64,000 nucleotides of DNA. Source: a virus (taxonomy: Duplodnaviria > Heunggongvirae > Uroviricota > Caudoviricetes). Both the position numbers and the translations under genes were made by a program. The notes beneath the pieces were generated by a model. That model saw only the letters and a list, made by a program, of their open reading frames with translations. It ran no database searches and was not told the origin of the DNA. Location of the stretch: the IMG/VR virus record IMGVR_UViG_3300035208_005614, positions 1-64,000 of that record. One strand, written 5' to 3'. Positions 1-64,000 of the stretch are shown piece by piece. Numbering within the stretch: position 1 is the first letter of the stretch; each line of letters opens with the position of its first letter.

Positions 1-1323
1 CGATCTGCATTCAATACCAAAATTAAGAACAAACCTGTTGAAGACGTAAATGATTTCATAATAAATCAATTCGAAAATCAACATGCAAGAGGACAAAAAG
101 GTTTTGGAATCATTAGAATTAATGAAAAACAAAACATAGAAATAGATAGATCCTGTGAAACAACTAAATTTCTATTAGATTTATATCTAAAGAAATCAAA
201 AATGATAATAGCACATCATAGAACACCAACTTCCACAGAGAATCTACTAGGACAAACTCATCCAATGAGCATTTCCAATGATATATTGGAATTTGATTAT
301 GAAATAATTCATAATGGAATGATCTCAAACACAGACGATCTCTACAAAAAACACAAAGAATTAGGATTCACTTACAAAACAGAAATGTTTGAATATGGAT
401 ATGGAGATTCTATAAGAACAAAATGGAATGATTCAGAATCTATAGCGGTTGAATTAGCATTATTCATAGAAAAGAAAACATCAGCAATAGGAACTGATAA
501 TAATGCAGCATTCATTGTACTTCAATTAAACAAAAAAACACACAAAGCAGTTAAAGTATTCTTCGGAAGAAACGGAATAACATCCGCTTTAACAATGTTT
601 AAAGTAAAAGGAAGTTTGAGAATCTCAAGTGAAGGAGAAGGAGATGAAGTAGAAGAAAATCAACTATATTCTTTCGATATCAAAGACAAAAAAATGCAAT
701 TGCATAAAAGAAAAATAGAATTCAAGAAAAAGGAAATTCCAGCAATTGAAGATAAAGAAGAAAAAACAACAACAGATTCCAATTCATTAACAAAAAATCT
801 CATAGTAACAAACGGAAATCAAACAAAGACAAAAGATGAAGAAATCACCGTTAAAGTATTAAGAGAATGGGTAGATAGAGACAATGACGATCCAACTGAA
901 GAGGCACCAATCTCTTCTAATGAAATAGGAAAAGGATATGTTCAAGAATTAAGCGCATCTTTCAAAGACAAAATAAAAGTTGAAGATTCAAATGCAATAA
1001 CTCACATAATTGATGATTCGCTAGACGAAGAAGTTGGAAAAATCACAGATATATTAAGTGATTATAAAACAGCATTAATTAATGAAAAATTTGAAGATAG
1101 AGATATCTTCTTCTATTCATCGCAAATCTTCAGAATAGTTAAAGCAATGAAAGAAATCACAGACATAGCAGATCAAGATTACGGAGAAAAATTAGATCTA
1201 GAAGAAGAATTAGAAGATTACAACGGAAGCAACCCTGTAGGATATTTAAGTGAAGATTGGGACGGAAGAACATATGAAGAAAGAGAAAAAAACAAAAAAC
1301 AAATGGGATTCCTTAACGAATAA
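1..1323 (+). CDS. Class-II (Ntn-type) glutamine amidotransferase domain protein, 5'-partial, with an acidic low-complexity C-terminal half
   Basis: Frame 1 is open from nt 1, so the ORF runs off the window edge. Motifs IAHHRTPTSTENLLGQTHPM and IIHNGMISNTDDL parallel the GlmS/PurF-type GATase motifs (IAHTRWATHG..NAHP and HNGIIEN). Residues about 170-370 are D/E/K-rich. Confidence 0.55.
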   Translation, partial: RSAFNTKIKNKPVEDVNDFIINQFENQHARGQKGFGIIRINEKQNIEIDRSCETTKFLLDLYLKKSKMIIAHHRTPTSTENLLGQTHPMSISNDILEFDYEIIHNGMISNTDDLYKKHKELGFTYKTEMFEYGYGDSIRTKWNDSESIAVELALFIEKKTSAIGTDNNAAFIVLQLNKKTHKAVKVFFGRNGITSALTMFKVKGSLRISSEGEGDEVEENQLYSFDIKDKKMQLHKRKIEFKKKEIPAIEDKEEKTTTDSNSLTKNLIVTNGNQTKTKDEEITVKVLREWVDRDNDDPTEEAPISSNEIGKGYVQELSASFKDKIKVEDSNAITHIIDDSLDEEVGKITDILSDYKTALINEKFEDRDIFFYSSQIFRIVKAMKEITDIADQDYGEKLDLEEELEDYNGSNPVGYLSEDWDGRTYEEREKNKKQMGFLNE

Positions 1324-1328
1324 AACAT

Positions 1329-1748
1329 ATGAAATATCCAACCAAAGAACAAATTCTTGAAAAAGATCCAGCAATAAGGCAATTTACGATTGAAGTAGTT
1401 TTAAGTTGGAAAAAAGAATTCTTCAAAGATTGGAAGAATACACCAAATGAAGTAAAATTAGAAAGATTAAAATATTTAATATTAGGTATCCTAGCAATCG
1501 CATATTCAAATAAGCCATGGCTTAATATACGAGAAGGAAATAGCTATTATTATTTGCCAACAACTTATGAAATCTATCAAGATAAAAATAAGCCGAGCAT
1601 CATCTCAGCACTTCATGAATTATCACATCATCTTTACGGTCCATCCGAATTAAAAGCATGTAGATGGTCGATCTATATATTTAGAACATGCTTTCCTGAA
1701 ATGTACAAAAAACTTCAATGGAAAAATCATTTACTAATTAAAAAGTAA
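1329..1748 (+). CDS. Hypothetical protein with an HExxH motif (HELSH), possible small metallopeptidase-like protein
   Basis: 139-aa ORF starting 6 nt after the upstream stop. ALHELSHHLYG contains HExxH. No other recognisable similarity. Confidence 0.4.
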   Translation: MKYPTKEQILEKDPAIRQFTIEVVLSWKKEFFKDWKNTPNEVKLERLKYLILGILAIAYSNKPWLNIREGNSYYYLPTTYEIYQDKNKPSIISALHELSHHLYGPSELKACRWSIYIFRTCFPEMYKKLQWKNHLLIKK

Positions 1749-1779
1749 AAAGAATGAAAAGAGATAAGCCAACCTAAAA

Positions 1780-2082
1780 ATGCCACAAATCACAATACCA
1801 TTAGGTAGTGAAATAAGAGAATCTAAGAAGGATAATATAAAGATTAAGGTTCCTGGAACAAACTTCTCAGTCATAGGTGAAAAAACAGAGAATCTATGGA
1901 ATATATATCTAATAGACCCACAAACAAAAAGACAGATGACGATTAAAGCAGAAGTAACAACTAGAGCTTTCGCAACTATCTCAAGTCTAATCTTAAAAAC
2001 TCCACTACCATTCGAGAGAAAGAGAAAAAACAACGTTATATTAGTAAAAAGATTTATAAAGAAAATAATAAAAAACCAATAA
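1780..2082 (+). CDS. Hypothetical protein
   Basis: 100-aa ORF in the same-strand gene string. The antisense ORFs that overlap it are low-complexity. Confidence 0.35.
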   Translation: MPQITIPLGSEIRESKKDNIKIKVPGTNFSVIGEKTENLWNIYLIDPQTKRQMTIKAEVTTRAFATISSLILKTPLPFERKRKNNVILVKRFIKKIIKNQ

Positions 2083-2083
2083 A

Positions 2084-2524
2084 ATGGACAAAACAGCAAA
2101 AATAACCTTAACAGGTAAAGTAGAAAAGTTTAAATTAATAGCAAGAGATGCACTAAGAATGAATCTCATAACACCAAGACTATCAGCAGTCTCAAGACTT
2201 GAAAAATCAGTCGCAGATGTCGCAAAAGCTACAGCTGAAGTCAATCATGAAATAGAAGTATTAAATTACGATATTTCAAAGCTTGATGTTAACCATCCAG
2301 ATTATGCAGACAAGAAATCAGGAAAAGAAGATAGAGTTAAAAGTCTATCAGAACTTCTAACTGATAACGCAAAAGAAACTGCAGATCTTACAAAAGAAAT
2401 TGCAAATGAAAAAGATGGAATTGCAAAAATTGAAGCAGGAGAAACTAAAGTATCTCTAGATGAACTTAATGCTCTAGTAGCAAAGTTGATCGAAGCAGAT
2501 GCATTATCGCAAGTTAATGGATAA
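2084..2524 (+). CDS. Hypothetical coiled-coil protein
   Basis: 146-aa ORF starting 2 nt after the previous stop. K/E-rich heptad-like sequence. Followed by an intrinsic terminator. Confidence 0.45.
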   Translation: MDKTAKITLTGKVEKFKLIARDALRMNLITPRLSAVSRLEKSVADVAKATAEVNHEIEVLNYDISKLDVNHPDYADKKSGKEDRVKSLSELLTDNAKETADLTKEIANEKDGIAKIEAGETKVSLDELNALVAKLIEADALSQVNG

Positions 2525-2534
2525 ATAGAAGAAA

Positions 2535-2569
2535 GGTAGTTAGGTATAAAACCCTAACTGCCTTTTTTT
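2535..2569 (+). terminator. Rho-independent terminator
   Basis: Stem of about 10 bp (GGTAGTTAGG ... CCTAACTGCC, one G-U pair) with a TATAAAAC loop, followed by TTTTTTT, immediately after the 2084-2524 stop at a convergent gene junction. Confidence 0.75.
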
Positions 2570-2595
2570 AACGCAATTTCCCTAAGCTGCAAAAA

Positions 2596-3084
2596 TCAAA
2601 CATGCGCCGTGCTGGTACTTACAGATAGAATTTTTTCTTTCCAACAATAAGCACTAGCATTCCATGGCTTTAACCCCTCTTTTTTTATAAGGTAAAACCC
2701 ATATTCCAAACTATCCCATTCATCATGAATATCTAGGCCCATTTTTTTCATAACTGCCTCATGCCAAAAATCATTAATTTGGAGAGGCCCCCAATCTTTT
2801 GACCAAACATATTTAATTGTAGTTGTTGAACCGTCTTTATTTGTAACCGTTTTATAAGAATAGTTGTTATTAACTGCTTCCTTATACATTTTACTCTCAC
2901 ATCCTATTATTTTTTTAACTGTTGAACTTGATACTTCATATTTTGCTGATAATCTATTTACTTCACTTTCTAATGTTTTCTCTTCTATTTTAACTGTCTT
3001 AACTGACGCTGACGTTGAGTAAAACCCGAAGAACAGGGCTAAAAACAACGTGATAACTAATAAACAAATTTTTAGTATATTCAC
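2596..3084 (-). CDS. Lysozyme-like/lytic transglycosylase-like protein with an N-terminal membrane anchor
   Basis: Hydrophobic N-terminus (ICLLVITLFLALFFGFY). A CES...GPLQIN motif resembles the SLT-domain catalytic Glu and GLMQI motifs. Confidence 0.45.
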   Translation of the reverse strand: MNILKICLLVITLFLALFFGFYSTSASVKTVKIEEKTLESEVNRLSAKYEVSSSTVKKIIGCESKMYKEAVNNNYSYKTVTNKDGSTTTIKYVWSKDWGPLQINDFWHEAVMKKMGLDIHDEWDSLEYGFYLIKKEGLKPWNASAYCWKEKILSVSTSTAHV

Positions 3085-3387
3085 TATTAAGGTGGTGGTC
3101 GTTCATACTGATTCTCTCTATAAAACTATGCCAACATTCCCGACGACTAATCGGGGTTTATAGATGTGCCTTTTCTGTAAACTGACAATTTCAAAGAACC
3201 CCATAATGATACTACGGTTAGGCTAAAAAACAAGGCGAAATTGTCAACATAAGGTCTGTGAAAGAATTGCACTTTCTGAGGATACTTCTTCGATTTTTTA
3301 ACCGAATAGAGCTTTCGCCAGTATAATCGCTATTTCAGACCTGTCTCCAAAACATTTCCCTCGCGGGTACATAAATTATACACCCTC

Positions 3388-4545
3388 TTAGGAAAGAAAG
3401 ATATGAGATGAAGACGTTTTTTCTTTTCTTTTATGATCTATAAGGAAAAAAGCCTGTTTTGGCTTCTCATAATCAGCTTTAATCGAAATTGCAAAGGAAT
3501 TAAACCCTATAACGCTTCCATTACAAATAAAGTTTCCTCCATCTCTAAGTTGATGAAAATGACCAAAAACATCAAGATCCGCGTGTTGAACTTTATTCCA
3601 TTGAGCAATAGCTTTATTTACCGAGATATATATACCTGACATACCTCCATTATATTTCATAAAATGACCATGGTGAAAACGAATTGTCAATCCCCCTACA
3701 TCAATATAAGAGTGATAACTTGTAGGAATTATAAACTTTACACGAGGATTATCTTTAAAAGCATTTGCTAAGACGTGATATAAAACATATTCATAAGAAT
3801 GGCCTGCTTCTGTAGATGGTCGTATCTTCTGGGTATCTCTGGCATGATTTCCAGAATGACAAGGCAAAACGATATTAACATCTGTATTATCTAACAAATA
3901 ATTGATTCCTGCCTCTAAAACACCCTTTACTTCGAGCATTTCTTCGATTGGCGACATGGAATTGTTCTCAAGCGACTCTTCTCTCAAATGACCATTTATC
4001 ATATCTCCTAGCATCGCTAGAACAAGATTGTTGATTTGGCTGTGATGTTTGTAAATTATGATGAGTTTCGCGAGATTTTTGAAGAAAAACTCTAATCTTG
4101 TCTTCGCGATCTTAGGATTGTATTCATTTTTACCATTAACATTGTCAGATTTCACAGTTTCCGCATAATGTATGTCAGAAAGTACCGCAACTGCCGTGAC
4201 CTCCCCGCTAGGATCAGATTTTATTGATTTAATCGTATAAGTATTCGCTGTTCCTACTATTTTAAATGCTTCAATAATAGCTTCAGCATCTGCAAGTTTA
4301 CTACAAACCAAGTCATATTTCTTTTGAGTATGCTTTCCTTCATTCTCTAAGTTGCCCAAAACAACATCTCTTTCTATCTCCTTTTCAGGCGAAAGGTGTT
4401 TATTTTGGGCATTTTTGCGCACAGGAGGAAGATGGAGGGTATTTCTTCCCATTTTTCTGACAGCGTCTGCCGTTTGACCTGTCATTTTTCCTATATCTTT
4501 ATAGGATTTTTTCCCCCAATATCTTTTTATTGTTGATGTAATCAT
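3388..4545 (-). CDS. Calcineurin-like metallophosphoesterase with an N-terminal HTH-like segment
   Basis: Ordered phosphoesterase motifs LSDIHY (DxH), MLGDMING (GDxxxxG), GNHARD (GNH) and GHFHQ (GHxH). The N-terminal 40 aa (KSYKDIGKMTGQTADAVRKMGR) look like a helix-turn-helix. Confidence 0.65.
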   Translation of the reverse strand: MITSTIKRYWGKKSYKDIGKMTGQTADAVRKMGRNTLHLPPVRKNAQNKHLSPEKEIERDVVLGNLENEGKHTQKKYDLVCSKLADAEAIIEAFKIVGTANTYTIKSIKSDPSGEVTAVAVLSDIHYAETVKSDNVNGKNEYNPKIAKTRLEFFFKNLAKLIIIYKHHSQINNLVLAMLGDMINGHLREESLENNSMSPIEEMLEVKGVLEAGINYLLDNTDVNIVLPCHSGNHARDTQKIRPSTEAGHSYEYVLYHVLANAFKDNPRVKFIIPTSYHSYIDVGGLTIRFHHGHFMKYNGGMSGIYISVNKAIAQWNKVQHADLDVFGHFHQLRDGGNFICNGSVIGFNSFAISIKADYEKPKQAFFLIDHKRKEKTSSSHIFLS

Positions 4546-4561
4546 ATTAATTTATTAAAAA

Positions 4562-4592
4562 AACAGCAAAGTTTTCTACTTTGCTGTTTTTT
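4562..4592. terminator. Bidirectional hairpin terminator
   Basis: CAGCAAAGT-TTTCT-ACTTTGCTG with an A-run upstream and a T-run downstream, so a U-tract follows it on either strand. It overlaps the last codons of the 4576-4893 gene. Confidence 0.55.
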
Positions 4593-4893
4593 GCTCCAAA
4601 AATGCTTTTAATATCATTGAATAATTTGCAATATCATCAAGGGTATCCCCAATTTTTTCGTCAAGAACTCTGGCATCATCATCCAATAAAGTTGCTAATC
4701 TAGATATCTTATCGCACATTCTAACCACAATCCCTTTTTCTACAGAACAAATTCCTAAAAATTCAACTAATTCAAATGCCCTAAAAGCACTATCCTTTTT
4801 GTCTCCTGTATAATCCTTATTTTTTCTTTCCATCAAAGCAATATTATTTGCATAATACTCTTTTATTTTCTTTAAAAATGTTTTTTTATTCAT
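4576..4893 (-). CDS. MazG-like (all-alpha) nucleotide pyrophosphohydrolase family protein, tentative
   Basis: 105 aa. RAFELVEFLG and LDEKIGDTLDDIANY fit the ExxE ... E.GDxL pattern of MazG/HisE-type NTP pyrophosphatases. Confidence 0.4.
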   Translation of the reverse strand: MNKKTFLKKIKEYYANNIALMERKNKDYTGDKKDSAFRAFELVEFLGICSVEKGIVVRMCDKISRLATLLDDDARVLDEKIGDTLDDIANYSMILKAFLEQKTAK

Positions 4894-4921
4894 ATCATAA
4901 TTTTAATTATCTTTACGACCT

Positions 4922-5125
4922 TTATTTAGTTGGTGCGTGTTGATCAGGGAATTGTGTATCGCCGTATGGCTTTACTTCTTCCTCTTTTACTTCAACTTTT
5001 GTTTCCTCTTTTGTCTCTTCCACAACTTCGGTTGTAGGTACTTCTACTGCAGGTTTTTGTTCTACTGCTGGTGTCGGAGCTGGAGTATTATCTAATCCTC
5101 CAACGCTCAAAAATTCTTCTGTCAT
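4922..5125 (-). CDS. Small acidic Pro/Thr/Glu/Val-rich protein
   Basis: 67-aa ORF with low-complexity PAPTPAVEQKPAVEVPTTEVVEETKEETK sequence. Confidence 0.35.
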   Translation of the reverse strand: MTEEFLSVGGLDNTPAPTPAVEQKPAVEVPTTEVVEETKEETKVEVKEEEVKPYGDTQFPDQHAPTK

Positions 5126-5151
5126 CTTTTTTAAAAATTAAAACTAATAAA

Positions 5152-5430
5152 TTAAATAATAGCTATTACGTCAGATTCATTTACTAACAAATAACTTTTT
5201 CCTTCCAATTGTATCATAGTACCATACTGAAAAATTATGTTATCTCCAACTTTAACTTCCATGGACTGGATAATTCCATTATCCATCATTCTTCCATTTC
5301 CAGCATAGACAACTTTACCTTTAGAAAAATCACTTTGATCTGTTGTTTTTGAAATAACTAAACCACTTGCTGTCTTCTCTATCGCTTTGTCTGATTCCAC
5401 TATAACTCTTGCTCCTAATATTTTTATCAT
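5152..5430 (-). CDS. groES: Co-chaperonin GroES (Cpn10)
   Basis: 92 aa. IKILGARVIVE..EKTASGLVIS...GKVVYAGNG...VKVGDNIIFQYG...YLLVNESDVIAII matches the Cpn10 pattern along its full length. Confidence 0.85.
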   Translation of the reverse strand: MIKILGARVIVESDKAIEKTASGLVISKTTDQSDFSKGKVVYAGNGRMMDNGIIQSMEVKVGDNIIFQYGTMIQLEGKSYLLVNESDVIAII

Positions 5431-5434
5431 ATTT

Positions 5435-6448
5435 TTATTTGTTATTTAACTGATAATCAACTGTCTTCTTTAAAGACTTTTCAAAATCTACTTTGGGTTT
5501 CCATCCAAGTTCGGCCAACTTAGACCCATCGAGCGCATAACGACAATCATGGCCAGGTCTTGAACTATGAAAATTTATAAGTTCATAATTCAACGGCTTC
5601 CCTATATATTCAGCGATAAGTTTTGCCATAGTAAGATTGTCCACTTCTTTTTCTCCCACAACATTAAATCTTTCAGGGGTCTCGAAATCAGGATACATTC
5701 TAGGAGTGACATTGTTCATTATGAACAAAATTGCATCAGCAACATTTCTTGCATGAATATAAAAACGAGAACCTGCTGTCTTTCCATCTGGATATGAATG
5801 GATGAAAATTTTCTCTCCTGAAACTGCTCTATCAATACACAATTGCACGAACTTTTCCTTATCTTGTCTTTCCCCAAAAACATTCATTGTATTCGTAATT
5901 ATAAGAGGGACGCTATAAGTTCTCCAATAAGAGATAGCAACAGCTTCCTGGGCCGCTTTTGACGCACTGTAGGGGTTGCTAGGAACGATTGGTGACCATT
6001 CTTTATGGTTTATTCCAATAGGGGCTTGTCCGTAAACTTCGTCAGTTGAAAATTGCAAAAACATTTTAGGTTTAATTTCTCTTGCAAACTCCAACATATT
6101 AAGGACCAAGTTCACATTATTTTGCACAAAAGGAACTGGATCAGTAATTGATCTATCTACATGACTATCAGAAGCAATATTCAAAATGATATCTACTTGT
6201 CCAATCGCTTTTTTAGTATCTTCCGTGAACGGAGAAACGAGATCATGGGTCAAAATTGTGACTCTATCTTTGTGATCTTGATAATTCTTGTCATCAAGAA
6301 TACGAGTAGGAATACCTTTATGTTTCCATGAAGCTATTCCAACAATCTCATGATCTGTATTTTTCAACAAATGAGATAAAACGTGTGAACCCACAAAACC
6401 TGACACTCCAGTCAAAAGTATTTTCATATTTTTAATTGTTAATCCCAC
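5435..6448 (-). CDS. NAD-dependent epimerase/dehydratase (dTDP-glucose 4,6-dehydratase-like)
   Basis: Rossmann motif LLTGVSGFVGSHV and YSASK (YxxxK) catalytic motif. The true start may be the internal MKILLTG. Confidence 0.8.
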   Translation of the reverse strand: MGLTIKNMKILLTGVSGFVGSHVLSHLLKNTDHEIVGIASWKHKGIPTRILDDKNYQDHKDRVTILTHDLVSPFTEDTKKAIGQVDIILNIASDSHVDRSITDPVPFVQNNVNLVLNMLEFAREIKPKMFLQFSTDEVYGQAPIGINHKEWSPIVPSNPYSASKAAQEAVAISYWRTYSVPLIITNTMNVFGERQDKEKFVQLCIDRAVSGEKIFIHSYPDGKTAGSRFYIHARNVADAILFIMNNVTPRMYPDFETPERFNVVGEKEVDNLTMAKLIAEYIGKPLNYELINFHSSRPGHDCRYALDGSKLAELGWKPKVDFEKSLKKTVDYQLNNK

Positions 6449-6882
6449 AAATCCATCATATATTTTCCGAGTAGTTCAAAACCCTCCTGAACCTTTTTAT
6501 GATGTTCTTTTAAAGCTTCTCCCTCCAAATATTTATATTCAGGATCATTTTCGGCATTATATGCATCAGTTAACGCATATTCTATTTTAGATAAAACCAC
6601 TAACCACGCCGCTGGATCAGAAGCAAAATCCATAGGAAGCGAATGTCCGTGTTCTTCTTCGTATCTTACAAAAGCTATAAATGGTTTATATATTTTATTT
6701 AAAATATAATAATTCAAGCTATATACATCAACATCAGCATAACCCCTTGTTAATCTCTGATAAGTATTTTTAACTTCACTAGGTATTTCTTCTATTAAGT
6801 GCCAAAGCCTATTAAAGAAACATCGAATAGGGTGTTCCTTTTGATAATTTTCTAATTCTTCCATAAAATCTTTACAATTCAT
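6439..6882 (-). CDS. Hypothetical protein
   Basis: 147-aa ORF overlapping the downstream gene start by 10 nt, which suggests translational coupling. Confidence 0.45.
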   Translation of the reverse strand: MNCKDFMEELENYQKEHPIRCFFNRLWHLIEEIPSEVKNTYQRLTRGYADVDVYSLNYYILNKIYKPFIAFVRYEEEHGHSLPMDFASDPAAWLVVLSKIEYALTDAYNAENDPEYKYLEGEALKEHHKKVQEGFELLGKYMMDLWD

Positions 6883-6896
6883 AATTTTACTATTAA

Positions 6897-7769
6897 TTAA
6901 TAATGACCGACTTTCATTTTTATTGCTTGTAATTTTAACACTTCTTTTTTAAATTGTCCAAAGTTTTTAAAATATCGATAAAGATATCTTCCCTCATTCT
7001 CAGGCAATAACTTTTTAACTCTTAATTCTTTACCTTGCTCCAATCCTCTAAGACCAACTTCTATCAAATGCTCTCTCCATTCCTTTTTAGTCTTAAATTG
7101 AGGATTGTATGTAGAAAAATTTGGTTGCATCTTAAGATAATCTCTACAATATTTAATATAACTTCCATATCTATAATGCATTATTGTTATAATACCTCCC
7201 CCATATTCCTTTTTAATATCTGTAAGAGTAGGAGTTTTACCTAATTTTTTACCTAAACTAATTATTTTGGTCATGATTTGGAGATCACAAATACCATAAG
7301 CATTTTGTCCTTCCTTTGCTTTCTTTTTACCTTTTCTATTTCCTGCTTCTCTATTCTTCTTTTTAAAACCGTAACCATTACTATTTCCTAATTGCATTTT
7401 CCCTTCTTTTTGTAATTGAGTGATAACTTCTGATTGTCTTAATCTAAGTTTCTTTGATTTCAAAGCTGTCTGAGTAAACAAACCGAATTTTGCTCTATAT
7501 TGTTCTCCTGTCATTCCGTGCTTGACTGAAAAGTGTGTAGGTAGTTGTTCAAACCATTTACCACACTCATGACATTGCAATTTACCTGTCTCCGAATCTT
7601 CTGCAAGAACTCCAACAAAACCGAATCCTGTTGAGACTGGCATAAAAGGTGGTTCCCATTTTTTAATATTAATAAAACCTGACTCGGCTTGATCGTAAGC
7701 TATCTTATTCTGTTTTTTATGTGGATATACTGGCATGTTTTTTAATAATGAGTTAAGTCGAGGGGGCAA
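6897..7769 (-). CDS. Ros/MucR-family zinc-finger transcriptional regulator-like protein with a C-terminal extension
   Basis: KLQCHECGKWFEQLPTHFSVKHGMTGEQYRAKFGL closely matches the Ros/MucR CxxC...HxxxxH finger and the following EYRxKWGL motif. About 150 extra C-terminal residues are unassigned. Confidence 0.7.
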   Translation of the reverse strand: MPPRLNSLLKNMPVYPHKKQNKIAYDQAESGFINIKKWEPPFMPVSTGFGFVGVLAEDSETGKLQCHECGKWFEQLPTHFSVKHGMTGEQYRAKFGLFTQTALKSKKLRLRQSEVITQLQKEGKMQLGNSNGYGFKKKNREAGNRKGKKKAKEGQNAYGICDLQIMTKIISLGKKLGKTPTLTDIKKEYGGGIITIMHYRYGSYIKYCRDYLKMQPNFSTYNPQFKTKKEWREHLIEVGLRGLEQGKELRVKKLLPENEGRYLYRYFKNFGQFKKEVLKLQAIKMKVGHY

Positions 7770-7927
7770 GATTCGACTTGCAGTCTTAATATGTTTCGTC
7801 TAGAACTCCACATATCCACCTGACTTAATAATTTCTCGTCCAACAAACTTGGCGCTGTTGACATGAGTGGACGTACATTTCCACGTTAGTTTAGATACTT
7901 CATGTATCGACACCCTCGACTTAACTC
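7750..7927 (-). ncRNA. Structured leader or candidate ncRNA closed by a 15-bp perfect inverted repeat
   Basis: GAGTTAAGTCGAGGG (7750-7764) and CCCTCGACTTAACTC (7913-7927) bracket about 150 nt containing nested hairpins (GCAAG/CTTGC, GTGGA/TCCAC, CGTCCA/TGGACG). It is GC-enriched relative to its surroundings. It lies downstream of the 8044-8071 promoter and upstream of the MucR-like gene. Confidence 0.4.
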
Positions 7928-8043
7928 ACTATTTTTTTTAATTAACTTAATAAATAGGATTTACGGGGGGTTTAACAAAAATGATTTCTCATTAATTCGA
8001 GTATTGTTTATTCCTCGAAGCCCCCACAATTCCTACTACTTTA

Positions 8044-8071
8044 AGTATACTCCTATCTTTTTACTTGTCAA
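8044..8071 (-). promoter_or_regulatory. Sigma-70-like promoter TTGACA-N16-TATACT (consensus copy 1)
   Basis: Minus-strand reading cTTGACAagtaaaaagataggagTATACTta. Identical to the 20828 copy. The -35 box lies inside an ACTTGnCAAGT palindrome. Confidence 0.65.
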
Positions 8072-8095
8072 GTGAAAAGTCACTTGACAGACTCT

Positions 8096-9751
8096 TTACA
8101 TCATGTCGGGTTTATCTTTTGGTATTTCTGCCATAGCTACTTCTAGGGTTAGGAACATTCCTGCTCCACTAGAAGCATTTTCTAAGGCACATCTCTCTAC
8201 TTTCAATGGATCAATAATTCCACTTTCAATAAGATTATCAACAAAAACATTATTAAAGGCATCAAAACCGCCTCCATCTTCTTGATTTTTAACCTCATTT
8301 ACCACTTCCTCTCCATCTCCTAATCCACAGTTAATAGCAATGTGTTTTAAAGGTATCTCCATTGCTTTGGCAAGAATATCAAAACCTAGAAGCTCATCTA
8401 CCGTGTATTCACCCTCATTTTTGGCCTCTAAAACCCTCGTAGACGCATGAATTAATGAATATCCACCTCCTGGAACTATACCCTCCTCCAAAGCCGCTTT
8501 TACGGCATTTATAGCGTCTTCAACTTTTAGTTTAAGATACTTAGTTTCTGTGTCTGTTGAAGCTCCAACTTTGATTCTTGCAACACCACCAGAAAGTTTA
8601 GCAATTCTTTCCTCAACTTTAAGTTTGTCGTGCTTAGATTCGAGAGTTTCCATTTCTAATTTTGCGGTAGCAATACGCTCATCAATCTTAGTTTTATCTC
8701 CTTTCCCTCCGATAATTGTTGTCTTATCTTTTGTAGAAACAACTCTTTCGGCAGAACCTAGATGATCTAATCCCACTTTATCCATTGTCATACCTAAATC
8801 TTTTGATATAAATGTTGCACCAACTGTAATTGCTATATCTTCCAAATAATCTTTCTTTCTTAAACCGAATCCTGGAGCTTTAACTCCTAGAGTGATAAAT
8901 CCATTTTGGAATCTATTTGCAAGAACTGTTTGAAGAGCGTCTCCAACGATATCTTCAGCGATGATAACTAAATCTTGTTTCCCAGAGGCTTTTAATGCTT
9001 CCATGATCAAATAAACATCTTCAGCAGAACCGAGTTTCAAATCCGTAACTAAGATCGAAACATCTTTAACCACAGATTCTCCACGAGCTGGATCGGTCAT
9101 CATATATGGAGTTATAAAACCTTTATCTAATTCTAAACCTGAAGAAATTTCACTTGTAATTCCAACAACTGGACTTTCCTCCACTGTAATTATTGCATCT
9201 TGTCCTAATTCAGATACTGTCTTTGCAACAACTTTACCTATTTCTTCTGATTTCGAAGAAATGGTTGCAACACGAGTAATCTCTTCATTTCCATTTATTG
9301 GTTTAGAGATAGTTTTTAAGTAATCAACTGCAATCTTTGAAGCTTTATCTATACCAGATTTAACTCCAATAGAATTTACTTTTGCAGGTTTAAGAGAAAT
9401 CAATCTCAAAATCTTTGTCCATAAAGAACCTTTGATTAATTTCATTCCCTCAGTAGCAATAGCCTGATACAAAAGAATTGTGGTTTTTCTTCCATCTCCA
9501 GCGATATCATTTGTTTTTTGTGCTACTTCTTTTTCTAAATTTGCTCCAACATTCTGCATAGAATCTTTTAAAACAATCTCACGTGATATAGAACCGCCAT
9601 CTCCTGTTATTGTTGGTCCACCAAAACCACGATCAAAAACTACATTACGCCCCCTTGGACCTATTGCGGGTTTTATAGAATCACCAACTGCGTCTATACC
9701 GACTTTTAATTCCTTTCTTGCTTCCTCTCCAAATAAAATTCTTTTTGCCAT
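8096..9751 (-). CDS. groEL: Chaperonin GroEL (Cpn60)
   Basis: 551 aa. AKRILFGEEAR...GPRGRNVV..GDGTTT-like region...AVKAALEEGIVPGGG... The C-terminus ends in MM. Collinear with GroEL over its full length. Confidence 0.9.
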   Translation of the reverse strand: MAKRILFGEEARKELKVGIDAVGDSIKPAIGPRGRNVVFDRGFGGPTITGDGGSISREIVLKDSMQNVGANLEKEVAQKTNDIAGDGRKTTILLYQAIATEGMKLIKGSLWTKILRLISLKPAKVNSIGVKSGIDKASKIAVDYLKTISKPINGNEEITRVATISSKSEEIGKVVAKTVSELGQDAIITVEESPVVGITSEISSGLELDKGFITPYMMTDPARGESVVKDVSILVTDLKLGSAEDVYLIMEALKASGKQDLVIIAEDIVGDALQTVLANRFQNGFITLGVKAPGFGLRKKDYLEDIAITVGATFISKDLGMTMDKVGLDHLGSAERVVSTKDKTTIIGGKGDKTKIDERIATAKLEMETLESKHDKLKVEERIAKLSGGVARIKVGASTDTETKYLKLKVEDAINAVKAALEEGIVPGGGYSLIHASTRVLEAKNEGEYTVDELLGFDILAKAMEIPLKHIAINCGLGDGEEVVNEVKNQEDGGGFDAFNNVFVDNLIESGIIDPLKVERCALENASSGAGMFLTLEVAMAEIPKDKPDMM

Positions 9752-9753
9752 AC

Positions 9754-11451
9754 TTATTTTTTATATTTTAATTTCAAGCTATTAATATACTCATCTAACA
9801 TACTGTCCTCTTCTTCTGTTTCTTTTCCTTCAATTAATTGGTCTATAATTTCTTGTTTTCTAGACAAAAGTTTTTTCATAAAACCATCAATTGTCCCTTT
9901 ACTTATTATTTGATAAATGTTCAAACATTCATATTCTGCCCCTGGTCGGTGAGCTCTATTCTCACCTTGATCAAGATCTGCAGGATTCCAAGGAAGATCT
10001 AAAAAAATAACATTTGAAGCCGCGGTTAACGTAATTCCAACACCCGCGCTTCTTGTTCCTCCAAAGAAAATTTTACAGTTCGGATCTGTTTGAAACTTCT
10101 TTACCATCTCTCCTCTCTCGTCAATCGGAGTACTTCCAAGTAAAAGAACAGAATTTTCTTCATATTGATCCGCTAATTCCTGTAGAGGAGCATTGAAACT
10201 TGAAAAAACAATAACTTTTTCATCAGCTTCAATGATTCCGTCTATTAATTCTTTAGCAGTTGTAATTTTGCCCATAGCATTAATCTCTCTAAGAAGATTC
10301 AACTTAACCAATCTTTCGGCCGCCATTGATTTTAAGATTTGTTTATCTGTCTTATCTTTCTTATATGTTTTAAGATATTTAACTAAGTTTTCTTCAACTA
10401 ATTCATACTGAGTTCGCTCCGCTTCTGGCAAATCGATCGGAACTTCGACTCTATTTTTGGGTGGTAACTGGGAAAGAACTTCTTCTTTTGTTCTTCTAAG
10501 AAAATATTTACTTATCTTTTCTTTTAATTCTGCAAGATTTGTAGCTCCTTTCGCTTCAAACCCCCAATAACCTTGCTTGCCATCGCAATACTTCGTTGCA
10601 TACTGATAATAATTGTTCCATTTTTTAGGATCAATCATTGAAAGAACATTAAACATTTCTATAGGTCTTGAAAGAACTGGTGTTCCTGTCAACATGATTA
10701 TGTTTGGAATATTTCTAGCCAACAATTTTATAATTTTAGAACGTTGTGCAGTTGGTGATTTGATCAAATGACTTTCGTCACAAACCAAACAATCAAACTT
10801 ATACTTCATAAATTCATTATAAAACTTCTTTAATATATCATAATTTACTATAACGCAGTTAACATCAAAAGGTATAGATTCTAAATCTGTCTTTGGCTCT
10901 ACAACAAAAGATTTTAAATCTGTCCATTTCTCTATTTCACTCTCCCAAGCAAATTTTACAGAAGCAGGGCAAACAATTAAGCTTCTCTTGTGACCTACAT
11001 GGGTAATGTAACCTAAAGTCTGTGCCGTCTTACCGACACCAGGACTATCAGCCAGCAGAGCTCTCCCCCCACTATTTACTAAAAATTCAACTCCCAACTT
11101 TTGATATTCATACAAATTTCCTTTAATCCCTTTTACAGATATTGTAGAAACTGTAGACTCTTTAATTCTTTCAGCATTTTGTGCTTTCTCTTCTTCAACA
11201 ATAACGCTTTTTTCATATGATTCTAAATCGTTTTTAACATCAACATTAAATTCTAAACCTTCAAATTTTCCTTTTAAAACAGTAATTAGAGAAGGATCAG
11301 TAAAACGCCAGACTTTATTATCCGCATCCCAACTAAATTCTTTCCAACCGAGAGTATTTTTAAGATATTGACAATATTCAACGACAATGTCGTTGTATTC
11401 GCTCTCAAATGCGTATTCGTGATATTGTGTCTTCTCTTTTAATATTCTCAT
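9754..11451 (-). CDS. SNF2-family helicase/ATPase
   Basis: Walker A LLADSPGVGKTAQ, DESH box (CDESHLIKS) and helicase-C motifs (DLPWNPADLDQGENRAHRPG). An N-terminal region of about 110 aa is unassigned. Confidence 0.8.
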   Translation of the reverse strand: MRILKEKTQYHEYAFESEYNDIVVEYCQYLKNTLGWKEFSWDADNKVWRFTDPSLITVLKGKFEGLEFNVDVKNDLESYEKSVIVEEEKAQNAERIKESTVSTISVKGIKGNLYEYQKLGVEFLVNSGGRALLADSPGVGKTAQTLGYITHVGHKRSLIVCPASVKFAWESEIEKWTDLKSFVVEPKTDLESIPFDVNCVIVNYDILKKFYNEFMKYKFDCLVCDESHLIKSPTAQRSKIIKLLARNIPNIIMLTGTPVLSRPIEMFNVLSMIDPKKWNNYYQYATKYCDGKQGYWGFEAKGATNLAELKEKISKYFLRRTKEEVLSQLPPKNRVEVPIDLPEAERTQYELVEENLVKYLKTYKKDKTDKQILKSMAAERLVKLNLLREINAMGKITTAKELIDGIIEADEKVIVFSSFNAPLQELADQYEENSVLLLGSTPIDERGEMVKKFQTDPNCKIFFGGTRSAGVGITLTAASNVIFLDLPWNPADLDQGENRAHRPGAEYECLNIYQIISKGTIDGFMKKLLSRKQEIIDQLIEGKETEEEDSMLDEYINSLKLKYKK

Positions 11452-11456
11452 ACATT

Positions 11457-11672
11457 TTATTTCATTTTTTTATTATCCTTTAACTTTAAACCTTTTCTCT
11501 TAGATTCTTCAATCTCCTTAATCGCTTTTAAGGTTTTCTCAGAATCAAAAATATTCATTTTTCCCACTTTCGTAATAGGTTTAAGCAACCCGATTGAGAA
11601 ATAATAAGCCAACTTGCTCTTATTTATCCCCAATTCTATGGCTAGCTCTCCTAATGATGCCTGTTTATTCAT
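11457..11672 (-). CDS. Small HTH DNA-binding protein
   Basis: 71 aa. LGELAIELGINKSKLAYYFSIGLL resembles a MerR/Xis-type helix-turn-helix. First gene after the 11701 promoter. Confidence 0.5.
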   Translation of the reverse strand: MNKQASLGELAIELGINKSKLAYYFSIGLLKPITKVGKMNIFDSEKTLKAIKEIEESKRKGLKLKDNKKMK

Positions 11673-11700
11673 GATTATTTTTATTATTGATACTCTGTAA

Positions 11701-11728
11701 GTATACTCCTTTCTCCTTACTTGTCAAG
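11701..11728 (-). promoter_or_regulatory. Sigma-70-like promoter TTGACA-N16-TATACT (copy 2)
   Basis: Minus-strand reading cTTGACAagtaaggagaaaggagTATACTtac, between the Fic stop and the HTH gene start. Confidence 0.65.
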
Positions 11729-11734
11729 TAAGAT

Positions 11735-12292
11735 TTATCTAAACCATTTATAATAGTTCTTCTGTTCATCTCCCCCTTTATCATAATCAGCATGGATTAC
11801 TTCTATTGGAAGCCTATATTGAATGCGATGCCACAACATGATAAGTCTTCCAACACGACCATTTCCATCCTCAAAAGGATGAATATTTTCAAACTGAATA
11901 TGAGACGTTTTTACAACAGATTTAGGAGAAAGTGACTCATCTTGTGAATAAATTAATATATCTTTACAAAAATTTTCAAGATCATCATTTATCAATTGCC
12001 ATGAAATAAAGGGTTTAACGTGCCCCCCTATCCACACATCACAATTACGGTATCTTCCCGCTATATCTGGTCGAAGATCTTTCATTAGAATTTTATGAAT
12101 TTTAAGTATTTTATTAGGTGTTAAATATTTTTGATATTTTAAGTAATTCCATGCTTTTTTTGCCTGAATAAAAGGTTCTAATCCCTCAACTCTTTCAATT
12201 GAATTTGATTCTCTGATAAAATCATCTATATTTTTGTTTCTTGTTGCTCTCTTTTTTAACTTTTGTTTTTTCATATCATTAATTTTTTTCAC
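11735..12292 (-). CDS. Fic/Doc-family protein (AMPylation-type enzyme)
   Basis: Canonical Fic motif HPFEDGNGRVGR. Confidence 0.8.
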   Translation of the reverse strand: MKKINDMKKQKLKKRATRNKNIDDFIRESNSIERVEGLEPFIQAKKAWNYLKYQKYLTPNKILKIHKILMKDLRPDIAGRYRNCDVWIGGHVKPFISWQLINDDLENFCKDILIYSQDESLSPKSVVKTSHIQFENIHPFEDGNGRVGRLIMLWHRIQYRLPIEVIHADYDKGGDEQKNYYKWFR

Positions 12293-12632
12293 AAAATAAC
12301 TCTACTGTGATATTTTTATAAATTCCTATTGACATATTTGTATAATTAGGTTTTAGTATATTTGCTCGATGTGTTGGAGAATCCATAAGAGCTTTCTCCT
12401 CTGAAATAGCACTAGGATAATTCTTTGCTAGATTCTCCCCTATATAATCACAATCCAAATTAACAAATGAATTTTTCCATCCTAAATGAGACCACTGTCC
12501 TGTATCATACAAATACTTTGCTCTTACTCCTGCCATTTGTGCCATCTGTGGGTACGTCTGAAGAGGGGCTAAATTTGCTCTAGCTCTATCATTGTTTGTC
12601 AGCATAAATAATAAGAGTAATTGTGATATCAT
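12279..12632 (-). CDS. CAP/SCP/PR-1 (YkwD-like) domain protein
   Basis: GENLAKNYPSAISEEKALMDSPTHRANILKPNYTNMSIGI matches the CAP-domain C-terminal motifs (GEN..., W..S.GHR.NIL...IG). Hydrophobic N-terminus. Confidence 0.6.
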   Translation of the reverse strand: MISQLLLLFMLTNNDRARANLAPLQTYPQMAQMAGVRAKYLYDTGQWSHLGWKNSFVNLDCDYIGENLAKNYPSAISEEKALMDSPTHRANILKPNYTNMSIGIYKNITVELFCEKN

Positions 12633-12931
12633 TTTATTAGTTTTTTATAATCCCTAATACAAATTGGTAGGTGGTCATTCTTTCTTTTACTTAAAAAGTC
12701 TAAAGAATATTCATAATACTCAAACATTTGCTTTCTTGAGTATTTATAACGAACAAAATCTACCATATCTGTCATATTAAAGAAATAATCATTAATATGA
12801 TAAACTCCTCCAACTTCATTTGCTACCCACCAACGTTCATTATCTTTGCCGAAGTATTTTATTGCAAAATACACAGCAAAATCATTTGTATACCACTCCC
12901 AATTCTCTAAAAATTGATTAATTTTTTTCAT
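12629..12931 (-). CDS. Hypothetical protein
   Basis: 100-aa ORF overlapping both neighbours by 4 nt (ATGA-type coupling). Confidence 0.4.
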   Translation of the reverse strand: MKKINQFLENWEWYTNDFAVYFAIKYFGKDNERWWVANEVGGVYHINDYFFNMTDMVDFVRYKYSRKQMFEYYEYSLDFLSKRKNDHLPICIRDYKKLIK

Positions 12932-13290
12932 TTTGTTTTTACAATTAGATTTTTATCCGCCATTCCAAAAGAAACTTCATCGTCAAAAGCAATATCGACT
13001 TGACCGTGAATAGTGTCATCATATTCGGCTTTTCCAAAACACTGATCTACCCACTTTTCTAAGCCAAATTTTAACACTATTTGCTCTGCGTATTCCTTAC
13101 CACCACCACTCCAAACATAGATCTTGCAATTTTTAATATGTTCATGAAGCAATTCCATAAGTTGAACTGTTCTCAAGTTCAATACTGGTTCAGCTTTATA
13201 CATGAATGGTGATCCATATATTGTTCCGTCTACGTCAAACGAGATGATAATTTCTTTCATATTTTTATCTCCTACCGTAATAGTAGGCAA
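12928..13290 (-). CDS. HAD-superfamily phosphatase-like protein
   Basis: ISFDVDGTI matches HAD motif I (DxDGT). Confidence 0.5.
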   Translation of the reverse strand: MPTITVGDKNMKEIIISFDVDGTIYGSPFMYKAEPVLNLRTVQLMELLHEHIKNCKIYVWSGGGKEYAEQIVLKFGLEKWVDQCFGKAEYDDTIHGQVDIAFDDEVSFGMADKNLIVKTK

Positions 13291-13513
13291 TTAAATTTTG
13301 TAATTTTAACTTTTTCGACTTTTCTTCTTTTTCTGTGGAATCCTCCACAACTGCTGTCTCCCATTCTTCTTTAGAATAATAACTAACGGGTTGCATTTGT
13401 GGACGTGCCATTTGTACCTGGGAGGCTAGAATGGTTCTTTCCCAATCTTTTATGCGGTTCTCCCTTATACGCATCTCCTCCTGATAACTATTCGTATAAG
13501 CCATGAGAGTCAT
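13265..13513 (-). CDS. Hypothetical protein
   Basis: 82-aa ORF in the operon string. Confidence 0.35.
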   Translation of the reverse strand: MTLMAYTNSYQEEMRIRENRIKDWERTILASQVQMARPQMQPVSYYSKEEWETAVVEDSTEKEEKSKKLKLQNLIAYYYGRR

Positions 13514-13514
13514 G

Positions 13515-13934
13515 TTATTTAACTATATGAACGGTATTCTTCCCGACTAGACCATCAACTAACTTATTTAGAATATCCTTCATGTCTTTAACATCAAAAC
13601 CTAGATTTTCGAAAGCTTTGGTCAAGATTTCTGCTTCTTTTGTTTTGTTATTTAGATTCATCTTCAACTCAGCATTTTCTTTAGTCAAAACCTTTGTTGC
13701 TTCTGCTACTTTATTTTCCAATTCTAAATCTTTTCTAGTAACAATAATCTCATTATCTTTAGCGAGATTATCTGCTTTTTTCTCCAATCCTTCAATCTCT
13801 TCTCTATGAATCTTACCTTGTCTTTCTATTTTTTCTTCATACTCCTTAACTATTTGTCCTTCTCTTTCCTTGCTCTTATTTGCATCTGCTTTTTCAAGCA
13901 AATCATTATATGTTTTATCTGATAAAAATTTCAT
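13515..13934 (-). CDS. Hypothetical coiled-coil protein
   Basis: 139 aa, K/E-rich heptad-like. The antisense ORF 13582-13809 is low-complexity. Confidence 0.4.
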   Translation of the reverse strand: MKFLSDKTYNDLLEKADANKSKEREGQIVKEYEEKIERQGKIHREEIEGLEKKADNLAKDNEIIVTRKDLELENKVAEATKVLTKENAELKMNLNNKTKEAEILTKAFENLGFDVKDMKDILNKLVDGLVGKNTVHIVK

Positions 13935-13935
13935 T

Positions 13936-14250
13936 TTATTGGTATCTTGCGATACATTCCTGTATCATTTTACTCTTATAATTTTCGTCTTCGCACTGTT
14001 TTTTTGCCTCAGTATTTGTGATCGATCCACAAATATCTGAATCTTTTCCTGTATCAACCACAGGTTCATCTGGTTCTGGAATATATGCTACTGCGGTCTG
14101 ATTAAATCCACTAACTTTGGTTGATGTAGTAGTCGAATTTGCTTTATTTTTTGCTCTAGCACTTTCAATACTCGCCATCACTACTGATGAAAAAATACCT
14201 ATAATTGCTATTACAACCAACATTTCTATTAACGTAAAACCTTTTTTCAT
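13936..14250 (-). CDS. Type IV pilin-like protein (prepilin N-terminal cleavage/methylation domain)
   Basis: N-terminus MKKGFTLIEMLVVIAIIGIFSSVV is the class-III signal (G|FTLIE) followed by a hydrophobic helix. Confidence 0.7.
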   Translation of the reverse strand: MKKGFTLIEMLVVIAIIGIFSSVVMASIESARAKNKANSTTTSTKVSGFNQTAVAYIPEPDEPVVDTGKDSDICGSITNTEAKKQCEDENYKSKMIQECIARYQ

Positions 14251-14251
14251 T

Positions 14252-14512
14252 TTATTTTTTTATATACCACGCTTTTAATCTAGGTAGATTATCTAAGACC
14301 AACCTTATCTGCTCCTTAGTAATCTTGCCTTGTCCTATCCCGTCTTGTAAAAGAACTACGATAGCTCTTTGAGTTAATTGAGACTTCTGAAGTTTTTCGA
14401 ATCCTTCAGAAACTGAAATTATGCTTTGAGCTAAAAGTTCTATCGACTCGGGATTCTCTTCATTCTTGACTACTCTAATATTTTGTTTTCCCATATTATT
14501 TTGTCTCTTCAA
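14252..14512 (-). CDS. Hypothetical protein
   Basis: 86-aa ORF tightly packed between neighbours. Confidence 0.4.
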   Translation of the reverse strand: MKRQNNMGKQNIRVVKNEENPESIELLAQSIISVSEGFEKLQKSQLTQRAIVVLLQDGIGQGKITKEQIRLVLDNLPRLKAWYIKK

Positions 14513-14646
14513 TTGCTAAAAGAATCTTTTCTGCCACAGCACTAAGAAGAATTCCATCATGTGCCTTATTTGGAACACAGAATTCTCTTAAAACCGCTAT
14601 TATTTTTTCTTTTTTTTCTTCATTCATAATTTTAATTTATTAATTA

Positions 14647-15159
14647 TTAATCTCCCCACGAACCTGAATCACTACTTGAATAACTATCGCTACCCCATGA
14701 TCCTGAATCACTTCCCCAAGATCCTGAATCGCTACTTGAATAGCTATCGCTACCCCATGATCCTGAATCACTACCCCACGAAGTATCGTCTACTGCACTA
14801 CTTTCGTCTCCCCAACTTCCCCAAAAACTATCGTTTGACTTACTTCCACTTCCCCAAGATCCAGAATTACTATCTGAATTACTTGTTGTTTGACTAGGAG
14901 CAGAATCACGATAGGTAGTATTATTGTAATAAGTATTACCTCTTGATCCTCCAAAAAGCCACATCCAGAAAAACGGTTCATACGAGTTGTTCTGCGGTTG
15001 CGATTGAACAACGACATTTGTCGTTGTTCCTGCAACTGTAGTGGAAGAAACATTCTTAGCCGCCTTAAACATCGGAACGAAAGCTAGTACAAGAAATATT
15101 GCGACTAGAATAGAACCGATAACTAAGATTGCCTGTAAATTTTTATGTCTTTCCCACAT
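14647..15159 (-). CDS. Membrane-anchored protein with a Ser/Gly/Trp/Asp-rich repeat tail
   Basis: N-terminal TM segment (ILVIGSILVAIFLVLAFVP). C-terminal SGSWGSDS repeats are encoded by a 57-bp tandem DNA repeat at about 14650-14790. Confidence 0.55.
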   Translation of the reverse strand: MWERHKNLQAILVIGSILVAIFLVLAFVPMFKAAKNVSSTTVAGTTTNVVVQSQPQNNSYEPFFWMWLFGGSRGNTYYNNTTYRDSAPSQTTSNSDSNSGSWGSGSKSNDSFWGSWGDESSAVDDTSWGSDSGSWGSDSYSSSDSGSWGSDSGSWGSDSYSSSDSGSWGD

Positions 15160-15163
15160 ATAA

Positions 15164-16081
15164 TTATTTTAATTGGATTACTGGAATCGTGTTTCCTCCC
15201 ATCATCGTTGATGGATAATGTCCGTCCCATTGCTTGATTGCTTGTAATGCTACGTAATCAGCTCCTCCTTGTGAGTTTATAGCTTGTGCTGAAATTCTTA
15301 TCGCTTCTGCATCTGCTTTTGCTTTTTCTACTGTTTGCTGTGCTTCATATTGAACTTGAACTAATTTGTTCTTTTGAGCTTCAGCGTCTTGAACTGCTGT
15401 AACTTTAGCTTCAATTGATTTGCTAAATGCATCTGAGAAAGCAAAGTTTGTAACTGAGAATCTTTCCATAACTGCATTCTTTTCAACAAATTGTGTTGCA
15501 AGTAAAGCATTTACTTTGTCTGAGAATTCTGCTCTTTTTGTAACCAATTCTTCTGCTGTGTATTGAGCTGATGTAGATTTAACTATTTCTCTAATCATCG
15601 GTTCAATAACATTTGCTTGATAATTCTCTACTGAACTATATTGAGAGAATATTTCTGTTACTTTTGTTGCATCTACGTGATAATTTACAACTACTCCAAT
15701 TGCTACATCCTGAAGATCTTTTGATGCTCCAAAAAGATTTGTAGATTGATTTTTCTCATCTCCTGTATCTCCGCTCTTATCGTAATCAATTGTTTGAGTC
15801 TTAACGCTCATCAAATGAATTGATTCTAACCATGGGAGTTTGAAATAAAGTCCTGGTTGAACTGTACCTACTACCTTACCTAGATTTGTTTTAACTCCTA
15901 CTTCTCCAGCACTAACTGTACCAAATGATCCGAAGATTGTTGGTAATGCGATAAATAAAGTAATAAAAGCAATTGCTATATGTGTAATAACTTTTGCTAG
16001 ATCTACTTCAGTACCGTAATCTGTTTTCATTGAATAATCGAACATTCCTCTTTTTTTATTTTCCATTTTTATATTTTTCAT
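15164..16081 (-). CDS. SPFH/band-7 (prohibitin/HflKC-like) domain membrane protein
   Basis: N-terminal TM (IAIAFITLFIALPTIF) followed by GEVGVKTNLGKVVGTVQPGLYFKLPW, a band-7-like core, then a long A/Q/E-rich coiled-coil tail. Confidence 0.7.
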   Translation of the reverse strand: MKNIKMENKKRGMFDYSMKTDYGTEVDLAKVITHIAIAFITLFIALPTIFGSFGTVSAGEVGVKTNLGKVVGTVQPGLYFKLPWLESIHLMSVKTQTIDYDKSGDTGDEKNQSTNLFGASKDLQDVAIGVVVNYHVDATKVTEIFSQYSSVENYQANVIEPMIREIVKSTSAQYTAEELVTKRAEFSDKVNALLATQFVEKNAVMERFSVTNFAFSDAFSKSIEAKVTAVQDAEAQKNKLVQVQYEAQQTVEKAKADAEAIRISAQAINSQGGADYVALQAIKQWDGHYPSTMMGGNTIPVIQLK

Positions 16082-16093
16082 TATTATTAACTT

Positions 16094-16312
16094 TTAAACA
16101 ACTATACTCTTTTTTAAATCCTCTAAATCTGACAAAAGACTAACAAGTCTTCCTTCAAGGGTTGTTCTTGTTGGTAAGGGACCGTTGAGAGTCGCACTTT
16201 TTGATGGACTACTCTCAATAATAAAATTAGCCTTATCTCTTATTTCAAACACTTTCTTTGAACAATCGTCTATTATTTGTAAATAGACATTACTGTTTAC
16301 TTTTTCTTCCAT
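16094..16312 (-). CDS. Hypothetical protein
   Basis: 72-aa ORF, first gene downstream of the 16368 leftward promoter. Confidence 0.4.
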   Translation of the reverse strand: MEEKVNSNVYLQIIDDCSKKVFEIRDKANFIIESSPSKSATLNGPLPTRTTLEGRLVSLLSDLEDLKKSIVV

Positions 16313-16367
16313 TTTTAATAAAATTATTCGTGAGAAAAAATGACTAGTTTCTTCTCTAACTCAGCCA

Positions 16368-16395
16368 AGTATACTCCTTTCAAAATACTTGTCAA
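16368..16395 (-). promoter_or_regulatory. Sigma-70-like promoter TTGACA-N16-TATACT (copy 3, leftward)
   Basis: Minus-strand reading cTTGACAagtattttgaaaggagTATACTtgg, in the divergent region. Confidence 0.65.
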
Positions 16396-16407
16396 GTAAA
16401 AAGAAGA

Positions 16408-16436
16408 TTTACTTTCATTTAGTACTGTGGTATGAT
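16408..16436 (+). promoter_or_regulatory. Rightward promoter with an extended -10 box
   Basis: TTTACT-N17-TGgTATGAT on the plus strand, about 30 nt upstream of the 16468 gene and back to back with the 16368 leftward promoter. Confidence 0.45.
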
Positions 16437-16467
16437 GTATAAATTACTAGTTATAATATAAAATAAT

Positions 16468-16743
16468 ATGGATAAAATCTTTAGCACACGTGATCTTTAC
16501 TTAGCGGCGACTCTAGTTAGCCTTAAATTCTATCTAACAGGAATTGACTACCAAATAGAGGGAGAAAAAAACCTACCTATAGGTTATTTTAAGTTTGAAG
16601 ACACAAAAGAGATACAAGAAGCCAAATCTAAATACACCCAAGGATTATTGATGGTTGAACCTAAATCGTTCATCACTAATTTAAAAAGTTTAAAAAGCGA
16701 GATAGTTAATATTTATAAAAATCCTCATAATTTTGGTAAGTAA
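16468..16743 (+). CDS. Hypothetical protein
   Basis: 91-aa ORF, first gene of the rightward block. Confidence 0.45.
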   Translation: MDKIFSTRDLYLAATLVSLKFYLTGIDYQIEGEKNLPIGYFKFEDTKEIQEAKSKYTQGLLMVEPKSFITNLKSLKSEIVNIYKNPHNFGK

Positions 16744-16782
16744 ATTATAGTTCTTTTTACGCAGTTATTGTTTATTTTTTGT

Positions 16783-16836
16783 TTCTATGTTGTAACATAG
16801 AAATGTCTTTGACATATTAAGAAAAAGGAATATTAT
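16783..16836 (+). promoter_or_regulatory. Operator-like palindrome plus sigma-70-like promoter upstream of the replication genes
   Basis: Palindrome TTCTATGTT-GT-AACATAGAA (16783-16802) followed by TTGACA-N16-TATTAT (16809-16836). Confidence 0.5.
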
Positions 16837-16875
16837 TGTCGTATATGGGAAAATTTGATACCAAAATTGTTGAAC

Positions 16876-16945
16876 AAAAAGGTATATCCATAGCATCGAA
16901 AGATGCCGAGTCGTCAATCACTCGCCCATGTGGATATACCTTTTT
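16876..16945 (+). other. Long hairpin (15-bp stem, about 40-nt loop) followed by a T-run, in the leader of the replication initiator gene
   Basis: AAAAAGGTATATCCA (16876-16890) pairs with TGGATATACCTTTTT (16931-16945). A CATC-GAAA-GATG mini-hairpin sits in the loop. Could be an attenuator or an origin-associated stem-loop. Confidence 0.4.
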
Positions 16946-16979
16946 GCTTCGCAATTTTATTAATTAATGGGAAAAAACA

Positions 16980-17858
16980 ATGAAATATAATATCAATATA
17001 AATCAAAAAGCATTGAGCGAATTAAGCGACGATATGGACGTCTTAGATGCCTCTATTTTGGTTTATATTAATGATATTTGTGGCAGTGGCAGTGAAAAAA
17101 TACACAGTAGAAGATTTAAGGATGAAAACGGTATATTTTGGACATGGGTTGATCTACAAACCTTATGCGACGATATGCCTCTTCTTCGTATTGGATCTAG
17201 ATCAGCTATTTCAAATAGAATCAAAAGAATAGAAAAAAACGGTTTTATTTCTACTTTAACAAGAATGGTGGATCGTCATTCTCGTTTATTTATAAAGCTA
17301 AATGACAAGGTAGATAATCTCACGTTCGTGGAAAAGAACGTGTCAGTTGTTGACACGTTCTCCAAAACAAACGTGTCGAGGGGGGACACGTTCTGTTTGG
17401 AGAACGAGCACGTTCTCCTAGAAGAACGTGTGGAGGATTCACACGTTCTCCAAAACGCACGTATTATAGATACTAGTAATACAATACATAATAATACTAC
17501 TTACTCTGTGCAAAAAGGGAGGACGAGGAAAAAAGACATTCCTATGGATTCTGATAGGTTGTCTCTATTCAACGACTTCTGGGCAGCGTTTCCGATTAAG
17601 AAAGGGAAACAACTTGCGGAAGCACGTTGGAAAGAAATTGATATTGCCATAATGCCAATGATTATCGAGGATGTAAAAAAGAAGAGCATAAAGGATGATC
17701 AATGGATTAGAGGGTACGCTCCCCATCCCCCAACTTATTTAAATCAAAAACGATGGACAGACGAAATTGATCCCCCCAAGACGACAGCCCCTAAACTAGC
17801 TCCAGGAAATACTTATACAAAAGGAAAAATGAAAGATGTCGAAGAATTAATTGTTTAA
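16980..17858 (+). CDS. Putative replication initiator/replisome organiser carrying an internal origin-like palindrome array
   Basis: 292-aa ORF immediately upstream of the DnaC-like and primase-helicase genes. No closely recognisable domain. It contains a DNA palindrome array (see the repeat feature), as in the lambda O gene and its origin. Confidence 0.5.
   Translation: MKYNININQKALSELSDDMDVLDASILVYINDICGSGSEKIHSRRFKDENGIFWTWVDLQTLCDDMPLLRIGSRSAISNRIKRIEKNGFISTLTRMVDRHSRLFIKLNDKVDNLTFVEKNVSVVDTFSKTNVSRGDTFCLENEHVLLEERVEDSHVLQNARIIDTSNTIHNNTTYSVQKGRTRKKDIPMDSDRLSLFNDFWAAFPIKKGKQLAEARWKEIDIAIMPMIIEDVKKKSIKDDQWIRGYAPHPPTYLNQKRWTDEIDPPKTTAPKLAPGNTYTKGKMKDVEELIV
17321..17448. repeat. Array of five palindromes built on GAACGTG/CACGTTC half-sites (origin-like iterons)
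   Basis: CACGTTC-8-GAACGTG (17321-41), GAACGTGTC-8-GACACGTTC (17335-60), AACGTGTC-7-GACACGTT (17370-92), GGAGAACG-AGCA-CGTTCTCC (17399-418) and GAACGTGTG-7-CACACGTTC (17424-48), all inside the 16980-17858 reading frame. Confidence 0.7.
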
Positions 17859-17877
17859 AAATATAATATAAAATAAA

Positions 17878-18429
17878 ATGAAATTAGATTACACAAAAAT
17901 AATACCGAGGAGATACCACGACGTTTCATATGAAAATGACGTTACGGATGTGGTGAAAGGAGTAGTTAAGGAACAGATTCAAAAAAGAGACGGTTTATAT
18001 ATCCGTGGAGATGTAGGAGTAGGGAAAACTCACTTGGCCTGTGCTTTAGTTAAAAAATTTATAGAGGAGGGTCTTGATGTAAGGTTCTATAACACAAGTG
18101 ATTTTTTAGAGAGACTTAGAGACGAGTTTAAGAACGGAGTTATTACCGATGAGAGTTCTGAAGGGTTATTCAGAGATACGATGAATTATAAAGGGATTCT
18201 TGTTTTAGACGACATAGGGACAGAGAAAGTGACCGATTGGGTCAACGAAAGACTTTATCTCATTATAAACAAAAGATATGAGGATATGCTTCCCACGATT
18301 TTTACTTCAAATTGCGATATGGAAACCTTTTCAGCGAGATTAGGAGATCGATTTTCATCTAGAGTAAAGCAAATGACTAGAATTATTAACCTTGTCCACT
18401 CAGACAGAAGATTAACTCCAAAACTCTAA
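17878..18429 (+). CDS. DnaC/IstB-like helicase loader ATPase
   Basis: Walker A RGDVGVGKTHLA, Walker B ILVLDDIG and sensor TSN. 183 aa. Confidence 0.8.
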   Translation: MKLDYTKIIPRRYHDVSYENDVTDVVKGVVKEQIQKRDGLYIRGDVGVGKTHLACALVKKFIEEGLDVRFYNTSDFLERLRDEFKNGVITDESSEGLFRDTMNYKGILVLDDIGTEKVTDWVNERLYLIINKRYEDMLPTIFTSNCDMETFSARLGDRFSSRVKQMTRIINLVHSDRRLTPKL

Positions 18430-20192
18430 TGAAAACTATAAATGAAAAATTGTTAAATTTCGCGTTAGAGTCTCTTAAAAAAGGAATTTCAGTTATTCCT
18501 GTAGGTAAAAACAAAATTCCGCTTTTATCATGGAAAGTTTATCAAACTCGTTTCGCGTCAGAAGAAGAAGTTAGAGGATGGTTCGAAGGATATGACGATC
18601 CTCAAATAGGTTTTGTTACAGGAAAGATATCAAATCTTCTGGTTATTGATATTGAAAAAGGAGGGGATCCTAGTTTTCTTCCACAAGATACAACGATAGT
18701 TCACACGGGAGGAGATGGATATCATTACTACTTTAAATTTGAAGATGGAATTATGAATAAGGCTAGAATCAAACCCCTTATAGATTGGAGAGGAGAAGGA
18801 GGTTATGTAGTTTCACCGTATTCAGTTTCAGAAAAAGGACCCTATACGATTCTTCAAGACTTGCCATGGTTACCATTTCCTAAGGAATTATTTCCGCCTA
18901 AAGTAGATATTTTCCAATCCCCAGGATTGAATAGCGCCAGAGTTTTTGAAAGAAGACCGATCGTTGAATACCCAGGTTATGGAACAGGACAAAGAAATGA
19001 TCAGATGGCGAGATACATTGGTTATTTGTTAACACAATTACACCCTGCAGATTGGGATACCCAAGGTTGGAATATTATTTTAACTGCTAATCAAAAAAAT
19101 ACACCGCCATTAGCACAAAATGAGCTCCTTACAACGTTTAATAGCATAAAAGGTGTTGAGAGACGTAATAACCCATTCGGGCGCGCTGGCGGGGCAAATA
19201 CCTCCCAAAACACGTACGCTTCAAGCACTTTTCAAGAGAACCCAGTAATTCTAAATGATGGAAGTGACGAAATTAAACATCTTGCCGAAGTTGCCGATGA
19301 ACAGGTTATAAATCAAGAAGATATTTATCCACTTCAAATGAAATGTTTTGATGATGTTATTTTAGGAGGAGTCTGCCCTGGAGATCTTGTTGTTATCGCA
19401 GGACAGTCGGGACATGGAAAAACATCTCTTGCACAGGACTGGACACTTTCTTTTGTCCGTGGTGCAAAAAAGGCAAAGAGCCTTTGGTTCTCTTATGAAG
19501 TTTTACCAACCCACTTGTGGAAAAAGTTTCAAGAAATGGGAATGAGTAGAGAAGACTGCGTTTTTATTCCCTCAAAGAACACTTCGGGTAATGTCGCTTG
19601 GGTAGAACAAAAGATCAAGGAAGGTAAGGAAAAATTTGGAATCAAGGTAGTTATGATCGACCACTTAGGGTTTCTATTACCCAAGACAAATGGCACTTTA
19701 GGAATGAAAAATATGTCAAGCAATTACTCAACATTTTTGACACAGGTTGTGAGAGATTTGAAGACTATAGCTTTGAAGGAAGAAGTTATAATCTTTTTGC
19801 CAGTTCACATGAGAAAGGCGGAGAAAGGAAATAGAAAATCTGATATTGATGATATTAAAGATTCTTCTGGTGTAGCACAGGAATCAGATCTAGTATTTTT
19901 AATTGAAAGAGAAAAAAATAAAGATACAAATGCAAGGTCATATTTTACAGATAAAACCAAAATTACTTTAGCTAAGAATAGAAAAACTGGAACAACTATT
20001 ATTGGGAACTTCTCTATGGTTAAAGGAAGATTCGCTTATGACGATACTTATGACAAGAATTTAGAAGCTTTTGAGAAATTTGGAGAAGAAAAACCTCCAG
20101 AACCAGTAAAGGTCGCAAGATATTACGATACTCCCGATAGTGAGATAGACGAAGATATCACTTGGGAGAGAACTAAAGAAGTAGAAGAATAA
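18429..20192 (+). CDS. Primase-helicase (N-terminal bifunctional prim-pol domain plus C-terminal DnaB/RepA-like RecA-fold helicase)
   Basis: N-terminus ISVIPVGKNKIPLLSWKVYQ...LLVIDIEKGG...HTGGDGYHYYF...GGYVVSPYS matches the primase/polymerase N-terminal domain. C-terminus has GDLVVIAGQSGHGKTSLA (Walker A) and VVMIDHLGF (Walker B). Confidence 0.8.
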   Translation: MKTINEKLLNFALESLKKGISVIPVGKNKIPLLSWKVYQTRFASEEEVRGWFEGYDDPQIGFVTGKISNLLVIDIEKGGDPSFLPQDTTIVHTGGDGYHYYFKFEDGIMNKARIKPLIDWRGEGGYVVSPYSVSEKGPYTILQDLPWLPFPKELFPPKVDIFQSPGLNSARVFERRPIVEYPGYGTGQRNDQMARYIGYLLTQLHPADWDTQGWNIILTANQKNTPPLAQNELLTTFNSIKGVERRNNPFGRAGGANTSQNTYASSTFQENPVILNDGSDEIKHLAEVADEQVINQEDIYPLQMKCFDDVILGGVCPGDLVVIAGQSGHGKTSLAQDWTLSFVRGAKKAKSLWFSYEVLPTHLWKKFQEMGMSREDCVFIPSKNTSGNVAWVEQKIKEGKEKFGIKVVMIDHLGFLLPKTNGTLGMKNMSSNYSTFLTQVVRDLKTIALKEEVIIFLPVHMRKAEKGNRKSDIDDIKDSSGVAQESDLVFLIEREKNKDTNARSYFTDKTKITLAKNRKTGTTIIGNFSMVKGRFAYDDTYDKNLEAFEKFGEEKPPEPVKVARYYDTPDSEIDEDITWERTKEVEE

Positions 20193-20196
20193 AAAA

Positions 20197-20409
20197 ATGA
20201 GTAGACCAGAACATTTAAATTGTGTGAATACTGTTGAGGGGATAAGAAGAATTAATGAAGAACAAAGAGAATATGATAAAGACCCCGAACAATATGAAAG
20301 AAGAGAAAGAGAAATTAAAGAAGAGAGAGAAAGAGAGCAAGAACAAGAAAGACAAGATTATTTAGAACAGGAAAAAATATTAGAAGATAACGAACAAAAT
20401 TATGGATGA
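20197..20409 (+). CDS. Small Glu/Arg-rich coiled-coil protein
   Basis: 70 aa with ERREREIKEEREREQEQERQ low complexity. Confidence 0.4.
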   Translation: MSRPEHLNCVNTVEGIRRINEEQREYDKDPEQYERREREIKEEREREQEQERQDYLEQEKILEDNEQNYG

Positions 20410-20644
20410 AAAATCAATTAGAGAATTTTTAGAAGAATTAGATCCTGATAATAAAATCCCTGAAGATAGAAAAGAAGATTTTATTCAGGAAGTTATTTAC
20501 AGAGAAGCACACCCTATTCCTGACGGAACAGTTATTGATGGAATAACATATTCCACATTAGAAGAACAAATGGCAAACGAAACGGACTGGAGAAAAAAAG
20601 CGTCGATCGCAGCCCGAATTATTAGTAAGAGATTAGAAGAATAA
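20402..20644 (+). CDS. Hypothetical protein
   Basis: 80-aa ORF overlapping the upstream gene by 8 nt. Confidence 0.4.
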   Translation: MDEKSIREFLEELDPDNKIPEDRKEDFIQEVIYREAHPIPDGTVIDGITYSTLEEQMANETDWRKKASIAARIISKRLEE

Positions 20645-20646
20645 CA

Positions 20647-20838
20647 ATGTACGAAGACAATGAATGTCCTACAGGTAAAAAGATTTATGATAAAAAAGGA
20701 GCAACAACATTAAAAAATAAAACGATGGAATTGCATCATATTGAAATGCGAATATATCCTTGCCCGAGATGTAATGGGTGGCACCTAACAAGCGTCGGGA
20801 AGCATAAACCGTTTAGACACTGTAAACTTGACAAGTAA
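20647..20838 (+). CDS. Small Cys-containing (zinc-ribbon-like) protein
   Basis: 63 aa with CPTGK...CPRCNGWH. The stop codon overlaps the -35 box of the 20828 promoter. Confidence 0.4.
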   Translation: MYEDNECPTGKKIYDKKGATTLKNKTMELHHIEMRIYPCPRCNGWHLTSVGKHKPFRHCKLDK

Positions 20839-20855
20839 AAAGATAGGAGTATACT
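20828..20855 (+). promoter_or_regulatory. Sigma-70-like promoter TTGACA-N16-TATACT (copy 4)
   Basis: cTTGACAagtaaaaagataggagTATACTtaa on the plus strand, identical to the 8044 copy. Confidence 0.65.
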
Positions 20856-20861
20856 TAAAAG

Positions 20862-21105
20862 ATAGTTGATTGATTTCTGGGGTTTGGCGTGTCATCTAGA
20901 TTGCTTCCGCATCGCTAAGGTGGCCCGTCAAAGGAAGTCCTCAGACGTCAATCAATTATCTGTGCGAATCGGTAGTTGTGTCCGTGATTTGAAGGTCCAG
21001 TAACTCTCTGCCACGCTTCGCGCTGGTTTAAAGTCTGGCGTAAGGAAATCGACCCGCCTTTGAATCGTGGGCTCAACTACTGAAAATTATTAGTTTAAAA
21101 GAAAA
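20862..21105 (+). ncRNA. GC-enriched structured leader or candidate ncRNA (about 245 nt)
   Basis: No ORF. Markedly GC-richer than the flanking sequence (GGGGTTTGGCGTGTC ... GCCACGCTTCGCGCTGG ... CGACCCGCC), with many short GC stems. Transcribed from the 20828 promoter ahead of the 21111 gene. Confidence 0.4.
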
Positions 21106-21110
21106 TAACA

Positions 21111-21896
21111 ATGGAAATAAAAATATTTGGAAAGAGTTTGTTTAAGTTTAGTAAAAATGAAGCATTATTTGTGGGTATTAATTCATCAATGAAAGAAAGT
21201 AAATATCTTCCTGATTTTTACGGCAGATCATTTGGTGGAGGAAGTATGAGTATTGAAAATGTCATATCTTCATCTTTTGCAACAGAATTAGCTGGAACAG
21301 GGGCAGTTACAAAATATGCAGAGACAAAAAAGGAAGAACCTGCTAAAGAAAAAGAAAAAATAACACCAAAAGGAGTTTATAATTTACAAATGTTGAATGA
21401 TAAGAGTTTTAAATTAAAAGTTGAACCGACCTACCTTGACAACTTAATTCAGTCTTTCAAGGATAAATTGTCTCTAATTAAATCTGAAGAATATGATATG
21501 AGAAATGGTACTCAAGAAATTGCAAGTATTCTTATGAGACTAGAAAATAGAAAAAAGTATAGCGATCATAAGAAAATGTTTGAGGAATTCCCATATACTA
21601 CAACAAATAAGATAAATGAATTGGTTAAGGAACACGATCATTTAAAGATAGGACAAGTTGCAGAATTTATGGCTGATATGCCAAAAGAGGCAATTGATGT
21701 TATGAAGAAATATAATAAAGAAGTTGATTTGCTTTGTAAAAAGCAAGCAGTATTCTATATTATTGCAAACAAAGAAGATTTCAAGAAAACAGAGAAGAGA
21801 AGAGATCCAATACTTTTGGCACAATCACCATTCGGTCACTTCTGGCAGATACTTGGAGCTTGGGATGAAGAAATGATGTTAATCGAAGAATTATAA
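21111..21896 (+). CDS. Hypothetical protein
   Basis: 261-aa ORF. Confidence 0.5.
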   Translation: MEIKIFGKSLFKFSKNEALFVGINSSMKESKYLPDFYGRSFGGGSMSIENVISSSFATELAGTGAVTKYAETKKEEPAKEKEKITPKGVYNLQMLNDKSFKLKVEPTYLDNLIQSFKDKLSLIKSEEYDMRNGTQEIASILMRLENRKKYSDHKKMFEEFPYTTTNKINELVKEHDHLKIGQVAEFMADMPKEAIDVMKKYNKEVDLLCKKQAVFYIIANKEDFKKTEKRRDPILLAQSPFGHFWQILGAWDEEMMLIEEL

Positions 21897-21902
21897 AAAA
21901 AT

Positions 21903-22214
21903 ATGGAAAAAGAAAAATCACTAGGATATAGTTTGTTTGTAGACGAAGATATGAATGATCTTTTAGTTCTACTTTGCAACCTATATTCTATGGCAGAAGA
22001 GAGTGGACTCTTCGAAAAATATCCACCAGATGATAGTTTGAAGATACAGTTAGCGTTTATGAGATTATTAAAAAATGCAGTCGAACCTGCCCACAAGCTA
22101 GGTTGGTGCAAAGACCCAGATTGCGAATGGGTTGATAAAGATAAAAAAGATGACAAAAATAACACAAACAAAGATGGGAAGAGCAAAAATGATAAAAAAG
22201 ACGGTAACAAATAG
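21903..22214 (+). CDS. Hypothetical protein with a Lys/Asp-rich tail
   Basis: 103-aa ORF. The last 30 aa are KD-rich low complexity. Confidence 0.4.
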   Translation: MEKEKSLGYSLFVDEDMNDLLVLLCNLYSMAEESGLFEKYPPDDSLKIQLAFMRLLKNAVEPAHKLGWCKDPDCEWVDKDKKDDKNNTNKDGKSKNDKKDGNK

Positions 22215-22383
22215 ATTAGGTAAGAAAGAAGTTGGAAGAATTACAGGATATGAACCTTGTACTCCAAGGAAAAATGTAAGTGATCCCAAAACTTACAAAA
22301 CAGCGTTAGTATCAGAAGGTCAAATTATCAACTGGGGTAAAAGAGAAAGAAAAGAAACCCGAAAGTTAATGAAACAATTATAA
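22132..22383 (+). CDS. Hypothetical basic protein, start uncertain
   Basis: Its stop (TAA) overlaps the recA ATG (TAATG), suggesting translational coupling. Its 5' part overlaps 21903-22214 in another frame, so the true start is probably an internal Met. Confidence 0.35.
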   Translation: MIKIKKMTKITQTKMGRAKMIKKTVTNRLGKKEVGRITGYEPCTPRKNVSDPKTYKTALVSEGQIINWGKRERKETRKLMKQL

Positions 22384-23399
22384 TGAAAAAAGAAAAAAAA
22401 GAGGTAGAAGAAGTTAAGACGGATAAAGTGGAAGATGCATTAGCAAGACTTCAAAAGAAGTATGGTGCTGATGTTCTTATGCAAATGGATAAAAATATTG
22501 ACTTCAAAGTAGATTGGCTTTCAACAGGATGTTTTTCTTTAGATGATCTTATCGGAGGAGGAATTCCTAGAGGAAGAATCATTGAAGTTTTTGGAGCAGA
22601 ATCAGGAGGTAAGAGTACCTTATCATTATTCATTATGGCACAAATTCAAAAGCAAGGAGGTAGAGTCGCATTGATTGATGCTGAAAATGCTTTTGACGGA
22701 TCTTATGCTGCTAATATTGGGTTAGATGTATCAAAGTTGATGGTTTCTCAACCAACCTCTCTCGAAGAATCAATGGATATCATTAAGGAACTTGTAGAGA
22801 CAAGTATGATAGATATCATCGTTGTCGACTCTGTGAGCGCCCTAGTGCCCAAATCAGAGGTTGAGGGAGAAGATTTTATGAAGGATACGATGGCTATTCA
22901 AGCGAGACTTATGAGTAGAGCATTAAGAATTCTTTCAGGACCTATATCTAAATCAAAAACAGTGGTTATCTTTATCAATCAAATTAGAGATAAAGTAGGA
23001 GTTTTCTTTGGAGCCAAAACAACAACCAGTGGAGGAAGAGCATTAAAATTCTTCAGTTCAGTTAGGCTTGAAGTTTCAAAAGGTTCTAAAATAGAAAAAG
23101 GAGATGTTCAAATCGGTAATGAGATTATAGTTACAGCAGTTAAAAATAAGGTGGGATTCCCATGGAAGAAAACTAAACTAGATCTTTATTATGCAAAAGG
23201 AATAGATCTTTATGCAGATACCTTGGATTTTGCTGAAAAACTTGGAATTGTAACTCAAAAAGGAGTAACATATTATTTTAAAGAAGCTGGAATAGGGGTA
23301 GGAAGAGATAAGGCAAAAAAATTCCTTATTGATAATGAAGAAACTTTCAAACTTATTCAAGAAGAAATAAAGAAAAATATATGTCCAACAAAATCATAA
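22383..23399 (+). CDS. recA: Recombinase RecA
   Basis: GGGIPRGRIIEVFGAESGGKSTLSL...ALIDAENAFD...IVVDSVSALVPKSEVEGE is collinear with E. coli RecA ([24 protein letters not shown]...FIDAEHALD...VVDSVAALTPKAEIEGE). Confidence 0.9.
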   Translation: MKKEKKEVEEVKTDKVEDALARLQKKYGADVLMQMDKNIDFKVDWLSTGCFSLDDLIGGGIPRGRIIEVFGAESGGKSTLSLFIMAQIQKQGGRVALIDAENAFDGSYAANIGLDVSKLMVSQPTSLEESMDIIKELVETSMIDIIVVDSVSALVPKSEVEGEDFMKDTMAIQARLMSRALRILSGPISKSKTVVIFINQIRDKVGVFFGAKTTTSGGRALKFFSSVRLEVSKGSKIEKGDVQIGNEIIVTAVKNKVGFPWKKTKLDLYYAKGIDLYADTLDFAEKLGIVTQKGVTYYFKEAGIGVGRDKAKKFLIDNEETFKLIQEEIKKNICPTKS

Positions 23400-23605
23400 A
23401 AAATATTAAATTCCTTATCAAGGCGATAGATAGAGGATATGGTCATAATTGTGAAGATGTTTGTTGGGATTGCCCATGTTGTAAAGCACATCATCTTCAA
23501 GACGGTTTAAGATGGATGTTAGAATTAGAAGAGTTTGGAGAACAATGTAAGAAAACTAAATTTAAACAAAAAAATGTTAAATCAAGGAGAAAAAACAATA
23601 AATAA
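23381..23605 (+). CDS. Hypothetical Cys-rich small protein
   Basis: 74 aa with CEDVCWDCPCCKAHH. Overlaps the recA end and the next ORF. Confidence 0.3.
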   Translation: MSNKIIKNIKFLIKAIDRGYGHNCEDVCWDCPCCKAHHLQDGLRWMLELEEFGEQCKKTKFKQKNVKSRRKNNK

Positions 23606-24119
23606 AAAAATATATGCTTTGCTTTTAGAATCAAGCAAGACTTATTTTTTGAGTGTGCAATCTGCCTATTCTTTAGAGGATGCATTTCTTTTAGCCAAGA
23701 TAGAGTTCGCAAAACTTAATCCTTTATCAAAAGGAGAAAATTCATTGGAAGGAGCAAAGATAGGTTTATTCTCGATCAAAACTGTAGAGGAACTTAACTC
23801 ACAAAATTCAGATAAAATTACTTCAGTTGATAGTGCTATTCAAACACAAGAGGAAACGTCTTCTGGAAGAACAGTAAAGATCGGTCAGGTAGACCCTGAA
23901 GACTTTCTAAAAATATTGGAAGAGGGTTTTCTTCCAAAAACAAGGAAGAGTGATATTAAAAAGATAATTCCTAAGACGCCTCCAGAAGAAGAACCTAAAA
24001 CCAAGAAGAATAAATTAATGTTAGAAATCATCAAAAGTAAAGATAAAAGAATCCTAGAAATGAATAAGGAGCTTTTTACTCCTGAAGAAATCAAATATAT
24101 TGAAAAACAGATGGAATAA
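23535..24119 (+). CDS. Hypothetical protein
   Basis: 194-aa ORF. Confidence 0.45.
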   Translation: MENNVRKLNLNKKMLNQGEKTINKKIYALLLESSKTYFLSVQSAYSLEDAFLLAKIEFAKLNPLSKGENSLEGAKIGLFSIKTVEELNSQNSDKITSVDSAIQTQEETSSGRTVKIGQVDPEDFLKILEEGFLPKTRKSDIKKIIPKTPPEEEPKTKKNKLMLEIIKSKDKRILEMNKELFTPEEIKYIEKQME

Positions 24120-24139
24120 TCTGTCAAGGTATTATTTAC

Positions 24140-24167
24140 TTGACAAGTAAAATAGAAGGAGTATACT
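24140..24167 (+). promoter_or_regulatory. Sigma-70-like promoter TTGACA-N16-TATACT (copy 5)
   Basis: cTTGACAagtaaaatagaaggagTATACTtac on the plus strand, upstream of 24232. Confidence 0.65.
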
Positions 24168-24231
24168 TACAACAAGGTCGATGTTCATGTTATAAGTTAA
24201 ATTATTAAAGTTAAATTAATTAAAAAAAGTT

Positions 24232-24879
24232 ATGGTAGATATATTTCAAACAAAAGAGAAGGTTATGCCAGAGTGGATGAAGTTCGTTAATGCGGGCGAT
24301 GCTATTCAAGGTACATATGTAGGTAAAATAGTAGGACAGATAGACGGTTACGGCAACGAGCAAGTAATTTATCAATTACTAAAAGACGATAAGATCGTTA
24401 ACGTTGGATTTGGATTGAACAAAAAATTCCTTAATAAGGATATGGAGTCAGTCAAATTTGGACAAATTATTGGATTCAAATATAAAGGAAAAGTAGAAGT
24501 AAAAGATAAGTTCGGTAAAGCTGTTATGGTTAAAGATTTTTCTCTTCATCAAGATCCTAAGATTGTAGATGAAGCATGGTTAAAAGCAAACCCAAATGGA
24601 GTTGAAGTTCAAGTTGCTGATAAAACTTCTGTATCAGAAAAGCCAAAGGGATTTGGAGATTTTGACAATGTAGTAGCAACAAACACAGAAGATGTTCCAT
24701 TTTCTAGTGCAGGTTCTTTGACAAACGCAGACAAGTTAACTGTTATTGAAAAACTTGCTAAAGACAAACTAGGAGTTATAGGTTCACAAGCAGTTAAGGA
24801 TAAAGTAATGGAAGTAACAGGTATAGCATTTATACCAGTCAACTTCGACAAGATTACAGAAAAATTGATATCTATGTAG
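24232..24879 (+). CDS. Hypothetical protein; the recombination-module position suggests a possible ssDNA-binding role
   Basis: 215-aa ORF between recA and sbcD. No convincing OB-fold motif seen, so the function is a guess from context. Confidence 0.4.
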   Translation: MVDIFQTKEKVMPEWMKFVNAGDAIQGTYVGKIVGQIDGYGNEQVIYQLLKDDKIVNVGFGLNKKFLNKDMESVKFGQIIGFKYKGKVEVKDKFGKAVMVKDFSLHQDPKIVDEAWLKANPNGVEVQVADKTSVSEKPKGFGDFDNVVATNTEDVPFSSAGSLTNADKLTVIEKLAKDKLGVIGSQAVKDKVMEVTGIAFIPVNFDKITEKLISM

Positions 24880-24905
24880 TTAATTAGTTTTTATAACTAG
24901 CGACT

Positions 24906-26006
24906 TTGAGCAAGTCGCTAGGTGTAAAGACACCTAAAAATATGAAAAAAAACATGATTGGAGTTATAGGAGACATGCACATGAAAGATGACCTATCATA
25001 TGCAGACAATATATCGGATAGACGAGTTTCAGAAAAAAAATCTATTTTAGATTTTATTGTTGAATCATTCAAGGACTGCGATCATGTCGTATTTCTAGGA
25101 GACAATTTTAACAGTAGAAATAATAGTTCTGAGACGAATAGAGAGTTCGTGGAATTTTTAGAGAGATTTAATGATAAACATTTATACATAATATCTGGGA
25201 ATCATGAGAAAAAAGGTAATGGTAAGACAGCAATTGATTTTTTAGGGGAAATTAAAAAAAGTAATTGGCATATCTTTACTAAACCAGGAACAGTTACATT
25301 AGGAATTAAAAATCCATCAGTTGGAGTTTCTACAGCAAAAAAGGAAAACTTAAAATTGGATTTTCTTCCGTACATGTTAAATCAAGAATTAGAAGTGGAA
25401 AATACTGAAGAAGCAGTTAAAAAAATAATAAAGAATTTAGAAGGAGGAGATATATTATTTGCACATCACGCGATATCAGGAACAGTATTTAATGGAATTT
25501 TGACAGACACTCTTAAAGAGATTGTTCTACCAGAATATGATTTAAAAGATGAATATAAACTTATTGTAGCAGGACACATACATGTACCTTGCCAATACGG
25601 TAAAATACTTATCACTGGGAATGTATTTACGACAGAAGTAGGAGATAAAGAGAAGTTCATTTACAAAATTAATACAGATTTAGAAATAGAAAAAATTAAG
25701 GTACCTGCAAGACCCATAGGTAAAATAGAAAACCCTACAGAAGAACAATTGTCAAGTATACCTAATAATGCTATTGTTAAAGTCATATTAACAGATAAAA
25801 AAGTCAATCTTGAAACATTGAAGGAACAGTTATCTAGATTTGATGCATCACTTATTATTGAAGATTATCCTAACGAAAGGGTAAAGGCTCATATAGAAGA
25901 AGGAGCATTTGATTTCAGCATAGAAGCAGTACTTAAACTTTATGCAGAACAAAAGAAAATTGATCACGAAAAGTTACTTAAAGGATTGCAATTAATAAAT
26001 GGCTAA
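24906..26006 (+). CDS. sbcD: SbcD/Mre11-family nuclease
   Basis: Phosphoesterase motifs GVIGDMH, VVFLGDNFN, IISGNHE, FAHHA and VAGHIHV in the canonical order. The start is probably the internal MKKNMIG. Confidence 0.8.
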   Translation: MSKSLGVKTPKNMKKNMIGVIGDMHMKDDLSYADNISDRRVSEKKSILDFIVESFKDCDHVVFLGDNFNSRNNSSETNREFVEFLERFNDKHLYIISGNHEKKGNGKTAIDFLGEIKKSNWHIFTKPGTVTLGIKNPSVGVSTAKKENLKLDFLPYMLNQELEVENTEEAVKKIIKNLEGGDILFAHHAISGTVFNGILTDTLKEIVLPEYDLKDEYKLIVAGHIHVPCQYGKILITGNVFTTEVGDKEKFIYKINTDLEIEKIKVPARPIGKIENPTEEQLSSIPNNAIVKVILTDKKVNLETLKEQLSRFDASLIIEDYPNERVKAHIEEGAFDFSIEAVLKLYAEQKKIDHEKLLKGLQLING

Positions 26007-26574
26007 ACAAAAAATAATAACTTTAGGACTAGATTTATCACTCACGGGAACGGGGGTAATTATTCTAGAAAATGGAAAGATAATTAAGAGGATCTTGATT
26101 AAATCAAAACCAGTTGGAGATCTTCCGATTGATGAACTTAAAAGAATTCAGAAGATAGTATCGGATATCGAAAACACATTTCAAGACAAGAATGGAACTG
26201 GACCGTACATTAACGTCGCTGTTATAGAAGGATTAGCCTTCATGGTGCGTAATGCAACAGCATTAGTTCAGTTATCAGCCTTGAATTATATGACGAGAGC
26301 TTTGTTAAAAGATCATGGTATACCGTTTGTAATCGTAGCCCCCACAAGTCTTAAAAAATTTGTAACAGGAAGTGGAGCAAGCAAGAAAGATGTTATGTTG
26401 ATGGAAACGTTTAAGAGATATAATGTCAGTATTTTAAATGATAACGAGTGCGATGCATTTGGACTAGCGAAGATAGGAGAAGCATTATTAATGACTTCTG
26501 GCCCAAGATGTAGTTTACCTATCTTTCAACAAGAAGTGTTAGATTTATTAGATAAGCAAATCAAAAATATATGA
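25999..26574 (+). CDS. ruvC: RuvC-like Holliday junction resolvase
   Basis: IITLGLDLSLTGTGV resembles the RuvC N-terminus (ILGIDPGSRVTGYGV). C-terminal NECDAFGLAKIGE resembles the DAADALA motif. 191 aa. Confidence 0.6.
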   Translation: MAKQKIITLGLDLSLTGTGVIILENGKIIKRILIKSKPVGDLPIDELKRIQKIVSDIENTFQDKNGTGPYINVAVIEGLAFMVRNATALVQLSALNYMTRALLKDHGIPFVIVAPTSLKKFVTGSGASKKDVMLMETFKRYNVSILNDNECDAFGLAKIGEALLMTSGPRCSLPIFQQEVLDLLDKQIKNI

Positions 26575-26798
26575 AGAATGAATTAAAAAATAAATTGTTG
26601 ACAAAAGAACAAGTAGATGTCGTAAAAGAAATGATCATAGATTCTATGAAAAGTGTTTATATCGATCAGGGTATCAATCCTGGAGAAGCCTTTCATATAG
26701 TTTCTGGCGGAATAGCAGATAAGATCATAGTAAATTCACAAAAAGCTCTTATTCAAACAAATGTTTTGCTAAAGCAGTCAAAAATAGCAAACCTTTAA
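26571..26798 (+). CDS. Hypothetical protein
   Basis: 75-aa ORF overlapping the upstream gene by 4 nt. Confidence 0.4.
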   Translation: MKNELKNKLLTKEQVDVVKEMIIDSMKSVYIDQGINPGEAFHIVSGGIADKIIVNSQKALIQTNVLLKQSKIANL

Positions 26799-26826
26799 AA
26801 ACTAAGAAGTCTAAATAATTAAAAAC

Positions 26827-27111
26827 ATGCCAGACAACAATGTAATAAAATCAATCGTAACAAATACATGTCCACACTGTGGAAAGGAGATTTATATTGA
26901 AAGCCAAATGACTCCTCCAGTGATTAATTCTGTATATACAGCAGAAGCTGTCGCTAAAGCAAAACAAGATTGTATTGAAAGAATTGGGACTTTGGCAATT
27001 GATGATGAAAAAAAGGTCGTAGTAATTAAGTGGTTAAATGATCCTGAGACTATATTTGGACCAAATGAAGTTGAAAGTATAATCTTGAGCTTATTGAAAC
27101 CGCAAGAATAA
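26827..27111 (+). CDS. Hypothetical protein
   Basis: 94-aa ORF with a CPHCGKEIY motif. Confidence 0.4.
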   Translation: MPDNNVIKSIVTNTCPHCGKEIYIESQMTPPVINSVYTAEAVAKAKQDCIERIGTLAIDDEKKVVVIKWLNDPETIFGPNEVESIILSLLKPQE

Positions 27112-27112
27112 A

Positions 27113-27394
27113 ATGAAAGTAAATGAATTGATGTTTTCTTTTTTAACAGAACATAAGGAAGCGAGGGAAAGAAAAAATAAGAACCGATGTATAGCTTATG
27201 TGGTTTCTAGGATGCACCCTTCCTCAGATATTAAAATAGAATTATTAGAGGATATGGTAGGAGAAATCTTAACCATGGATCGAGCTTGGAGAAAGACGTT
27301 AGAAGATAATTCAAATTTGAGAGGAACTGATTATAAAGAGAAGGAAAGATTAGAGAAAAAAGTACAAAAAGATTTGGGATATCCAGTAAAATAA
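27113..27394 (+). CDS. Hypothetical protein
   Basis: 93-aa ORF. Confidence 0.4.
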   Translation: MKVNELMFSFLTEHKEARERKNKNRCIAYVVSRMHPSSDIKIELLEDMVGEILTMDRAWRKTLEDNSNLRGTDYKEKERLEKKVQKDLGYPVK

Positions 27395-27407
27395 ATTATA
27401 AACTAAA

Positions 27408-29519
27408 ATGATATTATTAAATGAAATTACAATTAAAAACTTCCTTTCTCACGAGGACACAACAATTCATTTCAATGAAAATGAGAAACTTTTGGTTGAT
27501 GGTAAGAGCGGTAGTGGTAAATCTTCCATCACAGAAGCTAATCTCTGGGTTCTCTACGGCAAAGGTAGAACCGACAATCGTTCCCTTGTTAGAAAAGGGA
27601 CAAAAAGCGCATCTGTCTCTCTTAAACTTGATGATGGACCAGTCTCAACGATCATCACACGTACTGTTTCCAGCGCAGGAAAAAATGTACTTACAGTTAC
27701 TCAAAGGAAAGGGAAAGATAAGTATCTTCCGATCGAGAGGACTGGGCTTAAGGACATGCAGGACTTTATTGAAAGAGAATACCTCAAAGCCTCTTACGAA
27801 CTCTTCACGAATAGCGTTGCGTACCCTCAAGAAAATGAAAATTCCTTTGTCAAAGCAACTGCCTCTAAAAGAAAAGATCTCCTCCTCGAAATAGTTCGAG
27901 CAGGTAATTTTGATGAGTTATATGAGAAAGCGCGCAAAGCACTTAATGCAAATGAAACAGGTGTCTCTAACGAAATGGTTAGAATCACTTTCTTAGAGAA
28001 TTCAATCAAAAATTCAGAGATTATAGCTTCAAAATACGACTCTCATAAAGAAGCCTATGATATGACTACAAAACAAGTTGAAGAAGAAGAGAAGATAGAA
28101 AAATCTTTAGAGGGGCAATTAAACAACGTTTCTCAGATATCAAAGATGATTACTAGTGAAACGAATACAAAAAATCTTCTAGAAAAGACTCTTAATAGTT
28201 CGAACACACAATTACAACTTTGTCAAAAAACTATCAAAGATCATGAAACTTTTGATATAAGTATCCATTATAAAAATGTAGAAGAAATTGGAGTATTTTC
28301 TAAAGAAGCAGACAAGATTGAACAAATTCTTTTTGAAAATTCAAAAGCACAACAACATATTAATGAACACATGTCAAATAGACCGAGTGTTTTTGATTAC
28401 AAAAAAGACATTGAGGACATTAATAAAAGTCTTATATCTTTAATGAAAGAAATGGGTAAATGCCCAGCGGGAGATAATTGTCCTTTTCTAGTTCCAGTAA
28501 AGGGTCAAATAGACTTCCTTTCAGGACAACTAGTTGAGAAAGCAGACAAATCAGTGGCTGAACAAGAGGCTTTTGAGAAATGGGAAGCTAGAGGTAAGAC
28601 TCTTACTCCCATAACGGACACTACAGATTTATATAATAAACTAAAGGACATTCGATCTAAAATCGAGGTGCTTTCTAAATCAAAAGATGTCATTACCCAG
28701 TACGAATTAGTCAAAAATAGTATCGGAGATTATAAGACAAAAGAGATCTCTTTAAACATAGAAATTGATCAAACTCGCATGGAAATCATTAAAATTGAAA
28801 AAGGTATCAGAGAATTAAATGAAGACCTTGTCAAGTATGATAGTAATAAAATAAACACCGAATTATCAACGATAAGAGTATTAAAGAGAAAAGCTCAGAT
28901 AGAGGTGGAAAATAGTGCCTCTGGAATGGCCATGGCTACAAATGCCCAAAAGGATATTAAGGAGGCCTCTACAGCCCTAAAAACAGCCTTAGCTGGGGTT
29001 TCTAAAGCTAATGAAGACAAGGAATCACTTGAATTAATTAAAGAAGCTTTTAGCCCTCGTGGAGTTAAGGCGGTTATCATTGATTACTTGGTTCCTCAGT
29101 TGGAGGAAAGAATAAACGGTATTCTTAAACAGATGTCTGATTTTAGAATAAGACTCGACACCCAGAAGGCTCTGGTTGATGATGAGGGCGTAAAAGAGGG
29201 CTTATTCATTACGGTTATAAATGATCACGGAGAGGAGTTACCATTCCAGTCATATTCGGGCGGGGAGAAAGTTAAGATCACTGTAGCAATTTCTGAAGCA
29301 CTAGCTTCCTTGATGAGCCAAGTAGGTTTTAGAATTATGGATGAGAATATAGTCAGTTTAGATAGAGATAGCACGGAAGGTTTCGTTAAGGTCCTTACGA
29401 ATCTTCAAGAGAAGTTTCCTCAGTTGCTTGTAATCTCGCACCTTCAGGAAGTTAAAGATATTTTTGAGAAGAAGATTACAATTATTAAAGCAAATGGTAT
29501 AAGCAAAATTTATGAATAA
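27408..29519 (+). CDS. sbcC: SbcC/Rad50-family ATPase
   Basis: N-terminal Walker A GKSGSGKSS, central zinc-hook-like CPAGDNCPF, C-terminal signature YSGGEKVK and D-loop ENIVSLDRDS. Long central coiled coil. Confidence 0.8.
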   Translation: MILLNEITIKNFLSHEDTTIHFNENEKLLVDGKSGSGKSSITEANLWVLYGKGRTDNRSLVRKGTKSASVSLKLDDGPVSTIITRTVSSAGKNVLTVTQRKGKDKYLPIERTGLKDMQDFIEREYLKASYELFTNSVAYPQENENSFVKATASKRKDLLLEIVRAGNFDELYEKARKALNANETGVSNEMVRITFLENSIKNSEIIASKYDSHKEAYDMTTKQVEEEEKIEKSLEGQLNNVSQISKMITSETNTKNLLEKTLNSSNTQLQLCQKTIKDHETFDISIHYKNVEEIGVFSKEADKIEQILFENSKAQQHINEHMSNRPSVFDYKKDIEDINKSLISLMKEMGKCPAGDNCPFLVPVKGQIDFLSGQLVEKADKSVAEQEAFEKWEARGKTLTPITDTTDLYNKLKDIRSKIEVLSKSKDVITQYELVKNSIGDYKTKEISLNIEIDQTRMEIIKIEKGIRELNEDLVKYDSNKINTELSTIRVLKRKAQIEVENSASGMAMATNAQKDIKEASTALKTALAGVSKANEDKESLELIKEAFSPRGVKAVIIDYLVPQLEERINGILKQMSDFRIRLDTQKALVDDEGVKEGLFITVINDHGEELPFQSYSGGEKVKITVAISEALASLMSQVGFRIMDENIVSLDRDSTEGFVKVLTNLQEKFPQLLVISHLQEVKDIFEKKITIIKANGISKIYE

Positions 29520-29955
29520 TATAGAAAAGAAAAAACAGATTAGAGAAATAAATAAAAGAACCATCAGAAGAATGAGAAGTGAGGGTAAGAGTCTTTATGA
29601 GATTTCATTACATGTTAATCTAACTTGTGAAAGAGTTCGCCAGATAGAGAGAGACGTACTTAAATTACCTGTAAGGGGGCATAAGAAAGCAAAGAGAATA
29701 CAAAGAAAGTGTGGTAATCCAAACTGTTCAAACATAATGACGGTAAAAGAAAATGATCATAGACAAAATTGTAGCAAGAAATGTTACTTGGAAGTGATGC
29801 CTCATAAGACACCTGAACAAAAAAGAATTGAACACAATGCAAGAATCCTTAAGTATTATCACGAAAATTTGAAACATGATCCTAAGTTTATAAGGAAAAA
29901 AAAAATTAGAAACAAAAGAGCGGCTGAAAAAGCAAGAGCTTTAAAAAACAAATAA
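29512..29955 (+). CDS. Sigma-70 region-4-like HTH protein with a C-terminal Cys cluster
   Basis: LTCERVRQIERDVLKKL is typical of sigma-factor region 4. Followed by CGNPNCS...CSKKC. 147 aa. Confidence 0.55.
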   Translation: MNNIEKKKQIREINKRTIRRMRSEGKSLYEISLHVNLTCERVRQIERDVLKLPVRGHKKAKRIQRKCGNPNCSNIMTVKENDHRQNCSKKCYLEVMPHKTPEQKRIEHNARILKYYHENLKHDPKFIRKKKIRNKRAAEKARALKNK

Positions 29956-29956
29956 T

Positions 29957-30490
29957 ATGGAATCAACAGAACAAACAGTAAGTACACATACTAAAGGAGA
30001 AATTGAGGCACAAAAATACCTTAAACGCCTTGTTGCGCCCCACACAAAAGTAAGTAAAGAAGTTACAAATAAGGATCTAGATAAGGTAGTGGAAGAAGTT
30101 AAGATATTATATAACTTGTGCTATGTACAAAACGGGTTATATCTAGGAGCATATGCTATGCATCACTCACAGATCGAAGATAAAGATCCTATGAGTTTCT
30201 TTGTTATTGCAGATAAAAGAATCATTATAAACCCAAAGATAGTTAAACATAGTAATTATACCAAAGACTCTAAGGAACAATGTATGTCTTTTGCGAATGA
30301 AGGTCCAGTTGTTGTTCAGAGATGGCAAAAGATAGAACTTGAATATCAAACTATAATGACTGACCCAGAACATGATGGCAAATTTAAATTATCTGATATA
30401 ATTAAGGAATCATTAAGTGGTTTTGAAGCGTTTGTTATGCAACATGAAATCGATCATGGTAATGCAAAGTTTATTTATCAATTAAAATAA
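29957..30490 (+). CDS. def: Peptide deformylase-like protein
   Basis: Motif 3 QHEIDHGN (QHExDHxxG), motif 2-like EQCMSF (EGCLS) and a weaker motif 1 GLYLGAYAM. 177 aa. Confidence 0.6.
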   Translation: MESTEQTVSTHTKGEIEAQKYLKRLVAPHTKVSKEVTNKDLDKVVEEVKILYNLCYVQNGLYLGAYAMHHSQIEDKDPMSFFVIADKRIIINPKIVKHSNYTKDSKEQCMSFANEGPVVVQRWQKIELEYQTIMTDPEHDGKFKLSDIIKESLSGFEAFVMQHEIDHGNAKFIYQLK

Positions 30491-30494
30491 AAAT

Positions 30495-30716
30495 ATGGAA
30501 AAAGAAGAGAAAAAAGAAAAAACAGTTTATACTCTAGGATTGCATGAATCCATGGAGATTAAGACTGATCTAGGAGGTAAGGTAGAAATAACAAGAGTCC
30601 CAGGAGGATGGGTTTATTGTTTTGAATATCCTGGCTTTAGACAAAGCCCTATTCTATTTGTACCATTTGATAATGAGTATCAAGTAATTACTAAAATTAA
30701 AACTAAAAAAGACTAA
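30495..30716 (+). CDS. Hypothetical protein
   Basis: 73-aa ORF. Confidence 0.4.
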   Translation: MEKEEKKEKTVYTLGLHESMEIKTDLGGKVEITRVPGGWVYCFEYPGFRQSPILFVPFDNEYQVITKIKTKKD

Positions 30717-30717
30717 T

Positions 30718-31080
30718 ATGGAACAATATCAAATTTTGTATGATGCTTTTATGAGTCAATATAATAAAGGAGAAACTTCACCTTCACAAGTTGGAGAGGT
30801 ACTTGCCAGAATAGCTGGTTTGTTCCCTAATTATAACATTGTGATGATTAAAGCAGAAAAAGAGTTCGCGTTAGTACACAAGACAATAGCCGAAGGATCA
30901 GATGATACAACTGGTAAAGCTATTTCATCTTCTAAAGCAGAGGTTCTTGCTGATGCTTCACCTGAAGCTTATGCATTTAAAATTGCTAGAGGACATAAAG
31001 AGAATATCGAGATGCTTGTTGGCACATTAAAATTCCTTCAAAAGTCACTTGAAGTTGAGTACCTTAACTCAAATATATAA
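30718..31080 (+). CDS. Hypothetical protein
   Basis: 120-aa ORF. Confidence 0.4.
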   Translation: MEQYQILYDAFMSQYNKGETSPSQVGEVLARIAGLFPNYNIVMIKAEKEFALVHKTIAEGSDDTTGKAISSSKAEVLADASPEAYAFKIARGHKENIEMLVGTLKFLQKSLEVEYLNSNI

Positions 31081-31352
31081 TGAAAAATAAAAAACTAGAA
31101 GAAAGAATATTCTGTGGTCAATGTGGAAAAGAATTAGACGCATATTGGATTCCTGCAGAAGAATGTAAGATAGATGTGTGTTCATGGGGAGATTCCTACA
31201 CGACCATTCTCGGCAGACCTTATAGTACGAAAAACGGTGAGAGACAATATGGAATAAAATATATATGTCCTAAGTATAAAAAAGGTTTCCTTTCAGATAA
31301 TGGCCATGATTGTTTTATTAAAGACGAGATTTTCACTAAAAAAGATATTTAA
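31080..31352 (+). CDS. Small zinc-ribbon-like protein
   Basis: 90 aa. The sequence CGQCGKELDAYWIPAEECKIDVCSWGDSYTTILGRPYSTKNGERQYGIKYICP has C-x2-C at its start and a second CSW...ICP cluster. Confidence 0.35.
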   Translation: MKNKKLEERIFCGQCGKELDAYWIPAEECKIDVCSWGDSYTTILGRPYSTKNGERQYGIKYICPKYKKGFLSDNGHDCFIKDEIFTKKDI

Positions 31353-31650
31353 AATGAAAAAAATACCATGTGGAACATGTGGTGTTATGTTTGAACCTAA
31401 AAGCGACAGAAACAAATATCACAATAGGAGTTGCTTCAAAAAAGCATTCTGGATAAGACAAAAAGAAAAGAATAAGAAGATAGGAAACTTCCCTACTTTT
31501 AAATGTCCAAATTGCGGACAAAAAATAACGTTACCGTTTGATCCTGTTAAGGAGATAAGTAAATGGGCTAATTATTCTTGCCCAGGGTGTAATACTCTTA
31601 TGATTAATGTATCTGAAGAGATAATAACTCAAGACGAACAAGTTTTATAG
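31300..31650 (+). CDS. Zinc-ribbon protein
   Basis: CGTCG...CPNCG...CPGCN. Overlaps the previous ORF by 53 nt, so the start is uncertain. Confidence 0.4.
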   Translation: MAMIVLLKTRFSLKKIFKMKKIPCGTCGVMFEPKSDRNKYHNRSCFKKAFWIRQKEKNKKIGNFPTFKCPNCGQKITLPFDPVKEISKWANYSCPGCNTLMINVSEEIITQDEQVL

Positions 31651-31652
31651 TT

Positions 31653-34600
31653 TTATTCGTTAGCTAAAATAGGTAATCCTCTCACAGTACCCCATTTTGT
31701 TTTTACTCCTTTGATCTGTTTCTCATGAGCATTAGCTGCTTTCTTTGCTTCATCCTGCGTACTGCCTAACCATAGAGATCCATCAGAGGCGTGAACATAA
31801 AAAGTTTTACCTCCCGTTGTATCATTAAACTTTCCTGACTTCATCTCATTAAGAGCGTCTTTAATCGCTTGAAGTTTTTTGTTATCAGTTGTGTTGATTA
31901 ACCCTGCTTTTAGTTTTTGATATTCACTTTGCTTAACTTTTCCATTACTAGAAGTTGCTCCTTGTGGTGCATAAGCCTGGTATTGATATGGAGCTTGTAG
32001 AACCTTAGTTAAAGAACCTTGATACCTATCAGGATCGTTTACAGCTCTATTAATAGCTGTGTTTATAATATGTTTAGTCTCAAAAGCTTGTTTGTCGGGT
32101 CTGTTACTTACTTCTCCATAAAGAATTGCAGCAGCCTCATCTATATCGCTATCCTTTACTTTAATTCCTCTTACATCATAAGTAGGTTCTTCTTTTGCTC
32201 TAAAAGTTGTAGTCAATCCTGGAAGTAATTTTTCTTTAACATTTCCCCAAGCATTAGAAATGCCAGTCCCTATGTCATCCATAAGACCCCCCTGTCCATC
32301 TGGACCTCCCTTACCTTCTTTTACTGTTTCTACTACATTCTGTGCGCTTGGAGTAATAACTTGAGAAAACGGATCAAATGATTCAGACCCTTGGTAATAA
32401 GTATTTGCTACTTTAGGAGAAGCATCTATTAATTCTCTATAAAGATAGATAAACTTCGGTTTATTATATATTTCTGCCCAAGATATATTTGCCAACTTAT
32501 CTGTTGCTGCCCAATATGAAATATTATCTAGATCAGCTTCTGTGTAATTACCTTCTTCTAAATTCTTAAGGAAGTAATTCTCAACTCTTTGTTTTGCTTT
32601 TTCTCTTATAGTTTTTCCTTCCTTCCCTGGGTTTGTTTGATATTCTAATTTAGCTTTTTTAGCAATACTAATAATATCCTTTAATTTTGAATTATTAGGA
32701 TTGTATTTATCTTTAAATGCTTGAGAAACAGCTTTTGCTCCTTCTTTGTGTATAATAACTTTTTGTTCTCCAGTAACATCATAAGACTTTAATTTTGAAG
32801 CAGCGAGTGTCTTTTCTTGTAATGGAGTTAATACAGTTCCTGCTTTTTTAAGGTTATTGTAATATTCGATAGTAGGAGCTAAACCTGTTTGTTTGATTCT
32901 TTGATTAGTTTTAGCATCTACTTTGCCTAGGAAAATATCATTAACTGTGTTTGCAGTCTCTCCAAGCGCTTTAATACCATAAGGTTTTTGTATATTTTTA
33001 AGAGCCCCAGTTAATGAAATTGGGTTAAGCGTTTCTCCACTATTAACGCTCCAAAGTTCTTTAGTAGCCCAGTTAGGATCGTCATTTGTTCTTTTAAGAA
33101 TATCGTCAGATTTCTTTGAGTCTACAGCTTCTCTTTGCGCCTGAGAAATCAATTGTCTTTCTTTTGTTCCCCATTTTGGAGTTGCAGTAAAATCCTCCTT
33201 AGAATTATAAGTAGTTCCTTTTTCTACAACATTGCCGTTAGAAAGTATTTCGTACTGACTGTATTTTTTAGGATCAGATTCTCCATAAACCTTGATAGTA
33301 ATATTATTATCTTTTACCTCATCCATAATACGTGAAGCCATGGAAATCATACTTGTTTGGTCATCTCCAACAAGTTGATTTTTTATAACTTTTTTAATAG
33401 TTTTATTTGTAGCAAGTTCAGGTGTGGATGATTTAACTTCAGTAAATGGAGTAGCTAGAGATCCTCTTTTAACGATAGCATCGACTTCGGCTTGTGACAT
33501 CCCACCTTCGCCTATTTTAGTTACGTGCATAGTATCAGCATCTTGATCTCCTTGTAGAATAATTCTTTCATTGAATGGGCTAACAATACCGTTCTCTTCT
33601 GCGAGACTTGTGTTACCTGATTTTGTACCGTCTACAACTCTAAGAACAGCAAGGTTGTTAATATCATAAGAAGGATCTCTACTTACAACTACGTAATCAC
33701 CTTCTTTAACTCCGAGACTTTTAATTTGCTCAGATCCTAAAATTATTTCGTGGTTATTGACATATCTAGTTTTTCCTGTTCCATCATAATCAGCCTTAAT
33801 AGGAGCAACCATCGTTACCATTGTACTATTTTTATAAGTAGGGTTTATTGCATTCTCCATAACTAAATTCTTTAGTATTTTGTTTATTTCAAAATGAAGA
33901 TTGTTTTTTGCAGCACTTAATTCTCCGAAAGATAATTGTTTAGCTCCTTGGAATAGATTCTCTTTTTCTAATTGAGGATATTTTTCAACTGCTTTATCAA
34001 ATACTTCTTTAAGCTCAGCATTGCTTTTTGTTTTTGCTATATCATCTATAAGAGTCTGTAGATCTTTAACGTCCTGATTAACTTTAATAAGTTTATTTTC
34101 AGATACACCAACATCAGTACTTAAGAATTTTCTTTCTCCAGAAGGAGATATTTTACTAACACTTCCTGTAGTTGATCTGTCTTTGCCATAAATATCAGAA
34201 AGAGGAAGATTAAAATCTCCGAGTTTTGGACCTATTTTAGCATTAGAATCAAAACTGATTACATCATTTTTACCAATTTCAATACCGTGAGTTTCTTTAT
34301 AACTATTTCTAATTGCCTCATCAGCTTTAATGGCCTGGCCTTTGTGATAAGATTTTTCTCCATTAAGAGTTGTATCAAGAATTATTTTAACAGATCCTTT
34401 ATGTCTATTTTTATCATAACCTAAACCTTCTATAAGTTTGTCAAAAGCATCCTCTCCAAGGATAAAAGGACCGTCTTGTGTCTTACCTCCGTGAAATGAT
34501 TCTACAGAAGCTTTTGCTTCTACCCCCTCTGGATTTTCAAACTTACTTGTATCTATTTTAAATTCTGGTGTATCACCTATAGTTTCAGCTTTAAGTGTTC

Positions 34601-37600
34601 TTAGTCTTGCTGTCTGTTCAGGACCTAGGTACTGATCATATCTATGAAAAATAAGATTAGCTCTTTTAACAAAATCTACATCTTTAATATTTTTAGGCAT
34701 TCCAAGAACATCTACCATGTAGACTCTTGTAAATTTATCTTCTGGAGTAGTCAAAGTTTCGCCTTCGTTCTGATATTTTGTAGGATTTTGATCATACTTT
34801 TCAACCATCTTAGGTTCCATCTTGACAAAGACAGTATTTTCTATTCCTTTACCTGTAATTCCAATTGGAACAAAACTTTTATTTCTCATTTCATCTGTCA
34901 AAGTATTTAAAGCATTGCTACTTTTTTTAACGTAAGATTTGTCTCCTCCTGAATAATCGTTATCCTTTCCAACATGAACCACCTCCATTGAGTTCTCTGG
35001 AAGTCCATTAGCTTTATTAAAATCTTTTGTAAGTAAATCAATCTTTCCTACATTTTGTGTTCCACCTTCTTTAAGTTGCGCTTTACCGTCAGAAATAATA
35101 ATCTCATTTCTTGCTCCTGAACTTGCAAGTGTAGTATAAAGATTCTTAAGATCTCTCAAATCTCTCTTATCTGATATTTCAAAGGCATCATTTCCACTAG
35201 CTGTTTTAATTTTTTGTGTGAAATCGTTTAAGAAAGTTGGCCATCCATCAATAATCCCTTGTCTTGTTTCTCCGTTACCAGATACTGACTTAGCAACTTC
35301 AGTTAATTTAGCGCGTGTGAAATCACTTCTCTTTTTAGGATCTGAAATTTCTTTAAGAGCAACTTCGTTGATTCCTTCCTTTCCTCTTCCTGTTTGTTTA
35401 AATTGTCCAGGATCAGCTCTTTCAGGGGCTTTTTCTATAGTGTCTAGAGCGCTTTGTACGTTAGTTTCAGCAACGGGTAGTGTATTCGCTTCATTAAGTG
35501 TTTTAGACATCTCCTGTGCCGTTTTTGGGGCTTCTGTAGGCTTAATTATAGGCAATTCAGCATCAGAAAGTGACTTAAATGATGTATCTGTAGTTTTAGG
35601 CGCCACTTTAGCTTTTTTGATCATGTCAATAAGTCTCTGACTCATTCCTTGTTTCTTCAATTGTGCAATCTCTTCTGGGGTAACTTCTGGTGTAACATTA
35701 GAAACTGGTAACGGTCCTTTTTTACTTCTTTCCATATAAGAAATCTGATCAGAAGTAAAACCTTGTTTTTTTAATGACTGTACTTCCTCTTCAGTAAATT
35801 CTTTAAGTGGAGTAGAAACTTTTTCTTGAATATTACTTATAGCACTAGACACCTGTTTTTTAATAGGTTCAAATGATTTACCTTTAAATGCAATACTTTC
35901 TGCCCAATTCTCGGGTTTAATATTGACAGCCAAGAAATATTCTCCTGACTTATTGCTTTTAGTTAGTTTAGATTGGTTAGCAGTTAGAACAGATAAACCG
36001 TTGTCTCTCATTGCTTGAGCAATTTTTGAGTTATTTAAATTTGAATCAAATTTTTGAAGAGGATTTTCTGCCTTGATTCTAGTAAGAAGAGTTTTGTTAT
36101 CTATTTTTGATAAATTTTCTGCGAATAAAATATTTGCTTCTTCTTGAGTTAATGAAGGTTTAGATTGATCTTTAAGAAGATTATCATAAAATTCTTGAGG
36201 TGTTTTTGACGCCTTTCTTATTTGTCTGATTCTATTCATCATTGATCTGAAATTCTCGTTGAAGTTGAATTTTCTTGTATCAATTCTTTCTCCTGTAGAT
36301 GCGTAACCAACTTCTCTTATTTGTCTTCCATTAGGTGTTTCTGCAATATAAAAAGTTCTGATTGTATCCTCGGGTTTAGCAATAGGAGCAGGTCTACCTT
36401 GAGATAACTCAGCGAAGTTTATAACCCTTGACACTCTTTCATTTTTTGGATCTAATACAAAGTAAAGTTGGTCAGAGTGTTGTTCTCCTTTTACTCCTTT
36501 ATCATAAGCCCCTATATTAATACTATTTTTTGCACTTATTCCTTTTGCGTTTCCAGTTATTGGAATATCTCCTGTAGGTAAGTTACTTAAATCTGCAGTT
36601 ATTTCAGGAGCAGGTTGTATATCAAGAGGAACTGAATTTAATATATCTGAATAATCTCCAGCAGGTTCTGGTCTTAAATTATTTTTAGATGGAGAAATTT
36701 TACTCTTCATTTGAGTAACTAAAGATTGAAGATCTTGAATTTCTTTTTGTTCTCTTGCACTAGGTTTGATATTTGGATCTGTTGTGACTCCATATGTCTG
36801 TGTTCCAGGATCTAATGTTCTGTTATAAAGTTGGTTTCCTGCTGTGCCGAAACCTAGAAGTTCTGCGTCTATATCTTCTTGAGAAAAATCATTACCTGAA
36901 GCGCGAGCTTCTGATATAATTTTTCCATATCTATTTATTGCTACTCTAGTTATTAACTGTGTGACATCCTCCTGAGTTTGAATTGGCATTCTAGAAATAC
37001 TTGGATCGTTTGGATTTTCTTTAAGAAATTGCTGTCTAAAGTTTTCTGCCGTAGGTATATCATATTTAGTTTGAGCGATAGGAGTTTCTCCTTTCATAAC
37101 TGCAGGAACTAATTCAGGAACAACAGAATTCATTCTTGCTGATGCCATTTTGAATGCTTGATCTGAAGCGATTGTCTTTAATCCTTGATTTACACCAAGA
37201 GTTGCACCCCCTGCTTCGAATTTACCTGGAGCCCCCATCATGTGAAGAGCCGACATTAAAGCTCCTTGTTTAAGAGCTTCTTGTATTGAATTTTCTTTAT
37301 TACCACCAAGAATAAGAGAAAGAGTAGTTGCACTTAATCCAACTCCGAGATATCCCTTGATGCTTTGTCCATATCCTGCTGTAAGTCCTCCGAATGCAGC
37401 ATCTGAGAAGAATTGACTCATGTGAGCTCCCAAATCTGCTTCTTCTTGACCAGTTAATTGCCTTCCAGTTTGTCCTATTTGTCCCCACGTTCCTAGAAGA
37501 CCCGCACCTTTAAGCATTTCTGCTGCTTGTTTTTTCCAAGCGATATTTCCTACTGTTTCTGTCCCAGCGTCTATTATTGCTTTCTTTGTTACGAGACCTG

Positions 37601-38825
37601 CAGTATCCATAGCTCCTTCAGCCATAGTAACGGCTTTTGCTGCATTAACAGCTCCTCCGAAAATTCCATCATATTCAAGAATTGGAACGGCCGCTGCTTT
37701 TGCTGCGCCTCCCATAAGACCAAGAGCTCCGAGTCCTTTCCCAACTAAACCTATACCTGTCATCATACCGACGATATTACCAGCTAAGTTAGTTACTTTT
37801 CCGAGGGTTCCAGATGATTCACTTGCTCCTGTTCCAGGGGCAATTCCTGCAGTAGCTCCTCCGACTAATCCTTTTGCAAACTCTCTAATTGGATCTGGCA
37901 ACCATCCTTCTCCGAATTGATCCATATTTTCTTTGAATGATTCTCCGAAATATTTCAATGCTCTTTTATCAAAAATTCCTACAGGTTTGCTAATTGCATC
38001 CTTCCATTGTTGTGCATATTTTTCTGCGACTTTAGTATCTAAATAACCTTTGTCATTAACTAGATTAATATCTGGAGCATCATCAACGTTTGTTTTCCAG
38101 TTTAAAGCCATCGCTTTTGCTTCGCTCTGAGTTATTTTTCCATTAGCAAGCAATGTTAAAGGAACTGCTTGTATAGCAGTTTTTTTGTCGTGAGATACAT
38201 TATCAAAAACTTCAAGATTTTTTAGTGTGTCTGCTCCACCTGCCCATAAAGGGACGATGTGGTCTACTTGGAATAAAGCAGGAGACAAATTACCGAGAAC
38301 TTGCTGTTTAACTCCTGGATTTATTTTATTATCCATGATTACACGATCAGATTTAATTAGTTTTCCAGGTTGAGTTGGATCAACAACATATTGTCCTCCC
38401 CCCATTGAGAGAGGAAGATTTCTAGCGACAACGGCAGATGATGGTGTAACCCAATTACCATTTGCATCTGGAGCAGTAAATTGACTATATCCTTCAGGTA
38501 AAGATTCTGTTGGAGTAAAAGTTGATGGAGCTACATAACCTGGAGCATAAGGAACAACTGGTGTCGGTTCTTTAAAAGCTTCTGTTATAGGAACTCCTAT
38601 AGGAAAATTATAATCAGTTGGAGCTTTTGTTGTTTTCGTTTTTCCTGTACCAAAAATAGCACCATAATCTGATACATTAAAGTGTGAATCTAGAGATCCT
38701 TTTACCACACTTGACGAAGTCTTCTGTGCGTTTTGTTGTAATTGTTTAGTTAAACCAGAAAGATTCGCAATTGATGGTTGCGAGCTAGGAGTACCATATT
38801 GCGTATTTTCAGGTAAATTAGCCAT
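31653..38825 (-). CDS. Giant tape-measure-like virion protein (2390 aa) with an N-terminal HNH-like motif and a C-terminal SleB-type cell-wall hydrolase domain
   Basis: Gly/Ala-rich hydrophobic tracts (GIGLVGKGLGALGLMGGAAKAAA...) as in tape-measure proteins. DHIVPLWAGGADTLKNLEV...H fits an HNH nuclease motif near residues 185-225. The C-terminus NRAVNDPDRYQGSLTKVLQAPYQYQAY...FYVHA resembles the Hydrolase_2 (SleB/CwlJ) domain. Confidence 0.65.
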   Translation of the reverse strand: MANLPENTQYGTPSSQPSIANLSGLTKQLQQNAQKTSSSVVKGSLDSHFNVSDYGAIFGTGKTKTTKAPTDYNFPIGVPITEAFKEPTPVVPYAPGYVAPSTFTPTESLPEGYSQFTAPDANGNWVTPSSAVVARNLPLSMGGGQYVVDPTQPGKLIKSDRVIMDNKINPGVKQQVLGNLSPALFQVDHIVPLWAGGADTLKNLEVFDNVSHDKKTAIQAVPLTLLANGKITQSEAKAMALNWKTNVDDAPDINLVNDKGYLDTKVAEKYAQQWKDAISKPVGIFDKRALKYFGESFKENMDQFGEGWLPDPIREFAKGLVGGATAGIAPGTGASESSGTLGKVTNLAGNIVGMMTGIGLVGKGLGALGLMGGAAKAAAVPILEYDGIFGGAVNAAKAVTMAEGAMDTAGLVTKKAIIDAGTETVGNIAWKKQAAEMLKGAGLLGTWGQIGQTGRQLTGQEEADLGAHMSQFFSDAAFGGLTAGYGQSIKGYLGVGLSATTLSLILGGNKENSIQEALKQGALMSALHMMGAPGKFEAGGATLGVNQGLKTIASDQAFKMASARMNSVVPELVPAVMKGETPIAQTKYDIPTAENFRQQFLKENPNDPSISRMPIQTQEDVTQLITRVAINRYGKIISEARASGNDFSQEDIDAELLGFGTAGNQLYNRTLDPGTQTYGVTTDPNIKPSAREQKEIQDLQSLVTQMKSKISPSKNNLRPEPAGDYSDILNSVPLDIQPAPEITADLSNLPTGDIPITGNAKGISAKNSINIGAYDKGVKGEQHSDQLYFVLDPKNERVSRVINFAELSQGRPAPIAKPEDTIRTFYIAETPNGRQIREVGYASTGERIDTRKFNFNENFRSMMNRIRQIRKASKTPQEFYDNLLKDQSKPSLTQEEANILFAENLSKIDNKTLLTRIKAENPLQKFDSNLNNSKIAQAMRDNGLSVLTANQSKLTKSNKSGEYFLAVNIKPENWAESIAFKGKSFEPIKKQVSSAISNIQEKVSTPLKEFTEEEVQSLKKQGFTSDQISYMERSKKGPLPVSNVTPEVTPEEIAQLKKQGMSQRLIDMIKKAKVAPKTTDTSFKSLSDAELPIIKPTEAPKTAQEMSKTLNEANTLPVAETNVQSALDTIEKAPERADPGQFKQTGRGKEGINEVALKEISDPKKRSDFTRAKLTEVAKSVSGNGETRQGIIDGWPTFLNDFTQKIKTASGNDAFEISDKRDLRDLKNLYTTLASSGARNEIIISDGKAQLKEGGTQNVGKIDLLTKDFNKANGLPENSMEVVHVGKDNDYSGGDKSYVKKSSNALNTLTDEMRNKSFVPIGITGKGIENTVFVKMEPKMVEKYDQNPTKYQNEGETLTTPEDKFTRVYMVDVLGMPKNIKDVDFVKRANLIFHRYDQYLGPEQTARLRTLKAETIGDTPEFKIDTSKFENPEGVEAKASVESFHGGKTQDGPFILGEDAFDKLIEGLGYDKNRHKGSVKIILDTTLNGEKSYHKGQAIKADEAIRNSYKETHGIEIGKNDVISFDSNAKIGPKLGDFNLPLSDIYGKDRSTTGSVSKISPSGERKFLSTDVGVSENKLIKVNQDVKDLQTLIDDIAKTKSNAELKEVFDKAVEKYPQLEKENLFQGAKQLSFGELSAAKNNLHFEINKILKNLVMENAINPTYKNSTMVTMVAPIKADYDGTGKTRYVNNHEIILGSEQIKSLGVKEGDYVVVSRDPSYDINNLAVLRVVDGTKSGNTSLAEENGIVSPFNERIILQGDQDADTMHVTKIGEGGMSQAEVDAIVKRGSLATPFTEVKSSTPELATNKTIKKVIKNQLVGDDQTSMISMASRIMDEVKDNNITIKVYGESDPKKYSQYEILSNGNVVEKGTTYNSKEDFTATPKWGTKERQLISQAQREAVDSKKSDDILKRTNDDPNWATKELWSVNSGETLNPISLTGALKNIQKPYGIKALGETANTVNDIFLGKVDAKTNQRIKQTGLAPTIEYYNNLKKAGTVLTPLQEKTLAASKLKSYDVTGEQKVIIHKEGAKAVSQAFKDKYNPNNSKLKDIISIAKKAKLEYQTNPGKEGKTIREKAKQRVENYFLKNLEEGNYTEADLDNISYWAATDKLANISWAEIYNKPKFIYLYRELIDASPKVANTYYQGSESFDPFSQVITPSAQNVVETVKEGKGGPDGQGGLMDDIGTGISNAWGNVKEKLLPGLTTTFRAKEEPTYDVRGIKVKDSDIDEAAAILYGEVSNRPDKQAFETKHIINTAINRAVNDPDRYQGSLTKVLQAPYQYQAYAPQGATSSNGKVKQSEYQKLKAGLINTTDNKKLQAIKDALNEMKSGKFNDTTGGKTFYVHASDGSLWLGSTQDEAKKAANAHEKQIKGVKTKWGTVRGLPILANE

Positions 38826-38835
38826 TATTTTTTAA

Positions 38836-40863
38836 TTAAGATGTAGGAGCATTAGAGATAGTAGAAGCTATAGCGTCTGCATTTTCTTGATCGGTTCCTT
38901 TAAATAATTGAGAATATATTGCGTTAGCTGGTTGTCCAAGTGAAGCATAACTTTTTGCTGTAAGATTGATAGAATTATAAAGATCATTTAAGAAGTCGGT
39001 TCCTAAAGCACTATATTGTTTCATCCACTTTTCTTTAGTAGATGTATCTGTAAGAGCTGAAGCTGATTTACCTATACCTAAGAAACCTCCGTGTGGATTT
39101 ACCAGATCATTTACAGCATTTTTAACAGTACTTATTTTACCGAGAACGAAACCTGAAAGAGAATTACTTATACTTCCAAATAATTGGTTTTGAAGAGTTG
39201 TTCCCCATGTTTCACTTTCTGTATAACCAGAGTTTGTCAAATCGTCAATCAGGCCTTTAACTTGTTTAACTACTTTTGGATCGTTACCACTATTCTTAAG
39301 AGTATTTACTAGACCTCTTCTGATTGTTTCTGTCAAGGCTCTCATATCTCCTTGTTCAATAGCAACCTGTGCATATAAACCAGCTAGACCTTCTGTTCCA
39401 ACCCTTGTCATATCAAGAGATCCTCCATCTGTAGCTGTTGCTGATTCTGGTTGTAACCACTGTTTAGAATATGTATCTATATCTTTAAGATAATCTGCAT
39501 TACTTGTTATTTGGCCATCAGAAACTCCAAGAACAGATGAACTGTTTCCATAAAGTTGTTGTTTAAGTAAGGCAAGATTGTATGCTTTTGTAGGAGCATT
39601 TTCTAGTTCTGTATAAGCACTACTCATCCTAGTCAAGAGATTATTATATTCGTTCTGTGCCATTGTTCCTTGTCTCGTTAATGCATCACTATAATCTTTA
39701 TAGATATTATCGTAATTAGATTGTGCTCTTGTAACATCAGCATTGTAATCAGCTACAGCAGAATTTAAGAAATTACCATAACGGGTATTTTGTCTTCCTT
39801 TAAGTGTGTAAAGATAATTTAATTGTCTGTTATACGCATTCAAATCAGCAGGATCACTTAAGTCTTTTGTTGTAGCTTGATTTTCTGTTTGTTCAATCAT
39901 GCTATCAATAAATTTAAGATATTGATCTTTTCCTCTGATATAGTTTTGTAAAGTTGGAACTAAGTTTGTACCTTCTGCTTTCAAATCACTAAGTGATTGT
40001 TCCAAAGGTTCTAGATTAAAATCTTTTTTAAGTTTAGCATCTAAGTTAGTTATATACTGGTCTAAACCTCCTCCGAATTTCGCGTCTGCATAATCCATAG
40101 CAAAGGCTGTTGCTCCTTCTCCTGAAGCGACTGCTTTTGCGACATCTGCATTTCCTCCTGTTGGAGGCGTGTATGTTGTATCAACTGGAGTACTTGATGA
40201 TGAAGAAGATTCACCGCTTACACCGCTAACTGCTGGTGCATTGCTTGTATCTGTTTTTGTTCCTCCAGAATTTAATGCATTTTTTACTGATTCAGGTAAG
40301 TTATTAATATCTAATCCCGTTTTAGTATCAGTTGCAACTACAGGTGCTTTTATATTTGTTTGAGGTGTAGTATCAGACATAGATGTTGTATCTATTTTTG
40401 TCGGTGTATTAACCCCAAAAGATGACAAAGGTTTCGGTGTATAAGGTGTTGATATCTGTCCTAATGAAGCATAACTTTTTGCTGGAGTTTCTACTGTAGA
40501 AGGTTTCCAAGAACTACTTACTGAAGCCAAATCTTTTTGCCAATCTGGAGTTGTTGTACTAGGAGCGGGCGTTGCACTAGATGAAGTTGTTTTAAAATTA
40601 GGAAGAGCTGGGAAAACCATTAAATTACTGAAATCGGGAGCTGTATAAGGAGTAGAAGCAAGAGTAGACTGAACTCCTCCTTTGCCGTCTTGAGTATTGA
40701 CACCACCCACTTTTTTCATTATAGAAAGAATTGACTTTGCTTGTTCTCTTTTTGTACTACCTATAGGAGAAGACATCGCTTCTTTGAAAGTTCTTGAAAG
40801 TTTTGGATTCGACATGATCGAATGAAATAACTCGTTCTTCTTTTTTATGTTGTCGTTTTGCAT
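38836..40863 (-). CDS. Ser/Thr-rich structural protein
   Basis: 675-aa ORF in the tail cluster with long S/T/P-rich low-complexity segments. Confidence 0.5.
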   Translation of the reverse strand: MQNDNIKKKNELFHSIMSNPKLSRTFKEAMSSPIGSTKREQAKSILSIMKKVGGVNTQDGKGGVQSTLASTPYTAPDFSNLMVFPALPNFKTTSSSATPAPSTTTPDWQKDLASVSSSWKPSTVETPAKSYASLGQISTPYTPKPLSSFGVNTPTKIDTTSMSDTTPQTNIKAPVVATDTKTGLDINNLPESVKNALNSGGTKTDTSNAPAVSGVSGESSSSSSTPVDTTYTPPTGGNADVAKAVASGEGATAFAMDYADAKFGGGLDQYITNLDAKLKKDFNLEPLEQSLSDLKAEGTNLVPTLQNYIRGKDQYLKFIDSMIEQTENQATTKDLSDPADLNAYNRQLNYLYTLKGRQNTRYGNFLNSAVADYNADVTRAQSNYDNIYKDYSDALTRQGTMAQNEYNNLLTRMSSAYTELENAPTKAYNLALLKQQLYGNSSSVLGVSDGQITSNADYLKDIDTYSKQWLQPESATATDGGSLDMTRVGTEGLAGLYAQVAIEQGDMRALTETIRRGLVNTLKNSGNDPKVVKQVKGLIDDLTNSGYTESETWGTTLQNQLFGSISNSLSGFVLGKISTVKNAVNDLVNPHGGFLGIGKSASALTDTSTKEKWMKQYSALGTDFLNDLYNSINLTAKSYASLGQPANAIYSQLFKGTDQENADAIASTISNAPTS

Positions 40864-40864
40864 A

Positions 40865-41278
40865 TTAAAATTTTTTTATATAAGACATCGGGTTCTTCCA
40901 TTTACCAAATGCGCTTGCTATTCGTATATCTAAGTGTGTTGGATCTCCTCCAGATGGACTATATGAGTTTCCAGTAGCGCCCATCTTAGCAATTGGTTGT
41001 CCTTTTTTTACCACCTGTCCTGGCTTTACATTTGCTCCTTGTAAGTGTCCGTATTGATGCACATTTCCTCCTGTATCTTTAAGTGTAACAACATTACCCA
41101 TTCCGTTTGTCGTTGGCCCTACAGACGTAACTTGTCCATCAGCAAAAGCAGGAACTGGTGTTCCAGGGGTATTTGCGATATCTACACCAGGGTGCACAGC
41201 TTCACCTCTTGTCTTTCCCATAAAAGGTGTTGTAATTTTTCCTGGTATTTTAAGTTTTGTTGTTTTTTGTTGATTCAT
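40865..41278 (-). CDS. M23-family peptidase (LytM-like)
   Basis: HPGVDI (HxxxD) and PTHLDIRIA (HxH-like) motifs. 137 aa. Confidence 0.7.
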   Translation of the reverse strand: MNQQKTTKLKIPGKITTPFMGKTRGEAVHPGVDIANTPGTPVPAFADGQVTSVGPTTNGMGNVVTLKDTGGNVHQYGHLQGANVKPGQVVKKGQPIAKMGATGNSYSPSGGDPTHLDIRIASAFGKWKNPMSYIKKF

Positions 41279-41282
41279 ATTT

Positions 41283-43148
41283 TTAATAACCTCTTAATTT
41301 GGTTAGAAGTTGAGTATTTTGTGTTGCCGATCCTGTATATCCAGTGATGCCGTTTTTCGCTGCTAATGCTGCTCTTGAAGAATATGAAGAATCTCCTCCC
41401 GTACTTGTGAGATAATCAACAATAGAAGATCCTTGATATCCTGTTTTTGCTGGAGTTGATGTTTTAACAGGAGTATAAGGGCTTGAAATTACTCCTAATG
41501 GAGATGAATTTGCTGGAGTTTGTGTTGTTTTTGGAATAGTAGATTTGGTTGTATCGGACATTGAAGTATCTACTGTAGTTATAGGATTATATGAATTTAA
41601 CAAAGACGGAGTTGTTGAAGGTAGAGGAATTGAAGGAGTTGTTGTTTTGGCTGGAGTTTGAATCGTAGAAGGAGTAGAGGTAGGCATTGGAGTTGATATT
41701 TGACCTAAAGGAGAAGAATTCGCTGGAGTAGGGGTTGAAGATCCAGAATTTAATTTATTTGAAATTGCGGCGGCGGCTGTAGAAGCTGCTTTTGTTGGAG
41801 AAGAAACTCCCATAACAGATCCTGAACTTGTAGAAACATTTGTATTTGTAGAAGCAGGAGTTGTTGTGTCTGGAGTACTTGTTTTTGTTAATCCAGTGTC
41901 TGTTGGACTTGAACCTGTATCTGTAGGTTTGTCAAGAACATTATTTGGATCTCCATAAGCTCTTTGTTCATCTGTTAAAGCTTTTTGTGTAACTAGAGTT
42001 TCAGCTGCATCTTTTGCTGACTTAGCGTTTGCTGCTATACCTGTATAATATTTAGTATAAATAGCACTTCTAAGATTACCGTTTTCATCAAGAATAGAAT
42101 CATGATATGCCTGGATTTGTGCGTCTGTCATATCAGGATATTTAGCTTTAAGATTAGCAACACTATAAGTATCGGCTACATCAGCAGATGGTTTAAGTAA
42201 GATAGATCTAAATTTAGATGGATCTACTCCAGCCGCAGTATCCTCTGCATCCATTTTAGCAATTGCTGTTTTTATGTCAGAAGGTGAGCCTGAAGCCAAA
42301 AGAACTTGTATTTCTTTATTATTAGCGTCAGTAACTCTTTGTTCTCTTGCTCTTTGATCATTAAGTCTTAATGTTTTTAGATAATTATCTATAGCTTCGT
42401 TCTGTAAACCACTTCCTGCTAATCCTTGAGTTTTATAAGAATCTTCTAATGTATTGATTTGTTTCCAAGCAGTTGCGGCATCATCACTTAATTTAATACC
42501 GAAGTTAACTTCAACTTGTTTTTTCCATTCATTATAATTGTAATCTGCAGAAGCTTTTTCTTGTTCACTTGTAGCTTCTAATTGAGAATTTGCTAAGTCA
42601 TAAAAAGAAGATTTTATATTTGCTACCGCATCTTTAAAAGTTTGTGATGAAGGATCTAATATAGGAACTAACATTTTAAAAGTATCTTCGTCCATATCTG
42701 CTCCGTATTTAAGAATCGCTGGATCCATTATTCCCGCAAGATTAAAAGTTGGAATAACTGTAGAAGCAGTTAATTTTGCCTGTTGTCCTTCAGCCGTTGC
42801 TGCATATTGGGTTCTTTCAAGGTCAGGATCTATTATTTTAAGACTCTTTGCAGAGGTGTTGCCTTGGGATTCCAATTCTCTTCTTTTCATATCATTCAAA
42901 ACATCCCCAATCGTATATCCTCCATAAGTTAAGGCATTAACATAAAAAGCGACTACATCTGGTTTAGATGCAATTAAGTTATTTAAAAAGCTTGAATTTA
43001 TAAGATTTGAACTTGTAGCAGAAGAAACAATAGATTTTTCTATTGCTGTGCTTCTGTCTTCTAGTGACTTATTTTGGTTATAACCATAGTAAGGAGTAGA
43101 AGAAGTTGGTGCTGATTCAAGACCTGTATTAAATAAATTTTCTGCCAT
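41283..43148 (-). CDS. Ser/Thr/Pro-rich structural protein
   Basis: 621-aa ORF with a C-terminal S/T/P low-complexity half. Confidence 0.5.
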   Translation of the reverse strand: MAENLFNTGLESAPTSSTPYYGYNQNKSLEDRSTAIEKSIVSSATSSNLINSSFLNNLIASKPDVVAFYVNALTYGGYTIGDVLNDMKRRELESQGNTSAKSLKIIDPDLERTQYAATAEGQQAKLTASTVIPTFNLAGIMDPAILKYGADMDEDTFKMLVPILDPSSQTFKDAVANIKSSFYDLANSQLEATSEQEKASADYNYNEWKKQVEVNFGIKLSDDAATAWKQINTLEDSYKTQGLAGSGLQNEAIDNYLKTLRLNDQRAREQRVTDANNKEIQVLLASGSPSDIKTAIAKMDAEDTAAGVDPSKFRSILLKPSADVADTYSVANLKAKYPDMTDAQIQAYHDSILDENGNLRSAIYTKYYTGIAANAKSAKDAAETLVTQKALTDEQRAYGDPNNVLDKPTDTGSSPTDTGLTKTSTPDTTTPASTNTNVSTSSGSVMGVSSPTKAASTAAAAISNKLNSGSSTPTPANSSPLGQISTPMPTSTPSTIQTPAKTTTPSIPLPSTTPSLLNSYNPITTVDTSMSDTTKSTIPKTTQTPANSSPLGVISSPYTPVKTSTPAKTGYQGSSIVDYLTSTGGDSSYSSRAALAAKNGITGYTGSATQNTQLLTKLRGY

Positions 43149-43149
43149 G

Positions 43150-44187
43150 TTATTGTTGTTGATTACCTATTTTACCGAACAAACCATCTAGCATTGAAAG
43201 CGATCTATTCTCTGCGTTAGGATCTGAAGGTTTTCCATATCTATTTTGTAATTGGCCTGGACTAAATTCTATATTATCCATTGATCCATCGTGTTTCATC
43301 CCCTTATCTTTTTCAAGTAAAGTGAATCCCGCAAGCGGACCTCCTGGTGCTAGAGCCTTAGAAGAAACTGTGACTATTGCTCTTTTAGCTGCTTCTGGAT
43401 CATCAAATGCAGCATCTAATGCTTTTTCGTTTAATATAGGACGTAATACTTTCTTCTTTTTGTCAACTAACCATAATGTTCCTTTATTCGGATCATTCTG
43501 TGACATTATTTTTACAAGAGCATGATCTCCCACAAAGAAAGAATTTACTTCTGGAGCGCCTTGTGACATATCACCTTGCATTCCCATAGGACTAGGTCCA
43601 CCTGTTCCCATCATAGGAGCACCAGACATAGGCATAGCAGGCATAGCAGAAGCTTTAGGAGTCTCTGGTATAGAGTTAACAGCGTTCTTTGTTTGTTTCT
43701 TCATCATGTCATTTGCAGCTTTTCTTTGCATCTCAAGAACGGATCTTATTCTTTTAGGATCATTTGGCATATTACTTCTAACCCATTCTGGATCAGGAGC
43801 AGGAAGTCCGTATTCATCATAAAGAGAAATGATATCTTGATCACTTAATCTAGGCATTGTAGCCTTATCCACCATCTGTCTATGTTTGATATTTTCTATA
43901 GCTTTATTTCCTTCGTCCTGAGTTTTTTTATCATCGTCTTCTTTTCTGTTTATTTCTAAACGTTTCTTGTGGAGTTCCTCCATAAGTTTAGGGAGTTCTG
44001 ATTGTCCTTTAACTGTCCAATATCCTGTATCATTTTGATTTCTCTCATTCGGTGTAAATCCAAACGATTGAAAAGCCTCAATCACTTGTTCTTTTGTGAT
44101 TTTCGGTTCTTCCTGAACACTCTTTTGCACGTTTTTTGCTACACTAGAGTATTGATTTGTTTTACCTAAAGAGGACTTTTGTGACAT
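43150..44187 (-). CDS. Hypothetical protein
   Basis: 345-aa ORF with an M/P/G-rich segment. Confidence 0.5.
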   Translation of the reverse strand: MSQKSSLGKTNQYSSVAKNVQKSVQEEPKITKEQVIEAFQSFGFTPNERNQNDTGYWTVKGQSELPKLMEELHKKRLEINRKEDDDKKTQDEGNKAIENIKHRQMVDKATMPRLSDQDIISLYDEYGLPAPDPEWVRSNMPNDPKRIRSVLEMQRKAANDMMKKQTKNAVNSIPETPKASAMPAMPMSGAPMMGTGGPSPMGMQGDMSQGAPEVNSFFVGDHALVKIMSQNDPNKGTLWLVDKKKKVLRPILNEKALDAAFDDPEAAKRAIVTVSSKALAPGGPLAGFTLLEKDKGMKHDGSMDNIEFSPGQLQNRYGKPSDPNAENRSLSMLDGLFGKIGNQQQ

Positions 44188-44390
44188 TATTTTTGTTGTT
44201 TATTAAGAAATTCCATTAGTCTTTGTAAGATACCAGAGAGTTCTATTACACCACTGACTTCTGCCTTGACTAAATTTACTGTATTACCATCAGTTTCAAT
44301 GATAATTTGACGCATTTTAGGAGTTTCTTTAACCTCCTTTCCTGCTTCCTTGACTTCTTCTGCATTTCCTTTTTTCTCTTCTTTTTCCAT
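44187..44390 (-). CDS. Small protein, paralog A of a tandem pair
   Basis: MEKEEKK...RQIIIETDGNTVNLVKAEVSGVIELSGILQ is alignable with the 44452-44694 product. Confidence 0.45.
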   Translation of the reverse strand: MEKEEKKGNAEEVKEAGKEVKETPKMRQIIIETDGNTVNLVKAEVSGVIELSGILQRLMEFLNKQQK

Positions 44391-44451
44391 ATTTTTATAA
44401 TTAATATTAATAATGTTCTTATTTTACCACAGTCCAATAGAAAACCCAATA

Positions 44452-44694
44452 TTAAGCATTCCCAATGGTTGTACCTTCTTTTTTGATCTTATTCTCTCTA
44501 CTCATTTGACTCTGATTTACAACATATTCTGTCATTAAGTCTAGTATTGCCTTGAATTCTATAAGACTTGCGACTTCTGCTTTTACAATATGAACTGATA
44601 TACCATCAGTTTCAATAATGATCTGTCTTTTAACCTCTCCTTTTAAAACTGCCTCTTTTTTAGGATCTATAACTTTCTCTTCTTCTTTTTCCAT
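44452..44694 (-). CDS. Small protein, paralog B of a tandem pair
   Basis: MEKEEEK...RQIIIETDGISVHIVKAEVASLIEFKAILD is alignable with the 44187-44390 product. Confidence 0.45.
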   Translation of the reverse strand: MEKEEEKVIDPKKEAVLKGEVKRQIIIETDGISVHIVKAEVASLIEFKAILDLMTEYVVNQSQMSRENKIKKEGTTIGNA

Positions 44695-44731
44695 AATTTT
44701 ATAATTAATCTAATAATACTAACATTATACA

Positions 44732-46636
44732 CTATGTAGTGTAACAAGGAATATAATAAGGAGTTCCTCCGACGAAAACTCTTATCTTTGCGTCTTGTAC
44801 TCCACCCACTGCAGCAAAAACCTTTTCTGCTCCATCAAAAGAAAATGCATATTCTAATCCTGTACTAGAATTGTTTAAATCAAAATCTATTCCTCCAATA
44901 GCTGTAGTGCTACTTGTGTGATTATAAATATACATACCACCACCAGAACTTGGACTTATGGCTTTAGTGTGAACAATACTTATTGCGTATCCTAGAGTGT
45001 CATGATCAATTTTCAAAGCAGGAGTATAAGAGTTAGATGAATTAGATATATAAATACCTGCCATATTATTAGCACTAGTATGAGTAACGCTTATTCCATA
45101 TCCATTTGCTGAATAAGCCAAATCTATCCCGTGACCACTGTTATTCCCAGTGGGGCCATCAATTTCAATACTTGTGTTACCTCCAGTATTATTTATAAAT
45201 ATAGGAGTTCCTGCAGATGAGTGATTAATATATAAGCTAGGACTTGCTCCTGAATTTCCTATATAAATTCCTCCAGAACTATGTGTTGCCGTTATTAATT
45301 GAGCATAATAATGACCATCATGTTCTATCTCTATACAAGGTTGTGAATTATTTGATCCATTACTTGTTTGAAATATATATGCACCTCTATTAATCACGTC
45401 AGAAGCATTTGTATAATAATAACCATAACCACTTACAGTAGATGAAATAAAAATAGCATTTGAAGTGCTTGCATTCATAGTAATTCTAATTGCTTTGTCT
45501 ACAGAAACTCCACCTCCCATTTGAGTTATAAGTGCATTAGTAGAATCATAAAAATTAATAGTGTTGTCTGCACTAGTAATTACCATTCTTTCTCCTATAC
45601 CAGATGCTGTTTGTATAACACCTCCAGTAATTGTTCCTCCATTTAAAGTTAAATCTGTTCCATCATATTTAAATATTTTGGTTGCTGAAGAACCTATTTC
45701 AAATTTAGGTTTTGTTACGGAGAAATCATACCCCAAAATAAATCCAGCAGTTGCATCTTGACCGAAGTCTGTTTTTCCATAATTAATCATTACATCGCCG
45801 TTCCCTGCAGTCGCAGTGATCCCATTAGCTCCAATACTCCAGTAATTTGTAGCAGATCCTATCTTACCCGCTGTAGCAGTTATTGTTCCAGCAAAAGACG
45901 CTGACCCATTTATGAGTATTTTTACATTTGCATTAGCAAGAGTTTGACTTGCTTGACATGCATAAAATCCCGTGTCATTCATTAATATACCTGCAGAACT
46001 AACAGTGCCGTCTCCAACGGTTGCTGAAGTTCTAATAACCGCATTTGTATTTACATTAAAAGTTGTGTAATTAATAATACCACTAGCAAAAGTTGGTGCA
46101 GAACCATCAGTAGGAAGATTAAAAGTAAGACCCAATACAGAGTCATATCCTCTAAGACCAGCTATATCCATGATAACTCCATTTGATCCTATACCTACAG
46201 TTGCTCCTGTTTTGATGATACCCGTAGTAGTTCCATATAAACTATCAGGACCTATAGTCCATCCACCAATAAGACCAGTCAACGCTTGAATATTTCCGCT
46301 AACATAAACGTTTGTAAATTCAGCATAACCAGTTTGTCCATCAATATAAAAACCGACTTTTTTAGGTTTCCAGTTAGTTGATCTGATCATATTATTGATC
46401 CAAAGATCAGCCATTCCTCCATCACTTTTAACTGGTTGAGTCTCTACGCTTCCATTGTCAATACTCCCATCGGTCTCTTCTGTAGATCCCGAGTTATTTG
46501 TTAGAGAATTTCCACTAGATGTATCAACTGAACCTGATGACGAAGTTGGATCTCCAATGTTAATAGTAGATCTATCCATATACACACCGTATGGACGATC
46601 TATATATTCATAGTTTTGGTTTGATGAGTTTGCCAT
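44732..46636 (-). CDS. Tail-fibre-like protein
   Basis: 634 aa, Gly/Thr/Ser/Asn-rich with repetitive beta-rich segments (TITGGVIQTASGIG...). The fibre assignment is structural context only. Confidence 0.45.
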   Translation of the reverse strand: MANSSNQNYEYIDRPYGVYMDRSTINIGDPTSSSGSVDTSSGNSLTNNSGSTEETDGSIDNGSVETQPVKSDGGMADLWINNMIRSTNWKPKKVGFYIDGQTGYAEFTNVYVSGNIQALTGLIGGWTIGPDSLYGTTTGIIKTGATVGIGSNGVIMDIAGLRGYDSVLGLTFNLPTDGSAPTFASGIINYTTFNVNTNAVIRTSATVGDGTVSSAGILMNDTGFYACQASQTLANANVKILINGSASFAGTITATAGKIGSATNYWSIGANGITATAGNGDVMINYGKTDFGQDATAGFILGYDFSVTKPKFEIGSSATKIFKYDGTDLTLNGGTITGGVIQTASGIGERMVITSADNTINFYDSTNALITQMGGGVSVDKAIRITMNASTSNAIFISSTVSGYGYYYTNASDVINRGAYIFQTSNGSNNSQPCIEIEHDGHYYAQLITATHSSGGIYIGNSGASPSLYINHSSAGTPIFINNTGGNTSIEIDGPTGNNSGHGIDLAYSANGYGISVTHTSANNMAGIYISNSSNSYTPALKIDHDTLGYAISIVHTKAISPSSGGGMYIYNHTSSTTAIGGIDFDLNNSSTGLEYAFSFDGAEKVFAAVGGVQDAKIRVFVGGTPYYIPCYTT

Positions 46637-46642
46637 ATTTTT

Positions 46643-48592
46643 TTATTCATTATCCATGTTTTCATCTGTTGTTGGTAGAGTTACAAGAGTCATACGAGAT
46701 AATTTACAAATTTGAGGACTTGAATCTCTTATAGACAAACTTACAAGTCTGCAGTAAGGAGGTTTACCTCTGGAACTATCTTTATCAGTTATTTTTACAA
46801 CAGAAAGACCTTTGGTTATTTTACCCTCTACTGGATAATATTCTTCGTTGTTTTCTAAGTTCACAAAAAGTTGCATACCAGAACCTCTTTCTACTTCTGT
46901 CATTAAGGCAATTAGTTTGCTTGAATATTCAAAAGCCTGAGTTGAAGAAGCATTCGCCTGTACCCCAACAGTTAATTTATTCGTATCTACTCTAAAATGT
47001 ATTGGTGATCCATCGTCTGTTTCTCCATTAAGAAATTCTTTAACAGCGTGATTGCCTGAAGTGTCCGTAAATTCCAATCTTCCAGAATCAGTTGCCTCAA
47101 CAAAAGTAGCAAATTCAGATGCTTTAACATTTGTATGAACATACCAATTTTGTTGAATAATATTAAATTCGACACAAACATCTTTAAGTATTTTATCAAT
47201 CGATCCATCAGGTTTATATAAAGTAACATCTCCAAGAGTAAAGAAGATGTTTCTTCCTTTCTTTCCTGCAGCAGAAGTTTCTTTACCTATTTTAGTTGCA
47301 CCCGTGATGTATTTTTCTATTTTATTTGAAATTAATTGTGGTACTCCCCCTGTTGTTGCATATATACCAGTGTAGTGTAGGAAGTACATTGTACCTATCA
47401 TTTTTACATAACCTTTTCTAGAAACACATCCAACATCAAGATCAAAGTTTTCTAAAGTATAATCATTCCACGAGATCATAGAATTTTTATTAGCAGCAAA
47501 CATAACGTTTCCTATATTTGTAAGTACGGTAATAGCATCATTCTCTCCTCCAGAAAGTTTAAAAGTATCGTATTGTTTTACATCACGTCCTGAAGTAGAT
47601 GGGTTATTTATCCATCTGAATATTTTTGAACCGTTGAATGTGCCCGCAATCCAAACTTCATCAGAAGCAAGGAGATTAGGTGTACCTGTCCAAGTTGCAA
47701 CCACACTGTCTTCATTAACTAAAGTAACAGTTATTGTAGTTATTAAGGTATTTCCTCTATAAATATCATATTGATTTGCTCCAGAATCTGCATACATATA
47801 TTTTGTTTCTGTTAATTTAACAGTAGATCCAGAGGCGGCTAATGGCATATCTTCATTAAGAAGACAGACAATACCTAATGGATAAGAAGAACGTAGAATA
47901 GTATTTTTATATCTAACTCCACTATGAATAAAGTCAGCCATGTATAATCTATTTTTGTAATAATTTATTCTAGAAGCTGGTGGGGTATTATAAAGATGAC
48001 CGCCTCCAGTTGTTGAAGTCGTAACTGTAACACCATCACTATTTATATATCTATTTGGAGAGTTCTGATTTACAAGAAAAACACATCCTTCTGCATATGT
48101 ATAGTCAAAAGTTCCTCCTGGAATATTTGTTCCATTACCTGTCAAAGGAATCCATTGATTACTATTATTAATATAATAAATAGTAGCAACTGTTCCAGTA
48201 TTATTATTAACAACATCAGTTAAAGAAAGGTCGTCTTTGACAAGGATAGAAAGGGATGTTGGAATATAAGTTTCAGCCATAAGAATAGTCTCAGAAATAT
48301 TAATAGAAAGAGTTGAGTTTTCGGCAACACTGATTCTATATAAACCTTGATTTGCAGCATTTTGAAATGAAAATAAACCGTAATTATTAGTAGTAACAAA
48401 AGGTTTTCCAACTGAGTTAGTACCTAAAACAGTTTGACCACCTCTTTTTTCAATAGTTCCAATAATAAGAGAACGTGCATTTTCAACATGTACGAACTCT
48501 GTCTTTTTTGCCATGTTAAAACTAACTAACGAATTAACGCCTTCAAAATATGGAATTATAAGTCTTTGTTGTTTTGCACCAGGTTCTAACAT
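46643..48592 (-). CDS. Virion structural protein
   Basis: 649-aa ORF in the structural string. No recognisable motif. Confidence 0.45.
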   Translation of the reverse strand: MLEPGAKQQRLIIPYFEGVNSLVSFNMAKKTEFVHVENARSLIIGTIEKRGGQTVLGTNSVGKPFVTTNNYGLFSFQNAANQGLYRISVAENSTLSINISETILMAETYIPTSLSILVKDDLSLTDVVNNNTGTVATIYYINNSNQWIPLTGNGTNIPGGTFDYTYAEGCVFLVNQNSPNRYINSDGVTVTTSTTGGGHLYNTPPASRINYYKNRLYMADFIHSGVRYKNTILRSSYPLGIVCLLNEDMPLAASGSTVKLTETKYMYADSGANQYDIYRGNTLITTITVTLVNEDSVVATWTGTPNLLASDEVWIAGTFNGSKIFRWINNPSTSGRDVKQYDTFKLSGGENDAITVLTNIGNVMFAANKNSMISWNDYTLENFDLDVGCVSRKGYVKMIGTMYFLHYTGIYATTGGVPQLISNKIEKYITGATKIGKETSAAGKKGRNIFFTLGDVTLYKPDGSIDKILKDVCVEFNIIQQNWYVHTNVKASEFATFVEATDSGRLEFTDTSGNHAVKEFLNGETDDGSPIHFRVDTNKLTVGVQANASSTQAFEYSSKLIALMTEVERGSGMQLFVNLENNEEYYPVEGKITKGLSVVKITDKDSSRGKPPYCRLVSLSIRDSSPQICKLSRMTLVTLPTTDENMDNE

Positions 48593-49197
48593 GTTATTTT
48601 GTTACTTTTTTTAAGATTATCTCTCCACCACATAGGTTGTAAATTTGTATAATGTACTGCTTTTAGAAATTGTTCTCTATCAGTTAAATCAAAATTAGCC
48701 AAAGGTACTTTATGATCTATCCACCACCCTTTCATTGTCCAATTCTCCCATGTCATGCCCGTAGTAAACTGATTTTCTAGATATTTTTTAAGTTCTGGAA
48801 TAGTACAACCTAGATCTCTTATAGCTGAACCTGACTTCGCATTGTCTTTAATGGCCATATAGAGTCTTTTACGTAATGATTTGGTCAGTTTATATTGGAT
48901 ATCTTTTTTAATTCGTTCTTTGTCATATCTTATTTTATTTATTATGATTTTTCTCTTATTTTTTGTATAGTATTTTTTATCTTTTTCTTGAAATTTTTCA
49001 GGATTTTCTTTGCGAGAATTAAATCGGTCTTTTAATATTTTTTCTCTGTTTTTAATATAATACCCCTTTTTATTTTTACTAATTTCTTCTTTATGTTCTG
49101 TATTATATTTTTTAGCTTTAACTGAAAGTTTTTCCTTGTTTTTTTTGTTGTATTCTTTTCTATACAACTTCCTTTTTAATGGGTTTTTAAGAGGCAT
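48586..49197 (-). CDS. HNH endonuclease
   Basis: C-terminal WWIDHKVPLANFDLTDREQFLKAVHYTNLQPMWWRDNLKKSNK fits the HNH core (DH..P...N......N.QP...N..K). Basic N-terminal half. Confidence 0.6.
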   Translation of the reverse strand: MPLKNPLKRKLYRKEYNKKNKEKLSVKAKKYNTEHKEEISKNKKGYYIKNREKILKDRFNSRKENPEKFQEKDKKYYTKNKRKIIINKIRYDKERIKKDIQYKLTKSLRKRLYMAIKDNAKSGSAIRDLGCTIPELKKYLENQFTTGMTWENWTMKGWWIDHKVPLANFDLTDREQFLKAVHYTNLQPMWWRDNLKKSNKITC

Positions 49198-49203
49198 ATA
49201 ATT

Positions 49204-50343
49204 TTATACATTACTTTGTCTTTGAATTCCCCACGCATCCAAGTTAGCATCACGTTTGACGCTAGCAATAATCATATCGTTGATTCCATTTGTATAGGAT
49301 TCAAGATACATTTTGTACTGTGGGTTTTGAAATTTTTGAAAGGCTCTATAAAGCATATAGTCCTTTATTACATATTCTCCTCCATTTGGAAGATCTACTT
49401 CATCGGTATTAAGAGACAACCTCGTTGCTCTTTTTTGATATATATAACTATAAGTTCCTCCTGCAACTGGGGTTGGTATGATTCCAAGCTTGAAACCTCT
49501 TATATAATATCTAGGACCAATTCCATTGAAGGAATATGCTTCTCTTAGAGGTATATATTCTATATCTCGTTTATTGAAACCCCATGACCCTGGACTTGTC
49601 GGATCGGTAATAACGAAAGCTATCAAGTGATCAAAATCAGTAGGAAGATCATATTCAATTTGACCTGCTACTAAAGTAAGTGTTGTAATAGCGGAAGATG
49701 AATATTCAACATTTGTTAGGTTAAGTTTGTTTCTCATTCTACCGTAAGCTTCAGAAGCCCATGAAAGAGCGTCCTCTCTAGTGACTAATTTTAATTCTTT
49801 GTTGCTCAACATACTGAAGAAATCAGCCAAGATTTGCTCAGTCATATTTGATTCAAATCCTATATAAGGAATATAGTTTGAAACCTGAGAGTAATTTGTA
49901 GTATTTGAATTGTAGAAACAATACCATCCATATCCTGTTGAGAATGTTTCATCGCTATAGGTCGTAAACCAATCGCTAGGTTGAAGATCTATAAATCCAG
50001 TTAGAGGAACTGCAGTTCCGATATCAAAAACGTCTGTAAGTGTATGGAAAAAACGAACTTGATTATAAGGAAGTATACTTACACGAGTGCTTTCAGCATG
50101 GGCAAATTTTGTAGGAGTAGTGATTGTAATAACCCCAGTATTGTTATTTACACTTTGTATTTGTACAACTTCAGCATCTTCAGCTCCAAAGTTGCTCAAA
50201 AGTAGATATGCATTAGTTGCATAAGCTGAATCTGTAGCGTTTAACACATTAAAACAGGTAATACCTGATAGTTGGTTTGTAACCAAGTAACTATATTTAC
50301 TTGACAGTGTTAATCTTCTATTGTCTGCTTCTAAAATTATCAT
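49204..50343 (-). CDS. Virion structural protein
   Basis: 379-aa ORF between the repeat-protein genes and the HNH gene. Confidence 0.45.
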   Translation of the reverse strand: MIILEADNRRLTLSSKYSYLVTNQLSGITCFNVLNATDSAYATNAYLLLSNFGAEDAEVVQIQSVNNNTGVITITTPTKFAHAESTRVSILPYNQVRFFHTLTDVFDIGTAVPLTGFIDLQPSDWFTTYSDETFSTGYGWYCFYNSNTTNYSQVSNYIPYIGFESNMTEQILADFFSMLSNKELKLVTREDALSWASEAYGRMRNKLNLTNVEYSSSAITTLTLVAGQIEYDLPTDFDHLIAFVITDPTSPGSWGFNKRDIEYIPLREAYSFNGIGPRYYIRGFKLGIIPTPVAGGTYSYIYQKRATRLSLNTDEVDLPNGGEYVIKDYMLYRAFQKFQNPQYKMYLESYTNGINDMIIASVKRDANLDAWGIQRQSNV

Positions 50344-50396
50344 TTGTTTTAATTAATTAACTATTAAATTATATTCTACCATAGTCCTACTTAAAC

Positions 50397-51338
50397 TTAC
50401 AGTGACCTTGACTTGCCCCCGATGGGACTTCTTCCATACATCATTTTGAAAGATTCCATATTAGGATATCCCGATACATTAACTGAATCATGAACTTTTA
50501 TACTCAAATTAAGATCTTGCACCTCAACTGAGTCAAAAACATATATATCTCCTAGTTGTGTGTTGTCCAGAGAGGTCTCTGAGACATTAACAGAATCACT
50601 AACAGAAAGTATCAAATCTCTAATTTGGTCTATGTTTTCCGATATATTAATAGAGTCAACCACAGACACAGGCATCGCCAAGGAATCATTGATATTTGTT
50701 GAAATATTAATAGTTTCAATACTATTGATGCCCCCCAATTGGCTATTTGTGATCCCTGTTACTGGGTTTGATATATTAATTCGGTCATTGACTGAAGATA
50801 TAAGTAGGGGATCTCCATAAACCTCAAAAAGTAAAGTATCGGCTGCGGTGCTCCCCCAAGAACTTCCATCTGAACTATAACACCTATCTCCAACTGCATT
50901 TGTGCTACTATAACCGATGTTTACTGTGTTTGTATTAACTTCTCCTGCAGTTACATGAAAAACAATACAATAATAAGTTCCACTAGTTAAAACCTTCTTA
51001 TTTGCTCCAGTAAAAGTAAAAGTTTTTAGAACATAATCTGTCGGTTGCCCATTATCCTGAGTCAAACCTAAAGATGATACGGAAACAACATCTGAAGTCG
51101 CAAGTGGAGATCCTGTAGGCTTCATACTGCTATGATAAGAACCTGACGAAGCATAAAGATACGCCATCGCGTTCCCAGTCGGAGTTCCATTTTTCGCTAA
51201 TGAAAATTTACAGCTACTTAAAATATAATTTGATCCAGCAAGAAAAGACTCACCAAAATATATTGGTCCACCAAAATCAGGGTATAACTGATCTGCTCCA
51301 TTTAATGTTTCACTAAAACTTGTAATTAATGTTGCCAT
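50397..51338 (-). CDS. Repeat-containing fibre-like protein (lectin-like domain plus INISE-type repeats)
   Basis: The N-terminal approximately 170 aa are paralogous to the four lectin-like domains of the 2680-aa protein (..TGNAMAYLYASSGSY...PTGSPLATSD...FTFTGANKKVLTSGTYYCIVF). The C-terminal half carries INISNPVTGI / VVDSINISENI repeats. Confidence 0.55.
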   Translation of the reverse strand: MATLITSFSETLNGADQLYPDFGGPIYFGESFLAGSNYILSSCKFSLAKNGTPTGNAMAYLYASSGSYHSSMKPTGSPLATSDVVSVSSLGLTQDNGQPTDYVLKTFTFTGANKKVLTSGTYYCIVFHVTAGEVNTNTVNIGYSSTNAVGDRCYSSDGSSWGSTAADTLLFEVYGDPLLISSVNDRINISNPVTGITNSQLGGINSIETINISTNINDSLAMPVSVVDSINISENIDQIRDLILSVSDSVNVSETSLDNTQLGDIYVFDSVEVQDLNLSIKVHDSVNVSGYPNMESFKMMYGRSPIGGKSRSL

Positions 51339-51343
51339 ATTTT

Positions 51344-52462
51344 TTATGAATCCCAGTTAGCACTTCCTACAGGTTGACCTTTACTTCCTGAACTTGCCTG
51401 TGGATCTATTCTACTTGAAGAACTTGTAAAATTCATCATCCTTCCTTTTGCTGTCGGTGCTCTATTTAATTCTGAATCAGTTTTACTTACAGGTTTAAAT
51501 ACAGATCCAGTAGCAATTACTTCATCAAGTCCCTTAGAAGCTTTTGGTTTGCTTCCTCCAGGAGACGGTGAAAATCTAAATGATTCTAATATCAATAATT
51601 CACTTATATTTACTTGATCTGAAACATTTAATGGAGAAAAAGTTTCATTAAGTATATTTTCACTAATATTTGTCTCATCTATAATATTGATATCTCCTAA
51701 TTGAGCATTTTCAATAGAAATTATTTCTGTTGAATATATTGTGTCTATTACAAAAAGAGAAAGAATTCCAGTGTCTGTAAAATTTTCTGAGATAACAACA
51801 GAATCAATTAAATTAATATCTCCCAATTGTCCTAAATTGGTGATGTTTTCAGAGATATTAATAGTGTCTATGCTTACTAAAGAAGTTTCTCCAGAGTTGA
51901 TTATCTCTTCTGTAATATTTACAGAACTAAATACATTTATTCCACCCAAATCTGGAGAATTAAGAGTTACTTCTTCTAAAATGTTTATGGAATCGCTTAT
52001 CTCTATATAAGAAAATAATAAACCGTTGTTATCCTCTGAAAGATTAACTTCATCAAATACAAACAAATTAATTTCTTCCAGACCACTGTTTTCTTCTGAG
52101 ATATTTACAAGATCAAATACATTCAAATTATAAAAATCAAAGAAAGAAGATATGGTAATTTCTTCTGAAATACTAATATTATCAACTGTAAATATATTAA
52201 TTTCTTCTGAACCAGTTGCTTCTTCTGAAATATTAATTTCATCAAATACAAAAGCATCGATTTCTTCTAGACCTATCGATTCTTCTGAAATATTTACAAG
52301 ATCAAACACATCCAAATTATAAGCACTGGATGACTCAGATATAATAACTTCTTCTGAGATATTTACATCATCACCAATATTAACATCATATATCAAAAGT
52401 TCCCCATTATATGAATATTTAGGTGAATTGTATCCTATTCCTATTTCGTTATATGTAATCAT
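51344..52462 (-). CDS. Repeat-containing fibre-like protein (INISE-type repeats)
   Basis: 372 aa dominated by VFDLVNISEE / INLFVFDEVNLSED repeat units of the same family. Confidence 0.55.
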   Translation of the reverse strand: MITYNEIGIGYNSPKYSYNGELLIYDVNIGDDVNISEEVIISESSSAYNLDVFDLVNISEESIGLEEIDAFVFDEINISEEATGSEEINIFTVDNISISEEITISSFFDFYNLNVFDLVNISEENSGLEEINLFVFDEVNLSEDNNGLLFSYIEISDSINILEEVTLNSPDLGGINVFSSVNITEEIINSGETSLVSIDTINISENITNLGQLGDINLIDSVVISENFTDTGILSLFVIDTIYSTEIISIENAQLGDINIIDETNISENILNETFSPLNVSDQVNISELLILESFRFSPSPGGSKPKASKGLDEVIATGSVFKPVSKTDSELNRAPTAKGRMMNFTSSSSRIDPQASSGSKGQPVGSANWDS

Positions 52463-52467
52463 GTATT

Positions 52468-55400
52468 TTAAAAGAATCCTGCTATCTTGCCTACAGGTTT
52501 TGAATCTCGACCTTGTCCTACAAGTTTAACACTAGTACCTCTTCCTACAGGTTGCATCTTGTTTCCCTGTGCAACTGGTTTACTATCTGAAGGTGAAAAT
52601 CTGAATGATTCTGAAACAATTGATTCTGAGATGTTTATTTGATCTAAAACACTTATATCATAATAAAAACCTAATCTTATATCAGAATCAATCTCAATTT
52701 CATCAAAAACATTAATATCTCCAAGTTGTCCGTTATTTTCAACATTCTCTGAAATTTCTATATTTTCTGCTACTTGTATTCCAGTAAGAAGTAAATCTAC
52801 CAATTCAATATCCGATATTGAGATTGAATCGTATATATTTATATCTCCAAGTTGTGGGTTAGAAAGGATTACATTTTCTGAAATATTTATACCGTCAGAG
52901 ACGTTTATACCTCCAAGTAGAGGGTTCTCCTGATTATCGGTATCCAAAACATTGACAGAATCTGAGACATTAATTCCTCCCAAATAAGAATTACCCAAGA
53001 TAATATTTTCTGAAATCTCAACCAAATCTTTTACTGAGATCTCTTGTTCTCCTGTATCTTGGAAATTTTCAGAAATATTTATCGTATCAAAAATGTCGAT
53101 TCCTCCTAATTGAGAATTTTCTACAGTTACTTCTTCAGAGATCTCAATTGAATCGTATTTGTCTATACCTGACTCCAAATAATCAACTATTCCGATATCA
53201 TCAGAAACATTAATATCTCCTAGCTGAGAATTTTCTAAAGTAACCGATTCAAGAATATCAATAAGATCAAATACAGAGACTTCTTGTTCTCCTGTATCTT
53301 GGAAGTTTTCAGATATATTGATTATGTCGTTGACAGAAACATTCAATTCTCCTGTATTTGTAATATTTTCTGAAATATTTACATTATCAACAATATTTAT
53401 ATCTCCTAACTGAGAATTATTTATATTTAAATATTCAGATATGTTTACAATTTCTATAATATTTATAGATCCTAATTGCGAGTTACTTAATGCTACATTA
53501 TCTGAAATATTTATAGAATCAGTAGCAAAAATATTTCCAAGTTGAGTTCTTATGACCAAATCTTCTGAAATATTTATAGAATCAGTAGTAGAGATATCTC
53601 CTAACTTGGAGTTATCCAATACGACTTCTTCTGTAATATGAATCACATCGTCAACAATAATAATGAGACTTCCTCCACCTGTGCCGAAATCAACAATATC
53701 TACTTCATCTGAAACGTTGATTCCTCCTAGTTGAGAATTTGAAACGATGACTGACTCTGAAATATTTACTGTATCTATTACTGAAGTGCTTAATATCCCC
53801 GCGTCTGTAAAGTTTTCTGAAATATTTATGTTGTCTACAACAGAAATATCCCCTAACTGTCCAGTTAGATTTACATTTTCAGATATATCTATTGTGTCGT
53901 AAACACTTATTCCTCCTAGATTTGAGTTAGAAACGGTAACTGATTCAGAAATGTTGACTGAGTCTGAAACGTTAATACCTCCTAGATTTGAGTTAGAAAC
54001 GGTAACTGATTCAGAGATATTTACTGAGTCTGAGACGTTGATACCTCCTAGATTTGAGTTAGAAACTGTAACTGATTCAGTGATGTTTATTGAATCGTAT
54101 ACTGAAATATTCTCTTCTCCCATATCTACGACATTTTCTGATATATTGATGGTGTCAAAAACTGAAGTATTCAATACTCCTGTGTCTGTAAAGTTTTCAG
54201 AAATATTTATCGTGTCATAGATATTAATATTTCCTAGTTGTGAGTTTAGAACAATTACTGATTCTGAGATATTGATGGTATCAAATACTGAAGTATTCAA
54301 CACTCCTGTATCCGTAAAGTTTTCTGAAATATTTACTGTATCCGAAAGATTAATATCTCCTAACTGAGAGTTTGAAATGGTAATTGTTTCTGAGATATTT
54401 ACTGTGTCAGAAACATCAATGTTACCCAACTGAGAGTTTGAAATAGTAACTGACTCAGAAATGTCCACTGTGTCATAAACATTTATATCACCTAATTGAG
54501 AGTTTGAAATAACAACTGACTCTGAAATATTTATTGTGTCAAAAACTGAGATAGAACTGAATCCTGTATCTGTAAAGTTTTCTGAGATATTTATTGAATC
54601 TGAGACATTAATATCTCCAAGATTTATAGAGGAATTGGTTGATTCTGAAACATTAATTGAATCATAAACATTAATAGTTCCTAGTTGAGTATTCGTGACT
54701 ATAAATGATTCTGAGATATTTACTATATCTATTATATTAATTTCTCCAAGAGTAGTTGAAGAAATAATTGATTCTGAAATATTTATTGTGTCTGATACGT
54801 TTATGTTTCCTAGTTGAGAATTTGAAATTACAACTGACTCTGAAATATTTATGGTATCTATTACTGAGGTACTTAATACACCTGTATCTGTAAAGTTTTC
54901 TGAAATATTTATTGAATCTGAAACATTTATGTCTCCTAGTTGAGAGTTTGAAACAGTAGTTAATTCTGAGATATTTATAGAATCATATACATTAATTTCT
55001 CCTAATTGAGAGTTTGTAAGTGTAACTGATTCAGATATGTTTATAGAATCATATACGTTAATTCCTCCTAGCTGAGAATTTGAAACAACAACCGATTCAG
55101 ATATATTAACTAAATCAACAACTGAAATATTTGAGACTCCAGTATCTGTAACATTTTCTGAGATGTTTATTGAATCTACAACGGAAATATCTCCTAACTG
55201 ACCAGTTAGACTGATACTTTCAGAGAAATTTATTGAATCAAAAACGTTGATATCACCTAACTGAGAGATTGAAACTATGACTGATTCAGAGATATCTACT
55301 AAGTCTGAAACGTTGATACCTCCTAGATTTGAGTTAGAAACTGTAACTGATTCAGAGATATTTACTGAATCCGAAACGTTGATGTTTCCTAGACTTGAAT

Positions 55401-58400
55401 TAGAAACACTTATTGATTCAGACATATTTATTGAATCAAAGACATTTATTCCTCCTAACTGAGTATTTGTAAGTGTAACTGATTCAGAAATATTAATAGA
55501 ATCGTAAACAGAAAGAGAGAATAAACCTGAATCTACAAAATTCTCAGAAATATTTATTGTGTCAAAAACATTAATGTCTCCTAATTGAGAATTTGAAATG
55601 GTAACTGACTCTGAAATATTTATAGTGTCATAAAGATTTATATAAGAAAGTATAGAATCAGTTAAATCTTCTGAGATATTTATTGAATCATATATATTTA
55701 TTCCTCCTAACTGAGCGCTTGTAAGAGTAACTGATTCAGAAATGTTTACTGAATCATAAAGATTTACATCTCCAAGAGGAGATCTAACTACAACTGACTC
55801 AGAGACATTAATTGAATCAGATAAAACATCGTCACCATATATTCCAAAAGCAAAACCTGGTGTATCTCTTGTCCAAGTCCCTCCAGAATAATATGCAGAA
55901 TCTCCCACTGCAGTTGACTGATCAATTGGAGCAAAAGTCTGGAAACCATAATCTCCAGTTGTTGACTCAACGGTCATGTAATAATGACCTGGAGCTAGAG
56001 AAATTATATTAGCTCCAGAAAATGTGAAGGTTGTGTAAGGACCTGGGAATGACCAATTAAGCGTATTAGCCTCTATTTGGTCTGATACGGCAAGTAATGT
56101 GCCTGGGATAGAATTAACCCCGTAGGTGCCAGAATCTGTGTAAATACGGGCTGTTAGATAACCTGTGCGTCCTCCATTTCTATACAAATAACGACTTGTA
56201 GTTCTTACTCTTGTTGTTTGACTGATTGTAAATGTTTCCCCAAAGGCATAATCTGTATAACCTATTCCACTATTTGTAAGATTTAAAGCATAATAATCAA
56301 GTAAGGTTGTGGTACTAGTTATATACAAAAATCCTTCATCCACTATATTTTCAGAAATATTTATATCATCTCCAACATCTATTGATAAATCATTAATAGG
56401 CGGAAGAACTGAAACACTTTCAGATATATTAATATCTTCTCTTGGATGTCTATCTTCAGCAACATAAAAAATAAGATCGTCATTTGCACCTATTCCAGGT
56501 AAACCAACCCAATTACCTCCTAATTTAACAGATGCATTACCTGGATGAGTTGGAGAGCCCAAATCACTGTAAATTAATAAGGTTCCACTTGTCGGAGTAG
56601 ACTCAATTGTTATTACATAATATTGACTTGCTGTAAGTGCTATTTTATTTATTCCCGAGAAATTAAAATAGATTATTCCATTTGAAGCAGGAATCGTTGA
56701 AATGTCTATTGAATCAGAAGTAGCAAGTAATGTATCTGGTATTGAATCATAACCAAACGTTCCTGTCATCGTGTAGATCTTTGAAACTACAGTTCCTGTT
56801 GCTCCATTACCATTTAGATAGAATCCAGAAAAATCTAAGGTTCTATTTGCTTTACATAGGAATGATTGTCCGAAGAATTGAAAACCGTAGAATGTACTAT
56901 TTGCATGAGTATAATCATAACTATCTATGTAATTAAGATTTCCAATGTCTCCAAGTTGTCCTGTGTTTGTTACACTTTCAGAGATATTTATTACATCATA
57001 ACTAATAACTATTAAAGGATTAACTTGGTATGATTCAGAAATATTTACTGTGTCATATGTATTTGCATATAAGAATGGATTTTCTATAGTAACGGATTCA
57101 GATATATTAACGACATCGTTTAATATTGGATGACCGTGAGCAATAAAGACAGTATTATAATTTTGTAACGCAGTCCAAACACCTCCACTCTGAGAAGCAG
57201 AATTACCGTTTGTAAAATTCTCTGGTGTATTAGCTGAGACTACTGGGTTGTTAGATGCTCCTCCACCTGGAAAATCAAAAACTAAGAAATAATCTGTATT
57301 TTCACTTAATGAAATTCTATTACTTCCTGAAAATGGGAAATTAAAATACGCACCACTTCCGCTATATGGAGGTAAAGTAGAAGCTTCAACTGAATCTGAT
57401 GTAGCCAAAGCACTCCCTGTAGGAACAGCATCAACTCCATATGTTCCCGTTGAAGCATATATTTCGACATAAATAGGTCCTGAAGGAGCGTTAAATTTAG
57501 CCAAAAGAACATCAACACTATCCAAGATCATTGAAGTTGTGCTCTTTGTCCCCTGTGCCCACGCATGATTAGCATACAAACCTCCATACCATGCGCCAGA
57601 TACAGTAGTAAAACTATCGTAAATAACGACATTTTTAATTATGTCTCCTAACTGTCCTGTATCGTTGGGAACATCTGAAATATTTAATGTATCGTAAAGA
57701 TTAATTCCTCCTAACTGAGTACTTGAAAGAGTCTTTGATTCAGAAATATTTATTGTATCTACGACAGAAACAGCTAGGGGTTCTTCAGAATTTTCACTTT
57801 CAGATATGTTTATGGAATCAAAAATAGATACGCTTAATGGTTCTTCTACATTAATACTTTCTGATACATTTATTGAGTCATATACATTTATTCCTCCTAA
57901 CTGAGCGTTTGTAAGAGTAACCGATTCAGAAATGTTTATTGAATCATAAAGATTTATATCTCCAAGTTGAGATTCTGTGATTGTTTTTGACTCTGATATA
58001 TTTACTGAATCATATAGATTTATTCCGCCTAGATTTGGATTAGAAATTGTAACTGACTCAGAGATGTTTACTGAATCATATAGACTTATATTTACGTCAA
58101 GAGTTTCTGTAATACTTTCTGATATATCTATTGAATCATATATATTTATTCCTCCTAGATCTGGATTAGAAATAGTAACTGATTCAGATATATTTACTGA
58201 GTCATCTTTATTTATTCCTCCGAGTTGAGAATTTGTAACAATTACATCTTCTGAAGTATCTATTGAATCATATAAATTAATACTTCCTAGTTGCCCTGTT
58301 CTAGTTATAGATTCAGAAATATTTATATCGTCATGAACATTTATTCCGCCAAGTTGCCCTGTTCTAGTTATAGATTCTGATATATTTATGTCATCGTGAA

Positions 58401-60510
58401 CACTAAGAGGTAGTATGGGACTTGCTGAAATGGTTACGTCAGCATCTTCTGTAATATTAATAGTTTCATATTTAAGAAATTGGGTAGAGATAATTTCAAC
58501 TTGTGGAACACCGTTATAAACTGCAAAATAAAGATCGTCAGTATAACCAGTCCATGTTGTGCCGTTGGAAGAACCACATCTATTTCCTCCTGCTCCAGTT
58601 CCTCCACCTCCTATTTGTAAATAATTACCTCCATCTCCCCCTGGATAGTAAAAAACTAAACAATAATAAGTTGCCGCCGACATGAGATATCTACCCGCTA
58701 CTTCAAAATCAAAAGAGACTTCTTGAAAAGCAGAAGTTGAAATAGTTTGTACATTTACCCCTTTAGAGGTAGCAAGAGCAGCACCAGTTGGTTTACCTGA
58801 AGTCGTTCCGTAAGTTCCCGTGTGCGCGTATAATTTAGCATAGATAAAACCTGTAGGGTTAGTGTACCTTTTAAAATAACCTATTCCTTTCCCTAAAATA
58901 CCAGCATTGGTATTTGTAAAAGATTGACCTGAATATGGAGCGGCACTATAAATAGTTAAATAACCTGGTGCAGAAAGATAATTTTCAATTAAATAAGTTA
59001 CATAAAGAGGTTCAGCAGCAACATTTAAATCATCATGAACTTGAATTTCAAGATAATGAATTACCGTTGTAGATTCTGATATATTAATTAATTGGTTTTG
59101 ATATGTTTCTCTAGCGTTAAGAACTTTTAATTCAACCCAACCTTCATTAATAAAAATACTTTCTATTCTACTTACGTACTCTATAGGTGTAGTTAAAGCA
59201 ACAGTAATACTCTCTGAAATATTAACTTTTTCAGGTATAAAAACTTGTCTTTGGACGAGATCTTCTATTTTTATTCTATCAAAAACCGAAAGGGGCAAAG
59301 AAATTGCGACTTTAACATCTTCCCTTATTTTTGGAGATTCAAAATTATATCCTTGCCATTTAGTTGCTGTCCCCACCGTTAATCCAGTAGGTGCTTCCTG
59401 AATACCTATATCATCGTGAACATAGATATTTATATTATTAGGATCGTTTATTTCTATAGAATTGAATACATGAGATGTCCCAGAATTCCAACAATATAAT
59501 CCTCCAAGAACCCACATATTTCTTTCTGTTACTCCAGAAACAGATCTAACAAGAACTCCATCAAGCCAGAAGGTAATATTCCCGTTTAGATCGTAAATAA
59601 TTTCATAAGTTCTTTCTACTGTTCCGTATCCTGAACCTATCGCAATTTGTGTTGTTCCTGCCTGTGTAATCAAAACACCTGAAGATTCCCATCTATATAA
59701 GAAAGAATAACTATTTGTAGGACCTGAAAAACCGATGTTATAATAAGAACCTGCTGTCGAGGTAAATTTGGCAATAAATTTAATAGACATTCCAGGATTA
59801 ATCAATGGAACTCTATAATTTATTGAAGATCTAGGACCACTTCCCGTTAATCCAGTTAGAGTCAAAAGACCCCCAGAAGCCGCCCATTGAGCTGGAAAAG
59901 TGGGTTCTGCCCAGTACATAAGATCAAGAACATTTAACTTAGTATTACCGTTAAATGGTTCAAACCATGGTGTTGCTGGTGGAAAAACATCAACAGAATC
60001 AACATTCATGATCATTCCTGAGTCATAAACGTTACCGAATTGGACTTTAAGATCTGAATCTAAGATTGCAGTAAGTGATCTATAAACAAGAGCTCCATCA
60101 ATAAAAAAGTTTGCAAATCCATTAGGTAACCATTCTATTTCAAAATTGTGTTGTGTAGCGTTAGCTACTATTCCAGTATTAAAATAAGTGTTTACAGTTC
60201 CATTGTAAATTTGGATATAAATATATGTTGCTCTATCCCAAGTCTGAGCAAAGGCGATAGTATCTGTTGGACCTACAAAACCTAAAGCGTGTCCGCTCAA
60301 TGCAGTATCTGGACAGTTTGCTCTAAAAGAAAGAGTTGTACCAGGACCAAAAGTATCATTGCTTCTAACTATACAAGTGGGGCTTCCTGCTCCTCCACCA
60401 GTAAGTTTAAGCATTCCACTAGCAATAGTAACGTTACCCGCGTATGTCCATTCCGCGGTGTTTATAGGTAAACTATCAAATGTGTCTATTAATCTCGGTA
60501 CGATCGACAT
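52468..60510 (-). CDS. Giant 2680-aa repeat protein: four paralogous lectin-like domains plus more than 50 copies of a 22-aa repeat
   Basis: Uninterrupted 8 kb ORF. The 22-aa repeat unit approximates SNSQLGDINVYDSINISESVTV. Four about 150-aa paralogous domains (..TGTYG...P.G.ALATSD.I...T......F.F.G.N.I.L....YY..) lie in the N-terminal half. Probable receptor-binding fibre. Confidence 0.7.
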   Translation of the reverse strand: MSIVPRLIDTFDSLPINTAEWTYAGNVTIASGMLKLTGGGAGSPTCIVRSNDTFGPGTTLSFRANCPDTALSGHALGFVGPTDTIAFAQTWDRATYIYIQIYNGTVNTYFNTGIVANATQHNFEIEWLPNGFANFFIDGALVYRSLTAILDSDLKVQFGNVYDSGMIMNVDSVDVFPPATPWFEPFNGNTKLNVLDLMYWAEPTFPAQWAASGGLLTLTGLTGSGPRSSINYRVPLINPGMSIKFIAKFTSTAGSYYNIGFSGPTNSYSFLYRWESSGVLITQAGTTQIAIGSGYGTVERTYEIIYDLNGNITFWLDGVLVRSVSGVTERNMWVLGGLYCWNSGTSHVFNSIEINDPNNINIYVHDDIGIQEAPTGLTVGTATKWQGYNFESPKIREDVKVAISLPLSVFDRIKIEDLVQRQVFIPEKVNISESITVALTTPIEYVSRIESIFINEGWVELKVLNARETYQNQLINISESTTVIHYLEIQVHDDLNVAAEPLYVTYLIENYLSAPGYLTIYSAAPYSGQSFTNTNAGILGKGIGYFKRYTNPTGFIYAKLYAHTGTYGTTSGKPTGAALATSKGVNVQTISTSAFQEVSFDFEVAGRYLMSAATYYCLVFYYPGGDGGNYLQIGGGGTGAGGNRCGSSNGTTWTGYTDDLYFAVYNGVPQVEIISTQFLKYETINITEDADVTISASPILPLSVHDDINISESITRTGQLGGINVHDDINISESITRTGQLGSINLYDSIDTSEDVIVTNSQLGGINKDDSVNISESVTISNPDLGGINIYDSIDISESITETLDVNISLYDSVNISESVTISNPNLGGINLYDSVNISESKTITESQLGDINLYDSINISESVTLTNAQLGGINVYDSINVSESINVEEPLSVSIFDSINISESENSEEPLAVSVVDTINISESKTLSSTQLGGINLYDTLNISDVPNDTGQLGDIIKNVVIYDSFTTVSGAWYGGLYANHAWAQGTKSTTSMILDSVDVLLAKFNAPSGPIYVEIYASTGTYGVDAVPTGSALATSDSVEASTLPPYSGSGAYFNFPFSGSNRISLSENTDYFLVFDFPGGGASNNPVVSANTPENFTNGNSASQSGGVWTALQNYNTVFIAHGHPILNDVVNISESVTIENPFLYANTYDTVNISESYQVNPLIVISYDVINISESVTNTGQLGDIGNLNYIDSYDYTHANSTFYGFQFFGQSFLCKANRTLDFSGFYLNGNGATGTVVSKIYTMTGTFGYDSIPDTLLATSDSIDISTIPASNGIIYFNFSGINKIALTASQYYVITIESTPTSGTLLIYSDLGSPTHPGNASVKLGGNWVGLPGIGANDDLIFYVAEDRHPREDINISESVSVLPPINDLSIDVGDDINISENIVDEGFLYITSTTTLLDYYALNLTNSGIGYTDYAFGETFTISQTTRVRTTSRYLYRNGGRTGYLTARIYTDSGTYGVNSIPGTLLAVSDQIEANTLNWSFPGPYTTFTFSGANIISLAPGHYYMTVESTTGDYGFQTFAPIDQSTAVGDSAYYSGGTWTRDTPGFAFGIYGDDVLSDSINVSESVVVRSPLGDVNLYDSVNISESVTLTSAQLGGINIYDSINISEDLTDSILSYINLYDTINISESVTISNSQLGDINVFDTINISENFVDSGLFSLSVYDSINISESVTLTNTQLGGINVFDSINMSESISVSNSSLGNINVSDSVNISESVTVSNSNLGGINVSDLVDISESVIVSISQLGDINVFDSINFSESISLTGQLGDISVVDSINISENVTDTGVSNISVVDLVNISESVVVSNSQLGGINVYDSINISESVTLTNSQLGEINVYDSINISELTTVSNSQLGDINVSDSINISENFTDTGVLSTSVIDTINISESVVISNSQLGNINVSDTINISESIISSTTLGEINIIDIVNISESFIVTNTQLGTINVYDSINVSESTNSSINLGDINVSDSINISENFTDTGFSSISVFDTINISESVVISNSQLGDINVYDTVDISESVTISNSQLGNIDVSDTVNISETITISNSQLGDINLSDTVNISENFTDTGVLNTSVFDTINISESVIVLNSQLGNINIYDTINISENFTDTGVLNTSVFDTINISENVVDMGEENISVYDSINITESVTVSNSNLGGINVSDSVNISESVTVSNSNLGGINVSDSVNISESVTVSNSNLGGISVYDTIDISENVNLTGQLGDISVVDNINISENFTDAGILSTSVIDTVNISESVIVSNSQLGGINVSDEVDIVDFGTGGGSLIIIVDDVIHITEEVVLDNSKLGDISTTDSINISEDLVIRTQLGNIFATDSINISDNVALSNSQLGSINIIEIVNISEYLNINNSQLGDINIVDNVNISENITNTGELNVSVNDIINISENFQDTGEQEVSVFDLIDILESVTLENSQLGDINVSDDIGIVDYLESGIDKYDSIEISEEVTVENSQLGGIDIFDTINISENFQDTGEQEISVKDLVEISENIILGNSYLGGINVSDSVNVLDTDNQENPLLGGINVSDGINISENVILSNPQLGDINIYDSISISDIELVDLLLTGIQVAENIEISENVENNGQLGDINVFDEIEIDSDIRLGFYYDISVLDQINISESIVSESFRFSPSDSKPVAQGNKMQPVGRGTSVKLVGQGRDSKPVGKIAGFF
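52560..55890. repeat. 66-bp-period coding tandem repeat, about 50 units
   Basis: Direct reading of the DNA shows reiterated ...AATATTTCAGA(G/A)ATATTTAT(T/G)GAATC... units. Shorter runs lie at about 57650-58450 and in the two downstream genes. Confidence 0.7.
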
Positions 60511-60554
60511 ATCAATATATTATCATAGTGCTTTAGCCGTTCTCCCTCTTAGAA

Positions 60555-60586
60555 TACAAAAAAGACGCCTAGCGGCGTCTCTTTTG
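60555..60586. terminator. Hairpin terminator AGACGCC-TAGC-GGCGTCT flanked by A- and T-runs
   Basis: A 7-bp GC stem preceded by ACAAAAAA and followed by CTTTTG. Terminator-like on either strand. It lies about 50 nt upstream of the giant gene start. Confidence 0.5.
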
Positions 60587-60660
60587 AGAGATCTCTATAT
60601 ATATGGGGCTTAGGAAATGAAAATGAAACCTAACCCCGTCTAAGCATAGCATAGTGCAAA

Positions 60661-60691
60661 CGAAAAACCACCCAAAAACGAGTGGTTTTCG
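60661..60691 (-). terminator. AT-rich hairpin just downstream of the 60713-60940 gene
   Basis: CGAAAAACCAC ... GTGGTTTTCG, a 10-bp stem with a short U-run after it on the minus strand. Confidence 0.35.
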
Positions 60692-60712
60692 GTAGGTAAC
60701 CCCTAATCTTTC

Positions 60713-60940
60713 CTACTGGGGAGATTTTGGATCACCTCCTTTGTCTTTGAATTCGTCTGTGTGTTCTTTTGCCCATTTCTCTGCACCTCCGTTTTCGGCG
60801 TAATGTTTCAACAACCAATCTGGGTGGTAATAGAGTTCGTCATCTGAACAACAATGTTCGACGCGCGTGGTGTGGCGATTCAAAGGATTTGTTAAGGCGT
60901 CAATGATTTGAGCTACATTGTAGCCTTTTAGATCAAACAT
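60713..60940 (-). CDS. Hypothetical protein
   Basis: 75-aa ORF, GC-richer than average. Confidence 0.4.
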   Translation of the reverse strand: MFDLKGYNVAQIIDALTNPLNRHTTRVEHCCSDDELYYHPDWLLKHYAENGGAEKWAKEHTDEFKDKGGDPKSPQ

Positions 60941-60999
60941 TTGACACCTCCTATGAGTGAATTTAATTTCCGAAATCAGCAGTCAAGCATATTATTAAT

Positions 61000-61509
61000 T
61001 TAGAACGTCTTTATCTCACCAAAACTACAATCAGAACTTGCACAACCTAGTATGTTACTTGGTGCACTTCCTCCTACTGCACCGCCTAGACTTGCTGAGG
61101 CTGAAGTCAAAGTATAATTTTGACCGTCAGTTGTTCCTGATGAACAATAACCTATAGTGTTTACTGCGTTAGATGTTGATCCTCCACAATACGTGATATT
61201 TGGGTTATATGTTCCGTAAGTCCAGTAATAATAAGGCTGATACCATGGTTGGTTGATATAAATTGGGGTTTGAATCGTCTTTATTGTTTCAATAATTTGT
61301 GTTCTACTTGCCAATTTCTCTATAGTTTCGCGCAAGAACTTAATCTCGCTCTCTAAACTCTTCTTGTCTCTTTCTTCGTCAGTCTCGCTAGTAAATAAAA
61401 TCTCTCTTGCTTCTTCTTTTGTTAGAATTGGCTTGGCACCTTCGGTGAGTTTTAACACTTCATCGATTGTGGGGAGCTTTGAAAGTCTCCACTTTAATTT
61501 TGTCGTCAT
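61000..61509 (-). CDS. Hypothetical protein with a Cys/Gly/Ser/Thr/Tyr-rich C-terminal half
   Basis: 169-aa ORF with an acidic coiled-coil-like N-terminus and YCGGSTSNAVNTIGYCSSGTTDG low complexity. Confidence 0.45.
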   Translation of the reverse strand: MTTKLKWRLSKLPTIDEVLKLTEGAKPILTKEEAREILFTSETDEERDKKSLESEIKFLRETIEKLASRTQIIETIKTIQTPIYINQPWYQPYYYWTYGTYNPNITYCGGSTSNAVNTIGYCSSGTTDGQNYTLTSASASLGGAVGGSAPSNILGCASSDCSFGEIKTF

Positions 61510-61584
61510 CTTCTTGTTATTTATTAACTTGACCGTTGATTTCGGGAATTAAATTTTGAAAGAACTGATCCTTTTATATTTTAT

Positions 61585-61656
61585 CATAGTACTAGCTCTT
61601 CGAGTAGGATTCGGACCTACGATCTATCGCTTAACAGGCGATGGCTTTACCACTAA
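61585..61656 (-). tRNA. tRNA-Asn (anticodon GUU)
   Basis: Hand-folded cloverleaf: acceptor TCTTCGA/TCGAAGA, D GCTT/AAGC, anticodon stem ATCGC/GCGAT with loop CUGUUAA, T-arm GTAGG-TCCGAAT-CCTAC. Coordinates within about 2 nt. Confidence 0.75.
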
Positions 61657-61661
61657 GCTAT

Positions 61662-61732
61662 CGAAGAATATGCTGGGGAAGATGGAATCGAACCACCATT
61701 AATCGCTTCAGAGGCGATCTTACTACCTTTAT
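61662..61732 (-). tRNA. tRNA-Gln (anticodon CUG)
   Basis: Acceptor TGGGGAA/TTCCCCA, anticodon stem ATCGC/GCGAT with loop CUCUGAA, T-arm GGTGG-TTCGATT-CCATC. Confidence 0.7.
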
Positions 61733-61750
61733 AAGATTCCCCAATTTGTA

Positions 61751-61822
61751 CTTTCTAACTGCTGGGGATCTTGGGTTCGAACCAAGCTACACGGCTTCAA
61801 GGGCCGTTGAACTACCAACTAT
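61751..61822 (-). tRNA. tRNA-Gln (anticodon UUG)
   Basis: Acceptor TGGGGAT/ATCCCCA, D GAAT/GTTC, anticodon stem ACGGC/GCCGT with loop CCUUGAA, T-arm CTTGG-TTCGAAC-CCAAG. Confidence 0.8.
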
Positions 61823-61835
61823 TCTAATCCCCAAT

Positions 61836-62198
61836 TTACCATTTTTTACCTTTTTTTCTAGCAGTTAATCTCCACTTTTTTCTAACCTCATTATAAGCAT
61901 TCATACAAAGTCTACATCTACATTTATGATGTCTATACATTGAATACATTCCATGTTTTGATTCCCCGTTATCAATCTTATTCTTTTCTTTGTGACATAT
62001 ATGACAAAGTAATTGACACTTAGAAACTTCTAATAAAACTTTTTGTATAGAATAAGACCATTTTTCTGTTATGGTAAATTTTTTTGTTTTAGGATCAATA
62101 TGATCAAACTCTAATCCTTCTTTACTTCCACAAACAACACATTTTCCTCCTAATAATTCTATTAATAAACTAATTCTTTTTTTATAATGTCTTATCAT
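61836..62198 (-). CDS. HNH endonuclease embedded in the tRNA array
   Basis: CVVCGSKEGLEFDHIDPKTKKF...LLCHICHKEKN is a canonical HNH pattern (C..C...DHI.P.....N..LC..CH..K). Confidence 0.6.
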   Translation of the reverse strand: MIRHYKKRISLLIELLGGKCVVCGSKEGLEFDHIDPKTKKFTITEKWSYSIQKVLLEVSKCQLLCHICHKEKNKIDNGESKHGMYSMYRHHKCRCRLCMNAYNEVRKKWRLTARKKGKKW

Positions 62199-62313
62199 TA
62201 GTATATCCTACCATAATACTTTAAAATGTCCTACCCTGCGGGCCGAGAAGGACTTGCACCCTCATTTTCCGCTTTGGAGACGGAAGTGTTTCTATTACAC
62301 TATCAACCCAATG

Positions 62314-62386
62314 GGTAACTATTGGGAATTGAACCCAACCTAAGAGTTTCACAAACTCCTGTGCGAACCGATACACTACAGTCACC
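62314..62386 (-). tRNA. tRNA-His (anticodon GUG) with an encoded G-1
   Basis: Extra 5' G opposite the C73 discriminator, acceptor GTGACTG/TAGTTAC (two G-U pairs), anticodon loop UUGUGAA, T-arm TTGGG-TTCAATT-CCCAA. Confidence 0.75.
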
Positions 62387-62389
62387 ATG

Positions 62390-62473
62390 TGCGTAAAAGA
62401 GGACTCGAACCTCTAACTCCTTTCGAAGACAACATTTTAAGTGTTGCGCGTATACCACTTCCGCCATTCACGC
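62390..62473 (-). tRNA. tRNA-Leu (anticodon UAA), class II
   Basis: Acceptor GCGTGAA/TTTACGC, anticodon stem CAACA/TGTTG with loop CUUAAAA, long variable arm of about 16 nt, T-arm AGAGG-TTCGAGT-CCTCT. Confidence 0.8.
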
Positions 62474-62477
62474 ATTG

Positions 62478-62551
62478 TGCACGAAAGAGGACTCGAACCT
62501 CTAGATCTTGGTTTTTGAAACCAATACGTTTACCAATTTCGTCATTCGTGC
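62478..62551 (-). tRNA. Atypical tRNA with anticodon CAA: Leu-like acceptor and T-arm but only a 5-nt variable loop
   Basis: Acceptor GCACGAA/TTCGTGC and T-arm AGAGG-TTCGAGT-CCTCT are shared with the two tRNA-Leu genes. Anticodon stem TTGGT/ACCAA with loop UUCAAAA. The variable region is only GATCT. Confidence 0.55.
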
Positions 62552-62555
62552 CCTG

Positions 62556-62626
62556 AGCCTCTCGTTAGAATCGGACTAACGTCTAAAGTTTACAAAACTA
62601 TCGTTCTACCATTGAACTAGAAAGGC
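62556..62626 (-). tRNA. tRNA-Thr (anticodon UGU), tentative
   Basis: Acceptor GCCTTTC/GAGAGGC (one G-U), D GTTC/GAAC, anticodon loop UUUGUAA on a stem with one mismatch, T-arm GTTAG-TCCGATT-CTAAC (unusual C55). Confidence 0.55.
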
Positions 62627-62670
62627 TTAATGTGACCGTCATCGACAAGAAACCGACACTACGTCACATG

Positions 62671-62754
62671 TGCACAAAAAGGGACTCGAACCCCCACCCC
62701 CTTTCGGAGATCAGTTTCTAAGACTGATGCGTATACCAATTCCGCCATTCGTGC
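62671..62754 (-). tRNA. tRNA-Leu (anticodon UAG), class II
   Basis: Acceptor GCACGAA/TTTGTGC, anticodon stem TCAGT/ACTGA with loop CUUAGAA, variable arm of about 15 nt, T-arm GGGGG-TTCGAGT-CCCTT. Confidence 0.8.
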
Positions 62755-62848
62755 AGAGTTCCACAATTAATTGCTAAGTTAATTAGCCTATCAAGTACCT
62801 TAAAAAAGGTACAGTGGAACTATATTGTCCAATCCGAAGATTGGAGTG

Positions 62849-62919
62849 TGCCATGAGATGGAATCGAACCACCGTGTCCTGTGCTTCAAACAGGAGTTTT
62901 ACCATTAAACTATCAGGGC
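62849..62919 (-). tRNA. tRNA-Phe (anticodon GAA)
   Basis: Acceptor GCCCTGA/TCATGGC (one C-U mismatch at 4:69), D GTTT/AAAC, anticodon stem CCTGT/ACAGG with loop UUGAAGC, T-arm GGTGG-TTCGATT-CCATC. Confidence 0.65.
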
Positions 62920-63104
62920 TATAATTCACTATAACATCCCTACTCTTGTTAAATGGCTCTGACGAGCTCCAGGGTTTTATATTTATAGTGGTGGCATCCG
63001 AGCCCCCGCTTACGCGGTGACTTGGCAAATTCGAAATTGGAACTTTTACTTTCAGCCACTTATCCAACTTCTAGAGAACCTAGTAACAAGACGGTTCCCT
63101 TGTG

Positions 63105-63176
63105 AGCATCGAGCTGGAATCGAACCAGCGCATGATAGTTTTGCAAACTATCGTCTTACCACTTGACTACCGATGC
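63105..63176 (-). tRNA. tRNA-Cys (anticodon GCA)
   Basis: Acceptor GCATCGG/TCGATGC, anticodon stem ATAGT/ACTAT with loop UUGCAAA, T-arm GCTGG-TTCGATT-CCAGC, discriminator U. Confidence 0.75.
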
Positions 63177-63180
63177 TTGG

Positions 63181-63261
63181 TGCATGTAGTTGGAATCGAA
63201 CCAACAGTGCCCGCGGGCGAAGGTTTTACAGACCCCTAGAATTCCACTATCTGATACATGC
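63181..63261 (-). tRNA. tRNA-Tyr (anticodon GUA), class II
   Basis: Acceptor GCATGTA/TACATGC, anticodon loop CUGUAAA, variable arm containing the GCCCGCGGGC hairpin, T-arm GTTGG-TTCGATT-CCAAC. Confidence 0.7.
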
Positions 63262-63262
63262 G

Positions 63263-63334
63263 TAGCAGGTAGGAGAATCGAACTCCTTTGAAGAGGTTAT
63301 GGGCCTCCCGACTTAACCATCCGTCTCACCTGCG
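63263..63334 (-). tRNA. tRNA-Met (anticodon CAU; elongator, initiator or Ile2-type not resolved)
   Basis: Anticodon stem GGAGG/CCTCT with loop CCCAUAA (C33), T-arm AGGAG-TTCGATT-CTCCT, acceptor CGCAGGT/ACCTGCT with a C1:U72 mismatch. Confidence 0.6.
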
Positions 63335-63350
63335 ATAAACTATTCAATTG

Positions 63351-63421
63351 TCAGAGAACTAGGGATCGAACCTAGGCCGTATGTTTCCAGAACACAAATG
63401 CTTCCGCTACACCATACTCTG
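63351..63421 (-). tRNA. tRNA-Pro (anticodon UGG), tentative
   Basis: Acceptor CAGAGTA/TTCTCTG (one mismatch), anticodon stem TGTGT/ACATA with loop UCUGGAA (C33), T-arm CTAGG-TTCGATC-CCTAG. Confidence 0.55.
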
Positions 63422-63432
63422 ATAAAGAACTG

Positions 63433-63507
63433 AGGGCAAGGCTGGTATCGCACCAGCTTCATTTCGGGGTATTAGCACGACGCTCTACTCTTAGTCGCTA
63501 CCTGCCC
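63433..63507 (-). pseudogene. Aberrant tRNA-like element (possible tRNA pseudogene)
   Basis: A good acceptor-like closing helix (GGGCAGG/CTTGCCC) and a T-arm-like hairpin GCTGG-TGCGATA-CCAGC, but no consistent D or anticodon arms could be drawn. Confidence 0.3.
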
Positions 63508-63712
63508 TTATTTTAACTTAATATTTGATGGAATGTCAAAATCTTTTCTATCTATCCTTCTCAAAAAGGCTCTTATATTCCTATGAGGTTTATAATTCCA
63601 TCCTTTCTGTTTGTATTTATTTATATCTTTATTTTTCATTACGCTATTGCAGAACATAATAGGTTGGATGGTCCGTAGCGAGCGGAGTCCATTAGTTTCA
63701 TTCTGCTACCTG

Positions 63713-63783
63713 CGGGACTAGCGGGAATCGAACCCGCACTTAATGTTAGACAAACAATAGTTCTGCCACTAAACTATAGTCCC
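63713..63783 (-). tRNA. tRNA-Asp (anticodon GUC)
   Basis: Acceptor GGGACTA/TAGTCCC (perfect), D GTTT/GAAC, anticodon loop UUGUCUA, T-arm GCGGG-TTCGATT-CCCGC, discriminator G. Confidence 0.75.
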
Positions 63784-63804
63784 AATAAATATATCATATC
63801 ACAT

Positions 63805-63858
63805 TAAAAAATAAAAACAAAAAGTCCTTCTTAGGCTCAAATTTTGCGCGAAGAAGGA
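63805..63858 (-). terminator. Rho-independent terminator (minus strand) just upstream of the tRNA array
   Basis: An 8-bp stem TCCTTCTT/AAGAAGGA with an 18-nt loop. On the minus strand it is followed by CTTTTTGTTTTTATTTTTT. A TATGAT -10-like box (63793-63798, minus strand) then sits about 9 nt before the tRNA-Asp 5' end. Confidence 0.55.
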
Positions 63859-64000
63859 TTAATGTCCCCTGATGGGGCTAAACGGCTATGCCCAAACAAG
63901 CTATTCGTCGTTCAGACCTTAAAGATTTCTCTCTAAAACCCTCCGTAACGAGACTCTTAACCTTCTAAGGCTAAGACTTATAGCGAGTAAGTGTATTTAG

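Follow-up and report, generated by a model that had tools for sequence, protein, structure and literature searches.

Short prepilin-like phage proteins encoded beside prohibitin-type SPFH genes: a proposed family with a possible role in disturbing host type IV pili

A 104-residue protein, which on the evidence of its sequence carries a bona fide prepilin leader, is encoded in the early, non-structural region of a tailed phage, and its gene belongs to a group found almost exclusively downstream of genes for prohibitin-type SPFH/Band 7 membrane proteins. This near-obligate linkage is the most informative feature of the locus and was absent from the account given in an earlier note on the same DNA. 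The SPFH-linked short prepilin-like phage proteins are proposed here as a new family, recognised by a GFTLIE leader, a headless tail that does not exceed about 100 aa and a phage-borne gene that directly follows one for a prohibitin-type SPFH protein. The gene in the window (the whole 64-kb stretch of DNA analysed) shows all three features, with a lineage-specific insertion of three ORFs between it and the SPFH gene. The pairing is apparently undescribed, as literature searches on pilins, phages and SPFH or prohibitin proteins brought up no account of it. We tentatively propose that the protein is a pilin mimic that needs the host prepilin peptidase and acts at the host membrane, together with the SPFH scaffold of the phage, to interfere with type IV pili; such a role is quite possible, if still somewhat short of probable.

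The phage locus

The window belongs to a tailed phage, as seen from an SU10-type adaptor (PF24175, E=2.4e-19), PHROG matches to exonuclease, SbcCD and M23 peptidase, GroEL/ES and an array of 15 tRNAs, and the earlier description of the protein as phage-encoded is thereby confirmed. No integrase or repressor was seen in the window, and exact-sequence look-ups of two other window proteins gave no match. An identical pilin-like gene occurs on contigs as long as 101 kb. The phage is large and its hosts are probably ultra-small groundwater CPR bacteria (Patescibacteria), a group that depends on type IV pili. The prepilin-like gene has Fic, CAP, GroEL and replication genes as neighbours and lies 17 kb from the structural block, which makes a virion component unlikely. 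The features of the locus, in the order of transcription, are:

16368..16395, minus strand: best sigma-70-like promoter match (TTGACA-16-TATACT, 11/12), by consensus only, the number of such sites in the window not being above shuffled expectation
15164..16081, minus strand: prohibitin-type SPFH/Band 7 membrane protein, 305 aa, one N-terminal TM, Cys-free (PF01145, E=7.7e-32)
14647..15159, minus strand: 170-aa single-TM protein (TM at 5-37) with a Ser/Gly/Trp/Asp-rich repeat tail (SGSWGSDS...)
14496..14627, minus strand: small soluble ORF, 43 aa
14252..14512, minus strand: small soluble ORF, 86 or 80 aa
13936..14250, minus strand: prepilin-like gene, 104 aa, N-terminal start MKKGFTLIEMLVVIAIIGIF

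The promoter-like match lies in a divergent intergenic region, at the head of the leftward string that holds the SPFH and pilin-like genes, and these two are likely co-transcribed. The GC skew changes sign near 16 kb, at the same place as the strand switch. The 170-aa ORF and the two small ORFs (14252..14627) make up the lineage-specific insertion: the former is missing from the interval between the SPFH and pilin-like genes in seven related loci (L005, L193, L194, L195, L198, L033 and L037), while the small ORFs are called in L001, L002, L004 and L006 and are 100% identical in the last of these. Family searches gave no match for any of the three. PADLOC returned no match for the pilin-like and SPFH proteins; the nearby Fic protein alone matched, to SoFic and PDC-S04.

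Linkage to the SPFH gene

The SPFH protein matches phrog_200 (E=8e-50) and, as a profile against the PDB, Prohibitin-2 (8rrh, E=3e-41) and HflC (1e-14). By homology to prohibitin and HflK/C its C-terminus is expected to lie outside the cytoplasm, the flanking charges being ambiguous. Among the proteins that share the tail of the window protein (the tail family), 10 of 11 are encoded downstream of, and on the same strand as, an SPFH gene, usually after a gap of 0-5 nt, and the contig of the eleventh is too short to judge. Viral loci found via the leader had SPFH directly upstream in 7 of 26 cases. Conversely, a short class-III (prepilin-like) ORF was found downstream of SPFH in 15 of 80 viral SPFH loci and upstream in none, and the 80 closest cellular SPFH loci had none downstream. 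As a background control, SPFH was upstream of none of about 95 same-leader ORFs among the matches listed from 80 metagenome loci; nor did the metagenome scan by leader add members to the tail family among the matches listed.

In the 21 SPFH-linked pairs tabulated, pairwise identity averages 70% for the leader and helix and 49% for SPFH; every pair has F+1 and T+2, although the search pattern permitted alternatives. The tails of these relatives vary in length from 13 to 101 aa and are Cys-rich, which fits an extracytoplasmic location. Since the SPFH and pilin-like genes are the only ones common to the window and five of the related loci (L005, L193, L194, L195 and L198), the pair appears to be a module and not inherited synteny. 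As an exception, the pilin-like gene is about 8 kb from SPFH on one contig (L018 and L042).

Dependence runs in one direction: the pilin-like gene is hardly ever seen apart from SPFH, while most SPFH genes lack the pilin-like gene, which is absent next to SPFH relatives as close as 62-67% identity and from cultured phages. Prohibitin-type SPFH genes without it are carried by at least 129 deposited phage genomes from many hosts, and genes of this type are present on about 200 IMG/VR contigs; a tblastn search of the pilin-like protein against the deposited phage genomes of INPHARED gave no match. Such a one-sided relation fits an adaptor or accessory role. In four loci (L041, L051, L048 and L057) SPFH is followed by a small TM protein whose leader is degenerate or missing, suggesting that pilin features are not always needed.

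Two forms of contact between the partners were considered and rejected: an intermolecular disulfide is ruled out by the Cys-free SPFH of the window, and an amphipathic C-terminal helix as interface found no support in the hydrophobic moment (p=0.14).

The prepilin-like protein

The protein can be divided into four parts:

Residues 1-4: leader MKKG, with predicted cleavage between G4 and F5
Residues about 5-37: hydrophobic alpha-1 helix
Residues about 38-72: variable disordered linker
Residues 74-103: conserved C-terminal Cys motif, C..I..N....C...Y...MIQECI.RY

The class-III leader claimed earlier is borne out by PF07963 (E=1.6e-8; 34.2 bits, cutoff 21.2) and TIGR02532 (E=8e-10; 38.1 bits, cutoff 16.3), both above their curated cutoffs, and by a short basic stretch with Gly(-1), Phe(+1) and Glu(+5) (MKKG, then FTLIE). 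In all six frames of the window, this ORF is the sole match to the class-III motif. The alpha-1 helix has the usual length of about 20 residues or more, the hydropathy window covering residues 1-31. The remainder of the earlier description calls for revision in places. A mature domain of about 75 aa fits the part past the hydrophobic helix, but the mature protein after the predicted cleavage would have 99 aa; the term "Thr-rich" suits the short run NSTTTST only, given that the mature protein holds 9 Thr and 10 Ser in 99 residues. The two Cys reported 12 residues apart are C74 and C86, but C99 follows at a spacing of 13, and owing to this third conserved Cys the number is odd. C74 and C86 are invariant across the tail family, and only P0004, which is shorter at the C-terminus, lacks C99; a loop of the D-region type between C74 and C86 would be possible. 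The invariant positions of the family alignment (A5) are G4, F5, T6, L7, I8, E9, I16, C74, C86 and Y91.

The protein is not a conventional pilin, judging from its sequence and predicted structure. Two AF2 models, made from 4 and 9 sequences and of low overall confidence (pTM 0.24 and 0.28), predict an N-terminal helix at 7-37 (pLDDT 77-92 in one of them), a second helix at 80-103 and coil in between (38-79), with no strands. The globular alpha/beta head of pilins (an antiparallel beta-sheet on alpha-1C) is thus absent from both models, although at such pTM values the protein may yet have a small folded domain. Cellular pilins with the same leader are 125-330 aa long, and their alpha-1 helix continues as usual. 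Among the specific NCBIfam equivalog models, a set to which ComGF and PilA also belong, the scores fall far under the cutoffs for GspH (42.2 against 80), GspG (33.4 against 88.85), ComGE (28.1 against 49) and ComGC (25.8 against 75), and every match is confined to residues 2 to about 50. The match to phrog_3433 "pilin" (E=2.3e-9) covers residues 2-89, mainly via the N-terminus. Furthermore, in a set of 1.84 billion representative proteins no cellular pilin is related to the tail (residues 41-104); a tail-only search, with the leader left out of the query, returned 5 small proteins, every one with a GFTLIE leader, and the occurrence of the tail is limited to about 10 rare clusters of proteins, each of which has this leader. 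Full-length likeness to a host pilus subunit, of the kind seen in P-FimU or P-PilA, was not found in the window protein. On the model scores, the missing beta-sheet head and the tail without cellular pilin relatives, the earlier assignment to the minor pilins or pseudopilins is not sustained.

A search of the window for genes of pilus assembly or a prepilin peptidase found none (among the ORFs scanned and the precomputed Pfam matches), a polytopic membrane protein of the size of PilD or PilC is not encoded in the 64 kb, and the ORFs scanned contained no T2SSE-type ATPase. Cleavage and assembly would therefore need host machinery, and a peptidase or platform protein supplied by the phage was discarded as far as the window is concerned. 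In Pseudomonas PilA mutants, Glu5 is required for assembly and methylation, not for cleavage or membrane anchoring. Its retention in the pilin-like proteins therefore argues for a pilin-type interaction.

Variation and selection

Homologues conserved down to 39% identity, and a dN/dS of 0.29 against a 70%-identical allele (L006), indicate that the pilin-like gene is a real gene. By part, dN/dS is 0.20 at the N-terminus, 0.41 in the middle and 0.03 at the C-terminus, so that a hypervariable linker stands beside a strongly constrained C-terminal motif. In a co-occurring strain the SPFH gene and the small ORFs are identical, while the pilin-like gene is only 70% identical. The excess divergence, which includes synonymous sites, and its sharp boundary near 14340 fit an allele exchanged by recombination. 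Positive selection on the linker is unsupported (dN/dS 0.41, with dS saturated at 1.16). Hypervariability driven by a DGR was also rejected: the window holds no second copy of the pilin-like sequence that could act as template repeat, no RT domain was found among the window ORFs scanned, and the 78 substitutions are mixed (A in the window allele in 32, A in the L006 allele in 24, the rest without A) and not adenine-specific.

Proposed mechanism and competing explanations

In the proposed two-gene module, the short prepilin-like protein would be the accessory half of a prohibitin-like SPFH system. Early in infection it would enter the cytoplasmic membrane of the host in an N-in/C-out orientation, and host prepilin peptidase would cut it after Gly4. 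The canonical alpha-1 helix, with Phe1 and Glu5 kept, may then retain it in the membrane. Being headless, it would not build a normal filament; instead, its pilin helix could engage the pool of host pilins or the platform for pilus assembly, while the small, constrained, Cys-containing C-terminal helix at the outer membrane face may tie it to the co-expressed SPFH ring or cage. The assembly or dynamics of type IV or competence pili would be disturbed as a result, leading to superinfection exclusion, to a shut-off of the pilus-dependent functions of the infected cell, or to both. The selection pattern and the position of the gene, in an early region concerned with host interaction, fit this proposal, which has a precedent in other phage pilin-like proteins.

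It is also possible, though not likely, that the protein is a plain membrane-anchored accessory subunit of the SPFH complex, serving membrane stabilisation, protease control or lysis timing, with the leader as an anchor or export device usual in the host and unrelated to pili. The tight linkage is consistent with translational coupling, and SPFH proteins commonly have small membrane partners such as NfeD. In L039, L048 and L057, SPFH is followed by a small single-TM protein devoid of a prepilin motif, and L041 keeps the Cys tail despite a decayed leader; the 129 deposited phages with SPFH alone indicate that the core SPFH function is independent of pili. Nevertheless, a mere anchor should drift, whereas the leader and helix are better conserved than SPFH itself and keep F1, T2 and E5, and a charged Glu within a membrane anchor is costly unless used. 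Nor does the partner resemble NfeD: it does not match the NfeD domain PF01957, its predicted C-terminus is a single helix and not the beta-barrel of an NfeD-type OB-fold, and its gene lies downstream, whereas that of NfeD is usually upstream in SPFH-NfeD operons. Since most close SPFH relatives have no such partner, an obligate subunit is also disfavoured. A true structural minor pilin or pseudopilin, processed by the host and incorporated in its type IV or competence pilus, perhaps at the end of the filament, so as to mask or replace a receptor, with SPFH functionally separate, appears unlikely. The canonical leader (F1, E5, G14), the phrog_3433 match, the fit of ComGC/ComGE-type models to the N-terminus and a C74-C86 loop that could equal the pilin D-region all speak for it, as does the capacity of short pilins to assemble, the closest solved N-termini being those of Geobacter PilA-N (61-90 aa). 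The exposed linker, hypervariable between near-identical strains, likewise recalls the diversity of P-FimU, which is ascribed to phage-versus-phage competition (PMC12952977). Such a pilin is, however, hard to reconcile with models that lack a beta-sheet head, with equivalog matches that are far under cutoff and limited to the N-terminus, and with a tail that has no cellular pilin homologue, whereas P-FimU and P-PilA are like proteins of their hosts. Tails of 13-30 aa, as some SPFH-linked relatives have, are too short for a surface subunit, the variable part shows no detectable positive selection, and the 10/11 linkage to SPFH would be left unexplained.

It is very improbable that the protein serves in lysis, as a single-TM protein resembling a holin or antiholin, or forms a structural part of the virion. 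The small size, single TM, N-in/C-out orientation and charged tail recall class III holins, an Amidase_2 gene lies about 3 kb upstream in the P0004 contig, and an SPFH homologue is near rIIB in one Ackermannviridae phage. Against this, no endolysin is adjacent in the window or in most other contexts, the peptidase domains of the window sit in the structural block (40-43 kb), far from a gene that is itself 17 kb from the structural module, and a holin would have no need of a conserved prepilin cleavage site.

The pilin mimic proposed here also admits a bolder form, which we consider rather doubtful: a two-part device of CPR/Patescibacteria phages in which the headless mimic would aim the SPFH cage at the host pilus system, sequestering pilins or the platform and turning the pilus off. 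If true, superinfection exclusion or host takeover would gain a new mechanism, and the widespread, uncharacterised phage prohibitins a first function.

Significance

That phage pilin-like proteins can act as anti-phage receptor decoys has been shown only recently (papers of 2025-2026). Phage pilin-like proteins as such are thus already known (P-FimU, truncated P-PilA), and the novelty here is a headless version coupled to a membrane-scaffold protein. We know of no assigned function for phage prohibitin-type SPFH genes, and a defined, directional partner offers an experimental handle on it. Should the phage infect a CPR bacterium, its target would be the type IV pilus, which these ultra-small episymbionts use for attachment to their own hosts, movement and DNA uptake; the phage module could then affect symbiosis and gene flow in groundwater communities. 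Moreover, the pair is small (about 1.3 kb) and testable in heterologous hosts.

Comparison with known systems

SPFH proteins (PHB1/2, and HflK/C with FtsH) form membrane-anchored rings or cages in which client membrane proteins are enclosed, and their genes often share a transcript with that of a small membrane partner. The SPFH protein of the window is like PHB1/2 in clearly belonging to the prohibitin family (E=3e-41). An SPFH partner with a prepilin leader was not found in the literature, and the pairing seen in the window is viral (0/80 of the closest cellular SPFH loci). The closest solved or modelled N-termini are those of Geobacter PilA-N (61-90 aa; PDB 2m7g, 7tgg, 9egp) and of the Gram-positive competence pilins ComGC and ComGE, from which it can be seen that very short pilins can function; these matches are restricted to residues 2 to about 42 and fall below family cutoffs, and the genes concerned, unlike that of the window, lie in cellular pilus operons with partner pilins.

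Among phage systems, P-FimU, a prophage minor pilin of Pseudomonas F10-like phages, has been shown to enter pili and to block tip-binding phages (Sztanko et al. 2026, PMC12952977). Both proteins are phage-encoded, have a type IV pilin N-terminus, rely on the host pilus machinery and are highly diverse among related phages, with the exclusion of other phages as an outcome (proposed for the window protein). However, P-FimU resembles host minor pilins over its full length, whereas the window protein is headless, has a tail without cellular homologue, is coupled to SPFH and is encoded in the early region of a large phage. Closer in architecture are the truncated PilA-like proteins of about 60 N-terminal residues from six virulent Pseudomonas phages (PMC12952977), which are likewise headless pilin N-termini from lytic-type phages and for which a similar and equally hypothetical function is suggested, namely that they enter the pilus but offer no binding sites, or that they inhibit its assembly. 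They differ in being derived from the host major pilin, and the passage that describes them mentions no SPFH partner. The haloarchaeal provirus SNJ2 encodes PilA1 and PilA2, which make up the dominant filaments of the cell surface and serve another virus as receptor (PMC12426801); they share with the window protein a viral origin and the use (for the latter, proposed) of host secretion or assembly machinery, but they are full pilins of an archaeal host, and SPFH is not mentioned in the abstract. Lastly, a Pf filamentous-phage protein, unrelated in sequence and without a prepilin leader, is reported to inhibit type IV pili and so prevent superinfection (PMC8764522), and this small phage-encoded pilus blocker is an analogue for the outcome proposed here.

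The pilin-like gene and its leader

The pilin-like gene was found where an earlier note had placed it:

13936-14250, minus strand, pilin-like (prepilin-like) gene, 104 aa: MKKGFTLIEMLVVIAIIGIFSSVVMASIESARAKNKANSTTTSTKVSGFNQTAVAYIPEPDEPVVDTGKDSDICGSITNTEAKKQCEDENYKSKMIQECIARYQ

The class-III leader claimed in that note, taken here as MKKG with predicted cleavage between G4 and F5, holds up against both profiles, PF07963 (Pfam N_methyl; E=1.6e-8, 34.2 bits, gathering score 21.2) and TIGR02532 (NCBIfam; E=8e-10, 38.1 bits, cutoff 16.3), and the motif occurs only once in the 64-kb window (regular-expression scan, six frames). The predicted class-III (prepilin) signal at the N-terminus is statistically solid, and the leader and putative alpha-1 helix are, at the sequence level, genuine and strongly conserved. 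The gene is real: homologues extend down to 39% identity and dN/dS against a 70%-identical allele is 0.29. Three cysteines (positions 74, 86 and 99) are present where two had been counted, and the reported Thr-richness survives as a single short Ser/Thr-rich run, not found elsewhere in the protein. With these corrections the observation itself is confirmed, and the reading built on it is partly supported.

Protein architecture and the tail family

All pilin and pseudopilin models match residues 2 to ~50 only, far under their equivalog cutoffs (GspH 42 bits vs 80, GspG 33 vs 89, ComGC 26 vs 75), and the closest solved sequences, truncated Geobacter PilA-N pilins, match residues 2-41 only. Two AlphaFold2 runs agree with each other. 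With a 4-sequence alignment (mean pLDDT 56), helices are predicted at residues 7-34 (N-terminal) and 80-103 (C-terminal), with pLDDT <50 for residues 35-71; with a 9-sequence alignment (mean pLDDT 65), the N-terminal helix spans 7-37 (pLDDT 77-92), followed by coil at 38-79 (block means 45-58) and the C-terminal helix at 80-103 (66-73). Neither model contains beta strands (pTM 0.24-0.28), and because of this low global confidence the predicted absence of a head domain is graded as likely rather than proven. It is further supported by a control: among the matches listed for 80 metagenome loci, ~95 ORFs with a K(K/Q)GFTLIE leader are nearly all 125-330 aa long and run on into a typical pilin helix (ARxKARDAxR...ALELYY) and head, a pattern from which the pilin-like protein diverges past about residue 35.

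A word-indexed search returned only four full-length relatives, namely P0001 (identical), P0002 (70% identity), P0003 (45%; from a Hainich groundwater 0.1-um contig) and P0004 (39%). When 1.84 billion representatives were searched exhaustively by HMMER with the tail alone (residues 41-104), nine matches emerged: the protein itself, three large repeat proteins matching the low-complexity linker only, and five small proteins (P0017-P0021, 93-130 aa), each of the five combining a GFTLIE leader with the C-terminal motif C..I..(D/N)....C....Y...MI(Q/E)(E/Q/K)CI.RY. That the tail was never met without this leader matters because the search was blind to the leader. Two further members of this tail family were obtained from IMG/VR (loci L033, 119 aa, and L037, 102 aa). 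Residues G4, F5, T6, L7, I8, E9, I16, C74, C86 and Y91 are invariant in alignment A5. A constrained C-terminal Cys helix lies behind a variable linker, with no recognisable head domain.

Linkage to a phage prohibitin-like gene

The pilin-like gene is linked in a near-obligate and directional manner to a phage prohibitin-like (SPFH) gene, with probable translational coupling, and the module is restricted to viral contexts. This neighbour, the key finding here, was absent from the earlier account. In the lineage of the window alone, three small ORFs (170, 43 and 86 aa) lie between the two genes:

15164-16081, minus strand, SPFH gene, prohibitin-type SPFH/Band 7 membrane protein, 305 aa
14647-15159, minus strand, 170-aa single-TM protein without a family match, with a Ser/Gly/Trp/Asp-rich repeat tail of SGSWGSDS type: SGSWGSDSYSSSDSGSWG...

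By profile comparison (nine homologues) the SPFH partner is assigned to the prohibitin family (Prohibitin-2, PDB 8rrh, E=3e-41; HflC, 1e-14), and NCBIfam gives weak matches to HflC and HflK. In 10 of 11 tail-family contexts, which is every one with upstream DNA available, the pilin-like gene is preceded by an SPFH gene of the same strand; the eleventh, P0018, is on a contig too short to show the upstream gene.

Table. SPFH gene in tail-family contexts (locus in brackets)
Window: SPFH (15164-16081) upstream
P0002 (L006): upstream, same strand
P0003 (L005): upstream, 90-nt gap
P0004: SPFH stop overlaps pilin-like start
L033, L037: upstream, 5 nt
P0019 (L193): upstream, 1 nt between called genes
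P0020 (L194): upstream, overlapping
P0017 (L195, L196): upstream, 1 nt between called genes
P0021 (L198): truncated upstream ORF matching the final 33 codons of SPFH in the window (100% protein, 89% DNA)

The linkage exceeds what shared ancestry would give, and four tests agree on this. In blastn and tblastx comparisons of the window (itself part of a genome) with L005, L193, L194, L195 and L198, only the SPFH and pilin-like genes are common and the flanking genes differ, L005 sharing an additional weak GroEL match. A leader-based search yielded 26 IMG/VR loci, in seven of which 'pilins' of just 42-83 aa directly follow an SPFH homologue of 37-51% identity. The SPFH-based search was made without reference to the pilin-like gene; among the best 80 viral SPFH loci a class-III ORF lies within 1.5 kb downstream in 15 (within 300 nt in 14 of them) and upstream in none, and the best 80 cellular-genome SPFH loci have one on neither side. 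Among the matches listed, SPFH precedes none of the ~95 metagenome ORFs with the same leader.

The dependence is one-sided, as the tail family is almost never found without SPFH, whereas most phage SPFH genes have no pilin-like partner. Partnerless genes include close relatives at 62-67% identity and those of four deposited phage records inspected (three cultured); prohibitin-type SPFH is encoded by 129 deposited phages, with identity to that of the window never above 36%. In some loci without a leader match (L039, L041, L048, L051 and L057) a different small single-TM ORF comes directly after SPFH, with the prepilin motif degenerate or absent; that of L051 reads RGFSLGELLVV. The L041 ORF (~3875-4087) has a two-Cys tail like those of the leader-bearing L018 and L052 and a decayed cleavage motif, suggesting that the cleavage site decayed while anchor and tail were kept. 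An exception to tight linkage is the L018/L042 contig (IMGVR_UViG_3300009285_011519), where a 70-aa prepilin-like ORF lies ~8 kb from SPFH.

Several of these loci carry other features. The SPFH homologues at L007 5094-5921 and L010 1021-1848, whose pilin-like partners have 2 and 4 Cys, have lost the otherwise conserved W-D-G-x-L-P...VPF tail at the C-terminus and bear a Cys-x3-Cys (GSKCTSYCYG, GQACTSYCGL) in its place. The P0020 pair adjoins methyl-cycle auxiliary genes, those of S-adenosylhomocysteine hydrolase and SAM synthetase (L194 2303-5039), on an apparent phage contig. The Hainich groundwater contig L005, with the 45%-identical homologue, encodes an Acb3-family (anti-CBASS) protein (7051-7734) together with NinG and HNH proteins, supporting its phage origin.

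Evolutionary pattern

L006 and an identical copy of the window pilin-like gene come from one sample. L006 shares SPFH and the three small ORFs with the window at 100% protein identity, with one nucleotide difference across ~1.8 kb. In the comparison with L006 positions 1-2529, divergence starts abruptly near window position 14340, is maximal within the pilin-like gene (24/50 bases, 48%, at 14000-14050) and falls to 5-18% in the following gene; the boundary is a sharp, recombination-type one between two co-occurring strains of one sample. Between these alleles dN/dS is 0.20 for residues 1-33, 0.41 for residues 34-83 (dS 1.16, saturated) and 0.03 for residues 84-104. As flanking-gene dS is about 0.30, the linker is hypervariable or has been swapped through recombination; strong constraint acts on the C-terminal motif, and no region of this comparison showed positive selection. 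A diversity-generating retroelement was excluded within the window.

Across 21 SPFH-linked pairs, mean pairwise identity is 70% for leader and helix and 49% for SPFH, and the tails are unalignable. F(+1) and T(+2) occur in 21/21 under a search pattern permitting alternatives; the same pattern fixed G(-1) and E(+5), making their invariance in this set uninformative. Short forms have an even number of Cys in the tail (0, 2, 4 or 6) and members of the motif family an odd one (3, 5 or 7), and such Cys-rich tails would fit an extracytoplasmic location.

Genomic setting

The window (GC ~33%) derives from a large tailed phage, and a protein identical to the pilin-like protein is recorded on contigs up to 101 kb. 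Its genes include those for SNF2 helicase, a PrimPol-DnaB protein, a DnaA/IstB-like ATPase, RecA, exonuclease, M23 and L-Ala-D-Glu peptidase domains and an SU10-type head-tail adaptor (PF24175, E=2.4e-19), along with the following:

5152-5430, minus strand, GroES, 92 aa (Cpn10 by precomputed Pfam for locus L001)
8096-9751, minus strand, GroEL, 551 aa; NAD-dependent epimerase and ROS/MucR-type protein genes sit between it and GroES
11735-12292, minus strand, Fic-domain protein (PF02661, E=3e-15), in the same leftward string as the module; matches the defence-associated PADLOC models SoFic (2e-20) and PDC-S04
12279-12632, minus strand, small CAP/SCP (cysteine-rich secretory protein family) domain protein (E=7e-8), phage early region
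24906-29519, plus strand, SbcD/SbcC nuclease pair, rightward replication/recombination block
29957-30490, plus strand, peptide-deformylase-like protein (phrog_2890, E=5e-11), same block
31653-38825 and 52468-60510, minus strand, giant ORFs of 2390 and 2680 aa flanking the structural block
61595-63783, minus strand, tRNA array of 15 genes (Asn, Gln x2, Trp, His, Leu x3, Thr, Phe, Cys, Tyr, Met, Ser, Asp) at one window end, where local GC climbs to about 0.40

The giant ORFs, which have no Pfam match at E<=0.01 and no family match, may be internal virion or fibre proteins. The pilin-like gene, with 1-nt gaps to both neighbours, belongs to a tightly packed leftward string that begins at a divergent intergenic region (~16.3-16.5 kb) holding the best promoter-like match (11/12) and a GC-skew sign switch; replication genes run rightward from there. 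Given this string, and a structural block at 31-60 kb, its position would place the gene in the early/host-interaction part of the genome and not among the virion genes. No prepilin-peptidase- or PilC-size polytopic membrane protein was found in the window, nor a T2SSE-type ATPase among the window ORFs scanned.

Probable host

Patescibacteria MAGs account for most of the closest cellular SPFH relatives (51-66% identity), with Saccharibacteria, Minisyncoccia (on a 189-kb contig), Paceibacterota, Magasanikbacteria, Peribacteria and a 529-kb Patescibacteria contig represented. Hainich groundwater 0.1-um fractions supplied one homologue and several same-leader pilins, one of these pilins on a contig of 535 kb by its name. 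Taken together, these sources make a CPR host likely, if indirectly; some MAG contigs could be mis-binned phage. The dependence of CPR bacteria on type IV pili in episymbiosis, motility and competence is described in PMC11623550 and PMC10633639.

Possible function

The reading preferred here, held tentatively, is that the pilin-like protein and SPFH together disturb host pili. The pilin-like protein would insert N-in, C-out and be a substrate of the prepilin peptidase of the host. Its alpha-1 helix may contact host pilins or the assembly platform; Glu5 of pilins serves assembly, not anchoring. The C-terminal helix would tie the protein to the ring of SPFH at the external side of the membrane, a topology assumed by homology with prohibitin and HflK/C. 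Disturbed pilus assembly could then result in superinfection exclusion or in loss of pilus-dependent functions.

This reading partly overlaps with two others. An accessory subunit of SPFH, for which the leader is merely an anchor, is rather improbable; the near-obligate linkage and the L041 tail are consistent with it. The earlier proposal of a true minor pilin incorporated in the host pilus appears unlikely: the leader and helix are of the pilin kind, and the protein probably has no head. A lysis or virion protein, small and membrane-anchored as the product may be, is very improbable for a gene so far from the structural block.

Comparison with known systems

Full-text searches combining SPFH or prohibitin with pilin and phage turned up no description of the pair, and it is not covered by any PADLOC model. 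Pilins encoded by phages and other viruses are established, so that a phage prepilin-like protein is not new as an idea; the PHROGs 'pilin' family phrog_3433 matches the present protein at E=2.3e-9. PMC12952977 describes P-FimU, which enters Pseudomonas pili and blocks tip-binding phages, P-PilA in Xylella prophages, and a truncated 60-residue PilA in six virulent Pseudomonas phages, and PMC12426801 describes two pilins of the haloarchaeal provirus SNJ2 that form dominant surface filaments. Beside these systems, three features appear to be new: a tail family lacking the head, the coupling of this family with prohibitin-type SPFH in a two-gene phage module, and the probable CPR host. The module is small, well defined and testable, and is tied to the uncharacterised prohibitins of phages.

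Follow-up and report, generated by a model that had tools for sequence, protein, structure and literature searches.

A probable replication origin embedded in the gene of a candidate winged-helix initiator from an uncultured tailed phage

Introduction

The replication origin of bacteriophage lambda, made up of iterons with an adjoining AT-rich tract, occupies the central part of gene O (PMC7466680). Several dyad-symmetric iterons with A tracts are flanked there on one side by the AT-rich tract, which is the unwinding site (PMC7466680). In the lambda protein, the stretch encoded by the iterons is the linker that connects the N-terminal DNA-binding domain with the C-terminal domain responsible for recruiting the helicase-loading machinery, and the loader gene lies immediately downstream. 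The number of iterons varies among lambdoid phages (4 versus 6 in Stx phages), altering the length of the linker.

RepA_N replicons of Firmicutes plasmids share several of these features. Their iterons are semi-palindromes, with inverted repeats converging on a poly-A tract (PMC7145576), and in pSK41 the Rep boxes are central within rep and encode a linker that is dispensable (PMC5703833). In RepA_N initiators, an iteron-binding N domain of ~120 aa is joined through the origin-encoded linker to a C domain whose role is to recruit replication proteins (PMC5703833). The rep gene is expressed under a structured mRNA leader, with control by antisense RNA. A phage system with a related layout is that of Pseudomonas phage JBD68, in which the gene for gp54 (annotated as a hypothetical protein) contains central iterons and is followed by genes for an IstB-like loader and a DnaB-type helicase.

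Here we describe a locus that resembles these systems in a 64-kb stretch of phage DNA (i.e., the whole stretch that was analyzed, referred to here as the window). The locus very probably contains an origin of the lambda/RepA_N style inside an initiator gene, an architecture that is known, in a protein family that is undescribed. An initial annotation of the same DNA had proposed a lambda-like origin with iterons inside the initiator gene. Computational analysis supports this proposal: the array and an AT-rich tract lie in the linker-encoding part of the gene, the array recurs in 54 loci, and its units are read in two frames. The same annotation had regarded the region as not characterized, which is true of the protein family but not of the architecture.

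Results and discussion

Replication genes and GC skew

The candidate initiator gene lies in the following neighborhood.

16468-16743, + strand: small ORF with a DUF5659 domain (91 aa; Pfam PF18903, E = 3e-6)
16980-17858, + strand: candidate initiator gene (292 aa; role predicted)
17878-18429, + strand: IstB/DnaC-like AAA+ helicase loader (183 aa; PF01695, E = 4e-18; phrog_50, E = 4e-42)
18429-20192, + strand: PrimPol primase fused to a DnaB-family helicase (587 aa; PF09250, E = 9e-19; PF03796, E = 3e-18; phrog_19 and phrog_239)

The domain matches confirm that the ORF at 16980-17858 is located upstream of a DnaC-like loader and a primase-helicase, as initially annotated; an IstB/DnaC-like ATPase is followed by a PrimPol plus DnaB-type helicase. 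The initiator is co-oriented with the adjoining loader and primase-helicase genes in those relatives for which the downstream flank was recovered. The loader gene immediately follows the initiator gene, as it does in lambda, and the order of initiator, IstB-like loader, and DnaB-type helicase is that of JBD68. Lambda hijacks the host DnaB via P, whereas the phage analyzed here encodes its own DnaC-like loader and PrimPol-DnaB fusion.

The DUF5659 ORF is the first rightward gene past the point of divergent transcription, and its position and orientation relative to the initiator are kept in related loci (L020, L022, L024, L106, L107, L108, and L110). Regarding GC skew, which had been put forward as a check on the origin, the cumulative minimum is indeed within ~1 kb of the array. 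However, the skew changes sign (at ~16.4 kb) exactly at the switch in gene orientation and is therefore not independent evidence of an origin; we discarded it as such.

Iteron array within the initiator gene

Five palindromes built from GAACGTG and CACGTTC had been reported at 17321-17448. The half-sites are present at these coordinates: seven of the nine exact sites of the window lie inside this interval, while 2.5 are expected in the whole 64 kb, and none of 100 shuffles of the window attained nine exact half-sites. The reported palindromes were overlapping readings of these sites (i.e., two of CACGTTC-N8-GAACGTG and three of GAACGTG-N11-CACGTTC). The best parse, which is supported by the relatives, is a 22-bp dyad, CACGTTC-N8-GAACGTG (7-N8-7), present five times in direct orientation. 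The array starts where it was said to start and reaches 15 bp further than its reported end. The units, including the centers between their half-sites, are as follows.

17321-17342: iteron 1, CACGTTC GTGGAAAA GAACGTG, 0 mismatches
17354-17375: iteron 2, CACGTTC TCCAAAAC AAACGTG, 1 mismatch; start 33 bp after that of iteron 1
17387-17408: iteron 3, CACGTTC TGTTTGGA GAACGAG, 1 mismatch; start 33 bp after that of iteron 2
17409-17430: iteron 4, CACGTTC TCCTAGAA GAACGTG, 0 mismatches; start 22 bp after that of iteron 3
17442-17463: iteron 5, CACGTTC TCCAAAAC GCACGTA, 2 mismatches; start 33 bp after that of iteron 4

These five units are the only matches to the dyad in the window (expected, 0.6). 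The half-sites within a dyad are ~15 bp apart, center to center, and most of the centers are A-rich. Given that the dyad starts are separated by two or three helical turns (33, 33, 22, and 33 bp, in order) and that the centers are mostly A-rich, proteins bound to the array would be expected on one face of bent DNA. The 22-bp units, their 7-N8-7 structure, and their phasing at 22 or 33 bp distinguish the array from that of lambda. The iterons of JBD68 gp54 are likewise central and spaced at 22 bp but differ in sequence (ACGGGGTGCAA). As described for RepA_N replicons, the array is composed of semi-palindromic direct repeats converging on an A tract, occupies a central position in the gene, and encodes a linker (PMC7145576, PMC5703833).

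Iterons 1 to 3 are translated as TFVEKNV, TFSKTNV, and TFCLENE, while iterons 4 and 5 are in a shifted reading frame and are translated as HVLLEERV and HVLQNAR. Because one DNA unit is read in two frames, the repeats exist at the level of the DNA and are not codon repeats. This contradicts codon-level repetition in homologues, which had been named as the reading that would undo the origin proposal. Relatives similarly contain identical DNA read as LFVKLDG in one frame and as PVRETG in another.

The array recurs at the equivalent position of the gene across 54 related loci, with three to five iterons per locus; the number of iterons is thus variable, as in the lambdoid phages. In the 54 unique loci, the density of the core GTTC-N8-GAAC was 9.7 per kb within the linker zone and 0.31 per kb elsewhere (i.e., a 32-fold enrichment). 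Spacings of 22 bp and 33 bp each occurred 29 times. The family consensus of the unit is nnnGTTC-nnnAAAAC-GAACnnn, and the sequences flanking the core vary between lineages. A scan of species genomes, aimed at the host, yielded five contigs from metagenome-assembled genomes (MAGs) of mixed taxonomy; the only long one (213 kb) belonged to a MAG of Candidatus Falkowbacteria. When IMG/VR was searched for the DNA pattern of the AT-rich tract described below, no further close relatives were detected.

AT-rich tract adjoining the array

An AT-rich unwinding element next to the array had been proposed as something to look for, and a candidate directly adjoins it.

17462-17501: AT-rich tract, candidate DNA-unwinding element (82% AT), encoding the conserved peptide IIDTSNTIHNNT

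No 40-bp duplex in the initiator gene is less stable than the tract, which ranks in the top 0.27% window-wide, although its AT content is only moderately extreme in a genome that is 67% AT. The tract is also conserved at synonymous positions: codon identity among 13 relatives was 92% in the tract versus 62% in other conserved columns, a difference for which shared ancestry and AT-biased codon use could be partly responsible. Nearly all of the relatives that were read, including those with a different C domain, have an AT-rich tract after the array. A promoter-like sequence, TTCACA-18-TATTAT (17438-17467), overlaps iteron 5 and the tract.

Candidate initiator and its family

The AlphaFold2 (AF2) model divides the 292-aa protein into three parts.

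16980-17324, + strand: N domain, winged helix (aa 1-115)
17325-17543, + strand: disordered linker (aa 116-188)
17547-17759, + strand: helical C domain, confidently modeled (about aa 190-260)

The pLDDT was <55 in the linker and >90 in the domains on each side of it. The five dyads (17321-17463) correspond to aa 114-162, that is, to the modeled linker region. As in lambda and the RepA_N replicons, the iterons thus encode a linker between an N domain predicted to bind them and a C domain predicted to recruit replication proteins (in lambda, the helicase loader).

The N domain is confidently predicted to be a winged helix, the fold for which the initial annotation had recommended a search. Its best natural structural matches were plasmid-type initiators (4pql, 5kbj, 4pt7, and 4pta), with marginal scores that were barely above those of MarR-type regulators; these matches are supplied by the RepA_N replicons (i.e., pSK41, pTZ2162, and the Vibrio PLE RepA). 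The RepA N domains of pSK41 and pTZ2162 are winged helices related to that of DnaD. Searches of PDB profiles, both with the alignment of the whole protein and with just the N domain, resulted in only marginal matches of the MarR/SarA winged-helix type.

At the sequence level, the protein matched phrog_270 ("replication initiation protein") but no Pfam family at an E value of ≤0.1, including the RepA_N domain (PF06970), and no NCBIfam model. As there was no Pfam match at all, there was none to the lambda O family model (Phage_rep_O). Searches of Pfam, NCBIfam, and PDB profiles revealed no sequence-level homology to lambda O, RepA_N, or Rep_3. A second, word-indexed search for distant relatives that might bridge to Pfam returned unannotated fragments only. 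The 76 sampled family members (i.e., representatives from the exhaustive search) were essentially without Pfam matches, and none matched RepA_N. The initiators of the Rep_3 (WH1-WH2) plasmids, such as pPS10 RepA, RepE, and pi, contain two tandem winged helices, whereas the protein described here has no Pfam match to Rep_3 (PF01051) and is modeled as a single winged helix with an unrelated helical C domain.

The family comprises ~3,000 protein clusters at 50% identity, and its N domain is without a Pfam model, an NCBIfam model, or an annotation from cultured phages. We conclude that this candidate initiator family is undescribed so far. Its members begin with an almost invariant, disordered N terminus (MKYNININQ). 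The recognition helix (S-x-x-L-T-P-R-I-K-K-I-E) is conserved, as is the GTTC/GAAC core of the iterons. Single residues of the helix were also considered as determinants of the iteron flanks, and no clean mapping was obtained.

The C domain has a different distribution. It is common to Pseudomonas and Xanthomonas phage initiators and also occurs in initiators that cultured phages encode ahead of a DnaC-like loader and a DnaB helicase. JBD68 gp54 contains a homologous C-terminal domain (34 to 54% identity over aa 178-288) behind an N domain of the HTH_36 family (PF13730), in contrast to the N domain here, and the Xanthomonas phage homologues are annotated as "primosomal protein I." The C domain is unrelated to that of pSK41, which binds DnaG. 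Modular swapping of C domains was also observed. A further difference from the RepA_N replicons is the setting, which is a large, virulent-looking phage rather than a plasmid.

Proposed origin and alternative explanations

On the basis of the array, the tract, and the gene that contains them, we consider it probable that the region 17321-17501 is a theta-type replication origin embedded in the gene of the initiator that recognizes it. Dimers of the winged-helix N domain would bind the five 22-bp dyads, placing the initiators on one face of intrinsically bent DNA in a wrapped complex similar to the lambda O-some. This complex would strain the adjoining least stable AT tract (17462-17501) until it opens. 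The helical C domain, tethered by the origin-encoded linker, may then recruit the DnaC-like loader and the PrimPol-DnaB helicase, which would prime synthesis and unwind the DNA. Separately from these steps, the operon would be transcribed from the TTGACA-16-TATTAT promoter and through a three-helix leader RNA (both described below), with the leader lying outside the origin. Further origins could exist outside the window, given the size of the phage.

An alternative is that the dyads bind the initiator for control only (e.g., autorepression, titration, or handcuffing-type control of copy number or incompatibility) and that the DNA opens at a different origin. Plasmid iterons have both roles, and RepA_N N domains tetramerize (PMC5703833); moreover, a promoter-like sequence overlies iteron 5 and the tract, and the phage is large, with 64 kb covered. 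We nevertheless judge this alternative unlikely, because in nearly all of the relatives that were read the array directly borders the conserved AT tract of lowest stability, and because the array is within the replication operon, beside the skew switch, and is the only dyad array of the window. A centromere-like partition site or a packaging site with a winged-helix adaptor (as in TubR/tubC, ParR/parC, or small-terminase pac) is very improbable. The gene adjoins and is co-oriented with the loader and primase-helicase genes, also in the relatives with that flank recovered, the PHROG families that it matches carry the annotation "replication initiation protein," its C domain is that of cultured-phage initiators preceding a loader and DnaB, and neither a partition NTPase nor a terminase is encoded next to it. 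Least credible is the notion that the repeats are protein-level (codon) repetition in the linker with no function as DNA. The linker peptides of homologues do look repetitive (PVRETG twice, HVAV three times, and LVHENE twice), but the reading of one DNA unit in two frames within a single gene, in the window as well as in relatives, effectively refutes this notion. Furthermore, the 22-bp spacing is not a multiple of 3, dyad symmetry is meaningless for a peptide, the array region is predicted to be disordered, and the GTTC-N8-GAAC core is kept while the encoded peptides differ.

The embedded-origin interpretation provides a candidate origin and initiator, with exact coordinates of the predicted binding sites, for a widespread group of uncultured phages. 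It also offers a rule for recognizing relatives: an N-terminal start of MKYNININ, phased GTTC-N8-GAAC dyads, and an AT tract. On this interpretation, an origin within the linker-encoding part of the initiator gene recurs here with a third, sequence-unrelated DNA-binding domain; this recurrence, together with the swapping of C domains, lends support to the notion of initiator and origin moving as one cassette. The 16.8- to 20.2-kb module is a candidate self-contained replicon for vectors in hosts that are hard to handle.

Promoter and leader RNA

The following elements precede the initiator gene.

16809-16836, + strand: sigma-70-like promoter TTGACA-16-TATTAT of the leader and replication operon
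16863-16958, + strand: structured leader RNA with three helices (stem with 28-nt arms, 86% complementary)
16863-16892 paired with 16929-16958, + strand: P1, long outer stem of the leader
16893-16906, + strand: P2, capped by a GAAA loop
16907-16924, + strand: P3
16925-16928, + strand: joining strand CCCA
16941-16945, + strand: U5 tract after the upper part of P1

The TTGACA-N16-TATTAT promoter is present as annotated and matches at 11 of 12 positions. By reading the sequences, we found TTGAC(A/T/C)-N17-TAnnAT at the equivalent place in relatives. Weak promoter-like sites are present on the minus strand.

The long hairpin that had been noted downstream of this promoter has the reported arms (16876-16890 and 16931-16945), but its stem is longer (16863-16958) and encloses two inner hairpins. 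The predicted RNA had a minimum free energy of -42.6 kcal/mol (z = -5.9 relative to shuffles). We aligned the leader homologues by using a three-sequence seed and a covariance model, after P1 had been misaligned when all the subfamilies were aligned together with MAFFT. In six homologues, 92% of the cells were paired and compensatory changes occurred in 24 of 35 pairs, and none of 500 shuffles was as good. The leader is a genuine structured RNA of three helices that is conserved and shows strong covariation. Rfam 15 gave no match at the gathering threshold in the window or in the loci of nine relatives, and only chance-level matches (E > 2) at 16700-17100. No further copies of the motif were detected in the window, even with filters off. 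A scanner for canonical intrinsic terminators, which consist of a short GC-rich hairpin with a 3- to 8-nt loop and a downstream T run, made no call at the leader, the stem of which encloses a 36-nt branched insert.

The hairpin had been proposed as a component of the replicon, and the relatives do not support this view. In another phage (L005), a homologous copy of the leader is positioned directly 3' of a TATAAT sequence, 12 nt before an unrelated 95-aa ORF and 1.7 kb from the initiator of that phage, while the leader is absent from close relatives that retain the array (L105, L108, L026, and L027). A copy before an unrelated operon and the loss from array-keeping relatives indicate a promoter-proximal leader motif and not an origin component. 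Action as DNA, either as a single-strand initiation signal or as a cruciform that recruits the PrimPol-helicase as part of the replicon, would be compatible with the ~360-bp distance to the array and the very stable stem. Single-stranded DNA also tolerates G-T pairs and C-GNAA-G loops, and some plasmids' PrimPol-type primases recognize hairpin signals. We consider such action unlikely, not only because of the L005 copy and the losses but also because the leader begins ~25 to 30 nt past the -10 hexamer in the three loci read, has a U tract at its end both in the window and in three relatives, and is more stable as the transcribed + strand than as the - strand in 21 of 22 loci.

The leader RNA most likely limits or stabilizes initiator expression, as a leaky attenuator or as a protective 5' structure; a role in attenuation is possible for the U5 tract after the upper stem. 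Structured RNAs in this position, downstream of an early promoter and ahead of the first gene, and with a U tract after a stem, are also represented by the HK022 put antiterminator RNAs, transcription attenuators, and the pSK41 rep leader with RNAI. This likeness is one of position and of what is generally known about such elements; the fold of put differs from the three-way junction with its GNRA-capped P2. As a tentative and rather speculative extension, the leader may represent an undescribed class of promoter-proximal phage RNAs (three-way junction, long P1 with a U tract after its upper part, GNRA-capped P2, and P3). Such RNAs might act as a switch (leaky attenuator, antitermination element, or target of a phage factor) that sets the dose of initiator, and through it the timing of replication or the copy number, and that gates other early operons, such as that of L005, while the winged-helix N domain might define a major unrecognized initiator family of uncultured phages. 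In any case, the leader RNA is a new motif that is supported by covariation and directly testable.

Palindrome upstream of the promoter

A palindrome ends 6 bp upstream of the -35 hexamer of the leader promoter.

16782-16803: perfect palindrome, candidate operator (10+2+10, TTTCTATGTT-GT-AACATAGAAA)

The initial annotation had listed this element as a 9+9 operator palindrome, TTCTATGTT-GT-AACATAGAA. It is perfect and extends by one position on each arm, but it is not conserved in the close relatives inspected, which contain no conserved equivalent, and its half-site is not enriched elsewhere in the window; we thus rejected it as a conserved operator, and an operator role is only inferred. The palindrome is unique in the window and is one of ~7 perfect palindromes in the 64 kb whose arms are 9 bp or longer.

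Repeat array and AT-rich tract within the putative initiator gene

The sequence elements that the initial annotation listed at 16.7 to 17.9 kb were all present. The half-site CACGTTC/GAACGTG occurs in exact form nine times in the 64-kb window (2.5 expected by chance; nine reached in 0 of 100 shuffles), with seven copies within positions 17321 to 17448. A search for the 22-bp dyad CACGTTC-N8-GAACGTG (≤3 mismatches) yielded five matches in the whole window (0.6 expected), all of them consecutive. The repeats previously described as five palindromes are thus real, but that count mixed overlapping readings (two of CACGTTC-N8-GAACGTG and three of GAACGTG-N11-CACGTTC) of one array.

Dyad units (7-N8-7 pattern search) and adjoining tract
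17321-17342, dyad 1
17354-17375, dyad 2
17387-17408, dyad 3
17409-17430, dyad 4
17442-17463, dyad 5
17462-17501, AT tract TATTATAGATACTAGTAATACAATACATAATAATACTACT, immediately 3' of the last dyad

The start-to-start distances of the dyads (33, 33, 22, and 33 bp) are each a multiple of 11. Codon-level repetition had been named as a scenario that could account for such repeats. Because a 22-bp step changes the reading frame, a single DNA unit is read in two frames, both in the window (TFVEKNV, TFSKTNV, and TFCLENE versus HVLLEERV and HVLQNAR) and in the related locus L022 (LFVKLDG versus PVRETG), and this removes codon-level repetition as an explanation.

The proposed check for an AT-rich unwinding element beside the array found a candidate: the AT tract is the 40-bp duplex of lowest stability in the initiator gene and is in the top 0.27% of the window (nearest-neighbor energy). 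It encodes a conserved peptide (IIxTSNTIHNNT). Among 13 relatives, codon identity in the tract was 92%, versus 62% both in other equally conserved columns and for the tract's amino acids elsewhere in the gene, a difference that, uncorrected for shared ancestry, is indicative of constraint at the DNA level. Distant relatives have another tract, equally AT-rich and composed of N-rich codons, at the equivalent place. A promoter-like sequence (TTCACA-18-TATTAT, 17438-17467, plus strand; 10 of 12 positions) overlaps dyad 5 and the start of the tract; it could be due to chance or could be linked to transcriptional activation of the origin.

The cumulative GC skew is lowest at ~16.4 kb, about 1 kb to the left of the array. 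This minimum coincides exactly with a flip in gene orientation; thus, it fits an origin without being independent evidence for one.

Features at the orientation flip
16313-16467, divergent transcription point, exactly where the GC skew changes sign
16395-16368, leftward, strong promoter-like TTGACA-16-TATACT
16408-16436, rightward, promoter-like TTTACT-17-TATGAT

Conservation of the array among relatives

Relatives gathered from IMG/VR, metagenomes, and exact-protein look-ups have kept the gene order (i.e., divergent transcription point, small DUF5659 ORF, ~240-nt leader, initiator, loader, and primase-helicase). Nearly all of them carry 2 to 5 dyad units at the equivalent position of the gene, including relatives with a different C-terminal domain. 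In 54 unique loci, the 250-bp linker zones contained 131 occurrences of the core GTTC-N8-GAAC (one mismatch at most), corresponding to 9.7 per kb versus 0.31 per kb elsewhere. Adjacent units in these loci were separated by 22 bp (n = 29) or 33 bp (n = 29), and the most frequent pattern was 33-22-33. The bases flanking the core vary by lineage (CAC in the window; CCT, ACC, GCT, and others), and the dyad centers are mostly A-rich (nnnAAAAC).

The initiator protein and its neighbors

The product of the ORF at 16980-17858 (plus strand; 292 aa) had no Pfam or NCBIfam match and matched phrog_270 ("replication initiation protein"; E = 1e-19). The C-terminal third of the protein matched phrog_9474 and phrog_9327, which are annotated as initiation or primosomal proteins. 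As previously noted, the ORF lies upstream of genes for a loader (an IstB/DnaC-like ATPase) and a primase-helicase (a PrimPol-DnaB helicase fusion). A winged-helix initiator fold had been suggested as a check, and the AlphaFold model, based on an alignment of 45 homologs, predicts a winged helix with confidence at the N-terminal end.

Predicted regions of the initiator (AlphaFold)
aa ~9-115, confident winged helix (recognition helix, 74-86; wing, 90-107)
aa 116-188, disordered stretch (pLDDT below 55)
aa ~190-256, confident helical domain

The five dyads and the AT tract code for exactly this disordered stretch. At the extreme N terminus, MKYNININQ (aa 1-9; window 16980-17008) is near-invariant in the 45 homologs, whose mean identity is only 24%. 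This segment is modeled as unstructured with low confidence, and its coding DNA is ~90% AT with somewhat raised codon identity (~77%). Possible explanations are a peptide motif (for interaction or degradation) and a DNA- or RNA-level element beside the start codon.

When the N domain was used for an exhaustive profile search, 3,069 clusters (50% identity) were retrieved at E ≤ 1e-3 and 1,251 at E ≤ 1e-10. Among the best 150 matches, the domain is located at or near the N terminus of proteins that are mostly ~230 to 350 aa. Essentially none of 76 sampled members had a Pfam domain, and no N domain was found in the cultured phages of INPHARED. The C domain has homologs in cultured Xanthomonas, Stenotrophomonas, and Pseudomonas phages. 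In Pseudomonas phage JBD68, the homolog is the C terminus of gp54, the N domain of which is HTH_36; an IstB-like loader and then a DnaB helicase are encoded downstream. Five ACGGGGTGCAA repeats with 22-bp spacing lie centrally in the gp54 gene (2807-2912 of that locus, L120), and they look like an in-gene origin, unannotated, of this cultured phage.

A probable origin inside the initiator gene

The phasing and conservation of the array, the disordered linker, the winged-helix fold, the unstable tract, and the neighboring genes provide good computational support for the central proposal of the initial annotation, and the array and tract probably constitute a lambda-like origin inside the initiator gene. 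In the scheme that we infer, initiator dimers would occupy the five dyads along a single face of DNA bent by its A tracts, forming a wrapped complex that would open the AT tract; the C domain would then recruit the phage's own loader and primase-helicase. This scheme shares the logic of the lambda O-some and of pSK41 Rep. In pSK41, the ~120-aa N domain binds four Rep boxes placed centrally in rep, the origin-encoded linker is dispensable, and recruitment of a replication protein falls to the C domain (PMC5703833). Iterons of the RepA_N type are direct repeats, semi-palindromic in form, which converge toward a poly-A tract (PMC7145576), a description that the dyads of the window also fit. The region had been called uncharacterized, which holds for the initiator family but not for the architecture: the latter is of a known kind, and the former is new to description. 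The origin itself would not surprise a specialist; the size of the initiator family and the leader RNA motif are the useful leads.

Leader region

The upstream palindrome (10+2+10, 16782-16803) has no mismatches and occurs nowhere else in the window, and the promoter reported next to it (TTGACA-16-TATTAT) was found at 16809-16836. The palindrome ends 6 bp upstream of the -35 hexamer, making an operator role plausible. However, no conserved equivalent was seen in the close relatives inspected and no enrichment of its half-site was seen in the rest of the window; assignment as an operator is thus unsupported.

The 15-bp-stem hairpin is present but is only the core of a longer structure (16863-16958; -42.6 kcal/mol; z = -5.9 versus shuffles). 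Of 49 unique loci, 22 have a very stable structure within the 149 nt that precede the start codon. For 21 of these, folding of the transcribed strand is more favorable than that of its complement (mean, 10.3 kcal/mol; Wilcoxon P = 2e-6), implying the use of G-U pairs and hence indicating RNA. Alignment of the window with L110 and L022 gave a three-helix junction, consisting of a long outer stem (P1) and two inner hairpins (P2 and P3), with 18 of 35 pairs compensatory and none broken. Across six homologs, double changes occurred at 24 of the 35 pairs (reached in 0 of 500 shuffles), and 92% of cells were paired, versus 71% after shuffling and ~44% with slid partners, the latter control being inflated because the same alignment had served to derive the structure. 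The P2 caps are GAAA, GUAA, or GCAA on stems unrelated in sequence, and the upper portion of P1 leads into a U tract in the window and in several relatives. No Rfam family matched the leader RNA.

The hairpin had been regarded as part of a replicon control region. A covariance model detected a further copy in L005 (2527-2628; 41.9 bits). This copy immediately follows a TATAAT, precedes by 12 nt an unrelated 95-aa ORF, the first of a run of small genes, and is 1.7 kb from the L005 initiator. As judged from this placement, the three-helix motif is a general feature of these phages' early operons. The motif is absent from L105, L108, L026, and L027. In two close relatives, L105 (1-402) and L108 (826-1167), an ORF immediately upstream of the initiator start replaces the structured leader; it is an HNH endonuclease by Pfam in L108 and has HNH-like motifs in L105, which suggests that a mobile endonuclease inserted at this spot. 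We conclude from these comparisons that the predicted structure is a conserved promoter-proximal leader RNA and not an origin component, with a likely role in attenuation, 5'-end protection, or antitermination.

ATGGGAAAA occurs twice in the window, just past the predicted transcription start (16845-16853) and 5 nt before the initiator ATG (16967-16975); the second copy is probably the ribosome-binding region. A TATGGGAAAA-like sequence is conserved after the -10 hexamer in two relatives (L022 and L107). A short leader ORF with an MGK... start runs through the hairpin of the window, and its end point differs in relatives.

Other features of the window

The window is clearly phage DNA. It encodes GroEL, an SNF2-type helicase, SbcCD, RecA, two giant ORFs, and 15 tRNAs; several large ORFs neighboring the giant ORFs had no PHROG match. 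The features listed below are all on the minus strand.

Other features
13936-14250, ORF starting MKKGFTLIEMLVVIAIIGI, a type IV pilin/pseudopilin-kind N-terminal signal
14647-15159, ORF with a Ser/Gly/Trp-rich low-complexity repeat GSWGSDSGSWGSDSYSSSDSGSWG after a hydrophobic N-terminal segment
15164-16081, Band_7/SPFH-like protein gene (by synteny), adjoining the replication module
31653-38825 and 52468-60510, giant ORFs (2,390 and 2,680 aa)
61595-63783, tRNA cluster (Asn, Gln ×2, Trp, His, Leu ×3, Thr, Phe, Cys, Tyr, Met, Ser, and Asp)

A Band_7 (Pfam) gene also adjoins the replication module in three relatives (L020, L022, and L106).

Follow-up and report, generated by a model that had tools for sequence, protein, structure and literature searches.

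A GC-rich leader behind an early promoter

The window, the whole 64,000-nt stretch analysed here, comes from an uncultured phage that probably infects Patescibacteria. In its replication module, between the helicase-primase and RecA, a 63-aa ORF stops at 20838 and the next gene begins with an ATG at 21111. The gap holds a GC-rich segment (leader 1; 20860-21085, +) behind a promoter that recurs on the opposite strand ahead of a second segment (leader 2). The features discussed below are:

7737-8040 (-), leader 2, structured (z = -7.55); belongs to a family that related phages conserve downstream of GroEL
8044-8071 (-), second, identical promoter copy (that of leader 2), an exact match to the leader 1 promoter
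20828-20855 (+), early promoter of sigma-70 type, TTGACA-16-TATACT; family ACTTGACAAGTA..GGAGTATACTTA
20860-20961 (+), hairpin 1, 41 bp of coaxial helices with U.C 1x1 mismatches and an apical UUCC loop
20962-20968 (+), linker GUGCGAA, 7 nt, unpaired in the fold prediction
20969-21083 (+), hairpin 2, ~43 bp, with a 17-nt internal loop on the 3' side, CGUAAGGAAAUCGACCC (21039-21055)
21084-21110 (+), AU-rich unpaired spacer of 27 nt up to the start codon, without Shine-Dalgarno
21111-21896 (+), gene 21111, which opens the transcription unit; its 261-aa product belongs to a large family of unassigned function and fold found on Patescibacteria-associated phage contigs
61595-63783 (-), array of 15 tRNA genes (ARAGORN)

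The promoter of leader 1 is a near-consensus sigma-70-type element (TTGACA at 20828-20833, a 16-nt spacer and TATACT at 20850-20855; score 11/12). It lies within a 32-mer, TTGACAAGTAAAAAGATAGGAGTATACTTAAA, of which the window holds exactly two exact copies, at 20828-20859 (+) and 8040-8071 (-); the recurrence expected by chance was 0 matches in 100 shuffles. The original prediction had paired leader 1 through this promoter with a leader that it placed at 7750-8040. The identical copy is indeed there, with a 32-nt exact match, but it is not exclusive to the pair: at least five members of the promoter family ACTTGACAAGTA..GGAGTATACTTA occur in the window, including further ones at 11700-11727 (-), 16368-16395 (-) and 24140-24167 (+).

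The promoter core, ACTTGACAAGT, is a near-palindrome in itself. At 8072-8096 (-) and 24115-24139 (+) the -35 element forms the 3' arm of an inverted repeat, TGTCAAG...CTTGACA; these repeats, which overlap the -35 of two promoter copies, could be the upstream gene's terminator or an operator. Two Logan contigs (L005 and L006) terminate exactly at the 32-mer (window ~20830), probably an assembly break at the repeat.

As predicted, the ~245 nt behind the 20828 promoter lack coding potential, the longest ORF within 20839-21110 having 45 codons. The four GC-rich runs originally quoted are all present, and GC content reaches 48.7% at 20860-21085 against 34.0% window-wide (99.86th percentile of equal-sized windows), a level matched within the window only by the tRNA array (~63 kb). 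ARAGORN places all 15 tRNAs of the window in that array and finds no tRNA or tmRNA at leader 1.

Folded as RNA, the + strand of 20856-21110 reaches an MFE of -96.4 kcal/mol, against -63.1 +/- 4.7 in 200 dinucleotide shuffles (z = -7.05), none of which attains this stability. The structured segment is 20860-21083. The opposite strand gives z = -1.8, and DNA parameters return the same asymmetry (z = -4.05 for the + strand, -1.4 for the - strand). G.U accounts for 14 of the 84 predicted pairs; among the 1x1 mismatches only U.C and U.U occur, and A.C is never seen. Thus, pairing is kept on the + strand only, which counts against a decaying DNA palindrome or cruciform.

The base of hairpin 1 (20860) lies 5 nt past the -10 hexamer, at the predicted, unmapped +1. 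This hairpin has a bulge, GGAAGU, on its 3' side (20927-20932), and similar purine-rich 3'-side loops occur in both hairpins (AAGGAAGU at 20925-20932 and AAGGAAAU at 21042-21049), which hints at a specific binding partner. The leader precedes gene 21111, as had been claimed, with the AU-rich spacer adjoining the ATG; these 27 nt are unpaired in the MFE and centroid structures alike, and the fold does not sequester the start codon. We identified no intrinsic terminator on the + strand within leader 1 or between it and the ATG. Shine-Dalgarno sequences are missing from nearly all genes of this phage. Judged by these models, leader 1 is a non-coding, strand-specific structured RNA leader whose transcription we infer from the promoter, and the idea of a promoter-driven, non-coding RNA element, strongly structured on the + strand specifically, holds up at that level.

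Homologues, the second leader and a shared layout

Searched against Rfam 15, positions 20780-21160 match no family at gathering thresholds; at E<=10 the sole match there is a chance lncRNA hit on the promoter. Related loci likewise match no Rfam family at gathering thresholds or at E<=10. Distant-mode blastn and megablast with leader 1 found no match among INPHARED phages, and an exact-pattern scan of IMG/VR with a 22-mer of hairpin 1 gave 0 matches. We built one covariance model for each hairpin (R1 for hairpin 1, R2 for hairpin 2) and searched with them the window and 65 related loci, obtained through the 261-aa protein of gene 21111 (IMG/VR, JGI metagenomes and GTDB genomes; exact, 98% and 63-65% identical relatives) and through relatives of the helicase. 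Both match in the same phage species only, with a single copy in the window. At the depth searched, leader 1 is an orphan within one phage species. Four other assemblies contain copies that are either identical or partial.

One relative, L043, is 95.5% identical to the window over 5 kb at the nucleotide level. Its four substitutions in the stems of hairpin 1 (A-U to G-U, G-U to A-U, C-G to U-G and G-C to G-U) are one-sided and of wobble type, and break no pair, so that 41 of 41 pairs are held in both sequences. By our own rough estimate, four transitions would all be pairing-compatible at random with p ~0.06-0.13, and the substitutions support pairing through one-sided changes only. Compensatory covariation is lacking for leader 1 because no diverged homologue was found. 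Identity to L043 is ~96-98% in the RNA and ~93-100% in neighbouring genes, which is uninformative on relative conservation.

Gene 21111 belongs to a family of 993 proteins at E<1e-20, some of them in MAGs labelled Patescibacteria or Paceibacterota. The protein has no Pfam domain, no PDB sequence match and only a weak PHROG match, and its AlphaFold model (pLDDT 78.6) finds no fold match in PDB or BFVD. Together with the following genes up to RecA it forms the predicted transcription unit behind leader 1. At the ~20 orthologous loci inspected, the upstream gene abuts the gene 21111 orthologue or leaves a gap of 1-144 nt, except in L013; the leader 1 RNA is absent from these loci, the RNA in L013 being a different one. 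In the phages closest by primase-helicase (72-76% identity), the helicase-RecA interval lacks both the RNA and gene 21111. Thus, promoter, RNA and gene look like a lineage-specific inserted module and appear, from this comparison of loci, to have arrived together.

TIGR-Tas arrays, which our literature search places in phages and CPR bacteria, are built of tandem units (alternating repeats of 8-12 nt, or stem-loops, with box C/D motifs) and adjoin a Tas protein with a Nop domain (PMC12045711). A guide RNA of TIGR-Tas, bridge-RNA or omega-RNA type was considered for leader 1 and rejected: there is no repeat family at 20860-21090, most gene 21111 orthologues lack any RNA, and the neighbouring 261-aa protein has no Nop, IS110 or nuclease domain.

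The original prediction also placed both leaders in one class of RNA, which is not borne out. Local alignment of the two sequences scores no better than shuffles, and all-against-all blastn is negative. At E<=10 neither R1 nor R2 has a match in 7737-8040; the model R3 has none in 20860-21085. The two leaders differ in architecture too: leader 1 consists of two rods, leader 2 of a three-way hairpin and, after it, a multibranch domain that is closed by a perfect stem of ~20 bp. What they share is the promoter family, a hairpin that starts at the predicted +1, a layout in two domains and, ahead of the ATG, an AU-rich spacer.

Unlike the orphan leader 1, to which it has no similarity by sequence or model, the leader 2 family is conserved with covariation. 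Homologues with the same promoter lie downstream of GroEL in two related phages (L060, 2783-3066, -; L061, 3293-3390, -), so that at least three related phages, this one included, have the family there. Between the window and L060, domain 1 keeps 24 of 24 pairs, seven of them through changes on both sides, and R3 scores 57 bits on L061 (E = 3e-13). A single-stranded element, UUUUGUUAAACC, is invariant. The family has no Rfam match, and an exact-pattern scan of IMG/VR with a conserved 25-mer gave 0 matches. By sequence comparison, leader 2 is a separate family unrelated to leader 1, and of the two it has the stronger claim to become a new family in Rfam. Homing-endonuclease-like genes lie near leader 2, their position differing in each phage.

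Two relatives show the layout of leader 1 with unrelated sequences, namely a two-domain RNA, an AU-rich spacer and an ATG; in the window and L065 an early promoter stands ahead of it. In L065 (11243-11590, +), a promoter of the same family, GCTTGACAAGTAAAATGTGGGGTGTATAAT, lies in the helicase-RecA region and is followed by a ~300-nt two-domain RNA (z = -5.1), each domain closed by a 17-18-bp stem; a 79-aa gene comes next, its ATG preceded by an AAGGAGG motif. In L013 (3680-3975, +), a ~300-nt two-domain RNA (z = -9.2) lies directly upstream of the gene 21111 orthologue, with no obvious TTGACA-type promoter just upstream of it. At ~3869-3901 it contains a textbook hammerhead core, CUGAUGA-GGCGAAAGCC-GAAAC-ACGAAAGU-GUA (CUGAUGA-GGC GAAA GCC-GAAAC-AC GAAA GU-GUA). 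The hammerhead descriptor is loose, giving ~1.4 chance matches per shuffled data set, and Rfam reports nothing for this motif at E<=10. Because unrelated sequences share one layout, a generic structure-based role at the 5' end of early transcripts fits better than a specific aptamer.

Elsewhere in the window, a promoter at 16809-16836 (+; TTGACA-16-TATTAT) is followed by a hairpin with a 28-bp stem (16863-16958; z = -4.96) ahead of the initiator gene at 16980. The hairpin may serve as an operator or as a leader hairpin, or it may belong to the origin.

Proposed role and competing readings

The sequence family of leader 1 is new; its kind, a structured phage early leader, is already known. We tentatively prefer to read leader 1 as a cis-acting 5'-terminal module that would stabilize the operon mRNA and/or direct RNase III-type processing, a reading in which we infer transcription itself, 5'-end protection and RNase III processing. 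Transcription from 20828-20855 would make 20860-21083 the 5'-terminal part of an mRNA that runs from gene 21111 on to RecA, and the RNA would fold co-transcriptionally into two long, nearly continuous, irregular hairpins. Hairpin 1 begins at the predicted transcription start, and thus there would be no single-stranded 5' end; held inside a helix, the end may be shielded from 5'-end-dependent decay. The stems of 41 and 43 bp, which could be offered as RNase III-type processing sites, are interrupted by small loops only and exceed the ~20 bp of near-continuous dsRNA taken as a criterion from RNase III leaders. In this way the module would determine how stable and how abundant the downstream mRNA is, and the unpaired AU-rich start region would stay open to translation. 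No ligand would be sensed.

Early leaders with RNase III hairpins are found at site R0.3 of T7, ahead of gene 0.3, and in the lambda N leader. Leader 1 resembles them in its strong early host-type promoter, its long untranslated hairpin leader and its first gene with no terminator between. It has no sequence relationship to them, its hairpins are much longer (41-43 bp) and start at +1, and its cleavage is only predicted. The 5'-terminal stem-loop of ompA was reportedly found to stabilize its mRNA by Emory, Bouvet and Belasco in 1992. In stabilizers of this type the stem begins at or within ~2 nt of the transcript 5' end, as that of leader 1 would if transcription starts at the predicted +1, and both have an unpaired ribosome-loading region downstream; the stabilizers are short hairpins, whereas leader 1 spans ~225 nt with conserved-looking internal loops. 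Stabilization of bacterial mRNAs by 5'-terminal stem-loops, e.g. the ompA 5' UTR, is the subject of references listed in one review (PMC7509114). Against the cis-acting module stands the size of leader 1, since ~225 nt of GC-rich structure is far beyond what a 5' stabilizer needs; the similar purine-rich loops of the two hairpins, with their hint of a specific partner, count against it as well.

That same excess is what lends some weight to a somewhat less likely reading, a stand-alone or processed non-coding RNA acting in trans (a scaffold, a decoy or sponge, e.g. in anti-defence, or an oligomerizing RNA) that would be excised after transcription. Its size, GC content and stability are tRNA-like, it has a strong promoter of its own, and RNase III could excise the long stems. 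The motif AAGGAA(G/A)U recurs in the 3'-side loops of both hairpins, and GGAA could pair with the UUCC of the apical loop, but a 4-nt GGAA/UUCC loop complementarity is expected by chance. Phi29-type pRNA (RF00044) is similar in its two domains, early promoter and complementary bulge and hairpin loops; leader 1 has no Rfam match, and its phage is a ~100-kb primase-helicase phage, not phi29-like. No terminator separates leader 1 from gene 21111, target-like complementarity within the window is at chance level, and, with a single copy and no homologues, nothing shows selection on the loops.

It is fairly unlikely that leader 1 belongs to an undescribed class of promoter-flush two-domain RNAs that head early transcription units in Patescibacteria-associated phages and have a dedicated function beyond mRNA stability. 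The leader 2 family and the RNAs of L065 and L013, the latter with its hammerhead core, are further candidates for such a class; its function might be, for example, modification of the host RNA polymerase, an anti-defence decoy or assembly through loop-loop contacts. Nearly all that is known of Patescibacteria (CPR) phages comes from metagenomes, and the way they regulate their genes has yet to be explored. Judging by this locus and its relatives, early promoters in such phages may commonly be followed by large GC-rich structured RNAs that Rfam does not cover. Should these RNAs govern how stable early transcripts are or how they are processed, or act in trans, they would form a new group of RNA elements for experiments and annotation.

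We consider it improbable that leader 1 is a cis-acting RNA that modifies RNA polymerase after initiation and confers resistance to termination, as HK022 putL and putR do. The put RNAs are ~70 nt long, and the two sites of one phage resemble each other. Here, too, there are promoter-proximal RNAs with two stem-loop domains behind two early promoters of one phage, both copies of the identical promoter precede a structured RNA, and a long operon lies downstream. However, leader 1 is ~3 times larger than a put RNA and the two leaders are mutually unrelated, and a scan from 21111 to the next promoter at 24140 revealed no convincing + strand terminator to override.

More doubtful again is an element acting at the DNA level (a single-strand priming signal or origin, a cruciform or a decayed, MITE-like mobile insertion of palindromic form), with transcription incidental. 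Leader 1 does sit in the replication module between helicase-primase and RecA, is insertion-like relative to related phages, and its + strand also folds as DNA, with the z of -4.05 given above. Its strand-specific, G.U-rich pairing free of A.C mismatches is unexpected for a neutrally decaying palindrome or cruciform; it occurs once in the window and is absent from all 65 loci outside the phage species. A much better origin candidate exists at 17321-17462, where iteron-like direct and inverted repeats (ACACGTTCTCC / GGAGAACGTGT) lie inside an HTH_36 initiator gene (16980-17858), an arrangement like that of the lambda ori inside gene O. On sequence grounds this cluster is the likely replication origin.

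The hammerhead-like core upstream of the orthologous gene in L013 raises the question of whether leader 1 holds an unrecognized self-cleaving ribozyme that separates the mRNA from the leader. We regard this as very improbable: the CUGAUGA/GAAA core is missing from 20860-21110, no Rfam ribozyme model matches, and even the L013 motif stays below Rfam reporting thresholds.

Every bit as hard to credit is a leader that serves gene 21111 specifically as a riboswitch or other sensor of a ligand or protein, and the suggestion of a riboswitch-like leader in the original prediction fares poorly. The position in a 5' UTR and the high degree of structure would suit it. Yet Rfam returns no such match even at E<=10, and the fold consists of two rods, not a multi-helix junction with a conserved pocket. 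Nothing resembling the expression platform of a riboswitch can be seen: there is no terminator/antiterminator pair, the start region is always free, and the phage makes no use of Shine-Dalgarno sequences. The ~20 inspected gene 21111 orthologues do without the element; a riboswitch is unlikely because most of them have no upstream gap.

That leader 1 is a missed small protein gene with a non-ATG start is barely conceivable: the only ORF that overlaps it (20866-21003, 45 codons, TTG start) does exist, but all five L043 differences within it (four in stems, one in the linker) are non-synonymous (I>V, A>M, S>F, I>F), the four in stems keep RNA pairing, and the GC-rich composition is unlike that of the genes of this phage. 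The substitution pattern in L043 modestly favours RNA structure and disfavours coding. The gap should be annotated neither as a gene nor as a riboswitch, but as a candidate orphan structured RNA.

Further features of the window and its relatives

Several features outside the locus deserve mention. In a window-wide folding scan based on GC-regressed MFE, the strongest GC-corrected signal outside the origin region lies at 4401-4600, at the 5' end of a 385-aa gene (residual z of -4.2 on the + strand and -2.9 on the - strand). A 2680-aa ORF at 52468-60510 (-) consists largely of degenerate 66-nt (22-aa) repeats, with spacings that are multiples of ~63-66 nt, and probably encodes a fibre or adhesin-like repeat protein. 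Next to it, at 60560-60940 (-), lies a small GC-richer ORF with a canonical AGGAGG Shine-Dalgarno, unlike other genes of the phage. Several terminator-like hairpins come after it, ahead of the 2680-aa gene, and it resembles a foreign cassette of moron type.

Several primase-helicase homologues in related phages (P0143, P0152, P0156, P0158, P0175, P0186 and P0187) are ~300 aa longer and have intein or LAGLIDADG domains. Together with nearby NUMOD3, HNH and Endonuclease_7 genes, they suggest heavy traffic of homing elements in this phage group.
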